DNA from: Trypanosoma brucei
Lineage: Eukaryota
Length of the DNA stretch: 64,000 nucleotides
Direction: 5' to 3'
NCBI GenBank assembly: GCA_000002445.1
Contig: CP000068.1
Span: 288,001 to 352,000, forward strand
Shown: piece by piece, positions 1 to 64,000 of the stretch
Layout of the letters: every line of letters starts with the position of its first letter
How positions within the stretch are numbered: the stretch's first letter is position 1
Program-made: the position numbers and the translations under genes
Notes under the pieces: model-generated
What the model was told of the DNA's origin: nothing
The model's database searches: none
Seen by the model: only the letters and a program-made list of their open reading frames with translations

Positions 1-6
1 GATAAG

Positions 7-2760
7 GTGGAGGCCGTAAACGATGTTGGTCCCATTGATCCCGCCCTCAAGAGCAGCACCACTGAGTCGACGGGGAAGCCAAAGGGTAAAAAGAGTAAGA
101 AAAAGAAAGGCGATGTGGATGGAGCCAACATTAGCGGTGATGATGATGATGATGATGACGGTGGCATTCGCATTAACAAGCAGTATGCTGCAAAGTATGA
201 AGAGGTGAAGCGGCGGAAGGAGCTACAGCAGTTGACTCAAAAGTATAGCAACCGGCTTCGCGGTAATAACGGCTTGGGTGACTTGGAGAGCGATGAGGAG
301 GATGAGGAGGACGATGGGGCCGTGTTGTTGACGGAGAGTAAGGAGCTTGCCTTCGCCAAGACATTCCTTGCCATTCGTCAGGCTGGCCTTGCAAAGAAAC
401 GAAGTGGGAAACAAGCAAAAGGTTCAGACAGGAATGAGAACACAAAAACGGACTCCAGTGTGAGTGATGCCGACGCTGAAAACAAAATTCTGCTTAACAC
501 AGAGCAGCGCTTCTTTCCGCCTCCAGAGGAGCAGGTGCGGGAGAACACGGAGGTATTTGCCAAGGCGGTGGCGACAAAACGCGAGAAGCGGAACAAGTTT
601 ACTTTGGCTGACGAATACCGCCGCGGAGTTGTAATGAGTGCCGAGAAGGGTGGTGCCAATGAGAAGGATGATGGTGAGGATGTTGGCAAGGATGAAAGTA
701 CTTGGGGAAGTCGCCGCATCCAACCACAAAGTGAAAAGGAAAGGAAGTTGCGCGAGTCGTTCCTGCAAAGTGTGGCGGAGAGCGGCGAGTCGTTCTCCGT
801 GAAACCCGCCTTTACGCCACCAGCGGACCAACAGCAGAGCAATGAGGAGAGCGAGGCTAAGCGGTTACTTGCAGGGGCCTTTTCGATCCGTGCCCCCAAC
901 CGCGATGGTGCGACAACCGACGGTGATGACGCATCCGCCAATCACGATGCCGATGAGGAATTCCTCCGTGATTTCTTTGTGGAAGAGCTTTGGAAGCCTG
1001 AGAATAACCGTAAGGTCGGAAAGAATGGAAGTAAAGCTTCGCGCCGCAGCAGTGTGACGGCGGAGGACGGGCCTGAACCTGCAGATGGCGGCGAAAGTGG
1101 TGGAAACAGCGCGAGCGATTACGAGGATTATGAAGAAGGAAACAACTATGCGGCTCTTGCGGAATTAGCACAGGCTGAAGAGGACGAACGTTTTTTTGCG
1201 GAGGCAGAGGTGTGGGAACGCAAGTTTCAGGAGCGCGCATATCGCCATCAGGAAGAGAACGCCGACCACGTTCAATCTTTTCCTCGTGCCGTTGGCAGTA
1301 ACGCCGAGGGCCTGCTGCGGAAGACAGCACAATCTTCTAGGAAGGAGGCTCACCTAAGACGACTGACGCGGATGCGGGAGTTGCGCGAGCAGCAGGTGGC
1401 AGAGTTGCGGCGGCTCAAAACGCTAAAGAGACAAGAGATTGAGGAGCAGCGGGCGCTTATCGCCTCCATTGCTGGTATTTCCAGAGAGAAGAGACAAAAC
1501 CACAGGGACGTCAAAGTCTCAGGCGGTAAACCGTCCGATGATGAAGATGCTGCGGTGAGACGCCTCATGTCTCTGTGGAGTGAGAAGGACCTAGATGAAG
1601 ACTTTGACCCCAGTAAGTTCGATTCCAAGATGTCTAAGATATTCGATGATAATTACTACGATGAAAAAAATGTGGATGAGGAGGAGATAGCCTTCTTCGA
1701 GGATGAAGAAGACATAAATGGTGTGGGAGAGCCTGAAGGACAGGGGGAGGAGAACGAGGTGTACAAGCAGCAGCTCGAGGACGGAGAGTCTGTTGAGGAG
1801 TCATTATTAGGTGGTGGAGGTGTGGCAGGGAAGGGCGTTGAATTGGCCGCAGACGATGCGATGGAGTTGCTGTACCCAACAGTGACAATGCCGGAGCTGG
1901 AAGAAACCCCAGCAACAAACTCGCGCGAGCAAATCGAGCGCCTGCTGCGACAGCAGAAAAAGCAACCAGGTGCCACTGATCCCGATGAGGTGCTTGAACA
2001 GTTGCAGACAACTCTTAAGCAAAAGGAGAAGGAGTATTGGCAGCTGCATCACGAGTCCACACTCGACGGGGGTTCCCTAAAGACCCGCTTCAAGTACCGT
2101 CGGGTGGTTCCCGAAAACTTCACCCTATCCGTCGAAGAAATTCTTGCGCAAGATGATCGGCAACTCAACATGCTCGTCCCCATGAATTGCTATGCCGCTT
2201 ACCTTTCTGCAGAGGAGAATAGGAGGGATCGCATTAGGGCTGACAAACGGCGGCGTCGGGGATTCCGTGAAATTGACTCCTCCCGCAGTTCCCGCCGCTA
2301 TGGGGATGTATCTAAGACATCTCTTGTGGATCCTAATATGAAGGAAGAGGAAGGAGAGAAGTGGGCGGAAAATGTCCGCAAATCTCTGCGCCGCTTACGG
2401 CAGGGGATGGGCTTAGATCACGAGGATTCCCTTGAAGATGAAAACAACCCCGGGGACAATATGACGAGGAGCGGGAAACGCGGTAAATCGAATAGGGGAG
2501 GTGATAGCGACAATCGGGGGCTGAATGGAAGTACGCTTGGATATCAGCAAAAAGACCTCAGGCACCAGAAAGGTGAAGGACAACGAGGAAATATTGGGGT
2601 GCGTTCCGATAGGGAAGGGGAAATACGGGAATTCCCACGGCATCCTGGTGGCTCACGAAAGCGGCAACTTGATGATGCCGATGAACGCGATTTTGGGGGT
2701 AGCGGTGGAGCTGTTGAGGGGCGACGGCGTGGCGTGGCGTCTAAGCCTCGTCACGAGTAA
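7..2760 (+). CDS. KRI1: KRI1-like ribosome-biogenesis protein, 5'-truncated by the window edge. It is acidic and low-complexity and carries a Kri1 C-terminal domain.
   Basis: Long open frame running from the window edge. Poly-Asp and Glu/Lys-rich N-terminal part. C-terminal segment RFKYRRVVPENFTLSVEEILAQDDRQLNMLVPMNCYAAY resembles the Kri1_C signature (FKYReV.P.sfGLt.eEIL.AdD..LNq). The upstream start lies outside the window. Confidence 0.55.
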   Translation: MEAVNDVGPIDPALKSSTTESTGKPKGKKSKKKKGDVDGANISGDDDDDDDGGIRINKQYAAKYEEVKRRKELQQLTQKYSNRLRGNNGLGDLESDEEDEEDDGAVLLTESKELAFAKTFLAIRQAGLAKKRSGKQAKGSDRNENTKTDSSVSDADAENKILLNTEQRFFPPPEEQVRENTEVFAKAVATKREKRNKFTLADEYRRGVVMSAEKGGANEKDDGEDVGKDESTWGSRRIQPQSEKERKLRESFLQSVAESGESFSVKPAFTPPADQQQSNEESEAKRLLAGAFSIRAPNRDGATTDGDDASANHDADEEFLRDFFVEELWKPENNRKVGKNGSKASRRSSVTAEDGPEPADGGESGGNSASDYEDYEEGNNYAALAELAQAEEDERFFAEAEVWERKFQERAYRHQEENADHVQSFPRAVGSNAEGLLRKTAQSSRKEAHLRRLTRMRELREQQVAELRRLKTLKRQEIEEQRALIASIAGISREKRQNHRDVKVSGGKPSDDEDAAVRRLMSLWSEKDLDEDFDPSKFDSKMSKIFDDNYYDEKNVDEEEIAFFEDEEDINGVGEPEGQGEENEVYKQQLEDGESVEESLLGGGGVAGKGVELAADDAMELLYPTVTMPELEETPATNSREQIERLLRQQKKQPGATDPDEVLEQLQTTLKQKEKEYWQLHHESTLDGGSLKTRFKYRRVVPENFTLSVEEILAQDDRQLNMLVPMNCYAAYLSAEENRRDRIRADKRRRRGFREIDSSRSSRRYGDVSKTSLVDPNMKEEEGEKWAENVRKSLRRLRQGMGLDHEDSLEDENNPGDNMTRSGKRGKSNRGGDSDNRGLNGSTLGYQQKDLRHQKGEGQRGNIGVRSDREGEIREFPRHPGGSRKRQLDDADERDFGGSGGAVEGRRRGVASKPRHE

Positions 2761-3264
2761 AGTGCAATATGCAGCCGAAGCTGTTGTTTGTCGTTTTTAA
2801 CTAGCGCCAGAAGTGCTTGGTCTAACACGGTTAATAAAAAGAGTGATAAGCAAACAGTGTTAATTACAAAAAAAAAATAATGGTTAGTTCGTCGTGTGGT
2901 GTGCTTGATTCCAAGCGCCATTATGGAGCATCATCACTGTATAGAGTGAATGTTTGCGGTGGCGATATTCCATTAGCTTTGCTTCTTTTGCTCTGATTCA
3001 ATCTCTTGTGGACTTCTTTGCTGTAATGACGCGAAACCTAGAGGGGTTGCAGTGTAATTGGTACATAGAGTACATAGGAGTGTTTCAGAGGAAGCGTGGA
3101 GACCGTAGTAGTGAGCACCCGCACCACTACGAGCGGTAAACCAAGGAGTTAGGCGTTCACGTGTGTATCGGTGGAAAAAAAAGTACCGGCAACCCCAGCC
3201 ATATATAAATAGGCGTAAATCCCATTTGCTGCTATACAAGAGAAGGAAAGGGTGCGTTGCGCCA

Positions 3265-4440
3265 ATGAGCGCCCAGGTGCCCAATCGAGGCGACTCACAA
3301 GACTCAATGGATAATGTCACCCTCACGTCGGAAAGGTTGCTGTGGACGGCACGGACTGTTACCGGTCTCAAACAACCAGCAACGACTGCTGTGAGCGACG
3401 GAAGCGGTTGTGAAACGAGCGGCAGCGGCGCTGCTGGTGGCACTGGAGGGTTGACAGAGCCGACAGATTCTCCTGCAACATCGGAGTGCACTCTAACGTG
3501 GAACTCGCTCATGACGGCGGTGTTCCAGCAGCAGGTGAACGAAATGCGGTCGCAGAGGGCTGCAACCAAGAGAACACGGAGCGACGACCGGGTTTCACAG
3601 GACCGAATTTTCTGTTTAGGTGAGGAAGAGGGAAGAAACTCAATACCGCTGGACGCGCAACGCACCGGCAAATGCCACCGTCTGGACTTAACTCCTTCCA
3701 CTGTGCGTGCCCATGCGCCGCAATCTGCAGGTGGCGAAAGTATGCTCTCACCCGAAGGTGTGCAGCGGCGGCTTTCGCTCCACCTGTTGGGTCGGTTGAG
3801 CAGCTCCCTACCGACCCTTACGGAGCAATCTCCAGTTGCAGCAGTTGCACAAGGCCGCAACTCAACATCATCCATTGCTTCCGTTCCCGGCACCGCAGCT
3901 TCAGCTTCCGCACAGCCCCGACCGCCTACGATAGGGACGCCAACCCCCACACCGTTACGGCGGTACGGCGACCCTTCGTCTCAAATGTCACTTCTTCAGG
4001 ACACGGACCCACCGACGGAGTCACGACCTCTTTTATCTCAGCCCGGACGCTCTATTCCGAGTCCAAGCACACCTCTATGGGCCACACAGGATGAGGCTGG
4101 AGACGAAGGGGTGCTGTTGGATGAACTCGATGGAAATATCATTGCTACCGACGACAACAACAGCAACACTTTGAATGTTGGTAACGACGATGATGATATT
4201 ATTGTGCGAGTGCCGCTGAGACGGCGCCCACTTTCACTGCAAGTGTCTTCATTGCCCTTCATGTCCTTCCCTGATACTGCTGCGGCCCTGCAGGTGCGGG
4301 AAGGTGGGGATCGGCAGCTGGAAGGCCAGGGCCGGTCGGAGGCCGGGCGGCGAATGAGCGTTGAGGAATGGGCCCAGCAGATGAATGAGTTTTTTACTCG
4401 TGTCGATGAGCGAACGCTTCACACGATTTCCATTGACTGA
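3265..4440 (+). CDS. hypothetical Ser/Pro/Thr-rich protein with no recognisable domain
   Basis: The ORF track starts at a GTG (3163); the first ATG is 3265 (MSAQVPN...). The frame is long and unbroken, on the + strand like its neighbours, with a low-complexity composition. Confidence 0.4.
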   Translation: MSAQVPNRGDSQDSMDNVTLTSERLLWTARTVTGLKQPATTAVSDGSGCETSGSGAAGGTGGLTEPTDSPATSECTLTWNSLMTAVFQQQVNEMRSQRAATKRTRSDDRVSQDRIFCLGEEEGRNSIPLDAQRTGKCHRLDLTPSTVRAHAPQSAGGESMLSPEGVQRRLSLHLLGRLSSSLPTLTEQSPVAAVAQGRNSTSSIASVPGTAASASAQPRPPTIGTPTPTPLRRYGDPSSQMSLLQDTDPPTESRPLLSQPGRSIPSPSTPLWATQDEAGDEGVLLDELDGNIIATDDNNSNTLNVGNDDDDIIVRVPLRRRPLSLQVSSLPFMSFPDTAAALQVREGGDRQLEGQGRSEAGRRMSVEEWAQQMNEFFTRVDERTLHTISID

Positions 4441-4565
4441 GCGCCAGCGGCAGCATTCTTGTCAGATGAAGTAGAAGGCTTCACATTTGATGGATATGTC
4501 TGTTGCCGTGGGTGCGGAAAGGAGATCGGTGGACCGTAATCTGGTCATTGCAAAGCAAGTTGCCA

Positions 4566-4597
4566 TCATGTCACATCACATCACATCACATCATATC
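4566..4597. repeat. (ATCAC)n pentanucleotide microsatellite (tcacatcacatcacatcacatcatatca)
   Basis: Read directly from the sequence. Confidence 0.8.
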
Positions 4598-6238
4598 AGT
4601 TTTCAATTATACTTCGGTTGGTGCACATCTGACGTTGGCTGTGATAGTGCGGGTCCTGTTCTCAGGTGGTGGGGTTCACGTAGCACATACAGATAATTAT
4701 ACGAAAAGTAAAAGAAAAAAGCAAAAAGAAGCAGACAGAGAATGCTGGTTTACCGTCTGTGAATACGAAGTTTGGATATGGAGGTGACGCAAGGGGTAGA
4801 GGAAAGGAAGGGAATTCCTCTTTCTCTTTTCCTGTTTAAGGCATGGACACAGCTGACATATCAAAAAAAAAAAAAGAAATTAGATGCAAAAGAGGTGTAC
4901 GATATGCCATTATAGAGTTTTGCAAAGGTAATGCGGGGCGTTATATATATATATATGTGTGTGTGTCGCCGCAGTTTCCACACCTGGTGCCTCGGGGTTG
5001 AACCCCTTCAGATAAGCGGACGTGAGTGGAAATGTGAGACTGCAAATGAGAACTTCACCAGATGTCGCAAACAGTTTCACCCAACCATCCTATATATATA
5101 TATATATATATATATATACGCATGTTGATATATTTATTTATGTGTTCACTTGTGTAACAAAACATGCTGTTTCCCTCCCCCCGTGTATTCAGATAGAGCC
5201 CGGGGAGTATTGCACACTTGTACGAAAAAGGTTTGTGTCTTTGCATTGGCATATACGTATATATATATATATTGTGTCTACTGTCTTCAGCGGGTGATCT
5301 CGCATCTAGATTGTACCTCTGCATCTTATCATTTCACAGCTGCTACGCGAGCACTTTTCCCCTTTTATTGTTGCCGCTATCGTTTTAATGCCTTTTCCCC
5401 CTATTGATATGTCTCTTTACTTCTTTAAAAATAGGAGGGAAGTTTCTTTCGAGGCGTTTCTACAGGGTGAAAAACTGGTCTCATGTTTATGATCGCAACA
5501 TCTCTTTTACTTTGTGTTGTTACTTCTCCAAGTTACCGCTCCGCGGCGCAGCACGTAAAGCGTAACCGTTGAGTGGGAACTTGTGGAAGCAACAAGGCAG
5601 AAAGAATCACCTGCTGCTGACGTCCTGTTGAATTAAATATATCTTTAAGCTCCGACACTGTACCGAGGAATGGAAAGGCCAAACATATCATGATCCCCTT
5701 CGCGCACCTGCAGAAGGGGAGTAGATGTATTTGTTTGGTTCTGTTGTGTTGTGTTGTGTTCTGTGAGGAGTTACTTTTGTGCGGCGGATAGAAGTTGACG
5801 TATTAGGCACACCTACAGGTGATATGGTGTTTTCTGTCCCTTCCCTGTATTAAATAAGGTGGTGTGTTTCCTATTACCTTTCACCTTTCCGAACTTTGTT
5901 TGTTCGCACTGGTTTTCTTCTTTTACGGTTTATTTGTTCTTAACCTTCTGACCTTTCTGGTGCCGCCACTGTGGATTTTTCTTTTGTTCATCTGTTTTTT
6001 CTTCCTTTCCAAAGTTTGTGGCGAGGGGCGTGTGAGTGGGGGAGGGCGCCAAGTAGAGCACAAGCGCACTCCGTACGGGTGCGGCGAATCGCCTCTAATT
6101 CCCTCTTCAGTATTTTTGCCCCACCACTTCATTCGTACACTTAACGGTGGGCGTCTGTGAGTACGAAGGAGGAGAAAGCACATTCAGAACAAAAGCGGGT
6201 GATAATACACCGTAGAGTGTTTGTATATTTGTGGGCAT

Positions 6239-7018
6239 ATGCGCAACCGATTTGTTCGCATCTCATTTTCCTTGGCGCTCCTGATAGCAGCCTTTTTGGC
6301 AGCGAATGCTGGCAGTGCTACCAATGCCGATAATGAAGCGACCGACTACAGCAGCCACCGCTACAAATATCTTGAAATGCTAAAGGAGGCGGATTTGAAG
6401 CAAATGCTGCACGAGAAGGGGGAGGCTTTCCATCACCTGCGGTCGAAGCGGGAACTTATTCTCGCCGTTTTGAAACTCGAAAAGCGTGAGGAGGCACTCC
6501 GCAAGGCTCGGGTAACGGATACCGTGCAACATGAGGTGCGTGTGGAGTACTGCTCCGGATGAGGATACCGGCGGCACTACGAGGAGGTCGCTGAAAGCCT
6601 CCTTCGAAGCTTGCCGCCGGAATTAAGAGAGCAGCAGAAAGGAAAGAAGCCGTTTATCAAGTTTGTTGGAGTTGTGTATTCTGTAGGAGCCTTTCGTGAG
6701 TTCATTGGTAACATTCTTAGCACAGGGTTCCTCGCCTCGATTGCAATTAGTTTTTTTGCCCCATTTTTGAGGGGCGCGCTCCCACCTCACATTGCTGAAT
6801 GGATTGAGCAGCACCGCGGAATGGTCGTGGGAGCGGGATTTATGATGAACATGGTAGCGTCAAGCTTGCTTCAATCTGGTGCCTTTGAGGTATATCTCAA
6901 TGGCTCACTCATCTATTCGAAGCTAGAGACAGGAGCTGTGCCAACTGCGGAGACGCTAGCAGACCACATCCTGCGCCAAATTATCTCTGGTACAGCAGCA
7001 GGAACGAGGACCGCATAA
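6239..7018 (+). CDS. SELT: Selenoprotein T (SelT), a thioredoxin-fold selenoprotein. The in-frame TGA at 6560-6562 is read as selenocysteine in a CxxU motif.
   Basis: ORFs 6221-6562 and 6611-7018 are in the same frame, separated by a single TGA and no other stop. Read through, the translation is ...VRVEYCSGUGYRRHYEEVAESLL..., which matches the human SELENOT redox motif CVSUGYRRVFEEY. Downstream, SGAFEVYLNGSLIYSKLETGAVPTAETLADHIL matches TGAFEITLNDVPVWSKLESGHLPSMQQLVQIL. N-terminal signal peptide (MRNRFVRISFSLALLIAAFLAANAGSA). The real ATG is at 6239; the ORF-track start at 6221 is TTG. Confidence 0.8.
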
Positions 7019-8466
7019 GGAAAGAAAACTGCTCAGGTGAAGGGTGCCACAAACCAACAAAAGCAGTAAATAACAACCCTCACCCTGACCTCCACAGGGG
7101 CGTAATGCAACTGACATGCACAAATGCGCATACATATTCGAACGCACATGTATGCGCGGGTGGTTACGGAGTTCTTATTTCGCGTATGCAGGGTAAGACA
7201 TGCCGTACCGTGGCCACGCGAGAAAACGGGCAACACCACCGGAAAATACCGAGATTGAAGAAGAAATGCAGGTATTAAGGGTCCTCATTTCTATTCATTT
7301 CATTTTTATGGTGCCGAAAGTCGGCTGTTTTTTTTCTTTGGTTCGTAGTTTTCATCCACAAGTACCACTGCGTTCTCTCCATGTTTCTTCATTCCCCCCT
7401 TTTCTGTCTGTGTCGCCTTATTTATATGACGAGGCGGAGGATCAAAACCCGTCTGTGGTGCCTCCCCTTTGAATCTGTTGTCACCTCCCACCCACCCGGC
7501 AACCCGGCCACCTCCCACTTTCCCTTTTTCTTTTTCTTTTTCTTCTTCCTCTACTACAAAACTCCACTTGACTTGTGACTGTTCGGTGTGGAATCTCTAT
7601 GTTGAGGATTGCGGCTGAGCCAATAAAAAAAAAAAAATGAGGAGCATCACGAGTTTGGGGGAATTCGCTGCAGGTGGTGGTAGCGGTGAAGGTCGGTTGC
7701 CGTAATTAGGGCAAGTGTGTGGTGATGGGCGTAACAGACGGACTAGACGGAAGAAACGAAGGGATTTTTTTTTTTTTTTTTTGGGTTTTGAAAAGCGTGG
7801 TGCTTTTTTTTCTTTTGACTTCGACTGTGCGTATGTGCCTTGTTAGTGCGGGTAGCGAGACGGAGGCGGGGAGATGAGTGGAGGGGCTAAAAAGCCAAGG
7901 GAATAAAGAAAGCTGGTAATGTGTTTTATTTTTGAGGAGTGCTGCCGCAAAAAAAAAAAAAGAGATAAAGAAAGCACTTTGCGAAAGAGAAAATTTAATG
8001 ACCTTCTTGAAAAAAAAAGGGAACGAGTGCGTGTCAATAAGAGCAAGTGTGAGGCAGAGAAAAGGGATTAATCAGCAAGGGAAGCAACGAGATAGGTTTG
8101 TACAACACACAAAATAGCCGGTTCAAGCTAGAGTACATCCTCCAAGATGGACTTAAGCCCACTATGTTGTTAGCAAACTGTGTCTGCACCCAAATATGCC
8201 TTTAGCTCAACGCATTTTGTGCCTACTAAAATTAAAGCAGCCAAAATTTACAGTTCCTCCTTCACCGCACAACATTCAAACGATAACAGGATGCCAAAAG
8301 CATTTCTGCACTAACACAATAGCAGAAGCGACAACTAGACCTCCCAAAATGTCCATCGACTCTCATTCCCCATTTCTTTCATAATTCCCCCCCTCCTTAT
8401 ACGTACATGGAGAGTAAGTTAGCTACAAAAGAAATATGTCGACCACCCTGTGATACCGTTGACCCT

Positions 8467-8648
8467 TTCAGCGCAGTGATTCTTATATACTCTGTCCATC
8501 GTGCTTACGATATACGACTTACTTCTGTCCGTCTTTATGGTGAGCTTATTCACGAGTTCGACCCTTGGTTCAATTACCGTGCAACGCAGTACCTCAGCGA
8601 CAACGGGTGGCGTGCTTTTTTCCAATGGTACGACTACATGAGCTGGTA
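8467..8648 (+). pseudogene. Truncated relic of an STT3 coding segment (equivalent to STT3 residues ~61-121) at the 5' boundary of the STT3 array
   Basis: Positions 8467-8648 are near-identical to 9243-9424 inside STT3A (AVILIYSVHRAYDIRLTSVRLYGELIHEFDPWFNYRATQYLSDNGWRAFFQWYDYMSWY). The frame then breaks and runs straight into sequence homologous to the inter-copy spacer (8651 = 11951 = 15251). Confidence 0.65.
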
Positions 8649-9083
8649 CCTGTTTAGTTACTACACAGTCAGTTAACCTTTTTCCCTTCTGCCACTGTGT
8701 CGGGCGCAGGTTGGTGTTCCACTGGTAACACTCCGTCATAACCAGGCGTGCACGTACCCTCACTCCCTGAAATGTGTGACACCGTGGTAAGGCCAACAAT
8801 ATGTCTTATTGAAATACTTTCTGGTAATGATGTTGTTGAATATATGTATTGTTTGTCCCCAACCGTGTTTGTGAATGCTTCATCTCGCTTGTATGCACTC
8901 GACTCTCCTCTTTCCACCACTCTCCCTAATTTGCTCAACAGTTAAGTCTGTTGTTCATAAAAAACTACGAGGAAAATACGGAACCGGAGGGGCTCGTGAC
9001 CGGTGTTGCTCGCTGAGGGAACCGTGTGTGAGCGAAGTCTAATATAATATCCGATTCGTCCTTTGGGCGTTTCTTTCTGCTTA

Positions 9084-11489
9084 ATGACGAAAGGTGGGAA
9101 AGTAGCTGTGACTAAGGGCTCAGCACAGAGTGATGGTGCTGGTGAGGGAGGGATGAGTAAGGCCAAGTCATCCACTACGTTCGTCGCCACTGGCGGTGGT
9201 TCTTTGCCTGCCTGGGCGCTAAAGGCTGTAAGCACGATTGTGAGTGCAGTGATTCTTATATACTCTGTCCATCGTGCTTACGATATACGACTTACTTCTG
9301 TCCGTCTTTATGGTGAGCTTATTCACGAGTTCGACCCTTGGTTCAATTACCGTGCAACGCAGTACCTCAGCGACAACGGGTGGCGTGCTTTTTTCCAATG
9401 GTACGACTACATGAGCTGGTACCCGCTTGGCCGACCGGTGGGCACAACCATCTTCCCCGGAATGCAGCTTACCGGTGTAGCCATTCATCGTGTGCTGGAA
9501 ATGCTCGGGCGAGGTATGTCCATCAACAATATCTGTGTGTACATTCCTGCATGGTTCGGTAGTATTGCCACTGTGTTGGCTGCTCTCATTGCGTACGAAT
9601 CATCTAATTCGCTCAGTGTCATGGCGTTTACTGCGTACTTTTTTTCCATCGTACCTGCACACCTGATGCGATCAATGGCTGGTGAATTTGACAATGAGTG
9701 TGTTGCAATGGCGGCGATGCTTCTGACGTTCTACATGTGGGTACGATCGTTACGCAGCTCAAGTTCGTGGCCCATTGGCGCTTTAGCTGGTGTGGCATAC
9801 GGGTACATGGTGTCCACGTGGGGTGGTTATATTTTCGTGCTGAACATGGTAGCCTTCCACGCTTCTGTATGTGTACTGCTTGATTGGGCTCGTGGGATAT
9901 ACAGCGTCAGTTTGCTGAGGGCGTATTCACTGTTTTTTGTCATTGGCACTGCCCTTGCGATTTGCGTACCGCCAGTGGAGTGGACGCCCTTCCGGTCGCT
10001 GGAGCAACTGACAGCATTGTTTGTCTTCGTTTTCATGTGGGCACTCCACTACTCGGAATACCTGCGTGAGCGTGCCCGAGCGCCCATTCACTCTTCTAAA
10101 GCACTTCAGATCCGTGCCCGCATTTTCATGGGCACCCTCTCCTTGCTGTTGATTGTGGCAAGTTTGCTTGCCCCGTTCGGATTCTTCAAACCTACAGCGT
10201 ACCGCGTCCGTGCGTTGTTCGTGAAACATACGCGTACCGGAAATCCCCTCGTGGATTCTGTGGCTGAGCATCGGCCGACGACTGCCGGGGCGTATCTGCG
10301 CTACTTTCATGTTTGTTACCCTCTTTGGGGGTGCGGTGGGCTCTCTATGTTGGTATTCATGAAAAAGGACCGCTGGCGCGCCATTGTTTTTCTTGCTTCA
10401 CTTTCCACTGTTACGATGTATTTCAGCGCCCGTATGTCGCGATTACTTCTGTTAGCGGGTCCCGCAGCAACGGCTTGCGCCGGCATGTTCATAGGGGGGC
10501 TTTTTGATCTGGCGCTGTCACAGTTTGGTGATTTGCATAGCCCAAAAGATGCCTCCGGCGATTCCGATCCCGCGGGAGGGTCGAAGCGGGCAAAGGGCAA
10601 AGTTGTTAATGAGCCTTCCAAAAGAGCCATCTTTAGTCACCGCTGGTTTCAACGTTTAGTGCAATCGTTGCCCGTCCCGCTACGACGTGGTATCGCGGTT
10701 GTGGTGCTCGTATGTCTCTTCGCCAATCCCATGAGACACTCATTCGAAAAGTCCTGCGAGAAAATGGCACATGCACTTTCATCTCCAAGGATCATTGCCG
10801 TGACTGATCTACCCAATGGAGAGAGAGTCCTCGCCGATGATTACTACGTGTCGTACTTGTGGCTGCGAAACAATACGCCTGAAGATGCCCGTATTCTCTC
10901 ATGGTGGGACTACGGGTATCAAATCACTGGAATTGGCAATCGCACAACCCTTGCGGACGGTAACACATGGAGTCACAAGCACATAGCAACTATTGGGAAG
11001 ATGCTTACATCCCCTGTGAAGGAGTCACATGCTCTTATACGCCATCTCGCTGATTATGTGCTGATATGGGCCGGTGAGGATCGGGGCGATTTACTTAAAT
11101 CGCCACACATGGCTCGGATAGGCAACAGTGTATATCGCGATATGTGTTCAGAAGACGATCCTAGATGCAGGCAGTTCGGCTTTGAGGGAGGTGACCTCAA
11201 TAAGCCTACGCCTATGATGCAGCGGTCCCTATTATACAATCTGCACAGGTTTGGTACGGATGGCGGGAAGACACAACTGGATAAGAACATGTTTCAGCTC
11301 GCCTACGTGTCAAAGTATGGTTTGGTGAAGATCTACAAGGTGGTGAATGTGAGTGAAGAGAGCAAGGCGTGGGTCGCAGACCCAAAGAACCGCGTATGCG
11401 ACCCGCCCGGATCTTGGATATGCGCCGGCCAGTACCCGCCAGCGAAGGAGATCCAAGACATGTTAGCGAAGCGGTTCCATTACGAATGA
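9084..11489 (+). CDS. STT3A: Oligosaccharyltransferase catalytic subunit STT3, copy 1 (STT3A-like). It is shorter than copies 2 and 3 because of an in-frame TGA.
   Basis: The ORF-track start at 9063 is TTG; the ATG is at 9084 (MTKGGKVAV...). Multi-pass transmembrane protein. The conserved WWDYGYQITGIGNRTTLADGNTW motif (the STT3 WWDYG catalytic motif) and the DK-type C-terminal domain are present. A unique central segment (~10290-10850) differs from copies B and C. Confidence 0.9.
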   Translation: MTKGGKVAVTKGSAQSDGAGEGGMSKAKSSTTFVATGGGSLPAWALKAVSTIVSAVILIYSVHRAYDIRLTSVRLYGELIHEFDPWFNYRATQYLSDNGWRAFFQWYDYMSWYPLGRPVGTTIFPGMQLTGVAIHRVLEMLGRGMSINNICVYIPAWFGSIATVLAALIAYESSNSLSVMAFTAYFFSIVPAHLMRSMAGEFDNECVAMAAMLLTFYMWVRSLRSSSSWPIGALAGVAYGYMVSTWGGYIFVLNMVAFHASVCVLLDWARGIYSVSLLRAYSLFFVIGTALAICVPPVEWTPFRSLEQLTALFVFVFMWALHYSEYLRERARAPIHSSKALQIRARIFMGTLSLLLIVASLLAPFGFFKPTAYRVRALFVKHTRTGNPLVDSVAEHRPTTAGAYLRYFHVCYPLWGCGGLSMLVFMKKDRWRAIVFLASLSTVTMYFSARMSRLLLLAGPAATACAGMFIGGLFDLALSQFGDLHSPKDASGDSDPAGGSKRAKGKVVNEPSKRAIFSHRWFQRLVQSLPVPLRRGIAVVVLVCLFANPMRHSFEKSCEKMAHALSSPRIIAVTDLPNGERVLADDYYVSYLWLRNNTPEDARILSWWDYGYQITGIGNRTTLADGNTWSHKHIATIGKMLTSPVKESHALIRHLADYVLIWAGEDRGDLLKSPHMARIGNSVYRDMCSEDDPRCRQFGFEGGDLNKPTPMMQRSLLYNLHRFGTDGGKTQLDKNMFQLAYVSKYGLVKIYKVVNVSEESKAWVADPKNRVCDPPGSWICAGQYPPAKEIQDMLAKRFHYE

Positions 11490-12202
11490 CCACATCGTTT
11501 CAATCGCCGCAATCGAAGTGACGCTTATTATCGTGCGTATATGCGTCAGATGGGTTAGCCCTGTGAAGATAAATTCGATTTGATGTGACAATGAAATAAG
11601 GTATGGGAAAGGGAGAACAAACTGATAAATGATAAGTGAATGAAGTAAAGTAAGGAAGGCTGCCACTATATGCTTTGAGATTTTCATTTAACTTTATGTG
11701 GAAAAGTTTAGTAAATAATATAACCCCTAAGAAAAGTCGATTGTATTGTGAAATTTTTTTGGTGTAAGAGCGTTGGGAAGAGGTACAAGAGTGGTCTACA
11801 TTTTCAGGCGATCTATGGTGACATCGCCGCTTGTGCTCCCGTAAGTGCGTTAGGTGGAGGTGTGCAGGTGTATCAACCTTGAAGGTTGTTCTCGCGCTGC
11901 GTTTTCCATATATAGTAGTTAACTGTGATGCTGCGCATGACTAATTTTTCTGTTTAGTCACTACACAGTCAGTTGACCTTTTTCCTTTCTGCCACTGTGT
12001 CGGGCGCAGGTTGGTGTTCCACTGGTAACACTCCGTCATAACCAGGCGTGCACGTACCCTCACTCCCTGAAATGTGTGACACCGTGGTAAGGCCAACAAT
12101 ATGTCTTATTGAAATACTTTCTGGTAATGATGTTGTTGAATATATGTATTGTTTGTCCCCAACCGTGTTTGTGAATGCTTCATCTCGCTTGTATGCACTC
12201 GA

Positions 12203-12241
12203 CTCTCCTCTTTCCACCACTCTCCCTAATTTGCTCAACAG
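12203..12241 (+). promoter_or_regulatory. Polypyrimidine tract followed by AG (candidate trans-splice acceptor region) upstream of STT3B. Equivalent tracts lie at 8903-8941 and 15503-15541.
   Basis: ctctcctctttccaccactctccctaatttgctcaacag lies about 140 nt upstream of the ATG. It is repeated exactly in each 3300-bp unit. Confidence 0.5.
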
Positions 12242-12383
12242 TTAAGTCTGTTGTTCATAAAAAACTACGAGGAAAATACGGAACCGGAGGGGCTCGTGAC
12301 CGGTGTTGCTCGCTGAGGGAACCGTGTGTGAGCGAAGTCTAATATAATATCCGATTCGTCCTTTGGGCGTTTCTTTCTGCTTA

Positions 12384-14849
12384 ATGACGAAAGGTGGGAA
12401 AGTAGCTGTGACTAAGGGCTCAGCACAGAGTGATGGTGCTGGTGAGGGAGGGATGAGTAAGGCCAAGTCATCCACTACGTTCGTCGCCACTGGCGGTGGT
12501 TCTTTGCCTGCCTGGGCGCTAAAGGCTGTAAGCACGGTTGTGAGTGCAGTGATTCTTATATACTCTGTCCATCGTGCTTACGATATACGACTTACTTCTG
12601 TCCGTCTTTATGGTGAGCTTATTCACGAGTTCGACCCTTGGTTCAATTACCGTGCAACGCAGTACCTCAGCGACAACGGGTGGCGTGCTTTTTTCCAATG
12701 GTACGACTACATGAGCTGGTACCCGCTTGGCCGACCGGTGGGCACAACCATCTTCCCCGGAATGCAGCTTACCGGTGTAGCCATTCATCGTGTGCTGGAA
12801 ATGCTCGGGCGAGGTATGTCCATCAACAATATCTGTGTGTACATTCCTGCATGGTTCGGTAGTATTGCCACTGTGTTGGCTGCTCTCATTGCGTACGAAT
12901 CATCTAATTCGCTCAGTGTCATGGCGTTTACTGCGTACTTTTTTTCCATCGTACCTGCACACCTGATGCGATCAATGGCTGGTGAATTTGACAATGAGTG
13001 TGTTGCAATGGCGGCGATGCTTCTGACGTTCTACATGTGGGTACGATCGTTACGCAGCTCAAGTTCGTGGCCCATTGGCGCTTTAGCTGGTGTGGCATAC
13101 GGGTACATGGTGTCCACGTGGGGTGGTTATATTTTCGTGCTGAACATGGTAGCCTTCCACGCTTCTGTATGTGTACTGCTTGATTGGGCTCGTGGGACAT
13201 ACAGCGTCAGTTTGCTGAGGGCGTATTCACTGTTTTTTGTCATTGGCACTGCCCTTGCGATTTGCGTACCACCAGTGGAGTGGACGCCCTTCCGGTCGCT
13301 GGAGCAACTGACAGCATTGTTTGTCTTCGTTTTCATGTGGGCACTCCACTACTCGGAATACCTGCGTGAGCGTGCCCGAGCGCCCATTCACTCTTCTAAA
13401 GCACTTCAGATCCGTGCCCGCATTTTCATGGGCACCCTCTCCTTGCTGTTGATTGTAGCTATCTACCTATTTTCGACAGGATACTTCAGGCCGTTTTCTT
13501 CTCGTGTCCGTGCGTTGTTCGTGAAACATACGCGTACCGGAAATCCCCTCGTGGATTCTGTGGCTGAGCACCATCCGGCGTCGAATGATGATTTCTTTGG
13601 TTACCTTCATGTATGTTACAACGGCTGGATAATTGGCTTTTTCTTCATGTCCGTGTCGTGCTTTTTCCATTGTACACCGGGAATGTCGTTCCTGCTGTTG
13701 TACTCTATACTTGCGTACTACTTCTCTCTCAAGATGAGTCGTCTGCTGTTACTTTCTGCACCTGTGGCTTCCATACTCACTGGCTATGTTGTGGGATCTA
13801 TTGTTGACCTCGCAGCAGATTGTTTCGCCGCTTCCGGAACAGAGCACGCCGACAGTAAGGAGCATCAAGGGAAAGCCCGTGGTAAGGGACAGAAGGAACA
13901 AATCACTGTCGAGTGTGGGTGCCATAATCCCTTCTACAAATTATGGTGCAATTCATTTTCCTCCCGCCTGGTAGTTGGTAAGTTTTTTGTCGTTGTTGTC
14001 CTTTCCATCTGTGGACCCACATTTCTTGGGTCTAACTTCCGGATATATTCTGAGCAATTCGCAGACAGCATGTCGAGCCCCCAGATTATAATGAGGGCAA
14101 CTGTCGGTGGACGACGAGTTATCTTGGATGATTACTACGTGTCGTACTTGTGGCTGCGAAACAATACGCCTGAAGATGCCCGTATTCTCTCATGGTGGGA
14201 CTACGGGTATCAAATCACTGGAATTGGCAATCGCACAACCCTTGCGGATGGTAACACATGGAATCACGAGCACATAGCAACTATTGGGAAGATGCTTACA
14301 TCCCCTGTGAAGGAGTCACATGCTCTTATACGCCATCTCGCTGATTATGTGCTGATATGGGCCGGTTATGATGGCAGCGATTTACTTAAATCGCCACACA
14401 TGGCTCGGATAGGCAACAGTGTATATCGCGATATATGCTCAGAGGATGATCCGCTGTGTACGCAGTTCGGGTTTTATAGTGGTGACTTCAGTAAACCTAC
14501 GCCTATGATGCAGCGGTCCCTATTATACAATCTGCACAGGTTTGGTACGGATGGCGGGAAGACACAACTGGATAAGAACATGTTTCAGCTCGCCTACGTG
14601 TCAAAGTATGGTTTGGTGAAGATCTACAAGGTGATGAATGTGAGTGAAGAGAGCAAGGCGTGGGTTGCAGACCCAAAGAACCGTAAGTGCGATGCACCTG
14701 GATCTTGGATATGCACCGGCCAGTACCCGCCAGCGAAGGAGATCCAAGACATGTTAGCGAAGAGGATTGACTACGAACAACTCGAGGATTTCAACCGCCG
14801 CAATCGAAGTGACGCTTATTATCGTGCGTATATGCGTCAGATGGGTTAG
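12384..14849 (+). CDS. STT3B: Oligosaccharyltransferase catalytic subunit STT3, copy 2 (STT3B-like)
   Basis: ATG at 12384 (the track start at 12363 is TTG). 821-aa frame with the WWDYGYQ motif. Full-length C-terminus ...AKRIDYEQLEDFNRRNRSDAYYRAYMRQMG. Confidence 0.9.
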   Translation: MTKGGKVAVTKGSAQSDGAGEGGMSKAKSSTTFVATGGGSLPAWALKAVSTVVSAVILIYSVHRAYDIRLTSVRLYGELIHEFDPWFNYRATQYLSDNGWRAFFQWYDYMSWYPLGRPVGTTIFPGMQLTGVAIHRVLEMLGRGMSINNICVYIPAWFGSIATVLAALIAYESSNSLSVMAFTAYFFSIVPAHLMRSMAGEFDNECVAMAAMLLTFYMWVRSLRSSSSWPIGALAGVAYGYMVSTWGGYIFVLNMVAFHASVCVLLDWARGTYSVSLLRAYSLFFVIGTALAICVPPVEWTPFRSLEQLTALFVFVFMWALHYSEYLRERARAPIHSSKALQIRARIFMGTLSLLLIVAIYLFSTGYFRPFSSRVRALFVKHTRTGNPLVDSVAEHHPASNDDFFGYLHVCYNGWIIGFFFMSVSCFFHCTPGMSFLLLYSILAYYFSLKMSRLLLLSAPVASILTGYVVGSIVDLAADCFAASGTEHADSKEHQGKARGKGQKEQITVECGCHNPFYKLWCNSFSSRLVVGKFFVVVVLSICGPTFLGSNFRIYSEQFADSMSSPQIIMRATVGGRRVILDDYYVSYLWLRNNTPEDARILSWWDYGYQITGIGNRTTLADGNTWNHEHIATIGKMLTSPVKESHALIRHLADYVLIWAGYDGSDLLKSPHMARIGNSVYRDICSEDDPLCTQFGFYSGDFSKPTPMMQRSLLYNLHRFGTDGGKTQLDKNMFQLAYVSKYGLVKIYKVMNVSEESKAWVADPKNRKCDAPGSWICTGQYPPAKEIQDMLAKRIDYEQLEDFNRRNRSDAYYRAYMRQMG

Positions 14850-15683
14850 CCCTGTGAAGATAAATTCGATTTGATGTGACAATGAAATAAGGTATGGGAA
14901 AGGGAGAACAAACTGATAAATGATAAGTGAATGAAGTAAAGTAAGGAAGGCTGCCACTATATGCTTTGAGATTTTCATTTAACTATGTTATGCTGTTGTT
15001 AGGGGTTAGAATCTTTTTTCTTGGTTGCCAATTAGGTATGCATTTCTTTGTATTGGAGAATGTGAGGTAATCTTTTGGGGAGTGACAGCGTTTGGTACAT
15101 TTATCAGGCGATCTATGGTGACATCGCCGCTTGTGCTCCCGTAAGTGCGTTAGGTGGAGGTGTGCAGGTGTATCAACCTTGAAGGTTGTTCTCGCGCTGC
15201 GTTTTCCATATATAGTAGTTAACTGTGATGCTGCGCATGACTAATTTTTCTGTTTAGTCACTACACAGTCAGTTAACCTTTTTCCCTTCTGCCACTGTGT
15301 CGGGCGCAGGTTGGTGTTCCACTGGTAACACTCCGTCATAACCAGGCGTGCACGTACCCTCACTCCCTGAAATGTGTGACACCGTGGTAAGGCCAACAAT
15401 ATGTCTTATTGAAATACTTTCTGGTAATGATGTTGTTGAATATATGTATTGTTTGTCCCCAACCGTGTTTGTGAATGCTTCATCTCGCTTGTATGCACTC
15501 GACTCTCCTCTTTCCACCACTCTCCCTAATTTGCTCAACAGTTAAGTCTGTTGTTCATAAAAAACTACGAGGAAAATACGGAACCGGAGGGGCTCGTGAC
15601 CGGTGTTGCTCGCTGAGGGAACCGTGTGTGAGCGAAGTCTAATATAATATCCGATTCGTCCTTTGGGCGTTTCTTTCTGCTTA

Positions 15684-18149
15684 ATGACGAAAGGTGGGAA
15701 AGTAGCTGTGACTAAGGGCTCAGCACAGAGTGATGGTGCTGGTGAGGGAGGGATGAGTAAGGCCAAGTCATCCACTACGTTCGTCGCCACTGGCGGTGGT
15801 TCTTTGCCTGCCTGGGCGCTAAAGGCTGTAAGCACGGTTGTGAGTGCAGTGATTCTTATATACTCTGTCCATCGTGCTTACGATATACGACTTACTTCTG
15901 TCCGTCTTTATGGTGAGCTTATTCACGAGTTCGACCCTTGGTTCAATTACCGTGCAACGCAGTACCTCAGCGACAACGGGTGGCGTGCTTTTTTCCAATG
16001 GTACGACTACATGAGCTGGTACCCGCTTGGCCGACCGGTGGGCACAACCATCTTCCCCGGAATGCAGCTTACCGGTGTAGCCATTCATCGTGTGCTGGAA
16101 ATGCTCGGGCGAGGTATGTCCATCAACAATATCTGTGTGTACATTCCTGCATGGTTCGGTAGTATTGCCACTGTGTTGGCTGCTCTCATTGCGTACGAGT
16201 CATCTAATTCGCTCAGTGTCATGGCGTTTACTGCGTACTTTTTTTCCATCGTACCTGCACACCTGATGCGATCAATGGCTGGTGAATTTGACAATGAGTG
16301 TGTTGCAATGGCGGCGATGCTTCTGACGTTCTACATGTGGGTACGATCGTTACGCAGCTCAAGTTCGTGGCCCATTGGCGCTTTAGCTGGTGTGGCATAC
16401 GGGTACATGGTGTCCACGTGGGGTGGTTATATTTTCGTGCTGAACATGGTAGCCTTCCACGCTTCTGTATGTGTACTGCTTGATTGGGCTCGTGGGACAT
16501 ACAGCGTCAGTTTGCTGAGGGCGTATTCACTGTTTTTTGTCATTGGCACTGCCCTTGCGATTTGCGTACCACCAGTGGAGTGGACGCCCTTCCGGTCGCT
16601 GGAGCAACTGACAGCATTGTTTGTCTTCGTTTTCATGTGGGCACTCCACTACTCGGAATACCTGCGTGAGCGTGCCCGAGCGCCCATTCACTCTTCTAAA
16701 GCACTTCAGATCCGTGCCCGCATTTTCATGGGCACCCTCTCCTTGCTGTTGATTGTGGCTATCTACCTATTTTCGACAGGATACTTCAGGTCGTTTTCTT
16801 CTCGTGTCCGTGCGTTGTTCGTGAAACATACGCGTACCGGAAATCCCCTCGTGGATTCTGTGGCTGAGCATCGGCCGACGACTGCCGGGGCCTTCCTACG
16901 TCATCTTCATGTGTGTTACAACGGCTGGATAATTGGCTTTTTCTTCATGTCCGTGTCGTGCTTTTTCCATTGTACACCGGGAATGTCGTTCCTGCTGTTG
17001 TACTCTATACTTGCGTACTACTTCTCTCTCAAGATGAGTCGTCTGCTGTTACTTTCTGCACCTGTGGCTTCCATACTCACTGGCTATGTTGTGGGATCTA
17101 TTGTTGACCTCGCAGCAGATTGTTTCGCCGCTTCCGGAACAGAGCACGCCGACAGTAAGGAGCATCAAGGGAAAGCCCGTGGTAAGGGACAAAAGAGACA
17201 AATCACTGTCGAGTGTGGGTGCCATAATCCCTTCTACAAATTATGGTGCAATTCATTTTCCTCCCGCCTGGTAGTTGGTAAGTTTTTTGTCGTTGTTGTC
17301 CTTTCCATCTGTGGACCCACATTTCTTGGGTCTGAGTTTAGGGCTCATTGCGAACGTTTCTCCGTAAGTGTTGCTAATCCGCGTATTATATCGAGTATTA
17401 GGCACTCCGGTAAGTTGGTTCTTGCCGATGATTACTACGTGTCGTACTTGTGGCTGCGAAACAATACGCCTGAAGATGCCCGTATTCTCTCATGGTGGGA
17501 CTACGGGTATCAAATCACTGGAATTGGCAATCGCACAACCCTTGCGGACGGTAACACATGGAATCACGAGCACATAGCAACTATTGGGAAGATGCTTACA
17601 TCCCCTGTGAAGGAGTCACATGCTCTTATACGCCATCTCGCTGATTATGTGCTGATATGGGCCGGTGAGGATCGGGGCGATTTACGTAAGTCACGGCATA
17701 TGGCTCGGATAGGCAACAGTGTATATCGCGATATGTGTTCAGAAGACGATCCGCTGTGTACGCAGTTCGGGTTTTATAGTGGTGACTTCAATAAACCTAC
17801 GCCTATGATGCAGCGGTCCCTATTATACAATCTGCACAGGTTTGGTACGGATGGCGGGAAGACACAACTGGATAAGAACATGTTTCAGCTCGCCTACGTG
17901 TCAAAGTATGGTTTGGTGAAGATCTACAAGGTGATGAATGTGAGTGAAGAGAGCAAGGCGTGGGTTGCAGACCCAAAGAACCGTAAGTGCGATGCACCTG
18001 GATCTTGGATATGCGCCGGCCAGTACCCGCCAGCGAAGGAGATCCAAGACATGTTAGCGAAGAGGATTGACTACGAACAACTCGAGGATTTCAATCGCCG
18101 CAATCGAAGTGACGCTTATTATCGTGCGTATATGCGTCAGATGGGTTAG
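15684..18149 (+). CDS. STT3C: Oligosaccharyltransferase catalytic subunit STT3, copy 3 (STT3C-like). It is a mosaic of A-like and B-like segments.
   Basis: ATG at 15684. The N-terminal 370 aa are identical to B. Segment AEHRPTTAGA matches A, the following YNGWIIGFFFMSVSCFFHC... matches B, and there is a unique stretch SEFRAHCERFSVSVANPRIISSIRHSGKLV. The WWDYGYQ motif is present. Confidence 0.9.
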   Translation: MTKGGKVAVTKGSAQSDGAGEGGMSKAKSSTTFVATGGGSLPAWALKAVSTVVSAVILIYSVHRAYDIRLTSVRLYGELIHEFDPWFNYRATQYLSDNGWRAFFQWYDYMSWYPLGRPVGTTIFPGMQLTGVAIHRVLEMLGRGMSINNICVYIPAWFGSIATVLAALIAYESSNSLSVMAFTAYFFSIVPAHLMRSMAGEFDNECVAMAAMLLTFYMWVRSLRSSSSWPIGALAGVAYGYMVSTWGGYIFVLNMVAFHASVCVLLDWARGTYSVSLLRAYSLFFVIGTALAICVPPVEWTPFRSLEQLTALFVFVFMWALHYSEYLRERARAPIHSSKALQIRARIFMGTLSLLLIVAIYLFSTGYFRSFSSRVRALFVKHTRTGNPLVDSVAEHRPTTAGAFLRHLHVCYNGWIIGFFFMSVSCFFHCTPGMSFLLLYSILAYYFSLKMSRLLLLSAPVASILTGYVVGSIVDLAADCFAASGTEHADSKEHQGKARGKGQKRQITVECGCHNPFYKLWCNSFSSRLVVGKFFVVVVLSICGPTFLGSEFRAHCERFSVSVANPRIISSIRHSGKLVLADDYYVSYLWLRNNTPEDARILSWWDYGYQITGIGNRTTLADGNTWNHEHIATIGKMLTSPVKESHALIRHLADYVLIWAGEDRGDLRKSRHMARIGNSVYRDMCSEDDPLCTQFGFYSGDFNKPTPMMQRSLLYNLHRFGTDGGKTQLDKNMFQLAYVSKYGLVKIYKVMNVSEESKAWVADPKNRKCDAPGSWICAGQYPPAKEIQDMLAKRIDYEQLEDFNRRNRSDAYYRAYMRQMG

Positions 18150-19205
18150 CCCTGTGAAGATAAATTCGATTTGATGTGACAATGAAATAAGGTATGGGAA
18201 AGGGAGAACAAACTGATAAATGACAAGTGAATGAAGTAAAGTAAGGAAGGCTGCCACTATATGCTTTGAGATTTTCATTTAACTATGTTATGCTGTTGTT
18301 AGGGGTTAGAATCTTTTTTCTTGGTTGCCAATTATGTATACATTTATTTTGTGGTTGTTGTTTTTCTTTTTAATATTTTTAGTCTTTTTTCTTCGGTGAC
18401 GTTATTTGTTCGTATTAAATATGTTTGTTGTGCTGGATTCTTGTGGTTTGTGCTACTGTTGCCTGCTACACTTTGTTCATGTTTATTCTTTGTACTTGCA
18501 TTTGCGTACGCATTGATGCATGCATATTTACATGTGTTTGTATATGTTTTTTTTCTAGGTCGTATTTGTTTGTCTGAATGCTTGTGTCTGCTTTGTTTTT
18601 AGTTCTCTCTGTTCTGTTGATTCGAGAGGACTCTGATTTGGCTTCCGCACATCTGATGGTACCTTGTGTTTGTGCTTGTGGAGGTTGCGTATTTACTAGT
18701 GGCATTATCCTTACCCATGTTTCCGTCTTTGAAGTTTACTTACGCTTACTCCTGTGTACCGCTGTATGTGCGGTTGATTTCGAGTCTCTTTTTCAAAAAA
18801 AATTCTGTTATTTTTATTGGTTTCGTTTGGACCATGTGCGAACGAATTGTCATTATCGGCTCCCTTTCCATCTTTTTTTCCGGTTGTTTTGCGCAGTTGT
18901 TAAGCTAATTGTTTTCTTTTAGACTATTTTTTCCCGTGTTGTTAACTTCTGCTATGTTACTTTAACTTCGTGAAGTGTTTCGACTCGAGCGAGAACACCG
19001 TCCGTTTTGACTGCGCATCGAAGTGAATTAAAACATGCATGCAGATGTACTTATGTCCATATCGACACGTATTTAGGGCCTGGTTGTTTAACATGCTCTT
19101 CCCTTTTAGCTATTTATTTTTTCTGCGTATTTCCTCGGTTGCGCCTCAACGCTAGGATCCCTCTAATGTCACGTCTTATCCGCATTTGTGTTCTTTTCTC
19201 GTTAC

Positions 19206-19262
19206 CTGTACACCTACCTTTATTTTCATTTTATCGCATCTTTTCCCCCTTCTCTTTTTTTG
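19206..19262 (+). promoter_or_regulatory. Polypyrimidine tract followed by AG (candidate trans-splice acceptor) for the rhodanese gene
   Basis: A run of about 55 nt of C/T followed by AG dinucleotides, about 65 nt upstream of ATG 19331. Confidence 0.45.
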
Positions 19263-19330
19263 GAGAAGTAGCTTATAGCGGGGAGGTCTCTTTTCCTTCC
19301 TTATTCGATTACACTTCTTCCATTCTCCCG

Positions 19331-20680
19331 ATGCTTCGGTTTCTCCACCGCCCGCTAACAGCACTGGGAACCCAAAACAAGTCGTATCGCCGATTTGTCT
19401 CACAACGCCATGGAAAGGGCCGGCTGTTGGAAAAGGAAGTGGAGGAGACGAGACAAGCACCGGACTCTGTCACTTCCGCTGACCTTCTAAGGGAGGTGAA
19501 AAGGACGCGGGATGAGGTGCAGCTTTTGGCGACATCTGCGGAGGGACTGGCAGCCACGCGTGATGGCGGTGGCCGCGAGAGCGACTGGGCTGAACCTTCT
19601 TTGAAGGATCTCGACAGATCCATACCGCAGGTCGACTGCTCCTTCATTGCCGAGCTTGTTCGCTCCCGCAACCGACAGTTGAAGGATTTCTTACAGAGGA
19701 AAGCGAAATTGGAAGAAAAGGTGGCGTTGTTGACGAGGCGGCAGGCTGGTTCCGTCAAGGAGTCTGTGGGGTACCCCGTCCTAAGCGCATTTCGTGCAAG
19801 AATGAGTGACGCCAACGCGACGGCGAGCTCTACTGAAGGCGACACGGCTGTTGCCGTCGCCCCAGAAGTGCTTGCGGAACTGACGGACGAGGAGCGTGAT
19901 TTGCTGTTGTGCTCGCGTCCGGACTATGGCGATGACTTTGTACTTCTCGACTGCCGCACTGTTAACGAGGTGACATCATGGGGAATTATTGAGGGCGCGA
20001 AGGTGCTTCCTGCGCATGAGATGTTTGAGGCGTTTCACCTCACACCAGAAGAGTTTGAAGTGGAGTTTGGATTTACCAAGCCGCGACCAGAACAGAAGAT
20101 TATATGCTATTGCCAGTATGGGCCGCGGTCCCTGATGGCAGCACAGGTCCTCAGTTGGATGGGGTACACGAAGGTTCTTCACTTTCGTGACGGCTACTAC
20201 GAGTGGGGGAAGCAATACAACTTGTTGCTTCGCCGTTGGATGCTACACGACAAGGAATCTGGTAACGAGGTGAGGCGTCAAGTAGCGTTTCAAGCGGGCC
20301 TTGAACTGCAGCGAGAGATCGCTCCGGAGTTCAACGAACTTCCCATGCAGGAGGCGGCTCGGTACAAGATTGACACGACCCGCAGTCGGGGTACAATACT
20401 TGTTGGTGAGGGATTGCGGGACGAGGCGTACAACCAAGTAAAGGCGCTGGTGGATGGAATGGAGCCGCCGCTACTGCCAGGAGTTCTGGACGCTGAGGAT
20501 CAAGTGACCAACTCAGGCGGCACCGTGGGCAGATGCGAGCATGATCTCCAGCGGTTCCTTCATGAGGCAACCGGAATGGACGCCCACGAAGACGGCGCAC
20601 AACCATTAAGTCTGGCCGAAGCACAGGAGAAGGCCATGCACTCCTTCGCGCAGCGGGACGACAACAATCGTTCACGTTAG
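19331..20680 (+). CDS. Rhodanese-domain (sulfurtransferase/phosphatase-like) protein with a mitochondrial-type presequence
   Basis: The track ORF starts at TTG 19007 and its first ~108 codons are the pyrimidine-rich splice-acceptor region (19206-19262 polyY then AG); the first ATG is 19331 (MLRFLHRPLTALG...). The rhodanese fold is supported by DFVLLDCRTVNEVTSWGIIEGAKVL...KIICYCQYGPRSLMAAQVLSWMGYTKVLHFRDGYYEW, with the active-site Cys loop CYCQYGPRS. Confidence 0.65.
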   Translation: MLRFLHRPLTALGTQNKSYRRFVSQRHGKGRLLEKEVEETRQAPDSVTSADLLREVKRTRDEVQLLATSAEGLAATRDGGGRESDWAEPSLKDLDRSIPQVDCSFIAELVRSRNRQLKDFLQRKAKLEEKVALLTRRQAGSVKESVGYPVLSAFRARMSDANATASSTEGDTAVAVAPEVLAELTDEERDLLLCSRPDYGDDFVLLDCRTVNEVTSWGIIEGAKVLPAHEMFEAFHLTPEEFEVEFGFTKPRPEQKIICYCQYGPRSLMAAQVLSWMGYTKVLHFRDGYYEWGKQYNLLLRRWMLHDKESGNEVRRQVAFQAGLELQREIAPEFNELPMQEAARYKIDTTRSRGTILVGEGLRDEAYNQVKALVDGMEPPLLPGVLDAEDQVTNSGGTVGRCEHDLQRFLHEATGMDAHEDGAQPLSLAEAQEKAMHSFAQRDDNNRSR

Positions 20681-21366
20681 TTTTGGGAAATGAAACACGC
20701 ACAAGCGTACACCTGCGCGAAGGGAGTATGACAATATTCTTTGCATTATCGTTTGCCACAGCTTGCATCTTTCTGTTGTTTCTCTCCATTTTGTGAATAA
20801 GTTATTGGCGTGCAAATATATTTACATATACGTGCATGTGCATTGTTGTGCTTCCAGGAGCACAGTCAGAAACGTATTGTTGTCTCCGCAGTGGAAGTGG
20901 TATACGTTTTGTCGTACTGCTCGTGTAGGACTACGACTGCGCACGCCCAGCTACCACTTTTCTTTCTTCCCCGTTGTTGTGTTTGGTCGTGCAGTTTTTC
21001 CACTTTCACATACCATAGCATTAGTAATCAAAGCGATACAGTACTTACGGGGGCCTCAGTTTAACTTTTGTCGCACGTTTTAAATAGAGGACGTTCTACA
21101 TACATACATACTCGCGCGTGTGTGTTTCCTTCGTACACAGAATAATATAGTTCTATACGGCCACAAGGAATACAGTGCGTGAGAAAAACCAAAGGATTAT
21201 ATTAAAAGGAATAGGAGTAACAGGTGAAAAGGGAGGAGTTTCGAGTATTTGAGTAAAAAAAGTGTACGTAACAAAGAAATTCATCGAAAGTAAACGATCA
21301 GATATTAAACTAGCACATAAGTGAGTTAGCGTACCTTATACATACATTTATATTTATTTGTACGTA

Positions 21367-24300
21367 ATGGTAGACGGGCGATCTTCTGCATCAATTGTTG
21401 CCGTTGATCCCGAAAGGGCTGCGCGTGAGCGCGACGCAGCAGCGCGTGCCCTTCTTCAAGACAGTCCGCTACACACGACCATGCAATATGCAACGTCTGG
21501 TCTTGAGCTTACCGTTCCCTACGCACTTAAGGTGGTTGCCAGTGCTGACACCTTCGATCGCGCTAAGGAGGTTGCCGATGAGGTGCTACGCTGCGCATGG
21601 CAACTCGCCGACACCGTGTTGAACAGTTTCAACCCGAACAGTGAGGTTTCACTCGTGGGTCGCCTGCCTGTGGGGCAGAAGCACCAAATGTCTGCTCCAC
21701 TCAAGCGTGTGATGGCATGCTGCCAGCGTGTGTATAACTCATCGGCTGGATGTTTTGATCCCTCCACAGCACCCGTCGCAAAGGCGCTGCGTGAGATTGC
21801 ACTGGGGAAGGAGCGGAACAATGCTTGTCTGGAGGCACTTACTCAAGCGTGTACGCTTCCCAACAGTTTTGTGATCGATTTCGAAGCTGGAACTATCAGC
21901 CGTAAGCACGAGCATGCGTCTCTGGACCTAGGTGGGGTTAGCAAAGGTTATATCGTTGATTATGTCATTGATAATATCAATGCTGCTGGATTTCAAAACG
22001 TTTTTTTTGACTGGGGTGGAGACTGCCGTGCGAGTGGTATGAACGCGCGCAATACCCCGTGGGTTGTTGGTATAACTCGCCCTCCGTCCCTTGATATGCT
22101 CCGCAACCCGCCAAAGGAAGCGTCGTATATCAGCGTTATCTCTCTCGACAACGAGGCCCTTGCCACGAGTGGCGATTATGAAAACTTAATATACACCGCT
22201 GATGATAAACCCCTTACCTGCACTTATGACTGGAAGGCGAAGGAACTGATGAAACCTTCTCAGTCCAATATCGCGCAGGTATCGGTTAAATGTTATAGCG
22301 CCATGTACGCTGACGCGCTTGCGACTGCGTGTTTCATAAAGCGGGATCCCGCGAAGGTTCGACAGCTGCTGGACGGTTGGCGTTACGTGCGTGATACAGT
22401 GAGAGATTACAGGGTCTACGTTCGTGAAAATGAGCGAGTAGCGAAGATGTTTGAAATCGCCACAGAGGATGCGGAAATGAGGAAGAGGCGGATCAGCAAC
22501 ACACTTCCCGCTCGTGTCATTGTGGTGGGCGGTGGTCTCGCGGGTTTGTCCGCGGCCATCGAAGCTGCAGGATGCGGTGCTCAGGTTGTGCTTATGGAGA
22601 AGGAGGCGAAGCTCGGAGGCAACAGCGCCAAGGCGACATCTGGTATCAACGGATGGGGCACACGTGCTCAGGCGAAGGCAAGCATTGTGGATGGTGGGAA
22701 ATACTTCGAGCGTGACACATACAAGTCTGGTATCGGGGGTAACACCGATCCTGCCCTTGTGAAGACACTTTCTATGAAAAGTGCTGACGCTATTGGGTGG
22801 CTGACCTCGTTGGGTGTACCGCTGACGGTATTGTCACAGCTTGGGGGTCACAGCCGCAAGCGCACACATCGGGCACCGGATAAGAAAGATGGTACACCTC
22901 TACCTATCGGATTTACAATCATGAAAACCCTCGAGGATCACGTGCGTGGTAACCTTTCTGGCCGCATCACCATAATGGAAAACTGCAGTGTAACGTCGTT
23001 GCTCAGTGAGACGAAGGAACGGCCAGATGGCACTAAACAGATACGAGTTACTGGTGTGGAGTTCACGCAGGCTGGCAGTGGGAAGACGACCATACTTGCA
23101 GATGCTGTCATCCTTGCCACTGGTGGATTTTCTAACGACAAAACTGCAGACTCCCTGCTTCGTGAGCACGCCCCGCACTTGGTCAACTTCCCTACGACGA
23201 ATGGCCCGTGGGCGACAGGTGATGGCGTGAAACTTGCACAGCGACTTGGCGCTCAACTGGTGGATATGGACAAGGTCCAGTTGCATCCGACAGGCCTCAT
23301 CAACCCGAAGGATCCAGCGAACCCTACAAAGTTCCTTGGACCTGAGGCGCTACGTGGATCCGGTGGCGTTTTGTTAAACAAGCAAGGCAAGCGCTTCGTT
23401 AATGAACTTGACCTCCGTTCTGTGGTATCGAAAGCCATCATGGAACAGGGTGCGGAATATCCTGGATCGGGTGGTAGCATGTTCGCCTACTGTGTGTTGA
23501 ATGCTGCGGCGCAGAAGCTCTTTGGTGTCAGCTCACACGAGTTCTACTGGAAGAAGATGGGTCTCTTCGTGAAGGCTGACACCATGAGGGACCTCGCTGC
23601 ACTCATTGGGTGCCCAGTGGAATCTGTGCAGCAGACGCTGGAGGAGTACGAGCGGCTCTCCACATCACAGCGTTCCTGCCCCATCACGCGCAAGAGCGTC
23701 TATCCGTGCGTGCTCGGCACTAAGGGCCCCTACTACGTCGCCTTCGTGACACCTTCGATTCACTACACAATGGGTGGATGTCTCATCTCGCCTTCTGCTG
23801 AAATACAAATGAAGAACACATCATCACGCGCTCCACTGAGTCACAGCAACCCAATCCTCGGGTTATTTGGTGCCGGTGAGGTAACGGGTGGTGTGCACGG
23901 TGGGAACCGGTTGGGCGGCAATTCGCTGCTTGAGTGCGTCGTGTTTGGGAGAATTGCGGGTGATCGGGCCTCGACCATCCTTCAGAGGAAGTCCTCAGCA
24001 CTTTCCTTCAAGGTGTGGACGACCGTGGTGCTGCGTGAAGTACGCGAAGGTGGTGTGTACGGTGCTGGGTCCCGCGTGCTTCGCTTTAATTTACCCGGGG
24101 CGCTGCAACGGTCTGGTCTGAGCCTCGGCCAATTTATCGCAATTCGTGGTGATTGGGACGGTCAGCAGTTGATCGGTTATTACAGTCCCATCACGCTGCC
24201 AGATGATCTTGGCATGATCGATATACTCGCCCGCAGTGATAAGGGGACGCTGAGGGAGTGGATTTCCGCTCTGGAGCCGGGTGACGCTGTGGAGATGAAG

Positions 24301-24795
24301 GCATGCGGTGGTCTGGTGATTGAGCGCCGCTTAAGCGATAAGCACTTTGTGTTCATGGGACACATTATCAACAAGCTTTGTCTAATTGCTGGTGGAACGG
24401 GTGTGGCACCGATGCTGCAAATAATCAAAGCAGCCTTTATGAAACCCTTCATTGACACATTGGAGAGCGTTCATCTCATCTATGCCGCGGAGGACGTAAC
24501 GGAGTTGACGTATCGCGAGGTGCTGGAGGAGCGCCGTCGTGAGTCACGTGGAAAGTTCAAGAAAACGTTTGTCCTCAACCGGCCCCCGCCCCTATGGACT
24601 GATGGTGTTGGCTTCATCGACCGGGGCATCCTCACAAATCATGTGCAGCCGCCATCTGACAACCTGCTGGTGGCCATATGCGGACCACCGGTAATGCAGC
24701 GCATTGTAAAGGCGACCCTGAAGACTTTGGGCTACAACATGAACCTTGTGAGGACTGTGGATGAAACGGAGCCGAGCGGCTCATCCAAAATTTGA
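21367..24795 (+). CDS. FRDg: NADH-dependent fumarate reductase, glycosomal type. It has an N-terminal ApbE-like domain, a central FAD-binding fumarate-reductase domain, a C-terminal cytochrome-b5-reductase-like domain and a C-terminal SKI PTS1.
   Basis: ATG at 21367 (the track start at 21358 is TTG), giving 1142 aa. ApbE-like DLGGVSKGYIVDYV; FAD motif RVIVVGGGLAGLSAAIEAAGCGAQVVLMEKE; soluble fumarate-reductase/flavocytochrome region (HPTGLINPKDP, GGNRLGGNSLLECVVFGR); FNR-like C-terminus (LIAGGTGVAPMLQI). Ends ...GSSKI* (PTS1). Confidence 0.9.
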   Translation: MVDGRSSASIVAVDPERAARERDAAARALLQDSPLHTTMQYATSGLELTVPYALKVVASADTFDRAKEVADEVLRCAWQLADTVLNSFNPNSEVSLVGRLPVGQKHQMSAPLKRVMACCQRVYNSSAGCFDPSTAPVAKALREIALGKERNNACLEALTQACTLPNSFVIDFEAGTISRKHEHASLDLGGVSKGYIVDYVIDNINAAGFQNVFFDWGGDCRASGMNARNTPWVVGITRPPSLDMLRNPPKEASYISVISLDNEALATSGDYENLIYTADDKPLTCTYDWKAKELMKPSQSNIAQVSVKCYSAMYADALATACFIKRDPAKVRQLLDGWRYVRDTVRDYRVYVRENERVAKMFEIATEDAEMRKRRISNTLPARVIVVGGGLAGLSAAIEAAGCGAQVVLMEKEAKLGGNSAKATSGINGWGTRAQAKASIVDGGKYFERDTYKSGIGGNTDPALVKTLSMKSADAIGWLTSLGVPLTVLSQLGGHSRKRTHRAPDKKDGTPLPIGFTIMKTLEDHVRGNLSGRITIMENCSVTSLLSETKERPDGTKQIRVTGVEFTQAGSGKTTILADAVILATGGFSNDKTADSLLREHAPHLVNFPTTNGPWATGDGVKLAQRLGAQLVDMDKVQLHPTGLINPKDPANPTKFLGPEALRGSGGVLLNKQGKRFVNELDLRSVVSKAIMEQGAEYPGSGGSMFAYCVLNAAAQKLFGVSSHEFYWKKMGLFVKADTMRDLAALIGCPVESVQQTLEEYERLSTSQRSCPITRKSVYPCVLGTKGPYYVAFVTPSIHYTMGGCLISPSAEIQMKNTSSRAPLSHSNPILGLFGAGEVTGGVHGGNRLGGNSLLECVVFGRIAGDRASTILQRKSSALSFKVWTTVVLREVREGGVYGAGSRVLRFNLPGALQRSGLSLGQFIAIRGDWDGQQLIGYYSPITLPDDLGMIDILARSDKGTLREWISALEPGDAVEMKACGGLVIERRLSDKHFVFMGHIINKLCLIAGGTGVAPMLQIIKAAFMKPFIDTLESVHLIYAAEDVTELTYREVLEERRRESRGKFKKTFVLNRPPPLWTDGVGFIDRGILTNHVQPPSDNLLVAICGPPVMQRIVKATLKTLGYNMNLVRTVDETEPSGSSKI

Positions 24796-26334
24796 GTTGA
24801 AGCAGTAGAAGGGGCTGGGCGGAGGATAGGGAAAGGGGAAAAGAGTAAGGAAAAGAAGGAATATGTGAGAACAGGCGCCGCCTCTGTTTATTTTTGTATG
24901 TGTGACGCTTATTTGATGACACAGTGCCATTCGGCTGGTAGGAGGGGACAAGGTCCCGGTGCAAAAGTTATGTTAACGAGCAGAGGCGATAAGTGCCATA
25001 ATGGAATGAACGAGGGAGATAGTGCATGGAAGAAAGGGAAGTTGTTAAGAAGCGAAACTGAGAAGGGAAAAGGGAGGGGGGGGGGCGACGGAAGGACGAC
25101 AAATATGTATATATGTATATGTGTATATGTTTGCAGTTTGCGCAGGTGGGCGCACGCGTTCTTCCTTTTCTCCTTATTCCCCACACCTCTCCGCATGAAA
25201 CCATGAGGGCACGCGTGCGGCCGCGGCAAGAGAATGAATACGCAGCTACTGGTACGTGCGAAACCAATGACAGGTGCCACTTCAAGTAAATGTACGGGGG
25301 GGGGGGGTGGGGAGAAACCTTGCACATATCAGTGTGGGTGCAGCGTGTGTGTGTGGTGTGGGATGGATGCCAATCTGGAAAGCATAAAGTCAATTGGAAG
25401 TAAGTGCAATCAAAATGGAGACATGTGCTGGAGCGAATCCGTGAGTTATAAGGAGGACGTGTTAATGGGAGATAGAGGAATGAATAACTGTCGATCTCAG
25501 TTGCCCCCAGTGGCACGCGAGTGAAGGAGGTAAAGAGTGTTGTCTTCTGCTGCACTAAAGAGGTATTTCATATATATATATATCTGTGTGTATACATGGA
25601 CGAACCCGCTCCGCATTCTTCCCTTCTACCCCTTCCCTTGCGGGACTTGATGGTTTTGAGAAATTCTTTTGCTTAATTTTTTTTTGTTCGTTTTGTTCTT
25701 GTGGCTTATTATCTTTTACAAGAAGCGTGCGGTGGAAGGGGGTTGGAGAGGGTGCGGGAAGGGATGGGCAAAAATGAAAAAGAAATTGAACACATTGGAA
25801 TATGTATGGCACATATTTCTGTTGTTTCATGGGCGATCGTACTAAAGGTATAAATGACTGTGCGCAACTATACATATATGTATATTTATTTCTTCATTTG
25901 TTTACATGTACATGCTTCTTTCAATTGTTTTTACCCTCCGGTTCTATCATTAATTACGTCCACGATTTCTTCAATTGTTAGCATCATTAAGTGATGTCCG
26001 AAGCTGCTCTCAAATGAGTTCAGCAAGGGAAGAAAGACCACAGCAGATAAGCGGTATCAAGCAAACCGCTGGGTTAACGAATAACCGTTGAGACATTGGG
26101 CGGAAATATCTACGCCTGAGTGGCTTCGGTATTCAAATGTGTCACACACGTGTATGGGCATCCATGCGTCTACATGGATGTCTTTTGTCGCCGTTAACTT
26201 CAGTATCTATGTGTCACCCTTTCTGGCTGCAATTTTTTGTTTGTTCTTTTCATCTCTTCCTTGACACCGTGGCGCGAGTGTCATTCACCGGTTTGAAAAG
26301 CTTAACCCATCGTAATCGATTGGTGGGTGTCGCA

Positions 26335-28770
26335 ATGTTTTCCGGTCCTGCTGAAGTTTATTACACTAAAAGCATACAAAACAATCATAGACAGTTGCGC
26401 CGCAACGTTGGAGGAGCACAGCCAGGTCGCGGTATATATTACTCCCTGCTTGCTGTTTTGCTCGTAGTTACATTCATCAAGACTGCCAGCGCGATGCTAG
26501 AAAGAGTGCGAGTGGGTATCGATATGATAAGATCAAGGGAGATGGCCATGGTTGAGTCCGAGAATCCTCGTGTCATTGTGGTGGGCGGTGGTCTCGCGGG
26601 TTTGTCCGCGGCCATCGAAGCTGCAGGATGCGGTGCTCAGGTTGTGCTTATGGAGAAGGAGGCGAAGCTCGGAGGCAACAGCGCCAAGGCGACATCTGGT
26701 ATCAACGGATGGGGCACACGTGCTCAGGCGAAGGCAAGCATTGTGGATGGTGGGAAATACTTCGAGCGTGACACATACAAGTCTGGTATCGGGGGTAACA
26801 CCGATCCTGCCCTTGTGAAGACACTTTCTATGAAAAGTGCTGACGCTATTGGGTGGCTGACCTCGTTGGGTGTACCGCTGACGGTATTGTCACAGCTTGG
26901 GGGTCACAGCCGCAAGCGCACACATCGGGCACCGGATAAGAAAGATGGTACACCTCTACCTATCGGATTTACAATCATGAAAACCCTCGAGGATCACGTG
27001 CGTGGTAACCTTTCTGGCCGCATCACCATAATGGAAAACTGCAGTGTAACGTCGTTGCTCAGTGAGACGAAGGAACGGCCAGATGGCACTAAACAGATAC
27101 GAGTTACTGGTGTGGAGTTCACGCAGGCTGGCAGTGGGAAGACGACCATACTTGCAGATGCTGTCATCCTTGCCACTGGTGGATTTTCTAACGACAAAAC
27201 TGCAGACTCCCTGCTTCGTGAGCACGCCCCGCACTTGGTCAACTTCCCTACGACGAATGGCCCGTGGGCGACAGGTGATGGCGTGAAACTTGCACAGCGA
27301 CTTGGCGCTCAACTGGTGGATATGGACAAGGTCCAGTTGCATCCGACAGGCCTCATCAACCCGAAGGATCCAGCGAACCCTACAAAGTTCCTTGGACCTG
27401 AGGCGCTACGTGGATCCGGTGGCGTTTTGTTAAACAAGCAAGGCAAGCGCTTCGTTAATGAACTTGACCTCCGTTCTGTGGTATCGAAAGCCATCATGGA
27501 ACAGGGTGCGGAATATCCTGGATCGGGTGGTAGCATGTTCGCCTACTGTGTGTTGAATGCTGCGGCGCAGAAGCTCTTTGGTGTCAGCTCACACGAGTTC
27601 TACTGGAAGAAGATGGGTCTCTTCGTGAAGGCTGACACCATGAGGGACCTCGCTGCACTCATTGGGTGCCCAGTGGAATCTGTGCAGCAGACGCTGGAGG
27701 AGTACGAGCGGCTCTCCACATCACAGCGTTCCTGCCCCATCACGCGCAAGAGCGTCTATCCGTGCGTGCTCGGCACTAAGGGCCCCTACTACGTCGCCTT
27801 CGTGACACCTTCGATTCACTACACAATGGGTGGATGTCTCATCTCGCCTTCTGCTGAAATACAAATGAAGAACACATCATCACGCGCTCCACTGAGTCAC
27901 AGCAACCCAATCCTCGGGTTATTTGGTGCCGGTGAGGTAACGGGTGGTGTGCACGGTGGGAACCGGTTGGGCGGCAATTCGCTGCTTGAGTGCGTCGTGT
28001 TTGGGAGAATTGCGGGGGCGAGTGCAGCGAATGCTAAATATCACAATGAGACTCACCTTTGGAACAACCGATGGGCTAAGATGGTAGTTGAAAGCGTTCT
28101 TGACGACACGAACGGGTATCAGTGGTTATATTTCAGGCTTCCAAGCACGCTCCAGCGTTCGGGTGTGGGACCACTGCAAGCAGTTGTGTTACGGGAGATG
28201 GAGGGGGAAGGCAGGTTGGATGTCCGTATTCCATTTACGGTGCCTGGGGACGTTGGCGTTGTTGGTATTATGGTTTATTCCAACGACGAGAACAGTTCCA
28301 TGGGGTGGTTAACTGCGCTGCTGCCCGGCGGAATGGTGGAGATGAAAGCGGGGGTACAAGTCGACGCCAACTATGAAAGGATCCTGGCGCTTCCCCGGAA
28401 GGTAATTATCGCCACTCGTGATGGCGTGGCGCCGATGGTCCAAATGATTAGAGCAGCCTTGCATGAAGCGAAGGACGAACCTGCGCTTCAAATAATTTAC
28501 ATCGCAGAACGTGTCGCGACGATTCCCCAGCGTGAAAAGTTGGAGCAGCTTCAAAGGGATCATCCGAACAAGTTTAAGTTCACTTTCGTTGTGCACGATC
28601 CGCCCCCGCTTTGGACCGGAGGTGTCAACATCATGGAGGAAATATCTAAATCTGTGTTCCCTGATGCGAGTCTGGGCGTTTTCCTATTCGCTAGTGCGAC
28701 CGAGTCCGCATCACTGCAAGTTCAGCTGTTGGAGTTGGGGCATAACAAATCAAACATAGTCACTCTTTGA
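26335..28770 (+). CDS. FRDm2: Fumarate reductase paralogue (FRDm2-like). It has no ApbE domain and no PTS1; its central domain shares a block with FRDg that looks identical and its C-terminal domain is divergent.
   Basis: The frame is open from ATG 26137, but ATG 26335 (MFSGPAEVYY...) or a later Met (MLERVRV...) is more plausible, so the start is uncertain. Residues from RVIVVGGGLAGL to VVFGRIAG are identical to FRDg. The C-terminus (VVLREMEGEGRLD... ends ...NIVTL*) is divergent and cyt-b5-reductase-like. Confidence 0.75.
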   Translation: MFSGPAEVYYTKSIQNNHRQLRRNVGGAQPGRGIYYSLLAVLLVVTFIKTASAMLERVRVGIDMIRSREMAMVESENPRVIVVGGGLAGLSAAIEAAGCGAQVVLMEKEAKLGGNSAKATSGINGWGTRAQAKASIVDGGKYFERDTYKSGIGGNTDPALVKTLSMKSADAIGWLTSLGVPLTVLSQLGGHSRKRTHRAPDKKDGTPLPIGFTIMKTLEDHVRGNLSGRITIMENCSVTSLLSETKERPDGTKQIRVTGVEFTQAGSGKTTILADAVILATGGFSNDKTADSLLREHAPHLVNFPTTNGPWATGDGVKLAQRLGAQLVDMDKVQLHPTGLINPKDPANPTKFLGPEALRGSGGVLLNKQGKRFVNELDLRSVVSKAIMEQGAEYPGSGGSMFAYCVLNAAAQKLFGVSSHEFYWKKMGLFVKADTMRDLAALIGCPVESVQQTLEEYERLSTSQRSCPITRKSVYPCVLGTKGPYYVAFVTPSIHYTMGGCLISPSAEIQMKNTSSRAPLSHSNPILGLFGAGEVTGGVHGGNRLGGNSLLECVVFGRIAGASAANAKYHNETHLWNNRWAKMVVESVLDDTNGYQWLYFRLPSTLQRSGVGPLQAVVLREMEGEGRLDVRIPFTVPGDVGVVGIMVYSNDENSSMGWLTALLPGGMVEMKAGVQVDANYERILALPRKVIIATRDGVAPMVQMIRAALHEAKDEPALQIIYIAERVATIPQREKLEQLQRDHPNKFKFTFVVHDPPPLWTGGVNIMEEISKSVFPDASLGVFLFASATESASLQVQLLELGHNKSNIVTL
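26568..28013 (+). repeat. ~1.45-kb block that looks identical to 22512-23957 (FRDg core); a gene-conversion tract between the two FRD genes
   Basis: Offset of exactly 4056 bp. The translated ORFs on both strands read identically (e.g. 22900-23286 vs 26956-27342). Identity is judged from the six-frame translations; a nucleotide alignment was not run. Confidence 0.85.
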
Positions 28771-40697: not shown

Positions 40698-42135
40698 GGA
40701 GGGAGCAGGGTGAACGAGGCAGATGTGATAAGAAATGATCTTCAGCCGGAAACCGAATAAACGAAAAGAACAACAATCAAAAAGAAAGAAACAACGGAGG
40801 AGACAAAGTTTCAAAGCAAAACAAGAGGTGAAGATGAAAGAGAAGACCACTTGGAGTATATGTAGGGGGAGAGGAGGGACCAAAGAGAAGAAGGAACGGT
40901 GCTTAGCAAGCAGACGAAGAAAGATGAAAGAGATGAAGTACCCACGGTAGTGGGGCCTGCAGTAAAAGACAAAAAGAAAGGGGGAGGGAAAGGAGTCGCA
41001 GTTACTTCCAGCTGAGAAGTGTGTGGTGTCGCATGTGGGAGCGCCGGCGTCGAAGGAAGAGAGGAGGCTTAGAAGAGGGAAGGGAAAGGGGAAAATAATA
41101 AAAGACTGCGCAGGCGATTGGGTCTTGACAAACTGTGCTAAAAACTCAGGGGCTCAGAAGGGACCCCACCCTCCCTTTTTGGCTGTCAGCTCTCTGTGAG
41201 GAACAAAGAATAAAATAGCAGAGCTGAAGTGTGACCGCGGGGAAGGGGGGGAGGGGTGGGAAGGGAGCGATATGAAGAAGAGGAGAGAGGTACTGAAGAA
41301 ACGGGAAAGAAAACTCCAACGGTACGGCAATAATAATAGTACAGAAGAACATTCAACAAAAAAAACAAAAGCAAAGAGACACCAATAACACCTGATAGAA
41401 AAATGATTAGGTCTAACCCTGCAAGCAATGAAAATCCATCACCTTACTACACAGGTATTGCGTAAGATCGGAGGGGAGAAATTATTTGAGGACCGTGACG
41501 ACATGCATGAAAGAGAGTGTAATAGTGTCGTACGACACCTTCTCTTCTCTTCACTGATCAATGTGGTTCGCATGAGGTGTACGAGTAGTTGGCGTGCCGC
41601 AGTGTGGCGAAGTGTGGTGGGGAGGCACGGAAAGGGGATGAATGAACCGAAAGAAATTGAAGGGCTGTTGAGCGACGGATGCAACCCAATTTCAAATTGT
41701 GGTGGTCGTAGAGGTGCGGGAAGCAATTGAAAAAAAGTAATGAATGCATCGACACGCCAAAGACGAACGAGGGCTACGTTTCGCTCAATAAAATTGCTAA
41801 CATATATGCACATGTATGCGCGCAATACCTTTGTGTACTTTTTACGTATTGAAAAGAACAGTGTGTTGAAGGAAATGAAAAGAAAATAATCCCCTTTCCG
41901 TGTTTTGTGGACAATTTATGTAATATTTTCCCTTTAAAAGAGTTGTTTTTGCAAATGGGGTTATGGTGTTTATGAGGGCTGTGCGTGGACCCCACCTTCA
42001 TCTTCATCCCTGCGCTTTCCGTCTTGCAGTCTTTGCCCAACCTGTAGCGTGGGTTTCATCTCTCACCGTTACAAGAGGAGAGGGGAAGGCAAACAGAGGC
42101 GTTTGTGGCCATCTCATATCTTGTTGCTTTGTCGC

Positions 42136-42170
42136 TTCTTATATATATATATATATATATGCATATATAT
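42136..42170. repeat. (TA)n microsatellite, one of the intergenic (TA)n runs in this window. Others lie at 4942-4967 (TA/GT), 5091-5117, 25565-25582, 38262-38281, 40195-40212, 47280-47304, 53064-53092, 54316-54351, 54606-54641 and 57264-57296 (CT/TA).
   Basis: Read directly from the sequence. Confidence 0.9.
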
Positions 42171-42598
42171 ATTTTCCTTTCGATAAACAGGACGCCTCCC
42201 TCCACTTCTTTTGTTTTTTTTTTTGCCCTGCCGCGCTCGGTGTGGCAGTTTGATGTCTTGTTGTGTTCTGCAGTTCGCGCGGATATGTGTCCCCACGTTA
42301 TGTGAGCGGGCCGATCTTATTTTTTTCCCTTTTCCAGCTTTCTTTCCCCCTTCCTTGTGCTCGATTCTGCGTGTCTCGTGTCTGGCGATAAAGGGTAGCA
42401 AAACGGGCTCACCAAATCGAAGCGCCGCACTGAGGTCACTGCAGGGCGGGGGCTTGTGTTGTGCGGTCCGCCCATACAAGTGTTTGTGGGTTTACGGTTC
42501 GCTGGGGCAGTACAAGTAGTACCGGCACCGCTGCCATTGTCCCTGTCAGTTGTAGCGAAGAAGGAGGAGGGTAAAATATATAATAGCAACACAAGAAA

Positions 42599-45500
42599 AT
42601 GGAAACTGCCGCAGAGCCGCGGCTTGACCCCATTGAAGTGGACAGGAGTTTTGTTTTGTCACTTTTCCATGGATTCTGTAATTCGGTCCCGAACGATATG
42701 CGGAAGAAGCTGGTGAGCGAGCAGACTGACGTGTTGCAGTTTATGTTGGCTGTTAGGCCCCGTATAACACCTTTTGCGCACCGCCAGCTCTTCTCTCTGC
42801 GACATCCGGCGGTTTCCTGGATGTCGCGCCGCTACTTCACCGCGCTTCGAACCTTTCTTGATGAAAATGATCTTCGCAATACAGAACAAGGAATTTCCTG
42901 CACCTCAACGCCCACAAGATCAGGCTGCGAACCCGCAGATCGTAGCAGCAGGAACTCCACGTTACTTCCGGCGTCATTGAACCCCAAATCCATCAAGGCG
43001 AAAGACCTGCGCGCGTACAACTGGAATTGTATCGAGTCGTGCCACAAAATTCTTATAGGGGAGTCGCCATTCAGTGCTCTAGCGCTAGAGAGCATATTAA
43101 GTAATGAAAAGTTGTTGGATATTGTTCGGCGATATTGGGACCGCTTGACGTGCCCGACAACTGGGGCTGATATTTATGGGGCGTTTGATGCCAGTGGCAC
43201 CGTACATCCTCGCAATGCATCTTCACCGGTCCCTGAGTTGATCCAGCGCGCAAACCAAATGACACCCACACAGTACACCTATCTCCACATGCGTTTTGCT
43301 CAGATCCTGCTCCCGCCTGGGGCTTTAGAAGCAGAAATCTTTGATGGTATCATTTCTGATCTACGAGTTGATGGGAAGTATCCGCGGAGGACAGCGGGCC
43401 TCTTTCCACCGGCATCCGCAGTGGGTCCATTCCTTCAGGATACTGTAGATATTTTACTGGATCCGGAACGCCACATTGCAAAGCAGATGTTACCTAATTT
43501 ATCCGATAACGTAGCAATGGAGGGTGAGATGAATTCCATTAGATCGGCGCTTGCCCTGCCTAAGACTGGTGCCTCTCTGTTGGCTCTACCAGAAATAACC
43601 TTTGCGCAGTTTTTTTACTCCATCGTTGAACTCGCAGACAACTGGACGAGCACGGCACACCCTAACGAATACGTGGCGTTCCTCACGGAATTGTACTGCG
43701 AGGCGTTCGGCCATGATTGGGACGATGAGGACCCCGTGCTTAAGAAGGCGTTTCGCCCCGCCGAGCGCACGCCTGTCCCACTACCCCCTGATTCCCGGAC
43801 CAGCAACGAACAACTCGCCGATCAGGGTGACCCGGCTGCTCATCTCTTGGCGGAGTATGCCACCGCACTCTCGGCTAGCAAGCCCCCCTTGTATGTATTC
43901 AACAAAATCACTGGAATGAGTCAGGACTACCGCAGAGGTGTGACCAGTGCTGTACGGGACCTCGGTCTGAGCAGACCAAGAACTGGCGAGGAACAGGCGG
44001 ACGTGACTTCCGTTTCCACAAATGAAGGCTTGGAGGTTGGCGGTAGGCTACCGAGGCGCCAGAGAAGGTCTGAGGGGAGCTTTATTGAAGCTGATAGTGA
44101 AATTAGCGGTTTGGAGGGATTGTACGAGGTAGGGGACGTGGATGACAGAGAGCTAAGAGGTTCCCAGAGGGCACGGCTTCCGTGGCGGCCTCACGATCGC
44201 AGATGGACAGGAATTAGCAGGGGTGGCTCATTGAGTTCATTTCCGGAGACTTACAACACTGACATGCAGACTGACAGTTGCGGCACGAGTCCCGTCCCAG
44301 AATCGTTCGGTTTTCATCACAGGCCTCGTGAGGGGCGAATCCCGAGCTTATTAGACAAGCGGAAGAGTGTAACGCGTGCGGTGTGTGGCGAGGGTGGTGA
44401 GCTCACTAATCGGTTTGAATCCGGTGAAAGCCGTGAGAGCTTTGAACTTTCTATGAGCAGATGGGAAAGTGTTGGAACAGAAGGCAGCGAATCCCGTGTA
44501 GATAAGGGAAGGGCGTTCCCCTCGTCCGGAAATGTAACTCCTGAATCGGCGGGCCGGCGGTCCCCTCGTAAGAGGAAGGCCACCGCTGTGGCTCGTGAGG
44601 GTGGTTCCAAGTCGAAGCGTTCGAATGATGCGAAGGCGTCGTCCGGCGCTGCCTCCAAAGCTCGTTCTGTACGCTCGCCAGGGGGTGGTATCCACCATAT
44701 AACTCGTGAAGGCGAAACAGAAGAATTTGACGAGGAAGCTGAAATCTCGGATTCATCGTCTGCAGATGACCTGCATAGCGGCGATGAACGTGATGAAGAG
44801 GGCGACCGAAGGGGCCGCGGCCGGAAGGCTGGCCGCGCTCGCGGGCATGTTAAAACTCTTAGATGGCCCGAAGGTTCCGGACACTCGGAGACTAGTGAGT
44901 ATGATGATGAGCAAAGTGAGGAGGGACTCCCAGCTATTTATGATGAAGAGGGTAGGAGGCTACACCCTCCTCTTCACCAACAGAAACACAAGGGTCGCTC
45001 GCCGCGGACTTCGCAAGGATTTGCTGTTGGTGACGCGGATGGCAGCGGTGGTGGTGTGTCAGCTGCCTATGGGTACAATGCAAGGATGTTGCAGGGCAAG
45101 GGTAGGTGGCTGTCAAACACCGAGATGAAGTGCGAGTTGGGGGTTTCACACTCCCCTGGGGGTGGTGGAGCTACGGGCCTGCGACCCTCCGACGAACGAA
45201 GTGAAGGCTCTGACTCGGACAATGAGGCCTTGGCTCCCCTCTTACTTGACCAGAAGCGCATTGAACAGAAGTTACGAGAACTCGAGGCCGAGCAGCAGCG
45301 CCTACAGGCATCTCGTGGCCGTGGGGGTAGAAATATTCATGAGCTACTGGAAGGTACTTCCGATGGTGTCGGGAGACTTATAAAGTTCCGTCTGTCTTCC
45401 GTTGAGCGGCAGCGTTTGACTACTGAGGAAGTTAATCAGTACCGAAATGTGATTATAAATAGACTATTAGCAAAGGGTGTTAATATACCACCCGAGTCGC

Positions 45501-46546
45501 TGACGGATGACGATGTTCTTAATCTTATGGAGGACAATTTGCAACCGGAGCTCGTTCAGAGGTTGATGCAATTAATGGAGGGGTATTCGGAGGACTTGGC
45601 GTGCTCTGACCTTTTGGATGCTCTTCTTAGTGACGATGCTAAGATTTTCACAGCGAGCGGCGCTATGGAGGCATCTGTCCTTGGTGCACTGTGCAAGAAA
45701 AGTGAACATCGTCCTGTGGAGACGGCGTATATGCGCTATCTGCGGGAGAAAAGGGAACGCGAGTTGCGAGAAGAAATAAAGGCTGCGAAGGAGCGCTACC
45801 GGGCCACGCAGAATGCCCTGAGGGAGGCGCAGGCGAAAGATGCCACTCCCACAGCTGTTGTTCCTATCACAGAGCATATACCCACGCCTCCAAGAGCACC
45901 TGCTTTTCTGCCAGCTCTACCCCTGCTCAGTTCCGCGAGAGTGGGAGGGCCCAAACGGCCGACACCCAAAGGACCGAATGCGTTTTACCATGAGATGGAT
46001 GATTTCGATACTGTCGTCCATATGCGGCCACAACCACCGTCCCGCGGGCCGATGCACTTGGTGCCGAGGCATCCCCTTTTTCCACGCCGGTTGCCTCAAG
46101 CACATCGGGCGCGGTTTACTTTGCCAAGTATCCATCTGCCCACCCAGCGATATGCTAATGAGTACTATTGCGAAGAGGATGCTAATGGCATTAGGGTGCG
46201 TATTCATTCGAAGCGCCGTCTGAGACTGTTCTACCGCGAAATACGCGTTGACCGACCCATCCTCGGCCGGGCCCCACTGGCTCCACTGACCTCTATAATT
46301 GGAGGCACGTACCACCAGTTGGCCGCCCTTCGCGTACGCTGCCGCCGCCGTCGCCGATTCCGTTTACATATGCTCAGGAACCTTGCAAATGAGAGGAATC
46401 TGTTGCCTCTTCCCAGGTATGTGCCTGTGAAGCTCTTCTCTCTCACAACCAAGACTACTTTGGCTGAGGCACTGAGGGAGAGTCTGATGTGTTACATCAA
46501 CGACAAGGCATATCTGGATACACTATACGGGGACATGCGAAGGTGA
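42599..46546 (+). CDS. large hypothetical protein (1315 aa) with long Ser/Arg/Glu/Gly-rich low-complexity regions and no recognisable domain
   Basis: An uninterrupted 3.9-kb frame from ATG 42599. Composition is coding-like. The minus-strand ORFs inside it are short. Confidence 0.55.
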   Translation: METAAEPRLDPIEVDRSFVLSLFHGFCNSVPNDMRKKLVSEQTDVLQFMLAVRPRITPFAHRQLFSLRHPAVSWMSRRYFTALRTFLDENDLRNTEQGISCTSTPTRSGCEPADRSSRNSTLLPASLNPKSIKAKDLRAYNWNCIESCHKILIGESPFSALALESILSNEKLLDIVRRYWDRLTCPTTGADIYGAFDASGTVHPRNASSPVPELIQRANQMTPTQYTYLHMRFAQILLPPGALEAEIFDGIISDLRVDGKYPRRTAGLFPPASAVGPFLQDTVDILLDPERHIAKQMLPNLSDNVAMEGEMNSIRSALALPKTGASLLALPEITFAQFFYSIVELADNWTSTAHPNEYVAFLTELYCEAFGHDWDDEDPVLKKAFRPAERTPVPLPPDSRTSNEQLADQGDPAAHLLAEYATALSASKPPLYVFNKITGMSQDYRRGVTSAVRDLGLSRPRTGEEQADVTSVSTNEGLEVGGRLPRRQRRSEGSFIEADSEISGLEGLYEVGDVDDRELRGSQRARLPWRPHDRRWTGISRGGSLSSFPETYNTDMQTDSCGTSPVPESFGFHHRPREGRIPSLLDKRKSVTRAVCGEGGELTNRFESGESRESFELSMSRWESVGTEGSESRVDKGRAFPSSGNVTPESAGRRSPRKRKATAVAREGGSKSKRSNDAKASSGAASKARSVRSPGGGIHHITREGETEEFDEEAEISDSSSADDLHSGDERDEEGDRRGRGRKAGRARGHVKTLRWPEGSGHSETSEYDDEQSEEGLPAIYDEEGRRLHPPLHQQKHKGRSPRTSQGFAVGDADGSGGGVSAAYGYNARMLQGKGRWLSNTEMKCELGVSHSPGGGGATGLRPSDERSEGSDSDNEALAPLLLDQKRIEQKLRELEAEQQRLQASRGRGGRNIHELLEGTSDGVGRLIKFRLSSVERQRLTTEEVNQYRNVIINRLLAKGVNIPPESLTDDDVLNLMEDNLQPELVQRLMQLMEGYSEDLACSDLLDALLSDDAKIFTASGAMEASVLGALCKKSEHRPVETAYMRYLREKRERELREEIKAAKERYRATQNALREAQAKDATPTAVVPITEHIPTPPRAPAFLPALPLLSSARVGGPKRPTPKGPNAFYHEMDDFDTVVHMRPQPPSRGPMHLVPRHPLFPRRLPQAHRARFTLPSIHLPTQRYANEYYCEEDANGIRVRIHSKRRLRLFYREIRVDRPILGRAPLAPLTSIIGGTYHQLAALRVRCRRRRRFRLHMLRNLANERNLLPLPRYVPVKLFSLTTKTTLAEALRESLMCYINDKAYLDTLYGDMRR

Positions 46547-47392
46547 GTTGACAGTAAGTAAGTTTTATGCTTTTTCTCAACGAAGGGGCTTTCGCAAGGC
46601 TTTTTATAATGAAAAGGAAAGAGAAGGGAGTTTAGAATTCTTACTCATTCGCAACTTCTTTCCCTAACCCTATCTTCCACTTTCGCTTCCTCTCTCCTGG
46701 AGGGTAGGCAACAGCCACAATGGCAGGTGTGACATGTATTAGTACTTTGCGCTTTATCTTTATCTTTCTTTCTCACTTGTCTCTTCTTTTTTTTTTTCCT
46801 TTGGGAAGTCACGGCCATCCAATCAGCTTGTGTCTTGTGGACGTTGCGGTGCTTGTTGCGATTGCTTTTTATGTATACTTGTTTGTTGGAGGTGCTCCTT
46901 CTTTTTGCACTCGTTATGAGTTCGAGGAACTGGGTGCAACTTTTTCCCCACTTGTTTTTTACTGCTATTGTCGTTCCTCTTTTTTTTTTTTTCTGGTGCC
47001 ATTGCACTCCTCTGATTTGCTGCTGCCAACTGTCTTGGTCTTTTAATGTGGACTGTCATTGCTTCCCCCTTTTGTACCTTTACCTTCTTACTTTACTTTG
47101 CATTACCACACGTATCTTTTTTTTTCTTTGCTTAGTTAACCTCCACCACAAACCTTCGTGGCGGGTATATTTGACCACACAAGGGCCACTAAGTAATCAC
47201 CACGTCCGCTGCTCGCTTTGTACTTGGTATGAGTAAAGCGCACTGACGACCACACAAAGGGAAACTTTTTTTTTCTATTCATATATATATATATATATAT
47301 ATATTACGTACGACAAGCACACATTGTAGCTTTATTAACTCTCGGCAATATCGTTATTAGAAGGGGGAAAAACGCGATAACAAACAAACGCG

Positions 47393-49162
47393 ATGCAACG
47401 AACGAAAAGTTTGCTTCATGTCCTGCTTGTGGTAGCACTAGTGCTCTTTTTATTGATTACTGAGGTTTCGGTTGCTGGAGGGGTTGTTGACTTGGGAAAT
47501 GAGGTACGGGAGGACACCATACCGCTACTTAATGACGACACATTCGACTCGTATGTTTTTTCAAAGGGATCTAATGATAAAGAGGGGCGAAAGAGAGGAC
47601 CTTGGCTCATATTCTTTTTTGCTCCATGGTGTGGTCACTGCAAGGCCGCCTTGCCCAAGTATGCGGATGCTAATTTGCAGTTGGCGAAACTTGGAGTTCA
47701 GCACGCGAGGTTTGCAACCGTCAATGCTGTAAAGAGTCCCGAATTGGCGTTGCGGTTCCGCGTAAAGGTATACCCGACGCTCATATATACCACTGGCAAG
47801 GCAGAAAACTGGCATGTGTACCGTGGTGCCCTCACTCCCGAGACTTTAATGAAGTTTGCGACCCAACTTCATTTAGCCGGCACTGTTGGGTCATTTGCCG
47901 ATTTGACATCAAGCCCCGATGAATTCGTTAGGGCGCATCGGCAGGATATGGGAAGGCGCGTGCCCATGTATGTTTATCTTCCTCCAACAGGTTCTCGAAG
48001 TGCCAATGCACCGCACCAGCGAGAAGAACTTGTTCCAGGGCAACATGGAGTGGGTGAAGGGGAAGGGCAACAGGGAGTGCAAGCGAATAATAGTAAGTCC
48101 ATCCATGAGGAGAAGCACATGCAGAAACAAGATCGGCTTTCTGACGCGCGCGAGGCGCGGTGGAATGTTGCCGTGGACGCTGCTGCTTCGATGGAAAAGA
48201 TTCGGTTTGGTGTGATATATGGTGATGACGTGCCATCTGCTTGGGCAGAGACGGGGATAACGCCATATATTGCCGTTCTCGAGGCCGCACAGCGGTGTAA
48301 AGGCAGTGGGCCCGATGGCGCACTTGTGCTTGTTGATTCTGACGCATACAAACAACCACAATGTTACGAAGGTCCGTGGTTTGAGGAGTCCGTCAATATC
48401 CCTCAAAAGAGCGGGGCGGAGAGCGTGACCCCGCTGCTTCACCCATCCTTCATAGCCTTCTTCATGTTAAACGGCCTTCATGCAGTGGAACGAGCTTCGT
48501 CATCGCTTCTATCAGCCGTTACCACCACGAACCATCACTATTTGGGCCTCCTTATCACGAATGGCCCTATTACACAAACTGACACTAATATGCTTCCAGC
48601 TCTGCGTGAGGTGGTGCAAGAACGAAACGAAGCTCGCCGTGCGGTCGCTGTGGGGCTTGAACCTCAGCGGAGGGTCTCGTTGGCGTACGTTGATGGTCGC
48701 ACTCACGAGGCGTGGCGTACGCAATACAAAGTGAAGCTGGAAGAACTCCCCGCCTTCGTGGTTGTGGACCCGCGGCGGAACAAGGTATACCGCTTGCGCA
48801 GGCACACTCCTCACTTCGAGGTAATTAAATTCTTCTTGCCGTGGCCGCGTGGGGGCGAGCAACAGTCAGTCATCGTTTCCTTCATTGCTGATGTCGAACG
48901 TGGGGTCGCGGTTGGTGAAAAGATGACATTTGTCGGGGAGGTTGCAGAGCATCTGCTGCGACTTCCGGGAGTGGAGTTTCTCTACGAGGTCCTCGAGTTC
49001 GAAGACAGTCTACTTGTGGTTGTTGTGCTCGCCCTCTTTGTGTTTGCGATCGTACTCCTCATTGTACTCGTCGTAGAGCCGGTGTTTGAGCGGCGTGCGG
49101 ATGAAAGGATGACGGGGTACGGGGAAAGGGACACTTCTGCAGTTGAAAAGAAGAGGAACTAA
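47393..49162 (+). CDS. Membrane-anchored thioredoxin-domain protein (PDI/TMX-like) with a signal peptide and a C-terminal TM helix
   Basis: Signal peptide MQRTKSLLHVLLVVALVLFLLITEVSVAGG. Trx active site WLIFFFAPWCGHCKAALPKY. C-terminal hydrophobic helix LLVVVVLALFVFAIVLLIVLVV followed by a charged tail. Confidence 0.75.
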   Translation: MQRTKSLLHVLLVVALVLFLLITEVSVAGGVVDLGNEVREDTIPLLNDDTFDSYVFSKGSNDKEGRKRGPWLIFFFAPWCGHCKAALPKYADANLQLAKLGVQHARFATVNAVKSPELALRFRVKVYPTLIYTTGKAENWHVYRGALTPETLMKFATQLHLAGTVGSFADLTSSPDEFVRAHRQDMGRRVPMYVYLPPTGSRSANAPHQREELVPGQHGVGEGEGQQGVQANNSKSIHEEKHMQKQDRLSDAREARWNVAVDAAASMEKIRFGVIYGDDVPSAWAETGITPYIAVLEAAQRCKGSGPDGALVLVDSDAYKQPQCYEGPWFEESVNIPQKSGAESVTPLLHPSFIAFFMLNGLHAVERASSSLLSAVTTTNHHYLGLLITNGPITQTDTNMLPALREVVQERNEARRAVAVGLEPQRRVSLAYVDGRTHEAWRTQYKVKLEELPAFVVVDPRRNKVYRLRRHTPHFEVIKFFLPWPRGGEQQSVIVSFIADVERGVAVGEKMTFVGEVAEHLLRLPGVEFLYEVLEFEDSLLVVVVLALFVFAIVLLIVLVVEPVFERRADERMTGYGERDTSAVEKKRN

Positions 49163-49750
49163 TATCCGGAATTCGCTCCTGAGGAAGTGCGGTTGGTCAC
49201 TGCAGGTGCAGAGCGTGTGAGAGCGTAAAGTAAGCCGAAGACGGTGGTTCTGTGGCACTGGAAGCACATTGTGGACTGAAAGTAAGCGGTGAAAGAGTCG
49301 GGATTTGTATCTTTGGCACACGAATATTCGCATTTGCGCGTGTTTAGGGAAGCGTCAAGTTGTGGCGTCGTGTGTTAATGCTGCTGCGTCTGCGCGCGCA
49401 GCCCATATGTGGGACATAACTTCTTACGTAACATATTTTTTTTTCCTTTTCCCTTGTTAACTTTTTCAGACCCCTGTTAGCAGCGCGGCTTGCGGCTAAG
49501 GGTATCAGAGGTAAAGAAGAAAGTGCACCACAAGCAGGACCTGTGTGCGAGAGGAAAGAGTAAAGGGAGGCATCACTAAAAGCCGGATCAGTCTATTTGA
49601 GGGGAAGGGCCAAATAGGGGTGACCACGCACTCAGTTACAAAGTTGAGGTGAAGTGAGTTCGTACGGCGGAGTTCCAGTTGCGTTTAAGAAGTTGCGTCA
49701 CCACGGGAAACAATAGTGAGTGCACTGAGTGAGTTGGGGAATCAGGAACT

Positions 49751-50272
49751 ATGCTGCGCACTTCCCTGTTCCTCAGGTGCGTACCCCCACTTTCTGCCGT
49801 CTACGGAAAAAGTTTTTCAGTTACACCGCGGGTATGGCGCCGCATTAGCGAGAAGAATGCAGAGGAGGGCTACGGCAATGACCTGCGGTATTTGCGATTG
49901 ATGATTGAGTCCGGTGGATGTCACGGCTACGCGTACAAGTTTTTATTTGAGGAGAACAGCGAGTTAGTGGCGGATGAGGACGTTGTGGTGGCAGAAAGCG
50001 ATGTCGTTCAGCTTCCCCAACCGAAGAGCCAGGAGTTGCGTACCGTAGCCGAAGGTGAGGGTGAAGGTGATGTTGGTGAAAGCAAGGCAAAAGGCCCACC
50101 GCCACGGCTAGTTGTCGATAAGCATTCGGTAGCGAAACTTCTCTCGGCAGTGGTGGATTTCCATTCTGAGTTGAAGGGCTCCGCATTTGTTGTTATTGGT
50201 AACGAATTAGTAGACAAGTCATGTGCCTGTGCCATGTCCTTCTCGATGAAGAAGCAGCAGCAAAAGGTGTGA
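49751..50272 (+). CDS. ISA2: IscA/HesB-type Fe-S cluster assembly protein (Isa2-like, with an acidic insertion) and a mitochondrial presequence
   Basis: The three conserved Cys fall in the IscA pattern: GGCHGYAYKF (cf. SGCSGMAY) and a C-terminal VIGNELVDKSCACAMSF (cf. CGCGESF). The N-terminus MLRTSLFLRCVPPLSAVYGKSF is presequence-like. Confidence 0.75.
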   Translation: MLRTSLFLRCVPPLSAVYGKSFSVTPRVWRRISEKNAEEGYGNDLRYLRLMIESGGCHGYAYKFLFEENSELVADEDVVVAESDVVQLPQPKSQELRTVAEGEGEGDVGESKAKGPPPRLVVDKHSVAKLLSAVVDFHSELKGSAFVVIGNELVDKSCACAMSFSMKKQQQKV

Positions 50273-50729
50273 GTTGGTGCGTGTGTCTGCCGAAATGGAC
50301 ACCATGGGGGGGGGGTAGAAACCCAATACAGTATATGTTTTCTCAGGTGGACGAGCGAATATTGAACGGCGGGATGGAAAGGAAGGAAGAAGACCGCGGA
50401 GTGGTTACTGACTCTTACGTTTATTTGTTACTTCCTCATTGTATGTGATCGTGTTGTTGTCGTTATTTTACACTTTGCTGCGTTTGACTTCATAGTTCTT
50501 GCGGAAGTGTTGCGGAAGAGGGAGGGGATGCTTCACTTGCCGCCATTTTCTCGCTGCAGTTGAGAGCTTGTTGTTCTTCATCTGTCGTGTTGTGGCAAGA
50601 CCGTCGTTACTATATCATTTTCTCCCTTTCCTTCTTTTTTCCTTTCTTTTTCCTTTTCCAACTATTTTACCTTTTTTCTTTTTTGTGGGATCTCCCTATC
50701 ATCGGACTTGTGTATCTGCACTGAGCAAG

Positions 50730-51323
50730 ATGTCTATGGCCTACGTAATGGGAAAAGAGCAAGAGGAGGTTCTGCCATACCGTATTATGCGTCTCAACCG
50801 TGCTCCAGCCGTTGGTCCCGTTGCTCGTAAAGAGGACAATGAATCTACCCACAGTTCTTGCGGGTACGACAGCAGCCCCGCTACATTGGAGTCTGAACGA
50901 CAGTATCAAATAGAAGGCGAAGGCCAAGAATGTGCGAGTTGCACCGCTTGCAGCGGTAAAGTTTATTTGCATGATAAAATTACCGACGATATAGTTCCTG
51001 TTATGGCAACGACAACAAAACCGTCAGTGACGACCACCTCTCCGCCTGCGCATCGTTTGCGCAGAGGTCGTGGCCAAGCTATTGTTCGTGCCGCAACTGA
51101 TCATTTGAAAGGAGGAGGGGTTCTCGTTGAAGATGCTCCGGAACTTATTTATGCTGGCCGGCGGGCCCCACGGGGTTACTGTGCGGCTGCTGCTCAACAT
51201 GTGCAACTCTTCGCCACACCGACGTCCCCATCCGAAACACCGGCGGATATATTTTGGGCAAAAGTCAAGTCGTCTCGACAGTCCCGCCTCGCTATGCTGC
51301 GTGGCAGTGGTCCCCTGTGGTGA
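50730..51323 (+). CDS. hypothetical protein (197 aa)
   Basis: The track ORF starts at TTG 50499 and its first 77 codons are a polypyrimidine tract (50614-50690). The first ATG after it is 50730 (MSMAYVMGKEQ...). Confidence 0.35.
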   Translation: MSMAYVMGKEQEEVLPYRIMRLNRAPAVGPVARKEDNESTHSSCGYDSSPATLESERQYQIEGEGQECASCTACSGKVYLHDKITDDIVPVMATTTKPSVTTTSPPAHRLRRGRGQAIVRAATDHLKGGGVLVEDAPELIYAGRRAPRGYCAAAAQHVQLFATPTSPSETPADIFWAKVKSSRQSRLAMLRGSGPLW

Positions 51324-52219
51324 AGTCCCTCCCTTTTACATAGAGTTTATTGTTGCTGGCTCATCACTTGTTTCTTTCTTTTTTTATTATTGTTTTTTTT
51401 CTGTTAGAAAAAAAGAAGCATTTCAATTAATTAATTAGTTAATTAAATTTTTTTATTGTTATGTGCTTTTTATGCGTTGCGTGGCGAGGTCGTTACTGTA
51501 GGGGTAACCGCGTCAATTCCGCGGAGGGCTTGTCCTTGCTTTTATTCAGGTATTACTTTTGGTGCCTTCCCGCTGCCGTGATTGTGGAGAGCCCCACTTG
51601 TTGTTTGCGGGTGTTGTTGTTGGGCGGTGCTTATTTATGCATAAATTATCCACTTATCTATAGAATTACTGTGCGTATGTGTTGGCATATAAGCCTATTC
51701 ATACAACAGCTTATAGAGAACTTCAAAGATTAATTGCTAACACGCCGCCTCTCTTCTAATCATCTGTTATAAACCCACTGTTGTGTCAACCTCTTGACTG
51801 TCACTTGTCGTGTTATTTTCCCTTTTCTCTCGGGGCAATTCAGTAACGAACTTTGTGCACTGCAGTGGAGTTGAGAAGAACCCAAATTAGTGGTGGCGTG
51901 TGAAAATACTTGTTGGCGTCACAACAATTGAACGGGCTGTGTCTCACACCTGGTTGTTACCACTGTTGCCGTTAGGCTTATTGATCGAAAGAAGACGTGA
52001 ATTGAAAGATTTGTAGGGAAGGGAGGTTTGTTTGGGTTATTTCAGTATAAGAGCAAAAAGCAACGAAAACTCCCCCCAAAAACAGATTGAGAGTAGAAAA
52101 GTCTCCGGAGGAAAGATTCACATTCCTAGTAACAAAGAAAGTGTGAGGGACCGAAGAAAAAAGAAAAGAAAAGGAAAACAACACCAAACAAACAAAGAAG
52201 AGGTGGGGGCGGCAATATT

Positions 52220-53032
52220 ATGGCCAGTAGCACGGATTCACCCCCTCCACGTGAGGTATTTCACGGGCCTCGCTCCATTAGCGCATCATCGAATCGTGCG
52301 CCATTATTTATTGTAAAAAATGGTACGTCGCGACACCAGTCATTGTCGCCACCGCCCACATGCGGCTCTCCGCTGTCAAACCCCGAGTGCGGTGATGTAA
52401 GCTGTAGAAAATTATATGGGCTCTCATCTACTGATTGCTCTAATTACCCAAAGAGTGAGTGTTACAGTAACTTCAGTGTTCCCTCTGGGTCTTCAAACAC
52501 ATGCCGTCACGAGCATTTCAAACCACCCGGCAGAAAGAGTTCTTTTCTTGATCGTGTGAAGGCTTTTCTGACTCCGTCGGGCCACCCAACGGTGCATTCA
52601 CAAATCATTAAACCGTCTGAACCCTTTGCTGAGGACTCTCCGGAGGATGTTGTGGTCTTCAATTCTGAAGCTGCAAAGGGTGGAAAGAGCGGTAAAAAGC
52701 AAGTCAGTGGCTCTTCCAGCGGAAGGGATGCCGGCTTTGATGTTAGGACGTCCTTCGAACCGACTCACATGTTTAAGGAGGAGTGGGAGGAGAGGCCTTA
52801 TGTGTCACACGACCATGTGCAGGCTGACGGGCAACATAAAATGCTTTATTTTTCTCTGGGAGATGGACACGTAAGAAAATTGCTCCGTGAAGAGGCAAAA
52901 TGTCGCAGACGTCTCGTGGAGGAAGGCATGACTGTGATGCGGGACATTGGCAGAACATATGTAGCGATGTCTCGTAGTGTCGCTGCTGAGGCATCGGCGG
53001 GTTTATTGGCGGACAGACATCGGGGAAAATGA
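52220..53032 (+). CDS. hypothetical protein (270 aa)
   Basis: ATG-initiated open frame on the + strand. No domain recognised. Confidence 0.4.
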   Translation: MASSTDSPPPREVFHGPRSISASSNRAPLFIVKNGTSRHQSLSPPPTCGSPLSNPECGDVSCRKLYGLSSTDCSNYPKSECYSNFSVPSGSSNTCRHEHFKPPGRKSSFLDRVKAFLTPSGHPTVHSQIIKPSEPFAEDSPEDVVVFNSEAAKGGKSGKKQVSGSSSGRDAGFDVRTSFEPTHMFKEEWEERPYVSHDHVQADGQHKMLYFSLGDGHVRKLLREEAKCRRRLVEEGMTVMRDIGRTYVAMSRSVAAEASAGLLADRHRGK

Positions 53033-53064
53033 TCGGTGACACTCTCTGCCGTGGGTCTGTCCAA

Positions 53065-53095
<31 letters not shown>

Positions 53096-54313
53096 GTGTT
53101 GAAAAATTACTTATTCGCACAGAAACATTCCTCACAATCCCGTCCTCGCGGCGACGTGATGCTCTTGGAAACTCCAGGAGAAAGAACAGGTGCCGTGCTT
53201 TTGGATTTCTCTGAAACAAGTGCCGACTTTAGGCAAGTACATGTGGTTCTTTTTCGTTGGCCGCTTCGTAGCGAATCGTATTGTCCTTTTCAGTAGATGT
53301 GTAACGCAATTGTATGCTACTAGCAATTACTTATTATTGTTATTGATTTTTTTAAAAATTTTGTTGGGTCATTTTTGGCAGTATTGGTCTCTTACTTTTC
53401 AAATGGTGCAGTAATGGGGAGGAGCGCGATGTGTAACATGCGTGTGTATTGTACACTCATGGAAAAGGAAAGGTGGGGGCTTCGAACGTATAATGTGGAT
53501 ATGAAGAGGAGGAGAGGAGGAGGGGGAAGGGAACATTAGTTTTGATGGAAGTTAAGATGAGAGGACCACAACAATGATGAAAGTGCTGCCGGTGTTTAAA
53601 GAAGGGGGTTTGGGACACTTCTTTCCAACCCTTTTTTGATCCGTGCTTTTGTTTCGTCTCCTGGTCCCTCCATCCTCGACTCCGAACACATCCGGCACTG
53701 TTTGTCACTTATATGCGTTTGCGTTTAACGGCTCACCTCTTTTTTTTTTTTTGAATCCCTGTGGTGCTAAAACAATGTTGAGCTGCCCTTCTCTTGCGCG
53801 TTGCGTGCGTGTCACCACAGTGCTATACATCACTTTATTTTATCTTATTTTATTGTATTTGTTTTGTTTCCAACGAGAGTTATCGGGGAAGCGGGGGGGG
53901 GAAGAGACGGCTGAGCGCAATGTTATAAATTGCCACAGTCGCTTCATTTCCCCATTTTTCTTATTTTTTCTCTCTTATTTTTTTTTTAAACAAGTTTTCT
54001 GAATGATGAAGATACCACTGTTGAATAAAATGTACGCATGAAAGTATTTTCTGTGTGGTTATGTATTTAATTTACTAGTCTACTTTCCCCATCTGTCCAG
54101 TCGTCTCAGCACCGTTCTTTGCTGTTCACGGCAGCCGCGGAAGCTACGCTTTCGTATTTTGTTTTCACTTTTGTTTGCTGTGATATTTATTTGTTTAAGC
54201 ATTTATATGAAAACCTTTTTTTTCTTTAAAAAAATTGAAAACTTGACTTATTCCCTACAACCCGGGTTTAAATGTCTCAGGAAAAAAATTTCTCGCCTTC
54301 TTTGCCCCCGTAG

Positions 54314-54354
<41 letters not shown>

Positions 54355-54603
54355 TACAGGAGGTGTTGAAGTGCTTTCATGTTCCCCTTACTTTCGGTTG
54401 TTTTGTGTTCGCTGCAATCGTACTGTTGGTGGTGAAGTTGCCGCTGTTTATATCTTTTCCTAAATTTCCGTTTCATTTATTTTATCTTCGCTAACTTATA
54501 TGCCTCTACGTGTCGTTTTTTCTTTCCCTGATCCTCACACATATTTTAAGTATTTGTCTTGCGGGAAGTCTAAATGATCATTTATACATTTGCATATTTG
54601 CAA

Positions 54604-54646
<43 letters not shown>

Positions 54647-55348
54647 ATATATCAACAGAAATGTATTGTTGCGTTTATGTTTGCTGTGTCTGTTTACCAC
54701 ACTGGAAACTCACGTATATATGCACTTCCTCATTTATTTTCGTCTACCGTACACATGCGTTTGCGCGACTAAAGGTAGGAAGTCAAGAGTTCATTACAAA
54801 CGGCACCAAAAGAAAGAAATTAAGAAATAGAGAGTAAACAAAAATCAGGAAAGTGTTGCCAAGGAAAAGAAAAAAGGGAGAAGTGTAAATAAGGCAGTAA
54901 ACAAATAGTGTGAAAGGGTAGTGCATTCCAAAAGTAACAGGAAAATAAGTAAATAAAAACATTGAAGGGTGCAATCACTACGAGTGAAAACAACATTAAT
55001 ACAAATAACGACAGTAACAATACAGCCCATACATATATATAAGAGGAAGCTGGAGAGGGGGAAAAAGCACAGCAATAGCAACTAAAAACACAAAACCGAA
55101 TCAAAAACAATAAAGCGGAAGTGAATCACAGCGTAAGGTAGAAGTAACGTGAGAAAACACAAACAGGGTGAGTACGCCGTAAAAGTAGCAGCGGCATAAC
55201 CGGCAGCAGTATCAGTGACAGCTTTAGTATCACAAAGGGAATTTATTTATCGTGAAACCGGCCAAAAAAAAAACACGGGAAAAACCCATCCCAAACAAGA
55301 AAAGGAACATATAAAAGGAAGGGGAGCTATTCACGAGCAGCCGTCATC

Positions 55349-56818
55349 ATGTCTGTCAGTTTTTCCACTCTGATTCAGCGGTCCCGCCCCTCTTCAAACC
55401 ATGCAACCACTAAACTTCTCAGCAATGTCCTTGCAAAGATTCCCCCAACGACACTCAGCACAGTTGGTAGCGGCGTGCGAGTGGCATGCGAGGAGAATCC
55501 CATCGCGTCTCTCGCTACTGTTGGTGTATGGTTGGATGCGGGAACTCGTCATGAACCTGCGCAATACGCCGGCACTGCGCGAGTCTTGCAAAAGTGTGGG
55601 TTTCTTGGTACTTCCAACCAAACCGCAGCACAAATCGCCGCAGCGGTGGACGAACTCGGTGGGCAGCTAACAGCAAACGTTGGCCGCGAGCACACACATT
55701 TGTATATGCGTGTCGCCCGCGAAGATACGGAGCGTGCTGTGTCTCTCCTGGCGGATGTGGTACGCAATGCCCGTTTGAGCGATGAGGATGTGGAGGTGGC
55801 GAAACAGGCGGTGCTACGCGATCAACATGACTTTGAACAGCGGCCAGATGACATTTGCATGGATAATCTTCACCGTTGTGCCTTCGACAGCACAACACAT
55901 GGGCCTGGTACACCGCTGTACGGCACAGAGGTCGGGACGACGCGTCTCAGCAATGCGCAGCTAAGAGAGTACCGTGACAAGATGCTTAGCGCCGGCCGCG
56001 TGGTGGTCGTGGGGAGCGGAGCTGTGAACCATACCGCTTTGGAACGGGCTGCGACCAGCGCGTTCGGGGACCTGCAGAAGGGAACTGTAACACTCGCCGG
56101 AGTTCCCGAAGCCCGGTTTGTGGGAGGAGAGTACAAACTGTGGAACTTGCGTTACAAGACTGTCCACATTGGATGGGCTTTTGAAACCTGTGGCGCAGCA
56201 TGCGAGGACTCCCTTCCGCTTGCACTCGCCTGTGAAGTTCCCGGTCCGTTCCACCGTTCCCAACATGAACTTGGACAGCATGCCATGCATCGTGTCCTAA
56301 AAACTTTCTCTTCGCTGGATCACAGCACTCCTACCAACACCCACTTCAACGAGAAGTGTATTGAAATTGCGAACCCTTTTCTGCACCAGTACAAAGACAC
56401 GGGGTTATGCGGAATGTATGTTGTGGGGCGGCCGGCTCAGGCGGGTCCTGGAGACGGCACGGCAATGATTGAAGTGTTTCAATACACCATCGCGGAATGG
56501 TGCCGCATCTGCCAGAAGATACTCCATGAACAGGAACTTGCTCAGGCCAAGGTGAACCTCAAGTCCCAACTGCTCTTCAACATGGACGGCAGCTCAAACT
56601 CTGCGGAGGATATTGGTCGGCAGGTACTTCACTATGGGCGCCGCATTCCGCTGGAGGAAATGTACGCTCGTATCGATGATGTGACACCAACAAATGTACA
56701 GGAGGTGCTTCAGCACTACTTCTACGGGCGGAAACCGGTGTACAGTTATCTTGGTTACTGTGCTAACATTCCAGGTTATGACTGGACACAACACTGGTCC
56801 TACAAGTACTGGTATTAA
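55349..56818 (+). CDS. M16 (pitrilysin) family protein of the MPP/cytochrome-bc1-core type, predicted non-catalytic because the HxxEH zinc motif is missing
   Basis: M16 N- and C-domain architecture. The sequence VGVWLDAGTRHEPAQYAGTARVLQKCGFLGTSN aligns to the GSRYE...GxAHFLEHMAFKGT region, but HFLEH is replaced by RVLQKC. REHTHLYMRV is present. 489 aa. Confidence 0.8.
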   Translation: MSVSFSTLIQRSRPSSNHATTKLLSNVLAKIPPTTLSTVGSGVRVACEENPIASLATVGVWLDAGTRHEPAQYAGTARVLQKCGFLGTSNQTAAQIAAAVDELGGQLTANVGREHTHLYMRVAREDTERAVSLLADVVRNARLSDEDVEVAKQAVLRDQHDFEQRPDDICMDNLHRCAFDSTTHGPGTPLYGTEVGTTRLSNAQLREYRDKMLSAGRVVVVGSGAVNHTALERAATSAFGDLQKGTVTLAGVPEARFVGGEYKLWNLRYKTVHIGWAFETCGAACEDSLPLALACEVPGPFHRSQHELGQHAMHRVLKTFSSLDHSTPTNTHFNEKCIEIANPFLHQYKDTGLCGMYVVGRPAQAGPGDGTAMIEVFQYTIAEWCRICQKILHEQELAQAKVNLKSQLLFNMDGSSNSAEDIGRQVLHYGRRIPLEEMYARIDDVTPTNVQEVLQHYFYGRKPVYSYLGYCANIPGYDWTQHWSYKYWY

Positions 56819-58243
56819 ATGATGGAGAAACGTTTTCGTCCCTTTTCCGTACTTAGTCTCTGTTATTATTATTACTATATATTTTTTTGTTTTAAATCTT
56901 CCATGTTGCGCACGTACATGTACACATATGTATTTGGTTTTTATGGCGTAGGTGATGACACCGCTGTTGTCCCTTTTTTTTTATTTTTATGAATCTATCC
57001 TGACGGATAGCGATAATGCGATTTTGCAGTTGCAGTAACTTTGATGGCGGCTGCGCCTTTTCCTTCCTCTCTGTTCACATATATGAGTAGTACAGCGGTA
57101 CCAGCAGCAGGAACAGAGAGTGAGGGAGATGTTTTTGTTATTTTTGTTTATTTTATTTGTGGTTACCATTTCCATCGCGTTGTCATCGCTCTTTTTTTTT
57201 TGTCCCCCCCTTCCTAAATGCACATGCGGGTCCGCCAATAAACCTCCTATTTTTCAGAAGCATGTGTCTCTCTCTCTCTCTATATATATATATATAGCTC
57301 AGAGGGAGAAGCAAGATTCCTTGTGGCGCCATGCACTGCTTGAAGTGTTTAAAAAGTTACTTACTCATCACTTACCTTTCAGTCTTATTGTTACATATGT
57401 TGGGAGGAGGAGGGGCAATTAACAACAGCAAAAATGAAACTCTTGGGGTTCCCGCAGCGGATTCGCTACGTAGAGAATCTAACATGAAGATGTACAATTG
57501 CGCGCGTGTTGATGTATTTTTTCTTTATTTGTTTCTCCGTTTGTTTTTTTTTCCTTTTTTGTGCCGCTTGATGGTTAGTGGGGCACACTTAACTAAGTCA
57601 CCCTTACTATTATTGTTATTTTTACAATCCTGGTACGTGTGCTCTTTCGGCATGCACGTGTCTGTTTGCCTGTTTTATTTTTCTTCCTTGTTTGTTCAGA
57701 AGATAGGGAGAGAGAAACCGTTCCCACATGTGCGTGTATGTGCTAGTTGCGGGTTATTTGTTAGAGAGGAACTATATTATTTATATTATTAAAATGTTAC
57801 CCTCAGTCCTCATCAAGGCTGAGGGATGTAGTGGACGTATCCTTGTGTGTGCTTGTGTCTGTTTGTTTTTATATTTTTATATCGTCCTAGTGAATTTGGA
57901 GGGGTGCAATGAGGAAAGAGAAGGGCGTGTGCGCTGCATGCGTGTTGAAATGAGTGTCGGGTTTCTCCAACTGTCTCTTTACCCACACCCATTTACTCAC
58001 CTCTGCACACTTTCCTGCTTGGTTTCTTCCTTTTCCTTCATCTTTCTATGTTGCCGTTTTCTTCTATTTGGTCATCCCTTTTTATCCCACTTTGATACCA
58101 CTTCGACGATCCCTGCTAAGATGGGGCTATTCACGGTGAAGATATCACTTTGCTTTCCCGCCTCCCACCCCTGTTATCACTGCCTTTTCGGCCACAACAG
58201 GAATAATAGTAGAAAATATTGTTGGTCCTTGCTATAGTTACAG

Positions 58244-60991
58244 ATGTCTGCAATCAAAGAACTTGTCGAAAGGAAGGTTAAACGAGGCCCGTATGCACAC
58301 CATGAGCTTATCATATGCCCAGGCTATTCTAATACGGGCAATGCAAGCACTAACACGAAGGGAAGTGCCGCTGCTTCCGATACCCGCAGCAACAGTCTCC
58401 CAGGTGTGGGTTCAAAGGGACATCGCTGTTGGTTATGCGCCTCTTTGGTAAAACCGATCGAACCGCAGGAGGTGCTGCTCTGTTTTCGATGCCTTCGCGT
58501 AGCTTTTCTTGACATAATTATGCCTCTCGTTGACAGCCCGGAGAGGCGGAAAGCTGATGCCAAGTTTATTTCGAAGATTAGCCGAGTAAAAGACACTGAA
58601 GGGACGACCCCGTTAGTGCCCAAGCTTCCAACTGTGGTGTCAGCGACCCCCCCAGCGGCAAATGAGGTACAATCCACGAATCACGTATCCCAGTCGAGGT
58701 CCACATTGCCATCCGATCCGTCCGGTCGCACTCAGTTGGCCAATGATAGCGGTCTTGGACGAGGTGTTGATTCCCACCGGTGTAGCAGCGCCTGGGCGCA
58801 CCGCAGATGCATTGAAGTGGGGGACCAAGGAACCCCTGCGGGCAATGGCCACGATGAGCTAACTGTCAAGTGTCCTGTTTGCCACGCTACGTGCAGCGCG
58901 ACTGACAAGCGACTAACACGTTGTTTGGATGGCAAAACGGTGCACCTCATTTGGGTTTGTTCCATGTGCAACACGACCAATACACAAAATAGTGATGAAT
59001 GTCATAGCTGCAAGGCGCCATTTGTGTGGCCGTGTTTGCAATGCGGTCTCACGCAGGAATCACCGTGCTGTGGAGATGAGCTTCGCATGTGTGTTGAATG
59101 TGAGGCTCTGAACACACCAGCAGATATACTTGCGTCACTGAAGCGAGCGTGTCTGGGCGGGGAGGGGGGCTATGCGGAAACGGATGGGGATCTCGGGTTG
59201 GATGACGAGGGAAATGATGGTACGGCGGGCGACGCGGATCTGGTGGGTTCGGTGTTTGGTGTGAATGACCTCGACACCGTAGCAGAGAAGGCTCGCCAGC
59301 GGGAGATTGTGGAGGGTCGTGCTCGGCTTCAGCGGCGTATGCGCCGGCTCGGTGTGGAAGCAAATGTTCAAGAATCCGATGGGAACTGCCTGTTCCGTTC
59401 GCTTGCAACTCAACTACTCGGTGACCCCGGTGCTCACATGACAATTCGCCGACTCGTGGTGGGTTACATGAAGGTTCGACAAGAGAGTTACAAGATTCTA
59501 TTCGATGGTGAGGAGGAGTGGAGCAATTACATATCTAACATGTACTGTAGTGGTTCGTGGGGTGATGAGCTTTGCCTCAATGCCGCGTGTCGGTGCTTCC
59601 GTGTGAATATTCATGTCATTACCAGCGCTGCCTCGGGGTGGCATTTGGTGTTCCAGTGTGATGATTTGCAGGACTCTGCAACAGCGCCGTATGGGGACTC
59701 CGGTCAAGGTAGGCTATTCGAAACAGCAGGATCGATTTGCCTTTTTCTTAATTACATTGCGCCTGTGCACTACGACGACGTGCCGGTGTTCCGGTCGCAG
59801 GTTATTTCATTGAATGCAAAGCTCACGGAGCAGCTCCAATATATGCTGGCTGAGGAGGGCCGCTCGCGTAGCCGCAGGGATGACGCGAGAAGGAGTGGAG
59901 CTGTCCGAGTCGGACAATTACAAAGTTGTCCATCAATAGGGGGAGAAGGACAGCCACTTCAAAAACTTGAGGAGCAGGGACAACGTTGTGCAAAACAGCA
60001 GCTAGAAAGCGATGAAAACAGTGCATGTTGTGTGGATGGAAAGGTGCAACAGCGAATGGATGCAAAACTACCACTACAGCTAAGTGGAGAGCAGCGACAG
60101 AAGACGGATGAAAAATACCTGACAGATACGTGTAGGGATCGACCGCGGTTAATAAATGAAGGATCGCCTCGGCCAGCCACTGGACACCCTCATCGGGCAT
60201 GCAACGATCACACTGTTCGCCAGATGAATACACACAAGCAGTGGCGAACGGGTGAGGAAATGTCACGGGATGTGGATGAGGGACGGTTGTGGTTGGCGAA
60301 CTCGGAAACCCTATCTCAAGGAACTGGGGACCGACAGAGAGGAATGGGTGAGCACCCCAAGCGCCTCATGAACGAAGAAATTATGCGCCAGGTGAATGGG
60401 CAGCAGCAGCAGCAGTGGGTGAATGAGGGGCACCGGCGACCACTGGATGAAAAATACCTGACAGATACGTGTAGGGATCGACCGCGGTTAATGAATGAAG
60501 GATCGCCTCGGCCAGCCACTGGACACCCTCATCGGGCATGCAACGATCACACTGTTCGTCAGATGAACACACACAAGCAGTGGCGAACGAGTGAGGAAAT
60601 GTCACGGGATGTGGATGAGGGACGGTTGTGGCGAATGAATCCACTCTCACTGCATCGGGGTGGTGAGGTTCAACAACCGGACCATTCCAGAGATCACCAG
60701 CCGCGCGCGCACGGGCTCCCGCAGCGAGCAGGCCGTCTGCATGATCCTCACACGCCCCGGGAGCAGTCGGTTAGTGGTCAGCAGCACCGGCAGTGGGTTT
60801 TGCCACCCCCTGCACCAGGCTGTAACAATGAGTTCACATTGCCCATTCCCAGTCGCCCCAATACCATGCGTCAGTTTCGAGAGAGTAGGCCATCAACGTT
60901 ATCTTCTGACTCGGCAGTAGCTTCCACGGGGTTATTCCCTAGACCTAACGGACAGAACTGGCCACTGGGAGATTTGCGAGGCCCTCATTAG
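58244..60991 (+). CDS. OTU-domain deubiquitinase with an upstream RanBP2/NZF-type zinc finger (TRABID/ZRANB1-like architecture) and a long repeat-containing C-terminal tail
   Basis: RanBP2 zinc-finger consensus W-x-C-x2-C-x3-N-x6-C-x2-C in WVCSMCNTTNTQNSDECHSC, plus additional Cys-rich modules. OTU Cys box QESDGNCLFRSLATQL and His box APVHYDD. Confidence 0.75.
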   Translation: MSAIKELVERKVKRGPYAHHELIICPGYSNTGNASTNTKGSAAASDTRSNSLPGVGSKGHRCWLCASLVKPIEPQEVLLCFRCLRVAFLDIIMPLVDSPERRKADAKFISKISRVKDTEGTTPLVPKLPTVVSATPPAANEVQSTNHVSQSRSTLPSDPSGRTQLANDSGLGRGVDSHRCSSAWAHRRCIEVGDQGTPAGNGHDELTVKCPVCHATCSATDKRLTRCLDGKTVHLIWVCSMCNTTNTQNSDECHSCKAPFVWPCLQCGLTQESPCCGDELRMCVECEALNTPADILASLKRACLGGEGGYAETDGDLGLDDEGNDGTAGDADLVGSVFGVNDLDTVAEKARQREIVEGRARLQRRMRRLGVEANVQESDGNCLFRSLATQLLGDPGAHMTIRRLVVGYMKVRQESYKILFDGEEEWSNYISNMYCSGSWGDELCLNAACRCFRVNIHVITSAASGWHLVFQCDDLQDSATAPYGDSGQGRLFETAGSICLFLNYIAPVHYDDVPVFRSQVISLNAKLTEQLQYMLAEEGRSRSRRDDARRSGAVRVGQLQSCPSIGGEGQPLQKLEEQGQRCAKQQLESDENSACCVDGKVQQRMDAKLPLQLSGEQRQKTDEKYLTDTCRDRPRLINEGSPRPATGHPHRACNDHTVRQMNTHKQWRTGEEMSRDVDEGRLWLANSETLSQGTGDRQRGMGEHPKRLMNEEIMRQVNGQQQQQWVNEGHRRPLDEKYLTDTCRDRPRLMNEGSPRPATGHPHRACNDHTVRQMNTHKQWRTSEEMSRDVDEGRLWRMNPLSLHRGGEVQQPDHSRDHQPRAHGLPQRAGRLHDPHTPREQSVSGQQHRQWVLPPPAPGCNNEFTLPIPSRPNTMRQFRESRPSTLSSDSAVASTGLFPRPNGQNWPLGDLRGPH
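60103..60636 (+). repeat. Internal direct duplication inside the OTU gene tail. Two ~190-bp copies (60103-60291 and 60446-60636) are separated by ~155 bp.
   Basis: Both copies encode DEKYLTDTCRDRPRL(I/M)NEGSPRPATGHPHRACNDHTVRQMNTHKQWRT(G/S)EEMSRDVDEGRLW. The minus-strand ORFs 59959-60180 and 60316-60519 start with identical peptides. Confidence 0.85.
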
Positions 60992-62970
60992 TGCTTCATC
61001 AGGCACAACATGCATGGCTATCCTGAAGATGATCCCGTTTAAGTCGCAGGGTGAGGAAAATTAAACCTTCTGCGGTAAGGGTTTTGTGCCGGCATGTTGG
61101 ATTTGGAGGAAAAAAAATGATCAATATTTACTTGTGTGTATGTGTGCCTGAGGAGTGTGCTGGTGTTGGAAGGGAGGAGGAGGGGGAGGTGTTTGCTTAC
61201 CAATGAAGTTAGCAGTTTTTTTTTTACTTTTTTCATTTTTTTTGTTTGATCTATCACATAATGCAGTCAAAGGCATGCGTGGATGGTGCCTGTTAATTCA
61301 ACGCTTGTTAGGTGGACAGGATATGATCTCTCCACATGAATGCACACACGGAACAGCTGGCCCAAGAAAAATGCAGAGTAAGGTTATGTGTATATATATA
61401 TGTATGTGTGCGTGCTGGTAATCCTATATAAATAATAATTACCTAAGCGAGACTAGCCGGAACGGGATAACTGTTTGGCCCTCGGGAGCCCCTGACGCAC
61501 TGGTAGCGGCACCGTTTCCGCTTTATGTTCATGTGCGTGCAAAAGGGGGAGGGGAAAGAAATGTGGGGATATACCTGACCTCTGTGGTGTGTTGGTTAGG
61601 TTCTTCCACTTTACTTTTATCTCCTTTTTTTGTTTTTCAAAAGCCTTCTCTGTTAAAAGTTCACCCTTTAAAACCTTTCTTTTAGTCGCTTCATTTTGCT
61701 CCTTCATTTTGCGGACTTGTTTTTTGTGTCTTCTTACCTCTAATTTTTCATTTTTTGGGATCGGGATTGCGCTGTACCTCAGTTGTGGCACTCGTCATTT
61801 GTAGTGTATTTGCTTGTACATACATTACACTATGTATTGCGCCGTATGCATTAAACTGTGAGGTTTTGTGTGTGTGTGTGTATGTTATGTGTTTGTGCTT
61901 GCGTCTGCTTTGAAGGAATGCCGGAAAAATCGGGGAGTTGGAGTAGGATGAGAGTCAGCAGGGGAATTTGGGCGTTACGTTCTTAAATCCTTTTGGCAGT
62001 TGTTACTGGTGCGCTCTTCCAACAAGCACTACTTCGACCTGAAGGGAGGGGGAGGGAAAAGAAAAAAAAGGCACGCGTGGGTGAATGAAGGGATGGATGA
62101 GGGAGAAGAAAGTTGTACGCGGAGAAGATGTGTTTCTTTTTGTTACATGGAGGCTCTGGATGCTTTTCCCGCTCTGTGTGAAATGAAGGTCTCTTCCTTC
62201 CCTCCTTCGCTCCCATTCTCTTTCCTCCCCCCCCTACCCAAGTGAACTGCCCTTTCACTTCTGTTTGTGACCTTTCCAATCTGATCCGCCGATGTATGCT
62301 TCACAACTTTACAACTTCTCTCAATTTCTTTGTTTTGCTTTGTGCTGCATTCACCCAATTTCACTTGTAGGGCTTTCGTTTCTGATAGGCGTTGATTGCT
62401 CGTATGGTTTTTTTTGTGTTTGTGTGTTTTTATGTTTGATGTTCTTTCCCCTGCTGTTTTGTTATTTTTGTGCCCCTCCTTTCCCCCTCCTCTTTGTTTT
62501 GTCTTGTTTCTCACGAGGTGGAGTTGGTCGATGTTTGTATATCATGCGGCACATCGGTTTTTACCTTGTCGCCGCACGTTTCGTTCCCCTTGGCATATTT
62601 TTTAAAATTCACACATGCGTTTTGAGTATTGACGTGATCTGTACACTACGCCTACCCATTGGCCTGTTTCAGCACTATTCTCTGCGGTTGTGCTGCGCTG
62701 GATAACGCTTTGTTTTCTTTATTTTAAAGCATAGGCGGTGAAATTGACATTTCTTCACCACAAAGAGAGCACGGGAAAACCGTAAACCCTGAAGTGACGG
62801 GAGCTCAAAGGAAGACATCGAAGAAGAAGGAGGGTGCGTGTGCGTGTGGGAAAAAGTTCAGTGAGTTTTTTTCTCCTTCTTATTTTACTTCCTTCTCAGC
62901 TAATCATAAACTGGCTGTTTCAGGAATACGAAGGGGAGGCGTTTGTGCACCTCGTACACCTTTTGCCACC

Positions 62971-63684
62971 ATGCTCGACACGAGTGGCAGCCCCGATGGG
63001 TTCGGTGATTACACGGCACCTTCCAAACGTGGTGTGCTGTTTTTTTCCACCGTGCCGCGAGACATGCGGCCGCAGGAGGTGGAGCGTCATTTCGGGCGAT
63101 TCGGCACCATCACACGTCGCAAGTTCACTCCGTTTCCAAGGAAGGAACGCCGACCCAATGGTCCACTCCTTCCTCTACAGTTCATGCGCGGGTACATTGA
63201 GTTCTCCAAGGCGGAGGATGCGGAATATGCGGCTGCTGCCATGAATGGAACCCCTGTGGACTGCAAGCGGCGGCGTCGCTGCAGTGGACAGCTGTGGACT
63301 GTCAAATATGAGAAAGGTTTCACATGGGATGTGTTGCTGGAGGAACGGGAGGCCGCTGTGCGTTCGAGACGTCAGCGTGAGGTAGAGGCGAGAAGCCAAG
63401 AGAGGGAAATAAATGAGGCATTTCGTGCCGCTGTGGCGAAGCGACTCGCAAGTCGAGCAAAAAACAGGAAAGGGGACGGTGCCGCAAAGGTATCGACTGC
63501 AGGTGGTGGCGAAACGCTCGTAAACCGAGATGATAACTCGAAATGTAAGCGGGAGCCGGGCAATGATGATGTTGATGAGTCGCGGACGAAGCGCAAGAGA
63601 TCCCGGGTTGAGGCCACTTCATCGACCAGTGATGCCACAAATGCTTCCAAAGATTTAAAAAAGAAGAAAGTAAAAAAAAATTAA
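62971..63684 (+). CDS. ESF2/ABT1-family RRM-like pre-rRNA processing protein
   Basis: The track start at 62794 is GTG; the ATG is at 62971 (MLDTSGSPDG...). QLWTVKYEKGFTWDVLLEEREAAVRSRRQRE parallels the ABT1/ESF2 segment [30 protein letters not shown]. An RRM-like block precedes it (VLFFSTVPRDMRPQEVERHFGRFGTI). Lys-rich C-terminal tail. Confidence 0.65.
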   Translation: MLDTSGSPDGFGDYTAPSKRGVLFFSTVPRDMRPQEVERHFGRFGTITRRKFTPFPRKERRPNGPLLPLQFMRGYIEFSKAEDAEYAAAAMNGTPVDCKRRRRCSGQLWTVKYEKGFTWDVLLEEREAAVRSRRQREVEARSQEREINEAFRAAVAKRLASRAKNRKGDGAAKVSTAGGGETLVNRDDNSKCKREPGNDDVDESRTKRKRSRVEATSSTSDATNASKDLKKKKVKKN

Positions 63685-64000
63685 GAACTGACGCCGGTGG
63701 AGGGCTCGTCGCCTGCAGTTACGGGAAGTACTTTGATAGGGAATGGGAAGAAGAGGTGAGGATGTTGTGTACGGGATAAGTGAATGAGTTCCGCGCGTCT
63801 GCTCGCTGTTGTTACTTCGTTGTTTCCCCCTTATTTTCATTTCTGGTACTTTTTATTTCGTTGCTGCTTGTTGAAGTGACGGTGATTGTTTATGCTGTTG
63901 GAACGTTATTCGATGTCGTATTTTTGCATCACAGAGTTGGGGTTCGCATTCCTTTCTTAGTTGGGGATGGCGTAGCGGCACCGTGATGGCGGAATGGAGT

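What the first reader, a model, noticed from the sequence alone, without database searches (positions are those of the whole stretch)
8651..18335. Exact 3300-bp-period tandem array of three STT3 paralogues with mosaic (gene-conversion) patterning
Three complete STT3 genes sit head-to-tail with unit starts at 8651, 11951 and 15251. Copies B and C are nearly identical. Copy A shares the N-terminal ~370 aa (2 substitutions) but has a different ~190-aa central segment and scattered C-terminal differences. Copy C matches A at AEHRPTTAGA and at EDRGDL...RDMCSEDDP, matches B immediately after (YNGWIIGFFF..., LCTQFGFYSGDF), and carries its own unique patch (SEFRAHCERFSVSVANPRIISSIRHSGKLV). This interleaved sharing is the signature of repeated partial gene conversion. 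In trypanosomes, single-subunit STT3 paralogues have distinct sequon and glycan-donor specificities, so the swapped cassettes are likely to matter functionally.
Basis: partly seen in the sequence, partly recalled or inferred. Interest (0 to 1): 0.7.

Follow-up and report, generated by a model that had tools for sequence, protein, structure and literature searches.

The report
Trypanosoma brucei STT3A/B/C tandem gene array
This is the well-studied trio of N-glycosylation enzyme genes (TbSTT3A, B and C) on Trypanosoma brucei chromosome 5; the patchwork sharing between copies is real and comes from recombination between them, but the array, the mosaic and its functional meaning are already published.

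Summary
Three head-to-tail STT3 genes (CDS 9084-11489, 12384-14849, 15684-18149) repeat with an exact 3300-bp period. Their proteins match T. b. brucei TREU927 XP_844763/4/5 exactly, which are TbSTT3A, B and C (Tb927.5.890/900/910). A 1.5-kb 5' block is 99.6-99.8% identical in all three copies. A central cassette of about 0.65 kb is only about 30-50% identical between A and B/C. TbSTT3C has a B-type cassette with a short A-identical tract (codons 396-402, including a synonymous site), further A-like tracts in the 3' part, and a private patch. The blockiness is highly non-random: no shuffle out of 20,000 reached it. Comparison with T. vivax, T. melophagium, T. cruzi and Leishmania shows the same architecture. 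In those species the flanks are about 100% identical between paralogues of one species, while the A-type central cassettes form a clade across species (100% bootstrap). This is concerted evolution around a protected specificity cassette.

None of the core is new. The array and its truncated upstream pseudogene, the hybrid specificity of TbSTT3C and the role of Arg397/Arg406 are published. So are recombination tests on this very array (PHI p=0.001, GARD 9 breakpoints) and laboratory-selected STT3B/C chimeras. Verdict: real, interpretation supported, already known.

The parts
8470..8650 (+). 181-bp relic of STT3 coding sequence (equivalent to CDS nt 160-340, aa 54-113), joined directly to the upstream block of unit A. 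This is the 'truncated TbSTT3 pseudogene'.
   Evidence: 99.4% identical to 9243-9423, 12543-12723 and 15843-16023. Junction read. Also present in T. b. gambiense and T. equiperdum, where it is called as an 89-aa STT3 fragment. Mentioned in PMC5724017.
8651..10156 (+). Homogenised 5' block of unit A: 434 nt upstream plus codons 1-358. The equivalents are 11951-13456 in B and 15251-16756 in C.
   Evidence: Only 6, 5 and 3 differences in 1506 nt for A/B, A/C and B/C; profile.
9084..11489 (+). TbSTT3A (Tb927.5.890), 801 aa.
   Evidence: Exact match to XP_844763. Pfam STT3 and core domain. Catalytic motifs present.
10160..10832 (+). A-type central specificity cassette (aa 360-583), with an invariant island at 10206-10270 that holds the SVAEH motif.
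   Evidence: About 30-50% nt identity to B/C. Clusters with T. vivax, T. cruzi, T. melophagium and T. theileri A-type cassettes at 100% bootstrap.
11472..11489 (+). Short substituted patch that creates the early TGA stop of A. Downstream, the last codons of B/C persist as A's 3' UTR.
   Evidence: Alignment.
11694..11803 (.). A-B spacer, unique sequence of 110 nt.
   Evidence: No similarity to the B-C spacer or elsewhere in the window.
12384..14849 (+). TbSTT3B (Tb927.5.900), 821 aa, with the B-type cassette at 13460-14123.
   Evidence: Exact match to XP_844764.
15046..15103 (.). B-C spacer, unique sequence.
15684..18149 (+). TbSTT3C (Tb927.5.910), 821 aa: a mosaic on a B-type backbone.
   Evidence: Exact match to XP_844765; pattern map.
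16871..16899 (+). A-derived tract in C (codons 396-406, HRPTTAGA..R). The first 21 nt are identical to A, including a synonymous site.
   Evidence: 14 sites where A = C and B differs, within 29 nt; codon view. Holds Arg397/Arg406, implicated in preference for acidic sequons (PMC5724017).
17334..17424 (+). C-private patch (aa 551-581), at the start of the lumenal domain.
   Evidence: 50 B/C differences in 91 nt. All three copies differ here. Conserved in C-type genes of T. b. gambiense, T. b. rhodesiense and T. equiperdum.
17667..17747 (+). 3' mosaic in C: an A-like tract (17667-17676, EDRG), a C-private tract (17686-17699) and a second A-like tract (17735-17747).
   Evidence: Runs of 5 sites matching A, 6 sites private to C, then 4 sites matching A; permutation test.
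18150..18345 (+). Proximal 3' UTR of C, shared with B. The array ends at about 18345.

Best explanation
This is the TbSTT3 locus of Trypanosoma brucei brucei TREU927 chromosome 5. It consists of a 181-bp STT3 relic followed by three tandem genes for single-subunit oligosaccharyltransferases, TbSTT3A, TbSTT3B and TbSTT3C.

Homologous recombination between the copies keeps two regions nearly identical. It works mainly through short non-reciprocal gene-conversion tracts, with occasional unequal crossing-over. The two regions are the 5' 1.5 kb (upstream region plus TM1-9) and the 3' 0.85 kb (catalytic lumenal domain plus proximal 3' UTR).

A central cassette of about 0.65 kb escapes homogenisation. 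By inference it covers the C-terminal half of external loop 5, TM10-13 and the start of the lumenal domain. It exists as two ancient types, A and B, which carry the differences in donor and acceptor specificity. Selection preserves them, and their own divergence also blocks conversion.

TbSTT3C is a B-type gene that received a short A tract at codons 396-402(-406) and further A-like tracts in the 3' part. It also keeps a private patch. That mix explains its published hybrid specificity.

Shown here: the gene identities, the mosaic map, its non-randomness, and the conflict between flank and cassette trees. Inferred: the direction and mechanism of each transfer, and the mapping onto structural elements.
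For: - Identity: the three proteins match XP_844763/4/5 exactly. The neighbouring genes (Kri1, rhodanese, fumarate reductases) fit chromosome 5 and are syntenic in T. melophagium.
- Family: Pfam STT3 plus core domain. All catalytic motifs are intact in all three copies. The closest solved homologue is human STT3B, 6S7T.
- Mosaic: site-pattern map; permutation tests, no shuffle of 20,000 reached the observed values; tract identical to A including a synonymous codon.
- Homogenisation, not constraint: non-coding upstream sequence and synonymous sites are identical.
- Same profile elsewhere: 100% nt identity in the flanks and 30-50% in the centre in T. melophagium and T. vivax, and at protein level in T. 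cruzi and Leishmania.
- Tree conflict: flanks group by species (99.5-100% bootstrap); the cassette groups by type (A-type clade 100%).
- Recent homogenisation: CDS positions 288, 735 and 1053 (counted from the ATG) are C/G/C in all three TREU927 copies but T/A/A in the T. b. gambiense and T. equiperdum copies.
- Literature: tandem array, truncated pseudogene, hybrid TbSTT3C and Arg397/Arg406 (PMC2722254, PMC5724017); PHI p=0.001 and GARD 9 breakpoints for this array (PMC2854126); STT3B/C chimeras selected under lectin pressure (PMC4351956).
Against: - With only three sequences, the direction of each transfer cannot be proven.
- Part of C's likeness to A is not nucleotide-identical (Leu405 CTA versus CTG; Arg406 CGT versus CGC). 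It could be convergent point mutation.
- The C-private patch has no donor in the window. It may mark an old third lineage rather than a conversion product.
- The cross-isolate evidence for shuffled 3' tracts is weak. It rests on assemblies in which the array is collapsed (T. b. gambiense 1 copy, T. equiperdum 2 copies) and on PCR-cloned T. b. rhodesiense sequences. Either source can create artificial chimeras.
- Both periods equal 3300 bp even though A's cassette is 9 nt longer and the A-B spacer 9 nt shorter. This is unexplained and is probably coincidence.
Confidence: 0.9

Rival explanations
1. Assembly artefact: the exact 3300-bp period and the near-identical blocks reflect a mis-expanded or wrongly stitched repeat in the reference, and the mosaics are chimeric consensus sequence.
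For: Other assemblies of the same locus are clearly collapsed or mis-scaffolded: one unit in T. b. gambiense DAL972, two units plus a stray piece after a 100-N gap in T. equiperdum. Two exactly equal periods look suspicious.
Against: A-, B- and C-type proteins are recovered independently from other isolates with the same cassette layout. The three genes were separately cloned, expressed, knocked down and deleted as an array in strain 427 (PMC2722254). Chimera-specific PCR distinguishes the canonical genes (PMC4351956, PMC5035034). The same A-then-B tandem arrangement occurs in a syntenic position in T. melophagium.
Confidence: 0.02
2. Recent triplication followed by patchy positive selection. 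The copies are young, the divergent patches arose by rapid point substitution, and no exchange between copies occurred.
For: The patches lie where specificity is determined, so selection is plausible. Some A-like residues of C use different codons from A.
Against: The A and B cassettes are at saturation (about 30-50% nt identity) next to blocks with 0.2-0.4% divergence. Each cassette has orthologues in other species, with 100% bootstrap for the A clade. The 21-nt tract of C is identical to A including a synonymous site. Isolate-specific substitutions are shared by all paralogues of one genome.
Confidence: 0.03
3. Three ancient paralogue lineages (A, B and C) that are all homogenised outside small selected islands. 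On this view C is not a B copy that received A tracts but an old third type, and its A-like residues are retained or convergent.
For: The C-private patch is as far from B as from A (38-41% aa identity). It shares features with B-type genes of stercorarian species: 'HC', 'VSV.NPRII', and 50% identity to T. rangeli. C-type is conserved across T. brucei subspecies.
Against: Over 142 aa of the cassette (409-550), C is 99% identical to B. No C-type orthologue was seen in other species. The exact nucleotide identity with A at codons 396-402 points to a recent transfer. This rival still requires gene conversion; it differs only in history.
Confidence: 0.15
4. Reciprocal unequal crossing-over alone, without gene conversion, generated the chimeric copies.
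For: Lectin-selected lines carry STT3B/C fusion genes of the kind that unequal crossing-over produces (PMC4351956). The 181-bp relic and copy-number differences between species (T. vivax 1 B + 4 A) show that arrays expand and contract.
Against: Several tracts are 10-95 nt long and are flanked on both sides by sequence of the other type. Single crossovers cannot produce this; it needs non-reciprocal patches or double events.
Confidence: 0.05

Closest known systems
TbSTT3A/TbSTT3B/TbSTT3C of Trypanosoma brucei (Izquierdo et al. 2009, PMC2722254; Jinnelov et al. 2017, PMC5724017)
   Same: Identical. The three window proteins are the TREU927 reference sequences. The tandem order, the preceding truncated pseudogene, the greater similarity of C to B, and the Arg397/Arg406 residues shared by A and C are all as published.
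   Different: Nothing differs. The papers I could search describe function rather than the nucleotide-level tract map.
Recombination mosaics in T. brucei tandem gene arrays (Jackson 2007, PMC1855330; Jackson et al. 2010, PMC2854126, Table 2, array 36 'Oligosaccharyl transferase subunit Tb927.5.890')
   Same: The same array was tested with PHI (p=0.001) and GARD (9 breakpoints). The general conclusion is that arrays evolve by partial gene conversion and concerted evolution.
   Different: That survey compared only T. b. brucei and T. b. gambiense copies. From what I read, it did not describe the cross-genus persistence of the A and B cassettes.
Leishmania major STT3 paralogues, and the STT3 arrays of T. 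vivax, T. melophagium and T. cruzi
   Same: Same design: several single-subunit STT3 genes whose flanks are about 100% identical within a species and whose central 200 aa are only 10-50% identical.
   Different: Copy numbers differ: T. vivax has 1 B + 4 A with a 2918-bp period, T. melophagium has 1 A + 1 B. In several species the first 40-80 aa also differ between paralogues, which is not so in T. brucei.
Mammalian STT3A/STT3B isoforms
   Same: Two catalytic isoforms divide the labour between early and late, or selective and broad, sequon use. The closest solved structure is human STT3B.
   Different: The mammalian isoforms are unlinked genes and are diverged along their whole length. They work in multi-subunit complexes and show no concerted evolution.
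FRDg/FRDm2 fumarate reductase pair immediately downstream (PMC8065229)
   Same: Adjacent paralogues share a 1450-bp block at 100% identity. That block serves as a platform for homologous recombination, which yields a selectable chimeric gene.
   Different: Two genes with one shared internal block and divergent ends. This is the reverse layout of the STT3 units.

Membership tests
STT3/AglB/PglB oligosaccharyltransferase catalytic subunit | Pfam STT3 N-terminal membrane domain (PF02516) plus the STT3/PglB/AglB core domain (PF21436), both above the gathering score | tested here: met
   All three ORFs score 151-158 bits (cutoff 24.5) and about 30 bits (cutoff 23).
STT3/AglB/PglB oligosaccharyltransferase catalytic subunit | Catalytic and substrate-binding motifs: acidic EL1 motif (HEFDPW), second acidic motif (FDNE), SVSE/TIXE-type motif in EL5 (SVAEH), WWDYG, and the DK motif | tested here: met
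   All motifs are present at equivalent positions in A, B and C. They align with those of human STT3B.
STT3/AglB/PglB oligosaccharyltransferase catalytic subunit | Oligosaccharyltransferase activity | not testable with these tools
   Shown experimentally for these exact genes in the literature (PMC2722254, PMC5421464).
TbSTT3A/B/C locus of T. brucei chromosome 5 | Sequence identity with the reference gene products and the expected neighbouring genes | tested here: met
   Exact-sequence look-up returns XP_844763, XP_844764 and XP_844765 on a 1,608,198-bp TREU927 contig. Neighbours.
Concerted evolution by inter-paralogue gene conversion | Paralogues within a genome are closer to each other than to orthologues in the converted regions, but not in the unconverted region | tested here: met
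   Flank tree groups by species (99.5-100% bootstrap). Cassette tree groups by type (A clade 100%). Isolate-specific sites are shared by all TREU927 copies.
Concerted evolution by inter-paralogue gene conversion | Identity extends to synonymous and non-coding positions | tested here: met
   The 434-nt upstream block and codons 1-358 show 3-6 differences in 1506 nt. Flanks are 100% identical in T. vivax and T. melophagium.
Concerted evolution by inter-paralogue gene conversion | Discrete tracts with breakpoints, i.e. non-random clustering of site patterns | tested here: met
   Runs and 3SEQ-style permutation tests: no shuffle of 20,000 reached the observed values. GARD itself was not run here; 9 breakpoints were published in PMC2854126.
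Concerted evolution by inter-paralogue gene conversion | Direct observation of transfer events | not testable with these tools
   The literature reports STT3B/C chimeras in lectin-resistant lines. It also reports a TbSTT3B N627S+E629K double change, which equals the A-type residues (PMC4351956; my comparison).

The most novel reading that the evidence does not exclude
The least-documented reading is that the T. brucei mosaic is one instance of a design conserved across Trypanosomatidae. In this design a central 'specificity cassette' of about 200 aa, in A and B types, has been kept apart since before the radiation of the genus Trypanosoma, and possibly since before the split from Leishmania. 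Everything around it is continuously overwritten by conversion. TbSTT3C would then be a natural domain swap made by a tract of 95 nt or less. I found no paper in the searchable library that states this trans-specific cassette pattern, but the library lacks key subscription papers (Nasab 2008, Poljak 2017, Castillo-Acosta 2013).
Probability: 0.4. Interest if true: 0.45.

Novelty: already known. Interest (0 to 1): 0.22.

Why it matters
The locus matters biologically. TbSTT3A and TbSTT3B decide which N-glycan type each site of the parasite's surface coat receives. Both are needed for infection in mice, and rearrangements in this array give resistance to carbohydrate-binding trypanocides. All of this is published.

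This analysis adds four things:
- an exact tract map in window coordinates;
- a statistical check of the mosaic;
- the point that the big A/B difference is an ancient protected cassette, not a recent swap;
- evidence that the same flank-homogenised, cassette-preserved design recurs in other trypanosomatids.

The design offers natural chimeras for mapping donor and acceptor specificity. It is also a clean case of selection holding a segment against gene conversion.

Tried and rejected
- Global three-way MAFFT of whole units misaligned the central cassette. I replaced it with a protein-guided codon alignment.
- The 3SEQ-style maximum descent over the whole unit was uninformative (P=0.25), because 335 of 380 sites favour B. 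The maximum ascent and the runs tests were informative.
- I looked for a donor of the C-private patch and for relatives of the two unique spacers within the window. None was found.
- I tried to use the T. b. gambiense and T. equiperdum loci to measure copy-number polymorphism. I rejected this because both assemblies are collapsed or mis-scaffolded at this repeat.
- A first attempt at pairwise profiles timed out and was rerun.
- Three papers could not be read: Castillo-Acosta 2013 (Mol Microbiol), Poljak 2017 (JBC) and Nasab 2008 (and searches).
- I considered and rejected assembly artefact, recent duplication with patchy selection, and crossover-only models (see the rival explanations).
Full report
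**What is there.**
The repeat finder reports three copies spaced exactly 3300 and 3300 bp apart, starting at 8650/11950/15250. Three long + strand ORFs lie in them. Read from their first ATG, they encode proteins of 801, 821 and 821 aa: 9084-11489, 12384-14849 and 15684-18149. All three hit Pfam STT3 (PF02516, 151-158 bits) and the STT3/PglB/AglB core domain. All three keep the catalytic motifs HEFDPW, FDNE, SVAEH, WWDYG and the DK motif. The closest solved structure is human STT3B, 6S7T.

An exact-sequence look-up shows that the three proteins are XP_844763, XP_844764 and XP_844765 of Trypanosoma brucei brucei TREU927, on a 1.6-Mb contig. These are Tb927.5.890.900 and .910, known as TbSTT3A, B and C (gene numbers as in PMC2722254 and PMC5724017). 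The neighbouring genes (Kri1, rhodanese, two fumarate reductases) fit this locus.

**Anatomy.**
- *Extent of homology.* Three-way homology runs from 8651 to 11693 in unit A. B and C share a longer unit: 11804-15045 matches 15104-18345, with no indels and 101 substitutions. Of these, 84 fall in three patches.
- *5' block.* The block 8651-10156 (434 nt upstream plus codons 1-358) differs at only 3-6 of 1506 positions between any two copies.
- *Central cassette.* From codon 360 to about 583, A is only about 30-50% identical in nucleotides to B/C and about 31% in protein. The exception is a 65-nt invariant island that encodes RVRALFVKHTRTGNPLVDSVAEH.
- *3' part.* The 3' 0.85 kb is 92-96% identical, and its differences lie in short runs.
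- *A's short C-terminus.* A ends 23 codons early because a short substituted patch creates a TGA. The last codons of B/C survive downstream as A's 3' UTR.
- *Spacers.* The A-B spacer (11694-11803) and the B-C spacer (15046-15103) are unique sequence.
- *Relic.* Directly left of unit A lies a 181-bp relic of STT3 coding sequence, 8470-8650. It is 99.4% identical to CDS nt 160-340 and is joined to the upstream block with one base of overlap. This is the truncated pseudogene mentioned in PMC5724017.

**The mosaic.**
I built a protein-guided codon alignment and classed every variable site by which copy is the odd one out. The counts are 335 sites where A is odd, 45 where B is odd (A = C), 32 where C is odd, and 20 where all three differ.

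The sites where A = C are clustered:
- 14 sites within 29 nt at 10271-10299 (C coordinates 16871-16899, codons 396-406);
- 4 sites at 10833-10958;
- 5 sites at 11076-11085 (EDRG);
- 4 sites at 11144-11156.

The C-private sites cluster at 17334-17424 and 17686-17699.

Shuffling the order of the site patterns gives 133 runs on average against 67 observed for the whole unit. For the 3' part it gives 29.3 against 10. A 3SEQ-style maximum ascent is also extreme. No shuffle out of 20,000 reached the observed values.

At codon level, C reads CAT CGG CCG ACG ACT GCC GGG, exactly as A does. This includes a synonymous CAT where B has CAC. On both sides C is B-type. The next few A-like residues of C use other codons (Leu405 CTA versus CTG; Arg406 CGT versus CGC, with B GGT). 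Those residues may be later mutations or convergence.

**Why this is recombination and not constraint or young age.**
Identity in the 5' block covers non-coding and synonymous positions, while the cassette beside it is at saturation. A single duplication date cannot give both.

I compared other species, using proteins and loci. T. melophagium has an A-type gene followed by a B-type gene in the same syntenic position. T. vivax has one B-type and four A-type copies with a 2918-bp period. In both species the paralogues are 100% identical in nucleotides across the 5' and 3' parts and 30-50% identical in a central stretch of about 0.6 kb. At protein level, T. cruzi, L. major and L. donovani show the same profile.

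Neighbour-joining trees with 200 bootstraps conflict. The flanks group paralogues by species (99.5-100%). The cassette places TbSTT3A with the A-type copies of T. vivax, T. cruzi, T. melophagium and T. theileri (100%). It places TbSTT3B/C with T. congolense and T. vivax B-type copies (89%).

The A/B cassette split is therefore older than the genus radiation, and the flanks have been homogenised independently in each lineage. Homogenisation is also recent. CDS positions 288, 735 and 1053 (counted from the ATG) are C/G/C in all three TREU927 copies and T/A/A in the T. b. gambiense and T. equiperdum copies.

**Mechanism proposed.**
The copies recombine with each other. Short non-reciprocal conversion tracts explain patches of 10-95 nt that are flanked on both sides by the other type. 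Unequal crossing-over explains the relic and the copy-number differences between species.

The cassette escapes homogenisation because it carries the functional differences and because its divergence leaves no homology for strand invasion. The invariant SVAEH island offers a short landing site, and that is exactly where the A tract of C begins.

The mapping of the cassette is an inference from three sources: the alignment to human STT3B, a hydropathy scan and the established 13-TM topology of STT3. On that basis the cassette covers the second half of external loop 5, TM10-13, a cytosolic low-complexity loop and the first residues of the lumenal domain.

**What is already known.**
- Izquierdo et al. 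2009 (PMC2722254) described the three tandem genes. They showed that A transfers Man5GlcNAc2 to acidic sites and B transfers Man9GlcNAc2 broadly. They suggested that C has hybrid properties.
- Jinnelov et al. 2017 (PMC5724017) mention the preceding truncated pseudogene. They point to Arg397, Arg406 and an Arg at the position of Gln567 of B as residues shared by A and C. They report that the companion chimera study assigns acceptor specificity to the Arg397/Arg406 region.
- Jackson et al. 2010 (PMC2854126, Table 2, array 36) tested this very array for recombination. They list 3 copies in T. b. brucei and 1 in T. b. gambiense, PHI p=0.001 and GARD 9 breakpoints.
- Castillo-Acosta et al. 2015 (PMC4351956) found STT3B/C chimeric genes in lectin-resistant lines.

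The finding is real and correctly interpreted, but it is not new.

**Caveats.**
- The T. b. gambiense and T. equiperdum assemblies are collapsed at this locus: one and two units respectively, plus a stray piece after an N gap. They say nothing reliable about copy number.
- The shuffled 3' tracts seen between isolates could partly be consensus or PCR artefacts. An example is the A-type tract at CDS positions 2301-2316 in both T. equiperdum copies.
- The C-private patch has no donor in the window. It may be a remnant of an older third lineage.
- Both periods equal 3300 bp although A's cassette is 9 nt longer and the A-B spacer 9 nt shorter than their B counterparts. I regard this as coincidence.

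**Verdict.**
Novelty: already known. The only part I could not find in print is the cross-species persistence of the two cassette types inside homogenised flanks. It is a modest extension, and the library I could search lacks several key papers.

Noticed in passing
window 8470-8650: A 181-bp in-frame relic of STT3 coding sequence (aa 54-113), 99.4% identical to the live copies, fused to the upstream block of unit A. It is also present in T. b. gambiense (L001 9390-9567) and T. equiperdum (L002 6087-6267). It is probably the stump of a lost fourth copy.
   Followed up: yes
window 22511-23960 and 26567-28016: The two adjacent fumarate reductase genes (21358-24795 with an ApbE domain; 26137-28770 without) share a 1450-bp block at 100% identity, with no detectable similarity outside it. 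This is the FRDg/FRDm2 pair. Its identical block is a published recombination platform (PMC8065229).
   Followed up: partly
window 10972 and 10977 (A) versus 14263 and 14268 (B): The double change N627S+E629K reported in TbSTT3B of two lectin-resistant lines (PMC4351956) turns B into exactly the A-type residues at these two sites, which lie 6 nt apart. That suggests an A-to-B micro-conversion, or a PCR chimera, rather than two point mutations. The paper does not say this.
   Followed up: partly
window 8650-15250 (both unit periods): A-to-B and B-to-C spacing are both exactly 3300 bp, even though A's cassette is 9 nt longer than B's and the non-homologous A-B spacer is 9 nt shorter than the B-C one. 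No explanation was found; it is probably coincidence.
   Followed up: partly
L003 1265-21085 (T. vivax): The T. vivax array has one B-type STT3, a gap of about 6.4 kb, and then four A-type copies with a 2918-bp period. Three of the A-type copies encode proteins of identical length. The content of the gap was not examined.
   Followed up: no
L001 and L002 (T. b. gambiense DAL972, T. equiperdum): The STT3 array is collapsed to one and two units, with no A-type cassette. In T. equiperdum an extra B-type piece follows a 100-N gap about 9 kb downstream (L002 21198-22466). These are most likely assembly problems at a repeat with 1.5-kb identical blocks.
   Followed up: partly
window 11472-11558: TbSTT3A's shorter C-terminus comes from a substituted patch of about 25 nt that introduces TGA. 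The following 59 nt still read as the B/C coding sequence, with one difference, but now lie in A's 3' UTR.
   Followed up: yes
window 5091-5118, 42140-42172, 53064-53095, 54314-54351, 54607-54634: Five (TA)n/(AT)n microsatellites of 14-19 units lie in intergenic regions.
   Followed up: no

What the first reader, a model, noticed from the sequence alone, without database searches (positions are those of the whole stretch)
10290..10850. Paralogue-specific variable cassette in the STT3 central region, equivalent to 13590-14150 and 16890-17450
Between the conserved blocks ...PLVDSVAEH and ...DDYYVSYLWLRNNTPEDAR, each copy carries a different sequence. A has YLRYFHVCYPLWGCGGLSMLVFMKKDRWRAIVF...HSFEKSCEKMAHALSSPRIIAVTDLPNGERV. 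B has DFFGYLHVCYNGWIIGFFFMSVSCFFHC...SNFRIYSEQFADSMSSPQIIMRATVGGRRV. C is B-like followed by a unique tail. This is the TM11-13 / start of the lumenal domain, where peptide-acceptor contacts are made in STT3/PglB/AglB. It is a localised hypervariable module in an otherwise homogenised array, which suggests diversifying selection on substrate specificity set against conversion elsewhere.
Basis: partly seen in the sequence, partly recalled or inferred. Interest (0 to 1): 0.6.

Follow-up and report, generated by a model that had tools for sequence, protein, structure and literature searches.

The report
Known specificity cassette of trypanosome STT3 paralogues
The flagged segment is the long-known paralogue-specific middle part of the three tandem Trypanosoma brucei oligosaccharyltransferase genes (TbSTT3A/B/C); it is an ancient, conserved difference that survives while gene conversion keeps the rest of the genes almost identical, not a fast-evolving hypervariable patch.

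Summary
Three tandem STT3 genes (ATG 9084, 12384, 15684) are about 99-100% identical except for a central in-frame cassette: A 10272-10835, B 13572-14126, C 16872-17426. The frameshift or sequencing-error alternative is refuted. The locus is the T. brucei chromosome 5 TbSTT3A/B/C array: the published paralogue-specific RNAi primers map exactly inside the flagged interval. The cassette encodes the C-terminal end of loop EL5, TM10-13, a disordered cytosolic loop and the first lumenal helix and hairpin. Its link to acceptor specificity, and the proposed domain swaps, are already published (2009, 2017).

The "hypervariable / diversifying selection" reading is not supported. Synonymous sites in the cassette are saturated (pS 0.78-0.95, against 0.004-0.008 in the 5' flank), and pN is below pS. 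The A and C cassettes differ by only 1-2 residues between T. brucei subspecies. The A-type and B-type cassettes have orthologues in T. vivax, T. melophagium/theileri and T. cruzi. In those species, and in Leishmaniinae, the paralogues show the same mosaic with the same boundaries.

So the cassette is an old functional divergence kept as an island inside a gene that otherwise evolves in concert. C is a patchwork: codons 396-403 are A-derived and include R397. I found no description of the cross-species pattern in the papers I could search.

The parts
9084..11489 (+). TbSTT3A coding sequence (801 aa, stop TGA 11487-11489). The TTG at 9063 given by the ORF list is not the real start.
   Evidence: the published Tb927.5.890 RNAi primers match at 10319-10334 and 10799-10817
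12384..14849 (+). TbSTT3B coding sequence (821 aa)
   Evidence: the published Tb927.5.900 primers match at 13587-13605 and 14037-14054
15684..18149 (+). TbSTT3C coding sequence (821 aa), a mosaic of B-like, A-like and unique tracts
10272..10835 (+). A-type cassette, codons 397-584. It encodes the C-terminal end of EL5 (397-410), TM10 (411-424), TM11 (428-450), TM12 (452-485), a disordered cytosolic loop (486-516), TM13 (531-546), and the first lumenal helix and beta-hairpin (549-584).
   Evidence: limits; secondary structure from the AlphaFold model; STT3 fold match
13572..14126 (+). B-type cassette (185 aa; H397, G406, Q567)
   Evidence: these residues are named in PMC5724017
16872..17426 (+). 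C cassette: an A-derived 5' edge, a B-identical core and a unique 3' tail
16871..16891 (+). Short A-derived tract in C, equal to A 10271-10291 (14 of 14 informative nucleotides). It carries R397 and the TTAGA motif. R406 lies just beyond it, in a mixed stretch.
   Evidence: R397 is conserved in all A-type cassettes of other trypanosomes. It is the published acceptor-specificity determinant.
17334..17426 (+). C-specific 3' tail of the cassette (first lumenal helix and hairpin). All three copies differ here (A 10740-10835, B 14034-14126). Synonymous sites are saturated in all three comparisons.
10155..10205 (+). Small A-specific patch (codons 358-374; end of TM9 and start of EL5). It is separated from the cassette by 21 invariant codons (RVRALFVKHTRTGNPLVDSVAE).
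11076..11204 (+). Short patches in the lumenal domain with alternating affinities: 11076-11085 B-specific, 11095-11108 C-specific, 11144-11156 B-specific, 11162-11204 mostly A-specific. They look like footprints of short conversion tracts.
8650..10270 (+). Homogenised 5' block (upstream intergenic region plus codons 1-395). It is 98% identical to 11950-13570 and 15250-16870, and the identity includes the A-specific patch.
10836..11693 (+). Homogenised 3' block (lumenal domain plus the proximal 3'UTR). It is about 94% identical to 14127-14984 and 17418-18284.

Best explanation
The window holds the Trypanosoma brucei chromosome 5 array TbSTT3A-TbSTT3B-TbSTT3C, which encodes single-subunit oligosaccharyltransferases. 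The flagged segment is the paralogue-specific functional module of these enzymes.

An old duplication produced an A-type and a B-type STT3. Since then, gene conversion between the tandem copies has repeatedly erased divergence in TM1-9, most of EL5, the catalytic lumenal domain and the flanking intergenic DNA. The central cassette has stayed divergent. It encodes the EL5 C-terminal end, TM10-13, a cytosolic loop and the first lumenal helix and hairpin.

Two things probably protect the cassette (inferred). Converted variants would lose a needed specificity, and the cassettes are now too dissimilar (no detectable nucleotide homology) to support heteroduplex formation. Conversion tracts therefore stop at the invariant SVAEH and DDYY motifs.

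Functionally, by published experiments and not shown here, A-type enzymes prefer Man5GlcNAc2 donors and sequons in acidic contexts, and B-type enzymes prefer Man9GlcNAc2 and accept nearly any sequon. The 5' edge of the cassette (R397/R406 in A and C, H397/G406 in B) sets acceptor preference. The TM10-13 core plausibly sets donor (LLO) preference, because TM11 lines the LLO pocket in solved OSTs (inferred). TbSTT3C is a conversion mosaic: a B core with a 21-87 nt A-derived tract that brings in R397.
For: Identity of the locus:
- STT3 Pfam hits.
- AlphaFold model with pTM 0.84, matching human and yeast STT3 at target-normalised TM-score about 0.8.
- 99% identity to T. b. rhodesiense STT3A.
- Exact matches of the four published Tb927.5.890/.900 RNAi primers, whose amplicons lie inside the cassette.
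- B/C 95.1% and A/B 79.9% identity, against the published 95% and 79%.
- R397/R406 in A and C against H397/G406 in B, as published.

Conversion against age:
- pS is 0.004-0.008 in codons 1-357 and 0.78-0.95 in the cassette, with pN 0.39-0.55.
- The same contrast holds in T. melophagium (flanks 0.000-0.013, cassette 0.70). In T. vivax the 5' flank is 0.000-0.005, the 3' flank 0.137 and the cassette 0.875.
- The same island boundaries (about aa 392-397 to 586-591) are seen in T. brucei, T. vivax, T. melophagium, T. cruzi and L. major. Two further pairs share the 5' boundary but differ at the 3' end (L. donovani to about 565, Leptomonas to about 606).

Orthology of cassette types:
- Flanks group by species at 98-100% NJ bootstrap, apart from the L. 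major pair in the N-flank tree (52%) and the L. donovani pair (90%).
- Cassettes group by type: A-type clade 76-87%, B/C + T. congolense + T. vivax-2 94-97%.
- There are 18 type-diagnostic sites against 2 lineage-diagnostic sites in the cassette. In the flanks the counts are 0 against 31 and 0 against 9.

Other evidence:
- Patchwork of C.
- Recombinant B/C chimeras arise in the laboratory under lectin selection (PMC4351956).
- Function: PMC2722254, PMC5724017, PMC12796225.
- TM10/11/13 contact Ost3, and TM6/8/11 form the LLO pocket (PMC7226087).
Against: - The phylogenies are neighbour-joining on Poisson distances over 141-184 columns. Raw cassette identity of A to its proposed orthologues (34-38%) is only slightly above A against B (31%). 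The A-type clade therefore rests on bootstrap support (76-87%) and signature residues, not on a large distance margin.
- No A-type copy of T. congolense was recovered, though only one 90%-identity cluster was seen.
- The assignment of donor specificity to TM10-13 is my inference plus my recollection of the abstract of Poljak 2017, a paper I could not read.
- Which factor protects the cassette (selection or a homology barrier) was not separated.
Confidence: 0.85

Rival explanations
1. One reading: a locally hypervariable module driven by recent diversifying (positive) selection on substrate specificity, set against conversion elsewhere.
For: The divergence is sharply localised, and the region does carry specificity determinants. 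The 3' tail, codons 553-584, differs in all three copies.
Against: Positive selection raises dN, not dS. Here synonymous sites are saturated and pN is below pS in every cassette segment. The A cassette differs by 1 residue from T. b. rhodesiense A, and the C cassette by 2 from T. b. gambiense. Type-specific residues are conserved from T. brucei to T. cruzi.
Confidence: 0.07
2. Artefact: the A-specific segment is a frameshifted or misassembled version of the B/C sequence.
For: None found.
Against: Sensitive blastn (word size 7) finds no A-B nucleotide similarity inside the core in any register. Only frame +0 of A is open; the other five frames carry 7-10 stops. Frame +0 aligns in frame to B/C with E values of 1e-47 to 1e-53. 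An independent T. b. rhodesiense protein is 99% identical. The published primers match exactly. The cassette folds into the expected TM10-13 with pLDDT mostly above 84.
Confidence: 0.005
3. Relaxed constraint: because kinetoplastid OSTs lack Ost3/Ost4/DC2-type partners, TM10-13 and the cytosolic loop are free to drift. On this view the island marks neutral divergence that conversion cannot cross, with no functional meaning beyond the few EL5 residues.
For: The loop at 485-516 is disordered (pLDDT below 50) and unalignable between species. In other OSTs TM10, 11 and 13 are partner interfaces. The homology barrier alone could maintain an island once it has formed.
Against: There are 18 type-diagnostic positions conserved across the genus, inside TM10-13 and the first lumenal helix (for example N548-P549, M561, R450 against K450). 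pN is well below pS. Purified A and B enzymes differ in donor preference, which the EL5-edge residues alone are not known to explain.
Confidence: 0.07

Closest known systems
TbSTT3A / TbSTT3B / TbSTT3C of Trypanosoma brucei (Tb927.5.890/.900/.910; Izquierdo et al. 2009 EMBO J, PMC2722254; Jinnelov et al. 2017 JBC, PMC5724017; Poljak et al. 2017 JBC)
   Same: It is this locus. The published primers match exactly, the pairwise identities are the same, and the R397/R406 against H397/G406 residues are the same. The cassette is the 'variable region' used for paralogue-specific RNAi and qPCR, and it is the region swapped in the published chimeras.
   Different: Nothing in the sequence differs. What I add is the evolutionary reading: saturated dS, cassette types shared across species, and the same island in other trypanosomatids.
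Mammalian STT3A/STT3B and yeast Ost3/Ost6 OST isoforms
   Same: There are two catalytic isoforms with a division of labour: one acts first or co-translationally, the other is a generalist. The paralogue-specific surface lies on TM10-13, which is where DC2 (STT3A) or MagT1/TUSC3 (STT3B) or Ost3/6 bind and where TM11 lines the LLO pocket (PMC7226087). Human STT3B also carries an acidic insert in the TM12-TM13 loop, aligned to the trypanosome loop.
   Different: The trypanosome enzymes are reported to work without accessory subunits (PMC9472816; PMC5724017). The specificity is therefore built into the STT3 polypeptide itself. The mammalian paralogues are diverged along their whole length rather than homogenised outside a cassette.
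Partial (mosaic) concerted evolution in tandem gene arrays of T. brucei (Jackson 2007, PMC1855330; T. b. gambiense genome paper, PMC2854126, array 36)
   Same: Tandem duplicates are homogenised by gene conversion, and chimaeric copies mark partial conversion. The paper reports 21 of 47 arrays with chimaeric copies. The STT3 array is listed among the arrays analysed for recombination.
   Different: Here the unconverted island has the same boundaries in most of the trypanosomatid species examined, and its two alleles-in-cis are orthologous across species. I did not find this described in those papers.
PglB R331 / bacterial -2 acidic sequon recognition (Lizak et al. 2011; from memory)
   Same: A basic residue a few positions after the TIXE/SVxE motif at the EL5-TM10 junction is associated with preference for acidic residues near the sequon. 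In TbSTT3A, R397 and R406 lie 2 and 11 residues after E395.
   Different: Positional equivalence was not tested here, because no residue-level structural alignment was available. Treat this as a lead and not a result.

Membership tests
STT3/PglB/AglB oligosaccharyltransferase catalytic subunit | Pfam STT3 N-terminal domain (PF02516) and STT3/PglB core domain (PF21436) above the curated cut-offs | tested here: met
   All three ORFs score 151-158 bits (cut-off 24.5) and about 30 bits (cut-off 23)
STT3/PglB/AglB oligosaccharyltransferase catalytic subunit | 13-TM GT-C fold with a C-terminal mixed alpha/beta lumenal domain | tested here: met
   AlphaFold pTM 0.84. Foldseek top hits are human STT3A/B and yeast Stt3, with E values of 1e-27 to 1e-36 and target TM-score 0.78-0.83.
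STT3/PglB/AglB oligosaccharyltransferase catalytic subunit | Conserved WWDYG motif and the EL5 SVxE (TIXE-type) motif | tested here: met
   SWWDYGYQ and DSVAEH are invariant in A, B and C and align to the human STT3B motifs
STT3/PglB/AglB oligosaccharyltransferase catalytic subunit | Transfers oligosaccharide from a lipid-linked donor to Asn | not testable with these tools
   Published for TbSTT3A and TbSTT3B in vivo and with purified enzyme (PMC2722254, PMC12796225)
T. brucei TbSTT3A/B/C array (Tb927.5.890-910) | Published gene-specific primer sequences present at the right spacing | tested here: met
   STT3A primers at 10319-10334 and 10799-10817 (499 nt; paper says 498). STT3B primers at 13587-13605 and 14037-14054 (468 nt; paper says 467). 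Zero mismatches and unique in the window.
T. brucei TbSTT3A/B/C array (Tb927.5.890-910) | Arg397/Arg406 in A and C, His397/Gly406 and Gln567 in B; B/C about 95% and A about 79% identical | tested here: met
   compared with PMC5724017 and PMC2722254
Concerted evolution with a conversion-resistant island | Near-zero synonymous divergence in flanks against saturated synonymous divergence in the island | tested here: met
   T. brucei pS 0.004-0.008 against 0.78-0.95. T. melophagium flanks 0.000-0.013 against 0.70; T. vivax 5' flank 0.000-0.005 against 0.875, with 3' flank 0.137.
Concerted evolution with a conversion-resistant island | Phylogenetic incongruence: flanks group by species, the island groups by paralogue type | tested here: met
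   (bootstrap 98-100% by species for most pairs in the flanks; 76-97% by type in the cassette). Diagnostic sites 18 against 2 in the cassette, and 0 against 31 and 0 against 9 in the flanks.
Concerted evolution with a conversion-resistant island | Direct observation of recombination between array members | not testable with these tools
   B/C chimeric genes were reported in lectin-resistant lines (PMC4351956, PMC5035034). The mosaic structure of C is indirect evidence.
Hypervariable module under diversifying selection | Excess of nonsynonymous over synonymous change | tested here: not met
   pN (0.39-0.55) is below pS (0.78-0.95) in every cassette segment. dS is saturated, so a ratio cannot be computed, but there is no excess.
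Hypervariable module under diversifying selection | Variation between close relatives or strains | tested here: not met
   One residue differs between this A cassette and T. b. rhodesiense A. Two differ between C and the T. b. gambiense copy.

The most novel reading that the evidence does not exclude
The A-type/B-type cassette split is not a T. brucei adaptation to its VSG coat. It is an ancient feature of trypanosomatids. The same island of divergence, bounded by SVAEH and DDYY, has been held in place in Trypanosoma species and, with a less constant 3' end, in Leishmaniinae, while the rest of the gene is repeatedly homogenised within each species. The A-type signature (R397, YPxW, LAGP, xPR) is a derived state shared with one Leishmaniinae paralogue class, and bodonid outgroups look B-like. 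If so, a dual-OST system (an 'acidic-site / early-donor' enzyme plus a generalist) is ancestral to the group. The STT3 array would then be a clean natural example of selection and/or a homology barrier holding a specificity module against concerted evolution over a very long time. I found no description of this in the papers I could search.
Probability: 0.55. Interest if true: 0.45.

Novelty: already known. Interest (0 to 1): 0.3.

Why it matters
The cassette is the part of a single-polypeptide eukaryotic oligosaccharyltransferase that decides which glycan goes onto which site. This already underlies work on trypanosome surface-coat glycosylation, lectin and pradimicin resistance, and the use of TbSTT3A/B as tools for making defined glycopeptides. 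For the scan itself, the result is a correct re-discovery of a known feature.

The cross-species pattern adds a modest evolutionary point. The specialisation appears to predate the African trypanosomes. The array also shows how a functional module can persist inside genes that are otherwise kept identical by gene conversion. That gives natural 'chimera designs' (the A-type cassettes of T. cruzi, T. vivax and Leishmania) for dissecting donor and acceptor specificity.

Tried and rejected
- Frameshift or sequencing error: rejected.
- dN/dS as a test of positive selection: uninformative as a ratio because dS is saturated. Only pN below pS and the dS contrast could be used.
- Biopython bootstrap NJ timed out. 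A first numpy NJ with the Kimura correction produced NaN distances and meaningless cassette support values (cassette block only). It was redone with Poisson distances.
- Exact-sequence look-up of the A protein in the assembly index found nothing, so the organism was identified from homologues and published primers instead.
- Poljak et al. 2017 (PMC5724018) and Nasab et al. 2008 (PMC2526707) are not in the held library. Statements about them rest on what Jinnelov 2017 says and, where marked, on my memory of the abstract.
- Literature searches for STT3 with gene conversion or concerted evolution found no paper describing the cross-species mosaic. That is absence in a partial library, not proof of novelty.
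- Residue-level mapping of cassette residues to the peptide or LLO sites was not possible, because model coordinates are not exposed. I used secondary structure plus published helix roles.
Full report
**What is there.** The window between about 8.5 and 18.3 kb holds three tandem open reading frames with a 3300-nt period (9063-11489, 12363-14849, 15663-18149). All three match Pfam STT3 (PF02516, 151-158 bits) and the STT3/PglB core domain. The biologically used start is the ATG 21 nt downstream (9084, 12384, 15684). This gives proteins of 801, 821 and 821 aa. That numbering matches a 99%-identical T. brucei rhodesiense STT3A and an 81%-identical T. b. gambiense entry.

An AlphaFold model of copy A (pLDDT 81.7, pTM 0.84) matches human STT3A/STT3B and yeast Stt3, with target-normalised TM-scores of about 0.8. 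The flanking genes are an Rdx-family ORF upstream, then a rhodanese-domain protein and an NADH-fumarate-reductase-like ORF downstream. These are syntenic with the T. melophagium STT3 locus.

The four RNAi primers published for Tb927.5.890 (TbSTT3A) and Tb927.5.900 (TbSTT3B) occur once each, without mismatch, at 10319-10334 / 10799-10817 and 13587-13605 / 14037-14054. The window is therefore the T. brucei chromosome 5 TbSTT3A-B-C array. The flagged interval is exactly the 'variable region' that has been used since 2009 to tell the paralogues apart.

**Check of the observation.** In 60-nt windows the three genes are 98-100% identical up to about 10140 and beyond about 10856. Across 10263-10855, A is only 32-60% identical to B or C. 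B and C are identical until the last 100 nt or so, where they also part.

The codon alignment places the cassette at A 10272-10835 (codons 397-584), B 13572-14126 and C 16872-17426.

Sensitive blastn finds no A/B nucleotide similarity inside the core in any register. Only frame +0 of the A segment is open; the other five frames have 7-10 stops. Frame +0 aligns in frame with B and C (E 1e-47 to 1e-53). The segment is real, in frame and homologous at the protein level (31-35% identity).

**Anatomy.** From the model, the cassette covers these elements:
- the C-terminal end of external loop 5, just after the invariant DSVAEH motif (397-410)
- TM10 (411-424), TM11 (428-450) and TM12 (452-485)
- a disordered, charged cytosolic loop (486-516, pLDDT below 50)
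- a short helix, then TM13 (531-546)
- the first lumenal helix and a beta-hairpin (549-584), ending at the invariant DDYY

The EL5 end is the piece with the published acceptor determinant.

The WWDYG motif lies in the homogenised part.

There is also a small A-specific patch at 10155-10205 (end of TM9 and start of EL5). Several short patches in the lumenal domain have affinities that alternate between copies.

**What the divergence means.** Nei-Gojobori counts give pS of 0.004-0.008 in codons 1-357 and 0.14-0.16 (A against B or C) in the lumenal domain. In every cassette segment pS is 0.78-0.95, which is saturated, and pN is 0.39-0.55. Positive selection on the protein would raise nonsynonymous change but not synonymous change. 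A several-hundred-fold jump in synonymous divergence at a sharp boundary means that the flanks share a very recent common sequence (gene conversion) and the cassette does not.

The cassette is also not variable among close relatives. A differs from the T. b. rhodesiense protein at one cassette residue, and C from the T. b. gambiense copy at two.

**Related sequences.** A search with copy A returned STT3 proteins from many kinetoplastids. Paralogue pairs from T. vivax, T. melophagium, T. cruzi, L. major, L. donovani and Leptomonas pyrrhocoris show the same mosaic. Identity is 97-100% over most of TM2-9 and of the lumenal domain and 10-50% in a central block, although several pairs carry further divergent blocks elsewhere. 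In T. brucei numbering the central block starts at aa 391-397 in every pair. It ends at aa 586-591 in T. brucei, the other Trypanosoma pairs and L. major, at about 565 in L. donovani and at about 606 in Leptomonas.

At the nucleotide level, T. melophagium has flank pS of 0.000-0.013 against a cassette pS of 0.70. T. vivax has a 5'-flank pS of 0.000-0.005, a 3'-flank pS of 0.137 and a cassette pS of 0.875 (loci L002 and L001).

Neighbour-joining trees of the flanks group most paralogue pairs by species with 98-100% bootstrap; the L. major pair is weak in the N-flank tree (52%) and the L. donovani pair reaches 90%. Trees of the cassette never group paralogues by species. They recover three groups:
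- an A-type clade (T. brucei A, T. vivax-1, T. theileri, T. melophagium-1, T. cruzi-1; 76% with the loop, 87% without it)
- a B-type clade (B, C, T. congolense, T. vivax-2; 94-97%)
- a further B-like group in which T. cruzi-2, T. rangeli, T. grayi and T. melophagium-2 cluster at 76% in the smaller data set; the larger one gives 60% for the first three, with T. melophagium-2 joining only the wider B-type clade (54%)

A test that needs no tree gives the same answer. Within the cassette, 18 positions are diagnostic for type and 2 for the Salivaria/Stercoraria split. In the flanks the counts are 0 against 31 and 0 against 9.

With more taxa, the A-type clade joins one Leishmaniinae paralogue class that shares R397, YPxW, LAGP and xPR, at 65% bootstrap. 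Bodonid outgroups carry the B-like states. This deeper step is suggestive only.

**TbSTT3C is a patchwork.** Its affinities change along the gene:
- codons 358-374: B-like
- codons 396-403: identical to A at 14 of 14 informative nucleotides (16871-16891)
- codons 404-552: identical to B
- codons 553-584: unlike either A or B
- codons 665-668 and 687-691: A-like
- codons 693-707: B-like

R397 is conserved in all A-type cassettes of other species, so the short tract at the 5' edge of C is best read as an A-to-C conversion. This fits the published finding that C, like A, favours acidic sequon contexts. It also fits the statement that the region containing Arg397 and Arg406 controls acceptor specificity (PMC5724017 citing Poljak et al. 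2017).

**Mechanism (shown and inferred).**

Shown here:
- the genes are STT3
- the cassette is in frame and old
- the flanks are homogenised
- the mosaic recurs across species, with cassette types that are orthologous

Shown by others:
- TbSTT3A transfers Man5GlcNAc2 preferentially to sequons in acidic surroundings, and TbSTT3B transfers Man9GlcNAc2 to almost any sequon, both in vivo and with purified enzymes (PMC2722254, PMC5724017, PMC12796225)
- chimeras locate acceptor specificity to the R397/R406 region
- recombinant B/C genes arise under lectin selection

Inferred:
- The TM10-13 core tunes donor preference. In solved OSTs, TM11 with TM6 and TM8 lines the LLO pocket, and TM10, 11 and 13 carry the isoform-specific partner Ost3/6, DC2 or MagT1 (PMC7226087). 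My recollection of the Poljak abstract, that a second variable region influences LLO specificity, agrees with this, but I could not read that paper.
- The island persists for two reasons: conversion into it would destroy a needed specialisation, and the lack of nucleotide homology stops heteroduplex extension at the invariant SVAEH and DDYY codons.

**Comparison with what is known, and verdict.** 'Old paralogue divergence retained inside a gene undergoing concerted evolution' fits all the data.

I did not find the cross-species conservation of the island and of its two types described in the searchable literature. That library is incomplete, and the general phenomenon of partial gene conversion in T. 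brucei tandem arrays is well documented. I therefore rate the finding as already known and of modest interest, with a moderately interesting evolutionary side result.

Noticed in passing
window 8470-8650: A 181-nt fragment of an STT3 gene (aa 54-113; 99.4% identical to 9243-9423). It is fused directly to a copy of the upstream intergenic region (8650-9083 = 11950-12383). It is probably the relic of a fourth, deleted array member.
   Followed up: partly
window 11487-11558: TbSTT3A ends at TGA 11487-11489 (…KRFHYE*). An in-frame 'fossil' of the B/C C-terminal tail (FNRRNRSDAYYRAYMRQMG*) follows in its 3'UTR and is 100% identical at the nucleotide level to B/C. Conversion therefore keeps homogenising sequence that A no longer translates.
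   Followed up: partly
window 11694-11796 vs 14985-15095: A segment of roughly 105 nt in the 3'UTR that has no detectable similarity between A and B, embedded in otherwise 99-100% identical intergenic DNA. It is a candidate for the known stage-specific down-regulation of TbSTT3A mRNA.
   Followed up: no
window 9063 / 12363 / 15663: The unit period is exactly 3300 nt twice, although the A cassette is 9 nt longer than the B cassette. The difference is offset within the divergent 3'UTR segment. This is either coincidence or an assembly convention. The A protein is not on record as an exact sequence in the assembly index.
   Followed up: no
L001 (T. vivax, SOPI01000326.1) 1265-21085: Five tandem STT3 genes: one B-type (1265-3583), then four A-type copies. 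At least three of the A-type copies have identical cassettes (the fourth was not compared), and one differs from the others only in the 3' flank (pS 0.13). Copy-number expansion of the A type contrasts with T. brucei.
   Followed up: partly
protein alignment, T. brucei A numbering aa 1-80 and 161-194: In T. melophagium, T. cruzi and Leishmaniinae the paralogues also differ in the N-terminal 80 residues or so (T. melophagium pS 0.78). Leishmaniinae pairs have a second island at about aa 161-194. In T. brucei and T. vivax these regions are homogenised.
   Followed up: no
window 10155-10205 and 11076-11204: There is a small A-specific patch at the TM9/EL5 junction. There are also short lumenal-domain patches whose affinities alternate (B-specific, C-specific, A-specific), consistent with many short conversion tracts.
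   Followed up: partly
window 6611-7018, 19007-20680, 21358-24795: The neighbouring ORFs (Rdx/SelT-like, rhodanese-domain protein, ApbE-fumarate reductase fusion) are in the same order as around the T. melophagium STT3 pair (L002). The array therefore sits at a conserved syntenic position.
   Followed up: partly

What the first reader, a model, noticed from the sequence alone, without database searches (positions are those of the whole stretch)
11460..11560. STT3A ends at an in-frame TGA while the conserved 22-codon C-terminal tail of B/C persists in-frame downstream
B and C end ...AKRIDYEQLEDFNRRNRSDAYYRAYMRQMG*. In copy A the homologous region reads ...AKRFHYE-TGA-PHRFNRRNRSDAYYRAYMRQMG-TAG. 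A nonsense codon replaces the CAA (Q) codon, and the tail stays in frame and conserved for 22 more codons up to the same TAG. This is either a very recent truncation, a sequencing error, or a read-through context.
Basis: seen in the sequence. Interest (0 to 1): 0.5.

Follow-up and report, generated by a model that had tools for sequence, protein, structure and literature searches.

The report
STT3A real stop, gene-converted tail
The early stop codon of the Trypanosoma brucei STT3A gene is most likely genuine and is already annotated, and the intact-looking tail behind it is untranslated DNA kept identical to the neighbouring gene copies by copy-and-paste recombination, so the finding is ordinary.

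Summary
The window is T. brucei brucei TREU927 chromosome 5, carrying the tandem STT3A/B/C array. STT3A (ATG 9084) ends at TGA 11487-11489. Twenty-two in-frame codons follow (11490-11555), 66/66 nt identical to copy C, up to the TAG (11556-11558) that B and C use.

Tail conservation is not evidence of translation. The tail lies in a 196-nt island (11498-11693) that is 0-1 nt different among all three copies. The island runs 135 nt past the B/C stop into non-coding DNA, with A-specific sequence on both sides.

The stop sits in a 26-nt patch with 13 differences, and CAA to TGA needs two changes. So this is not a lone recent nonsense mutation.

An 801-aa STT3A ending ...RFHYE is also deposited for T. 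b. rhodesiense. Published work notes the shorter C-terminus, shows the recombinant protein is active, and shows that an HA3 tag fused at E801 on the only remaining allele leaves function intact.

Best explanation: a real, fixed stop, plus a relic tail in the 3'UTR kept identical by gene conversion between the paralogues. A sequencing error is very unlikely. Selenocysteine insertion or programmed read-through is unsupported. Low interest, already known.

The parts
9084..11489 (+). TbSTT3A coding sequence (801 aa plus TGA), a single-subunit oligosaccharyltransferase
   Evidence: ORF list and translation. Exact match to XP_844763.1/AAZ11204.1 of T. b. brucei TREU927. The near-identical P0001 carries PF02516 and PF21436.
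11472..11497 (+). A-specific diverged patch containing the stop codon: 13 differences in 26 nt against both B and C
   Evidence: Mismatch positions 11472, 75, 77, 78, 80, 87, 88, 91, 92, 93, 95, 96, 97.
11487..11489 (+). TGA stop codon of STT3A, homologous to the CAA (Gln) codon of B and C, followed by C (UGA-C context)
11490..11555 (+). Relic tail: 22 in-frame codons (PHRFNRRNRSDAYYRAYMRQMG), now the first 66 nt of the STT3A 3'UTR
   Evidence: 66/66 identical to C and 65/66 to B. Published tagging primers place the start of the 3'UTR at 11490.
11556..11558 (+). Relic TAG, homologous to the functional stop of STT3B (14847-14849) and STT3C (18147-18149)
11498..11693 (+). 196-nt identity island shared by A, B and C (most of the tail plus 135 nt of non-coding 3'UTR), the inferred gene-conversion tract
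   Evidence: A differs from B only at 11504 and from C only at 11633 over this span. There are 0-2 differences among seven copies from TREU927, DAL972 and T. equiperdum over 11499-11693. Diverged sequence flanks it on both sides.
11694..11806 (+). A-specific distal 3'UTR / intergenic stretch; identity with the B-to-C spacer resumes at about 11807
   Evidence: 60-nt mismatch profile and alignment.
12384..14849 (+). TbSTT3B (821 aa) with the full C-terminal tail
15684..18149 (+). TbSTT3C (821 aa) with the full C-terminal tail
8407..8676 (+). Truncated STT3 pseudogene fragment (89-aa ORF covering about residues 54-113 of STT3), heading the array
   Evidence: The same 89-aa fragment is called in DAL972 and T. 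equiperdum. Described as 'a preceding truncated TbSTT3 pseudogene' in PMC5724017.

Best explanation
The TGA at 11487-11489 is the genuine, fixed stop codon of TbSTT3A. It yields an active 801-aa oligosaccharyltransferase that lacks the 23-residue C-terminal tail (QLEDFN...YYRAYMRQMG) of STT3B/C. The 22 in-frame 'tail' codons behind it are not translated and form the start of the STT3A 3'UTR. They look intact because they lie in a 196-nt tract (11498-11693) that gene conversion or unequal recombination keeps identical among the three 3.3-kb tandem repeat units. In B and C this tract is partly coding and under purifying selection, so A repeatedly receives a fresh copy. The 26-nt patch holding the stop is a diverged A-type remnant that has escaped, or been selected against, homogenisation. 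Shown here: the sequence anatomy, the equal identity of coding-relic and non-coding parts of the tract, the same protein end in a second subspecies, and paralogue-derived patches between alleles. Taken from the literature: the enzyme's activity and the tolerance of a tag at E801. Inferred: the conversion mechanism itself, and any selection for the short end.
For: (1) The array is a mosaic. A, B and C are essentially identical from about 8690 to 10140 (370 nt of upstream DNA plus about 1.06 kb of CDS). They are about 60% mismatched across most of 10261-10840, with a first mismatch patch at 10141-10200. Further 3' they alternate between short diverged patches and long identical runs.
(2) From 11498 to 11693, A differs from B at 1 position and from C at 1 position. 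The tail has 0-1 differences in its 66 nt, and the following 135 nt, non-coding in all three genes, also have 0-1. Conservation is therefore not coding-specific.
(3) The stop patch has 13/26 differences, and 21 of the 22 A-C mismatches in 11381-11693 fall before 11498.
(4) T. b. rhodesiense STT3A (801 aa) ends RFHYE. It differs from the TREU927 protein at 10 residues, and at 8 of these the rhodesiense residue equals the B and/or C residue. That is the signature of inter-paralogue conversion.
(5) Recombination in this array is documented: a chimeric TbSTT3B/C fusion gene was confirmed on genomic DNA of lectin-resistant lines (PMC4351956; PMC5035034).
(6) PMC5421464 states that the TbSTT3A C-terminal domain is 23 aa shorter than in B/C, and purifies active recombinant enzyme.
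(7) PMC5724017 fused HA3 at the end of the ORF on the single remaining allele. Its primers match 11465-11486 and 11490-11510 exactly, and VSG221 glycosylation stayed normal.
(8) Tail loss is tolerated elsewhere. All T. vivax STT3 copies end ...YEQV/...YRQV with no relic downstream, and two other homologues (P0044, P0058) stop at the same point.
Against: No DNA of STT3A from another isolate could be retrieved. The DAL972 and T. equiperdum loci fetched contain only B/C-type copies, so fixation of the TGA rests on protein deposits and on published constructs. The rhodesiense deposit could be partly primer-defined: a sister deposit, P0128, ends inside the tail at 809 aa. T. brucei subspecies are too similar for a test of paralogues being more alike than orthologues on this block. 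A single complex mutation creating the 26-nt patch recently cannot be formally excluded. No translation data were available, so low-level read-through is untested.
Confidence: 0.85

Rival explanations
1. Recent truncation without conversion. STT3A carried the full tail until very recently, and the downstream codons are intact only because there has been no time for decay.
For: The tail has zero differences from copy C. T. brucei subspecies are very closely related, so sharing of the stop by brucei and rhodesiense does not prove great age.
Against: The stop is embedded in 13 differences within 26 nt and needs two substitutions, which is not a fresh point mutation. The adjacent 135 nt of non-coding UTR are equally identical, and the island is bounded 3' by A-specific sequence. 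The identity is therefore a tract property, not slow decay. Alleles show ongoing paralogue-derived patches.
Confidence: 0.08
2. Programmed or regulated read-through of UGA-C produces a minor 824-aa STT3A isoform bearing the tail, and selection on that isoform helps to keep the tail intact.
For: UGA followed by C is the leakiest stop context in eukaryotes (established knowledge, not tested here). The tail is in frame with no further stop until the ancestral TAG. The tail motif is strongly conserved across STT3 proteins.
Against: Conservation is no higher in the tail than in the non-coding 135 nt behind it. No known extended read-through motif follows the stop; the sequence is CCA CAU, not CUAG or CARYYA. 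The 141 nt from 11480 fold no better than shuffles, z = +0.58. The E801-HA3 fusion on the sole allele, which removes any access to the tail, is functional, and 801-aa recombinant enzyme is active.
Confidence: 0.05
3. The TGA encodes selenocysteine, directed by a SECIS element in the shared 3'UTR.
For: T. brucei has the Sec machinery, and a true selenoprotein gene (SelT, TGA at 6560-6562) lies 5 kb upstream. ATGA...AA...GA pattern matches occur at 11629 and 11640 in the 3'UTR island.
Against: In a scan calibrated to recover the SelT SECIS (7426-7472, upper stem-loop -14.7 kcal/mol), the STT3 matches are the weakest of 21 plus-strand matches (-2.5 and -2.7 kcal/mol). They are equally present behind B and C, which have no in-frame TGA. 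The homologous residue in B/C and other species is Gln, not Cys. The position is not in a redox motif.
Confidence: 0.01
4. A sequencing or assembly error in the TREU927 reference, either a false TGA or a tail wrongly assembled from B/C reads.
For: Tandem near-identical repeats are error-prone to assemble. The DAL972 and T. equiperdum assemblies of this array appear collapsed or fragmented.
Against: The T. b. rhodesiense deposit has the same end. Published primers designed across this junction amplified from laboratory-strain genomic DNA, and correct insertion of the tag at STT3A was confirmed by Southern blot. An independent group reports the C-terminal domain as 23 aa shorter. A two-base change within a 13-difference patch is not a typical base-call error.
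Confidence: 0.02

Closest known systems
TbSTT3A (Tb927.5 array; XP_844763.1), the Man5GlcNAc2-preferring single-subunit oligosaccharyltransferase of T. brucei
   Same: It is this gene. The sequence is identical to the annotated 801-aa product. The shorter C-terminus is noted in PMC5421464. The tandem array with a leading pseudogene is described in PMC2722254 and PMC5724017.
   Different: In the papers I read, the relic tail in the 3'UTR and its membership of a 196-nt identity tract are not discussed. That is a descriptive addition, not a new phenomenon.
Concerted evolution of tandem paralogues by gene conversion (as in trypanosomatid tandem arrays, rDNA and globin genes)
   Same: A mosaic of perfectly identical tracts and saturated patches. 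Tracts ignore coding/non-coding boundaries. Alleles differ by paralogue-derived patches. In T. vivax, T. cruzi and T. melophagium the A-like and B-like paralogues also share nearly identical N- and C-terminal parts but keep distinct central regions.
   Different: Here a converted tract restores an apparently intact coding tail behind a stop codon that itself is not converted. This gives the false appearance of a read-through extension.
Conserved stop-codon read-through extensions (for example UGA-CUAG genes in animals)
   Same: An in-frame, stop-free, conserved extension after UGA-C.
   Different: Conservation is explained by DNA homogenisation and extends equally into non-coding DNA. No CUAG motif or stimulatory structure is present, and function does not need the extension.
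T. vivax STT3 paralogues and other tail-less STT3s (P0004, P0008, P0044, P0058)
   Same: They end within two residues of the TbSTT3A stop position, showing that the QLEDFN...YM tail is a dispensable module.
   Different: In T. vivax every copy lacks the tail and no relic remains downstream. In T. brucei only A lacks it, and the relic is refreshed from B/C.

Membership tests
STT3/PglB oligosaccharyltransferase | STT3 Pfam domains (PF02516, PF21436) | tested here: met
   Precomputed Pfam hits for the 99%-identical cluster representative P0001 and for all top homologues. Human STT3B 6s7t_A matches at E = 2e-101.
STT3/PglB oligosaccharyltransferase | Catalytic WWDYG motif in the luminal domain | tested here: met
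   SWWDYGYQITG is present in A, B and C. The W604/D606/Y607/G608 columns are invariant in the 69-sequence alignment.
STT3/PglB oligosaccharyltransferase | Oligosaccharyltransferase activity of the 801-aa product | not testable with these tools
   Literature only. Purified recombinant TbSTT3A glycosylates peptides (PMC5421464). E801-HA3 is functional in vivo (PMC5724017).
Concerted evolution / gene conversion between tandem paralogues | Tandem direct repeats with long tracts of near-100% identity next to saturated divergence | tested here: met
   The repeat period is 3300 bp. There are 0-1 mismatches per 60 nt over about 8700-10140 and 11498-11693, against 35-45 per 60 nt in the central region.
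Concerted evolution / gene conversion between tandem paralogues | Identity tracts cross coding/non-coding boundaries | tested here: met
   The island 11498-11693 spans the B/C stop codon. The 5' tract spans the start codon and 370 nt upstream.
Concerted evolution / gene conversion between tandem paralogues | Alleles or strains differ by patches that match another paralogue | tested here: met
   At 8 of the 10 residue differences between TREU927 and rhodesiense STT3A, the rhodesiense residue equals the B and/or C state.
Concerted evolution / gene conversion between tandem paralogues | For this tract, paralogues within a genome more alike than orthologues between genomes | tested here: inconclusive
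   All seven T. brucei-group copies differ by only 0-2 nt, so there is no power. At protein level the pattern holds for the termini in T. vivax, T. cruzi and T. melophagium paralogue pairs.
Programmed stop-codon read-through | Downstream conservation exceeding that of neighbouring non-coding sequence | tested here: not met
   The tail has 0-1 differences in 66 nt and the following UTR has 0-1 in 135 nt.
Programmed stop-codon read-through | Leaky stop context or stimulatory element | tested here: inconclusive
   UGA-C is present, but no CUAG/CARYYA-type motif follows. The downstream fold is not more stable than shuffles, z = +0.58.
Programmed stop-codon read-through | Extended protein detected | not testable with these tools
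   This needs mass spectrometry of the junction peptide or reporter assays.
Eukaryotic selenoprotein | SECIS element in the 3'UTR | tested here: not met
   The pattern matches at 11629 and 11640 have upper stem-loops of only -2.5 and -2.7 kcal/mol, against -14.7 for the SelT control. They are the weakest of 21 matches. Rfam detects neither these nor the control, so Rfam is uninformative.
Eukaryotic selenoprotein | Cys (or Sec) at the homologous position in relatives | tested here: not met
   The homologous residue is Gln in B, C, T. congolense, T. cruzi and most of the 69 homologues.

The most novel reading that the evidence does not exclude
The UGA-C stop of STT3A is partially read through. 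Trypanosomes would then make a minor STT3A isoform carrying the ancient QLEDFN...YM-type tail (with PHR replacing LED), and gene conversion from B/C plus selection on this isoform would together keep the extension intact. A weaker variant is that selection actively maintains the stop patch against conversion, because a tail-less STT3A is needed for its distinct co-translational, Man5GlcNAc2-specific role.
Probability: 0.05. Interest if true: 0.45.

Novelty: already known. Interest (0 to 1): 0.12.

Why it matters
It matters little biologically. TbSTT3A's short C-terminus is annotated, published and experimentally tolerated.

The case is useful as a caution for genome scanning. In tandem gene families subject to gene conversion, an intact, in-frame, conserved extension behind a stop codon is not evidence of read-through or of a recent mutation. 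Neighbouring paralogues can keep refreshing non-coding DNA.

Tail peptides and ribosome footprints beyond 11497 are identical to those from STT3B/C, so only the junction at 11472-11497 is diagnostic.

A modest open question remains: does the absence of the widely conserved tail contribute to the higher expression of STT3A or to its distinct specificity?

Tried and rejected
1. Retrieving STT3A DNA from other isolates failed. An exact-protein lookup of the window STT3A and of the rhodesiense protein found no contigs.
2. The DAL972 and T. equiperdum loci, reached through the B/C-type proteins, hold only B/C-type ends and no A-type central region. The arrays appear collapsed or fragmented there.
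3. A scan of metagenome contigs for the junction with a free stop codon found nothing.
4. Rfam at gathering and at permissive thresholds found no SECIS. It also missed the real SelT SECIS, so that negative result carries no weight.
5. My first crude SECIS pattern hit only the STT3 UTR island in the whole plus strand, which looked exciting. However, it missed the positive control.
6. A second thermodynamic scan was also miscalibrated.
7. The third scan recovered SelT and ranked the STT3 matches last, so I rejected the SECIS idea.
8. No solved structure of TbSTT3A exists in the PDB copy searched.
9. Literature searches for read-through in T. brucei and for STT3 gene conversion returned nothing specific.
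10. The AlphaFold2 model of STT3B shows only that the tail is a low-confidence linker (residues 800-805) followed by a short helix (811-820). That gives no functional clue.
Full report
**Identity of the locus.** The window carries three tandem STT3 genes with an exact 3300-bp period. Their ORFs start at 9063, 12363 and 15663, and the ATG codons are at 9084, 12384 and 15684. The 801-aa product of the first gene is identical to XP_844763.1/AAZ11204.1 of Trypanosoma brucei brucei TREU927. The other two are XP_844764.1 and XP_844765.1, both 821 aa. These are the well-studied TbSTT3A, TbSTT3B and TbSTT3C single-subunit oligosaccharyltransferases on chromosome 5 (PMC2722254). An 89-aa STT3 fragment at 8407-8676 heads the array. 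It is the 'preceding truncated TbSTT3 pseudogene' of PMC5724017.

**Check of the observation.**
- Copy A reads ...AKRFHYE-TGA-PHRFNRRNRSDAYYRAYMRQMG-TAG.
- Copies B and C read ...AKRIDYEQLEDFNRRNRSDAYYRAYMRQMG-TAG.
- The TGA is at 11487-11489, the 22 in-frame codons at 11490-11555, and the relic TAG at 11556-11558.
- B and C have 23 residues beyond the point where A stops. A is only 20 aa shorter overall because its central region is 3 codons longer.

**Anatomy at the DNA level.** A 60-nt mismatch profile of the three repeat units shows a mosaic.
- All three copies are essentially identical from about 8690 to 10140. This covers 370 nt upstream plus the first ~1.06 kb of coding sequence.
- A is about 60% mismatched to B/C across most of 10261-10840, with a first mismatch patch at 10141-10200.
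- Further 3', short diverged patches alternate with long identical runs.
- In 11381-11693, 21 of the 22 A-versus-C mismatches lie before 11498. Thirteen of them fall within 11472-11497, the patch that contains the stop.
- From 11498 to 11693, A differs from B only at 11504 and from C only at 11633.
- This 196-nt island comprises most of the 'tail' and then 135 nt that are non-coding in all three genes.
- The island is bounded 3' by about 110 nt of A-specific sequence (11694-~11806). After that, identity with the B-to-C spacer resumes.
- The same island is nearly invariant (0-2 differences) in the B/C-type copies of T. b. gambiense DAL972 and T. equiperdum.

**What this means for the tail.** The tail is no better conserved than the non-coding DNA directly behind it, and there are no indels, so frame preservation is automatic. 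The apparent 'conserved, in-frame extension' is a property of a DNA tract. It is not a signature of translation. The simplest mechanism is concerted evolution by gene conversion or unequal exchange between the tandem units. Three observations support this.
- The identity tracts cross both the start-codon and the stop-codon boundaries.
- The T. b. rhodesiense STT3A protein differs from the TREU927 protein at 10 residues. At 8 of these the rhodesiense residue is the one found in B and/or C.
- Recombinant B/C chimeric genes arise in this array under lectin selection (PMC4351956; PMC5035034).

Across species the same pattern is visible. T. vivax, T. cruzi and T. melophagium each have an A-like and a B-like paralogue. 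These paralogues differ in the central region but share nearly identical termini within each species. So the A/B split is old and the termini are homogenised.

**Is the stop real, and how old is it?**
- An independently deposited T. b. rhodesiense STT3A (ADG03035.1) also has 801 aa ending RFHYE.
- PMC5421464 states that the C-terminal domain of TbSTT3A is 23 amino acids shorter than in B/C. That paper purified active recombinant enzyme.
- PMC5724017 tagged the single remaining STT3A allele in situ. The ORF primer ends at 11486 and the '3'-UTR' primer starts at 11490; I confirmed both as exact, unique matches.
- The resulting E801-HA3 fusion cannot reach the tail, yet it supports normal VSG221 glycosylation.

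A sequencing error is therefore very unlikely, and tail translation is not needed for the measured function. The stop is not a fresh point mutation either. CAA to TGA needs two changes, and every flanking codon but TAC-GAA is altered (13 of 26 nt). This divergence is close to that of the central region (about 60% mismatched), which suggests the patch is a remnant of old A-type sequence. A single complex mutational event cannot be formally excluded.

One caveat applies to the rhodesiense evidence. A sister rhodesiense deposit (P0128, 809 aa) ends inside the tail. These entries may therefore be bounded by a reverse primer placed in the shared tail. In that case the A-type TGA would still be internal to the amplicon, but I could not verify this.

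**Read-through and selenocysteine.** The context UGA-C is the leakiest known in eukaryotes (established knowledge, not tested here). T. brucei does decode UGA as Sec. A bona fide selenoprotein T gene lies 5 kb upstream (6221-7018), with TGA at 6560-6562 inside the CxxU motif VEYCSG-U-G.

I therefore looked for a SECIS element.
- Rfam found none, but it also missed the SelT element.
- A crude ATGA/AA/GA pattern hit only the STT3 UTR island, but it missed the control.
- A calibrated scan recovered the SelT SECIS (ATGA at 7426, GA at 7471-7472, upper stem-loop -14.7 kcal/mol). It ranked the STT3 matches (11629, 11640) as the weakest of 21, at -2.5 and -2.7 kcal/mol.
- The STT3 matches also occur behind B and C, which have no in-frame TGA. 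The homologous residue elsewhere is Gln, not Cys.

Sec insertion is rejected. For generic read-through there is no extended motif, and the downstream 141 nt fold no better than shuffled sequence (z = +0.58). Basal leakiness remains untested.

**Context of the tail.** In a 69-sequence alignment of kinetoplastid and other protist STT3 proteins, the motif F/Y-x-Q-L-E-D-F-N...Y-x-x-x-Y-M is present in the great majority. It is absent from:
- TbSTT3A;
- all T. vivax copies, which end ...YEQV/...YRQV with no recognisable relic downstream;
- two environmental homologues that end at the same point (P0044, P0058).

It is shortened in two Leishmania paralogues. The tail is therefore an ancient but dispensable module that has been lost repeatedly at the same boundary. 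An AlphaFold2 model of STT3B (pTM 0.86) shows the tail as a low-confidence linker (residues 800-805) followed by a short helix (811-820).

**Verdict.** The explanation is ordinary and the key fact is already in the literature: STT3A has a genuine stop and a shorter, functional C-terminus. The only addition here is descriptive. The relic tail sits in a 196-nt gene-conversion tract of the 3'UTR, which explains its perfect preservation.

There is also a practical warning. Proteomic or Ribo-seq signals from the tail cannot be assigned to STT3A, because the sequence is identical in STT3B/C. Only the junction 11472-11497, and the peptide FHYE-X-PHR, are diagnostic.

Noticed in passing
window 6221-7018 (+), TGA at 6560-6562; SECIS at about 7426-7472: A selenoprotein T-like gene. 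It is one reading frame interrupted by an in-frame TGA inside the CxxU motif VEYCSG-U-GYRRHYEE. A GC-rich SECIS-type hairpin (ATGA...AAAA...TGA, upper stem -14.7 kcal/mol) lies about 400 nt after the stop. The DAL972 orthologue fragment hits PF10262 (Rdx). Rfam's SECIS models did not detect this element even at E <= 10.
   Followed up: partly
window 8407-8676 (+): An 89-aa ORF that is a fragment of STT3 (about residues 54-113, ...AVILIYSVHRAYDIRL...DYMSWY). It is the truncated STT3 pseudogene at the head of the array, and is also called in DAL972 and T. equiperdum.
   Followed up: partly
window 9063/12363/15663; L002 6701/10001: The repeat period is exactly 3300 bp for both A-to-B and B-to-C. 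This holds although the A start-to-TAG span is 9 nt longer than that of B; the A-to-B spacer is 9 nt shorter in compensation. T. equiperdum also shows a 3300-bp spacing. This may be coincidence or a by-product of unequal exchange.
   Followed up: no
L001 (DAL972 chr5 267324-289789), L003 (DAL972 chr5 end), L002 (T. equiperdum): The public assemblies of T. b. gambiense DAL972 and T. equiperdum show only one or two B/C-type STT3 genes at the locus. Extra STT3 fragments sit at the chromosome end in DAL972, and no A-type central region was found in the fetched DNA. The array is probably collapsed or mis-assembled there. In L002 a further B/C-type STT3 piece appears at 21906-22036, beyond the fumarate-reductase-like gene.
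   Followed up: partly
L004 4001-10337, L005 (T. vivax SOPI01000326.1): T. vivax has a tandem array of at least four STT3 genes with a 2918-bp period: one B-like copy followed by several A-like copies. All end ...Y(E/R)QV-TAG, without the conserved tail and without a relic downstream. The two residues after KR differ between the A-like (RG) and B-like (TD) copies, at the same spot where T. brucei A (FH) differs from B (ID).
   Followed up: partly
window 11393-11408: This is another A-specific patch (8 differences in 16 nt; NRVCDPPGSW versus NRKCDAPGSW). The A state (V, PP) matches Leishmania STT3s (NRVCHPPGSW). That suggests the A-specific patches are old sequence that has escaped homogenisation.
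   Followed up: no
P0128 (ADG03033.1, T. b. rhodesiense): A C-like STT3 deposit of 809 aa ends at ...EDFNRRNRS inside the tail. It is probably a partial CDS bounded by a PCR primer. This is relevant when judging how independent the rhodesiense STT3A deposit is.
   Followed up: no
window about 5080-5130: A (TA)n-type simple repeat, read as IYIYIYIY in several frames, lies in the long gene-poor spacer between 4440 and 6220.
   Followed up: no

What the first reader, a model, noticed from the sequence alone, without database searches (positions are those of the whole stretch)
22512..28013. Two fumarate reductase genes share a 1.45-kb block that looks identical while their flanking domains differ (partial gene conversion plus domain loss)
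FRDg (21367-24795) has ApbE, FRD and cyt-b5-reductase domains and a PTS1. The downstream paralogue (26335-28770) matches it from RVIVVGGG... to ...VVFGRIAG (22512-23957 vs 26568-28013, offset 4056). It has no ApbE domain, a different N-terminus with a hydrophobic segment (IYYSLLAVLLVVTFI), a divergent C-terminal reductase domain and no PTS1. The result is a homogenised catalytic core on differently targeted scaffolds. The missing ApbE (flavin-transferase-like) module raises the question of how the second enzyme acquires covalent or non-covalent flavin, and whether it is functional.
Basis: partly seen in the sequence, partly recalled or inferred. Interest (0 to 1): 0.65.

Follow-up and report, generated by a model that had tools for sequence, protein, structure and literature searches.

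The report
Known identical core in trypanosome FRDg/FRDm2
Two neighbouring fumarate reductase genes of Trypanosoma brucei share a perfectly identical 1,450-base catalytic core because gene conversion keeps overwriting it; this is real, but the identity and its consequences were already published in 2021.

Summary
Window 22511-23960 and 26567-28016 are identical over 1,450 nt with no mismatch (offset 4,056), and identity collapses immediately outside. The window is T. brucei TREU927 chromosome 5. The genes are FRDg (Tb927.5.930) and FRDm2 (Tb927.5.940).

Wargnies et al. [quoted passage not shown] They also report the missing ApbE domain and flavinylation motif, undetected FRDm2 expression, and recombination in this block yielding an inactive FRDg-m2 chimera.

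The gene-conversion reading is supported, and I extended it:
- Synonymous divergence in the core is 0 (T. brucei), 0.02 (T. vivax) and 0.04 (T. cruzi) within species, but about 0.7 between species.
- Tract boundaries are nearly the same in these species and in T. congolense. The FRDm2-specific flanks are orthologous.
- Three strain-specific SNPs are shared by both paralogues.
- Some Leishmania species carry shorter identical tracts.

FRDm2 orthologues have lost the NADH-binding motifs but keep an intact reading frame and a conserved hydrophobic N-terminal segment.

Verdict: real and correctly interpreted, but already known. The genus-wide concerted evolution is a modest addition.

The parts
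21367..24795 (+). FRDg (Tb927.5.930), glycosomal NADH-dependent fumarate reductase, 1142 aa, 123.7 kDa
   Evidence: ORF. The protein is identical to XP_844767 of T. b. brucei TREU927. Pfam finds ApbE at aa 70-332, FAD_binding_2 at 384-854, FAD_binding_6 at 902-982 and NAD_binding_1 at 1006-1115.
21373..21393 (+). Flavinylation target motif DGRSSAS (aa 3-9); Ser9 is the FMN acceptor
   Evidence: A regex for D..[ST][SG]A[ST] hits only FRDg at aa 3, with no hit in FRDm2. The motif and Ser9 are shown experimentally in 10.1101/2020.12.30.424822.
21574..22362 (+). ApbE-like flavin transferase domain of FRDg (aa 70-332)
   Evidence: Pfam PF02424, E = 1.1e-43.
22511..23960 (+). Identical block, copy 1: the FRD catalytic (FAD_binding_2) core of FRDg, from codon position 2 of codon 382 through codon 865
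   Evidence: Exact 1,450-nt run at offset 4056; blastn 100% over 1,450 nt.
23961..24792 (+). FRDg C-terminal cytochrome-b5-reductase-like domain with intact GxGxxP (IAGGTGVAPM) and CGPPVMQR motifs; PTS1 SKI at 24784-24792
   Evidence: Pfam FAD_binding_6 and NAD_binding_1; motif alignment; C-terminus SKI.
24796..26334 (.). Spacer between the two genes, with G runs and (GT)n and (AT)n microsatellites. 26137-26334 is open in frame with FRDm2 but is pyrimidine-rich (about 26219-26270) and followed by AG dinucleotides.
   Evidence: Sequence read; simple-sequence tracts. The repeat period varies from 4068 to 4081 nt in T. b. equiperdum, against 4056 nt here.
26335..28770 (+). FRDm2 (Tb927.5.940): 811 aa from ATG 26335. 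The database annotation starts at ATG 26137 (877 aa, 94.9 kDa).
   Evidence: ORF. The 877-aa product is identical to XP_844768. The 811-aa form is the one annotated in T. b. equiperdum and matches the lengths of the T. congolense (817 aa) and T. melophagium (811 aa) orthologues.
26434..26478 (+). Hydrophobic N-terminal segment IYYSLLAVLLVVTFI, preceded by a basic, acid-poor stretch. Predicted signal-anchor or sorting segment.
   Evidence: The best 17-residue Kyte-Doolittle mean is 2.14 here and 1.9-3.1 in all nine FRDm2 orthologues examined, against 0.97 for FRDg and 1.3-1.5 for FRDm1; N-terminal alignments.
26567..28016 (+). Identical block, copy 2: the FRD catalytic core of FRDm2
28017..28767 (+). 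FRDm2 C-terminal degenerate Cytb5R-like domain. GxGxxP is replaced by IATRDGVAPM, CGPPVMQR by FASATESA, and there is no PTS1 (the protein ends VTL).
   Evidence: 31-33% aa identity to the FRDg C-terminus. Only a weak NAD_binding_1 hit and no FAD_binding_6 hit. Both motifs are lost in all five Trypanosoma FRDm2 sequences.

Best explanation
This is the FRDg/FRDm2 tandem pair on chromosome 5 of Trypanosoma brucei TREU927. The 1,450-nt block encodes the whole fumarate reductase flavoprotein domain. Repeated homologous-recombination gene conversion between the two tandem copies keeps it identical, which is concerted evolution. The tract is bounded at the 5' side by the point where homology ends, because FRDm2 has an unrelated N-terminus in place of ApbE. 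At the 3' side it is bounded by a C-terminal domain too diverged (about 45% nt identity) to support heteroduplex formation. The same block also serves as a crossover substrate. Experiments have shown that it yields a deletion of one ~4.06-kb period, producing an inactive cytosolic FRDg-m2 chimera, and one assembly suggests it may also yield expansions. FRDm2 keeps an FRD core that is identical to the active enzyme and can bind FAD non-covalently. It has lost the electron-input apparatus: the Ser9 FMN-acceptor motif, the ApbE flavin transferase and the NADH-binding motifs of the Cytb5R domain. It is therefore not an NADH-dependent fumarate reductase. Shown: the identity, the conversion signature, the domain and motif losses, and (in the literature) the recombination and the inactivity of the chimera. 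Inferred: the recombination mechanism behind conversion, the reasons for the tract boundaries, and any residual FRDm2 function.
For: The repeat is an exact 1,450 nt with sharp edges. The proteins are identical to the TREU927 entries. In the core, pS within species is 0.000 (T. brucei), 0.021 (T. vivax) and 0.044 (T. cruzi), against 0.67-0.74 between species. The C-terminal flank has pS about 0.75 between the paralogues. DNA tracts are 1450, 1427 and 1469 nt, starting at FRDg nt 1145, 1156 and 1153 and ending at nt 2594, 2582 and 2621 in the three species. T. congolense shows 98-100% identity up to the same 3' edge. A neighbour-joining tree of the core groups FRDg with FRDm2 by species in Trypanosoma. 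FRDm2 C-termini are more similar to each other (38-44%) than to FRDg C-termini (28-37%), so the flanks are orthologous. Block positions 866, 1153 and 1184 differ between 927 and equiperdum/DAL972 but are the same in both paralogues of each strain. Published work covers the 100% identical 1450-bp domains, the Southern blot and PCR evidence for recombination, the inactive chimera, and undetected FRDm2. Flavinylation at Ser9 by the protein's own ApbE domain is also published. Loss of the GxGxxP and CGPP motifs is shown.
Against: Perfect identity, as opposed to near identity, rests on the TREU927 assembly alone. In other strains FRDm2 differs from FRDg at 3-4 nt within a 23-nt patch. This repeat demonstrably breaks other assemblies: DAL972 collapsed it, and the equiperdum scaffold has a gap inside the block. 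Conversion itself has not been observed directly; only crossover products have been detected experimentally. The reasons I give for the tract boundaries are inference.
Confidence: 0.9

Rival explanations
1. The identity reflects strong purifying selection on a catalytic domain, without gene conversion.
For: The core is the most conserved part of the protein between species (77-81% aa identity).
Against: Selection on the protein cannot hold about 360 synonymous sites identical. Orthologous cores differ at about 72% of synonymous sites, yet the paralogues differ at 0-4%. Strain-specific synonymous SNPs at block positions 866 and 1184 are shared by both copies.
Confidence: 0.01
2. A single recent duplication or domain swap in the T. 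brucei lineage created the shared block, and there is no ongoing process.
For: Within one genome, a recent event and ongoing conversion look the same.
Against: The same tract with nearly the same boundaries is near-identical within T. vivax, T. cruzi and T. congolense, while the flanking FRDm2-specific domains are old and orthologous. Within T. brucei, differences between strains have been copied to both paralogues. Leishmania species show independent tracts of different lengths.
Confidence: 0.03
3. The perfect identity in this window is partly an assembly artefact: reads from two nearly identical copies were merged into one consensus in the TREU927 reference.
For: FRDm2 differs from FRDg at block positions 405, 407, 411 and 427 in T. 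b. equiperdum and, at the protein level, in the separately cloned AAX20163/AAX20164 pair. The DAL972 assembly collapsed this repeat and binned the leftover contig. The equiperdum scaffold has a 100-N gap inside the block.
Against: The window has no gaps or ambiguous bases. The restriction map deduced from 927 matched the Southern blots. Even if a few SNPs were lost, at least 99.7% identity is independently confirmed, so the biology is unchanged. TIM at aa 517-519 is the ancestral state in all FRDs, so 927 FRDm2 may simply lack the derived patch.
Confidence: 0.12
4. FRDm2 is a non-functional relic. Its core looks perfect only because FRDg keeps overwriting it, while its own parts decay.
For: The protein was not detected in procyclic or bloodstream forms, and the chimera carrying its C-terminus is inactive. 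The NADH-binding motifs are lost in all species. T. vivax lacks about 66 aa of the domain, and the Leishmaniinae have lost the domain altogether. C-terminal pN is 0.37-0.42, against 0.13-0.17 for FRDg.
Against: The reading frame is intact in every trypanosomatid examined despite deep divergence. The C-terminus keeps its own invariant residues, and pN is lower than pS. A basic-plus-hydrophobic N-terminal segment is conserved from Trypanosoma to Leishmania and Phytomonas.
Confidence: 0.3

Closest known systems
The FRDg/FRDm2 locus of T. brucei as described by Wargnies et al. 2021 (J Biol Chem 296:100548, PMC8065229), which cites Coustou et al. 2005
   Same: It is the same locus. The paper reports the tandem genes on chromosome 5, the 100% identical 1450-bp central domains, the missing ApbE domain and flavinylation motif in FRDm2, the PTS1 on FRDg, and homologous recombination in the block giving the FRDg-m2 chimera.
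   Different: The paper treats the block as a recombination substrate and does not use the terms gene conversion or concerted evolution. It gives a theoretical deletion of 4074 bp, where this window gives 4056 bp.
Phosphoglycerate kinase (PGK A/B/C) tandem array of T. brucei, and tandem-array concerted evolution in general (Jackson 2007, PMC1855330)
   Same: Tandem paralogues encode differently localised isoforms (glycosomal and cytosolic). Partial gene conversion creates chimaeric copies. Copies cluster by species in phylogenies.
   Different: In the FRD pair, conversion is confined to one whole domain between two genes with different domain architectures. The FRD pair is not named in the main text of that survey (supplementary files not checked).
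AQP2/AQP3 tandem pair of T. brucei
   Same: Recombination between tandem paralogues yields a chimeric gene that is selected under pressure. Wargnies et al. themselves cite it as the parallel case.
   Different: AQP2 and AQP3 are about 80% identical with short repeats, not a perfectly identical 1.45-kb block.
Yeast soluble fumarate reductases Osm1/Frd1 (Kim et al. 2018, PMC6242907)
   Same: They have an FRD flavoprotein core with no haem, ApbE or NADH-reductase module, and N-terminal targeting to organelles. Leishmania FRDm2 (N-terminal segment plus FRD core only) has this same minimal architecture.
   Different: Osm1 has a demonstrated second flavin pocket and accepts electrons from free flavins or Ero1. 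Nothing of that kind has been tested for FRDm2. Trypanosoma FRDm2 also retains a degenerate C-terminal domain.

Membership tests
Kinetoplastid NADH-dependent fumarate reductase (ApbE-FRD-Cytb5R type) | Central FRD flavoprotein domain (Pfam FAD_binding_2) | tested here: met
   FRDg E = 1.5e-92 and FRDm2 E = 6.3e-93. The two cores are identical.
Kinetoplastid NADH-dependent fumarate reductase (ApbE-FRD-Cytb5R type) | [quoted passage not shown] | tested here: not met
   Met for FRDg (PF02424, E = 1.1e-43). FRDm2 has no hit at E <= 0.01. FRDm2 therefore fails this feature.
Kinetoplastid NADH-dependent fumarate reductase (ApbE-FRD-Cytb5R type) | [quoted passage not shown] | tested here: not met
   FRDg has DGRSSAS at aa 3-9. 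FRDm2 has no match anywhere.
Kinetoplastid NADH-dependent fumarate reductase (ApbE-FRD-Cytb5R type) | C-terminal Cytb5R domain with NADH-binding GxGxxP and CGPP motifs | tested here: not met
   The motifs are intact in FRDg and FRDm1 of all species. In FRDm2 they are replaced (IATRDGVAPM and FASATESA) in T. brucei and in four other Trypanosoma species. Pfam gives only a weak NAD_binding_1 hit and no FAD_binding_6 hit.
Kinetoplastid NADH-dependent fumarate reductase (ApbE-FRD-Cytb5R type) | NADH:fumarate reductase activity | not testable with these tools
   The literature reports FRDg as active, the FRDg-m2 chimera as inactive, and FRDm2 expression as undetected.
Concerted evolution by gene conversion between tandem paralogues | Paralogues within a species are more similar than orthologues between species | tested here: met
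   99-100% identity within species against 76-81% between species; the tree groups FRDg with FRDm2 by species.
Concerted evolution by gene conversion between tandem paralogues | Homogenisation includes silent sites | tested here: met
   pS is 0.000, 0.021 and 0.044 within species, against 0.67-0.74 between species.
Concerted evolution by gene conversion between tandem paralogues | A discrete tract with old, orthologous flanks | tested here: met
   Tract edges agree within about 40 nt across three species. The C-terminal flank has pS about 0.75 and groups by orthology.
Concerted evolution by gene conversion between tandem paralogues | Lineage-specific substitutions present in both copies | tested here: met
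   Block positions 866, 1153 and 1184 read A/C/G in both 927 copies and G/T/A in all equiperdum and DAL972 copies.
Osm1/Frd1-type soluble fumarate reductase (considered for FRDm2) | FRD core without a dedicated NADH or haem electron-input module | tested here: inconclusive
   Leishmaniinae FRDm2 proteins (495-631 aa) have the FRD domain only. Trypanosoma FRDm2 keeps a degenerate C-terminal domain.
Osm1/Frd1-type soluble fumarate reductase (considered for FRDm2) | Second flavin-binding pocket and activity with reduced free flavins or Ero1/Erv1 | not tested
   This is known for Osm1. The published T. brucei assays used NADH only, and the paper does not mention viologen.
Osm1/Frd1-type soluble fumarate reductase (considered for FRDm2) | N-terminal targeting to the ER or the mitochondrial intermembrane space | tested here: inconclusive
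   A conserved basic-plus-hydrophobic segment is present (KD 1.9-3.1), but no targeting predictor or localisation data were available.

The most novel reading that the evidence does not exclude
FRDm2 is not a dead gene. It would be a membrane-anchored or luminal fumarate reductase resembling yeast Osm1, located in the ER or the mitochondrial intermembrane space. It would take electrons from reduced flavins or from a sulfhydryl oxidase such as Ero1 or Erv1 rather than from NADH. Its catalytic core would be kept fully competent because gene conversion from the strongly selected FRDg continually repairs it, so one paralogue would in effect subsidise the other across the whole genus. It would act in hypoxic insect stages that have not been examined.
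Probability: 0.15. Interest if true: 0.55.

Novelty: already known. Interest (0 to 1): 0.2.

Why it matters
The block matters because it makes the locus recombinogenic. A crossover within it deletes the glycosomal enzyme and is selected when that enzyme becomes a source of reactive oxygen species. All of this is already published.

It also has practical consequences:
- RNA-seq reads and peptides from 483 identical codons cannot be assigned to one gene, so reports of Tb927.5.940 expression or localisation are ambiguous.
- Genome assemblies mis-handle the locus. DAL972 shows two artefactual chimeric genes.

The modest new point is that homogenisation of exactly this domain has been maintained in at least four Trypanosoma species, with nearly the same boundaries, while the flanks diverged freely. 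That makes the pair a clean natural system for measuring conversion tract limits and for asking why an apparently unexpressed paralogue stays intact.

Tried and rejected
1. I tested whether the clustered 3-SNP patch (aa 517/519, A.V) in non-927 FRDm2 was imported from FRDm1 on chromosome 10 by ectopic conversion. This is rejected: FRDm1 and every other FRD carry TIM there, so the patch is a derived change specific to FRDm2.

2. I tested whether the DAL972 proteins CBH10991 (FRDg-m2) and CBH11512 (FRDm2-g) are natural reciprocal recombinants. This is rejected. The second lies on a ~4.2-kb contig between 100-N spacers in a bin at the end of the chromosome record, and it is a circular permutation of the repeat period.

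3. I attempted dN/dS for the FRDm2 C-terminal domain between species. pS is saturated (about 0.75-0.8), so only the uncorrected statement pN < pS is possible.

4. Coustou et al. 2005, the original FRDm1/FRDm2 description, could not be read under the PubMed id I recalled. What it says is taken second-hand.

5. The main text of Jackson's 2007 tandem-array survey does not name the FRD pair (supplementary files not checked).

6. The trans-splice acceptor, and therefore the start codon, of FRDm2 could not be settled from sequence alone. Several polypyrimidine-AG candidates lie upstream of both ATGs.

7. The bacterial, phage and plasmid collections and the RNA tools are irrelevant to this eukaryotic locus and were not used.
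Full report
**1. The observation**

ORF listing and repeat search find two large same-strand ORFs. One runs 21358/21367-24795 (1142 aa from the first ATG). The other runs 26137-28770 (877 aa), with an internal ATG at 26335 giving 811 aa. They share a direct repeat at offset 4056.

A base-by-base comparison gives one exact run, 22511-23960 = 26567-28016, of 1,450 nt with no mismatch. Fixed-offset identity falls to 13-23 of 60 within one 60-nt window on each side. The window has no ambiguous bases.

Pfam confirms the architecture:
- The first protein has ApbE (aa 70-332), FAD_binding_2 (384-854), FAD_binding_6 (902-982) and NAD_binding_1 (1006-1115).
- The second protein has FAD_binding_2 and only a weak NAD_binding_1 hit.
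- The block (FRDg codons 382-865) is essentially the whole FAD_binding_2 domain.

The first protein ends in SKI and starts with MVDGRSSAS. The second ends in VTL. The C-terminal domains are 31-33% identical in protein, and the N-terminal parts are unrelated.

**2. Identity of the locus and prior knowledge**

The two proteins are identical to XP_844767 and XP_844768 of T. brucei brucei TREU927. These are FRDg (Tb927.5.930) and FRDm2 (Tb927.5.940) on chromosome 5.

Wargnies et al. 2021 (PMC8065229) report the following:
- Homologous recombination in this block deletes about 4.1 kb and creates an FRDg-m2 chimera.
- The chimera is cytosolic and inactive.
- FRDm2 has not been detected in procyclic or bloodstream forms.
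- FRDm2 lacks the ApbE domain and the flavinylation motif and is presumed inactive.
- The locus is conserved across trypanosomatids.

A companion preprint shows that Ser9 of DGRSSAS is the FMN acceptor and that the protein's own ApbE domain attaches the flavin. The 877-aa ORF (94.9 kDa) matches the published theoretical mass of 94.8 kDa.

**3. Is it gene conversion?**

The 2021 paper does not use the terms gene conversion or concerted evolution, so I tested this directly by fetching the orthologous loci.

| Species (locus) | Shared FRDg/FRDm2 tract | Identity | Start-end in FRDg nt |
|---|---|---|---|
| T. brucei (window) | 1,450 nt | 100% | 1145-2594 |
| T. vivax (L002) | 1,427 nt | 99.93% | 1156-2582 |
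| T. cruzi (L001) | 1,469 nt | 98.7% | 1153-2621 |

A Nei-Gojobori count gives core pS within species of 0.000, 0.021 and 0.044. Between species, core pS is 0.67-0.74, which is saturated. In the homologous C-terminal flank the paralogues have pS about 0.75 in every species.

FRDm2 C-termini resemble each other (38-44% aa) more than they resemble FRDg C-termini (28-37%). The flanks are therefore old and orthologous, which rules out independent recent duplications.

A tree of the core places FRDg and FRDm2 together by species throughout Trypanosoma. In Leishmaniinae the two form separate clades. T. congolense, for which only a partial FRDg is available, shows 98-100% identity up to the same 3' edge and about 30% beyond it.

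Leishmania is not free of conversion. L. panamensis has a tract of about 270 aa, and L. martiniquensis one of about 120 aa, that are 100% identical inside otherwise diverged cores. Porcisia and Leptomonas seymouri have none.

**4. Strain-level evidence and the artefact question**

I aligned the block copies of 927, T. b. equiperdum and DAL972.
- Positions 866, 1153 and 1184 differ between 927 and the other strains. At each position, both paralogues of a strain carry the same allele. This is the expected signature of recent conversion.
- The only paralogue-specific differences in equiperdum lie in a 23-nt patch (405, 407, 411, 427).
- The same differences appear at protein level in the separately cloned AAX20163/AAX20164 pair.
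- TIM at aa 517-519 is invariant in all FRDs, so the A.V patch is a derived FRDm2 change absent from 927.

Near-identity of at least 99.7% is therefore independently confirmed. The last 3-4 nt of perfect identity rest on the 927 assembly alone. Caution is warranted because this repeat visibly damages other assemblies, as section 5 shows.

**5. Other assemblies**

In DAL972 the canonical locus carries a single FRDg-m2 gene. The reciprocal FRDm2-g gene sits on a ~4.2-kb contig bounded by 100-N spacers, within a bin at the end of the chromosome record. That contig is a circular permutation of the repeat period, so this is a collapse artefact.

In the T. b. equiperdum assembly, one contig ends 228 nt into the FRDm2 block at a 100-N gap. 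The next contig restarts in the STT3 array and then carries FRDg, two FRDm2-g units and FRDm2, which is four blocks with periods of 4068-4081 nt. This may be a real tandem amplification, the reciprocal product of unequal crossover, or it may be an assembly problem. I cannot tell which.

**6. What FRDm2 is**

The core is identical to that of the active enzyme, so it should bind FAD non-covalently as soluble FRDs do (established knowledge of the family, and for Osm1). What is missing is the route by which electrons enter:
- There is no flavinylation motif.
- There is no ApbE domain.
- In all five Trypanosoma FRDm2 sequences the GxGxxP and CGPP NADH-binding motifs are replaced.
- T. vivax also lacks about 66 residues of that region.
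- Leishmaniinae lack the C-terminal domain altogether.

This agrees with the inactive FRDg-m2 chimera.

Against simple decay, three observations stand out:
- The frame is intact in all species examined.
- The C-terminus keeps its own invariant residues, and pN is lower than pS.
- Every FRDm2 orthologue has a basic, acid-poor stretch followed by a hydrophobic segment. The 17-residue Kyte-Doolittle mean is 1.9-3.1, against 0.97 for FRDg and 1.3-1.5 for FRDm1. T. cruzi fits once an upstream in-frame Met is used.

The literature calls this segment a putative mitochondrial targeting signal. Its form also fits a signal anchor or a bipartite sorting signal.

Yeast Osm1 consists of an FRD core only. 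It is found in the ER and in the mitochondrial intermembrane space (PMC5638582, seen only as a search-result abstract). It oxidises free flavins or Ero1. The published T. brucei assays used NADH only. An Osm1-like role is therefore not excluded, but it is speculative.

**7. Start codon**

The annotated start at 26137 gives an N-terminal extension rich in F, L, S and C. This extension is encoded by a pyrimidine-rich stretch (about 26219-26270) followed by AG dinucleotides just upstream of ATG 26335.

The 811-aa form is the one annotated in T. b. equiperdum, and it matches the lengths of the T. congolense and T. melophagium proteins.

**8. Verdict**

The feature is real and the conversion-plus-domain-loss interpretation is right. 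The closest general precedent is the PGK array, together with tandem-array concerted evolution in T. brucei.

The specific finding is already published, so novelty is "already known" and interest is low.
- genus-wide silent-site homogenisation with conserved tract boundaries;
- SNPs shared by both paralogues within a strain;
- variable partial tracts in Leishmania;
- systematic loss of the NADH-binding motifs in FRDm2;
- the conserved hydrophobic N-terminal segment;
- two assembly problems caused by the repeat.

Noticed in passing
window 8470-18149: A tandem array of three STT3 (oligosaccharyltransferase) genes has a 3,300-nt period. Some segments are 99-100% identical between copies and others 96-97%, a mosaic pattern that also suggests partial conversion. 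The order STT3 array, rhodanese-domain gene (19007-20680), FRDg, FRDm2 is syntenic in T. cruzi (L001) and T. vivax (L002).
   Followed up: partly
L003 10001-13348 and L004 9391-13581 (T. b. gambiense DAL972, FN554968.1): The DAL972 reference annotates two chimeric genes: CBH10991 (FRDg N-terminus, core, FRDm2 C-terminus; 1115 aa) at the canonical locus, and CBH11512 (FRDm2 N-terminus, core, FRDg C-terminus; 904 aa). The second lies on a ~4.2-kb contig between 100-N spacers near the end of the record. This is a collapse of the 1,450-nt repeat, not a natural rearrangement.
   Followed up: yes
L005/L006/L007 (T. b. equiperdum GCA_003543875.1, CM010676.1, record 337407-387076): The scaffold has a 100-N gap 228 nt into an FRDm2 block. 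It then repeats the STT3-rhodanese-FRDg region and carries FRDg, two FRDm2-g chimeric units and FRDm2, which is four blocks with periods of 4068, 4081 and 4075 nt. This could be a natural tandem amplification by unequal crossover, which the 2021 paper says has not been reported in T. brucei, or it could be an assembly artefact.
   Followed up: partly
window 22511-28016 (period 4056): The published theoretical deletion size is 4074 bp, but the repeat period in this window is 4056 nt, a difference of 18 nt. The spacer contains G10, G12, (GT)5 and (AT)7 tracts (25076-25583) that could vary in length. The cause of the discrepancy was not established.
   Followed up: partly
P0023/P0070 (L. panamensis), P0029/P0073 (L. 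martiniquensis): In Leishmania the FRDg and FRDm2 cores are generally 68-74% identical. However, L. panamensis has a segment of about 270 aa, and L. martiniquensis one of about 120 aa, that are 100% identical (from about FRDg aa 601). These look like lineage-specific partial conversion tracts. The FRD gene is reported as multicopy in the L. (Viannia) subgenus (PMC4338418).
   Followed up: partly
L002 14469-16715 (T. vivax FRDm2) versus P0007: T. vivax FRDm2 lacks about 66 residues of the C-terminal domain, including the dinucleotide-binding loop region. The gene called in this assembly (748 aa) starts at a different Met from the UniProt Y486 entry (738 aa); an upstream in-frame Met gives the same hydrophobic N-terminus.
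   Followed up: no
window 26137-26334: The annotated 66-aa N-terminal extension of Tb927.5.940 is encoded by a pyrimidine-rich stretch followed by AG dinucleotides. It may be 5' UTR or a splice-acceptor region rather than coding sequence.
   Followed up: partly
window 26567-28016: Tb927.5.940 is listed in flagellar and nuclear proteome comparisons (PMC5519215) and in a T. theileri/T. brucei expression table (PMC5737535). With 483 codons identical to FRDg, such assignments may come from shared peptides or reads rather than from FRDm2 itself.
   Followed up: no
window 60106-60292 and 60445-60631: A 187-nt direct repeat (98% identity, spacing 339 nt) lies inside the ORF 58244-60991.
   Followed up: no
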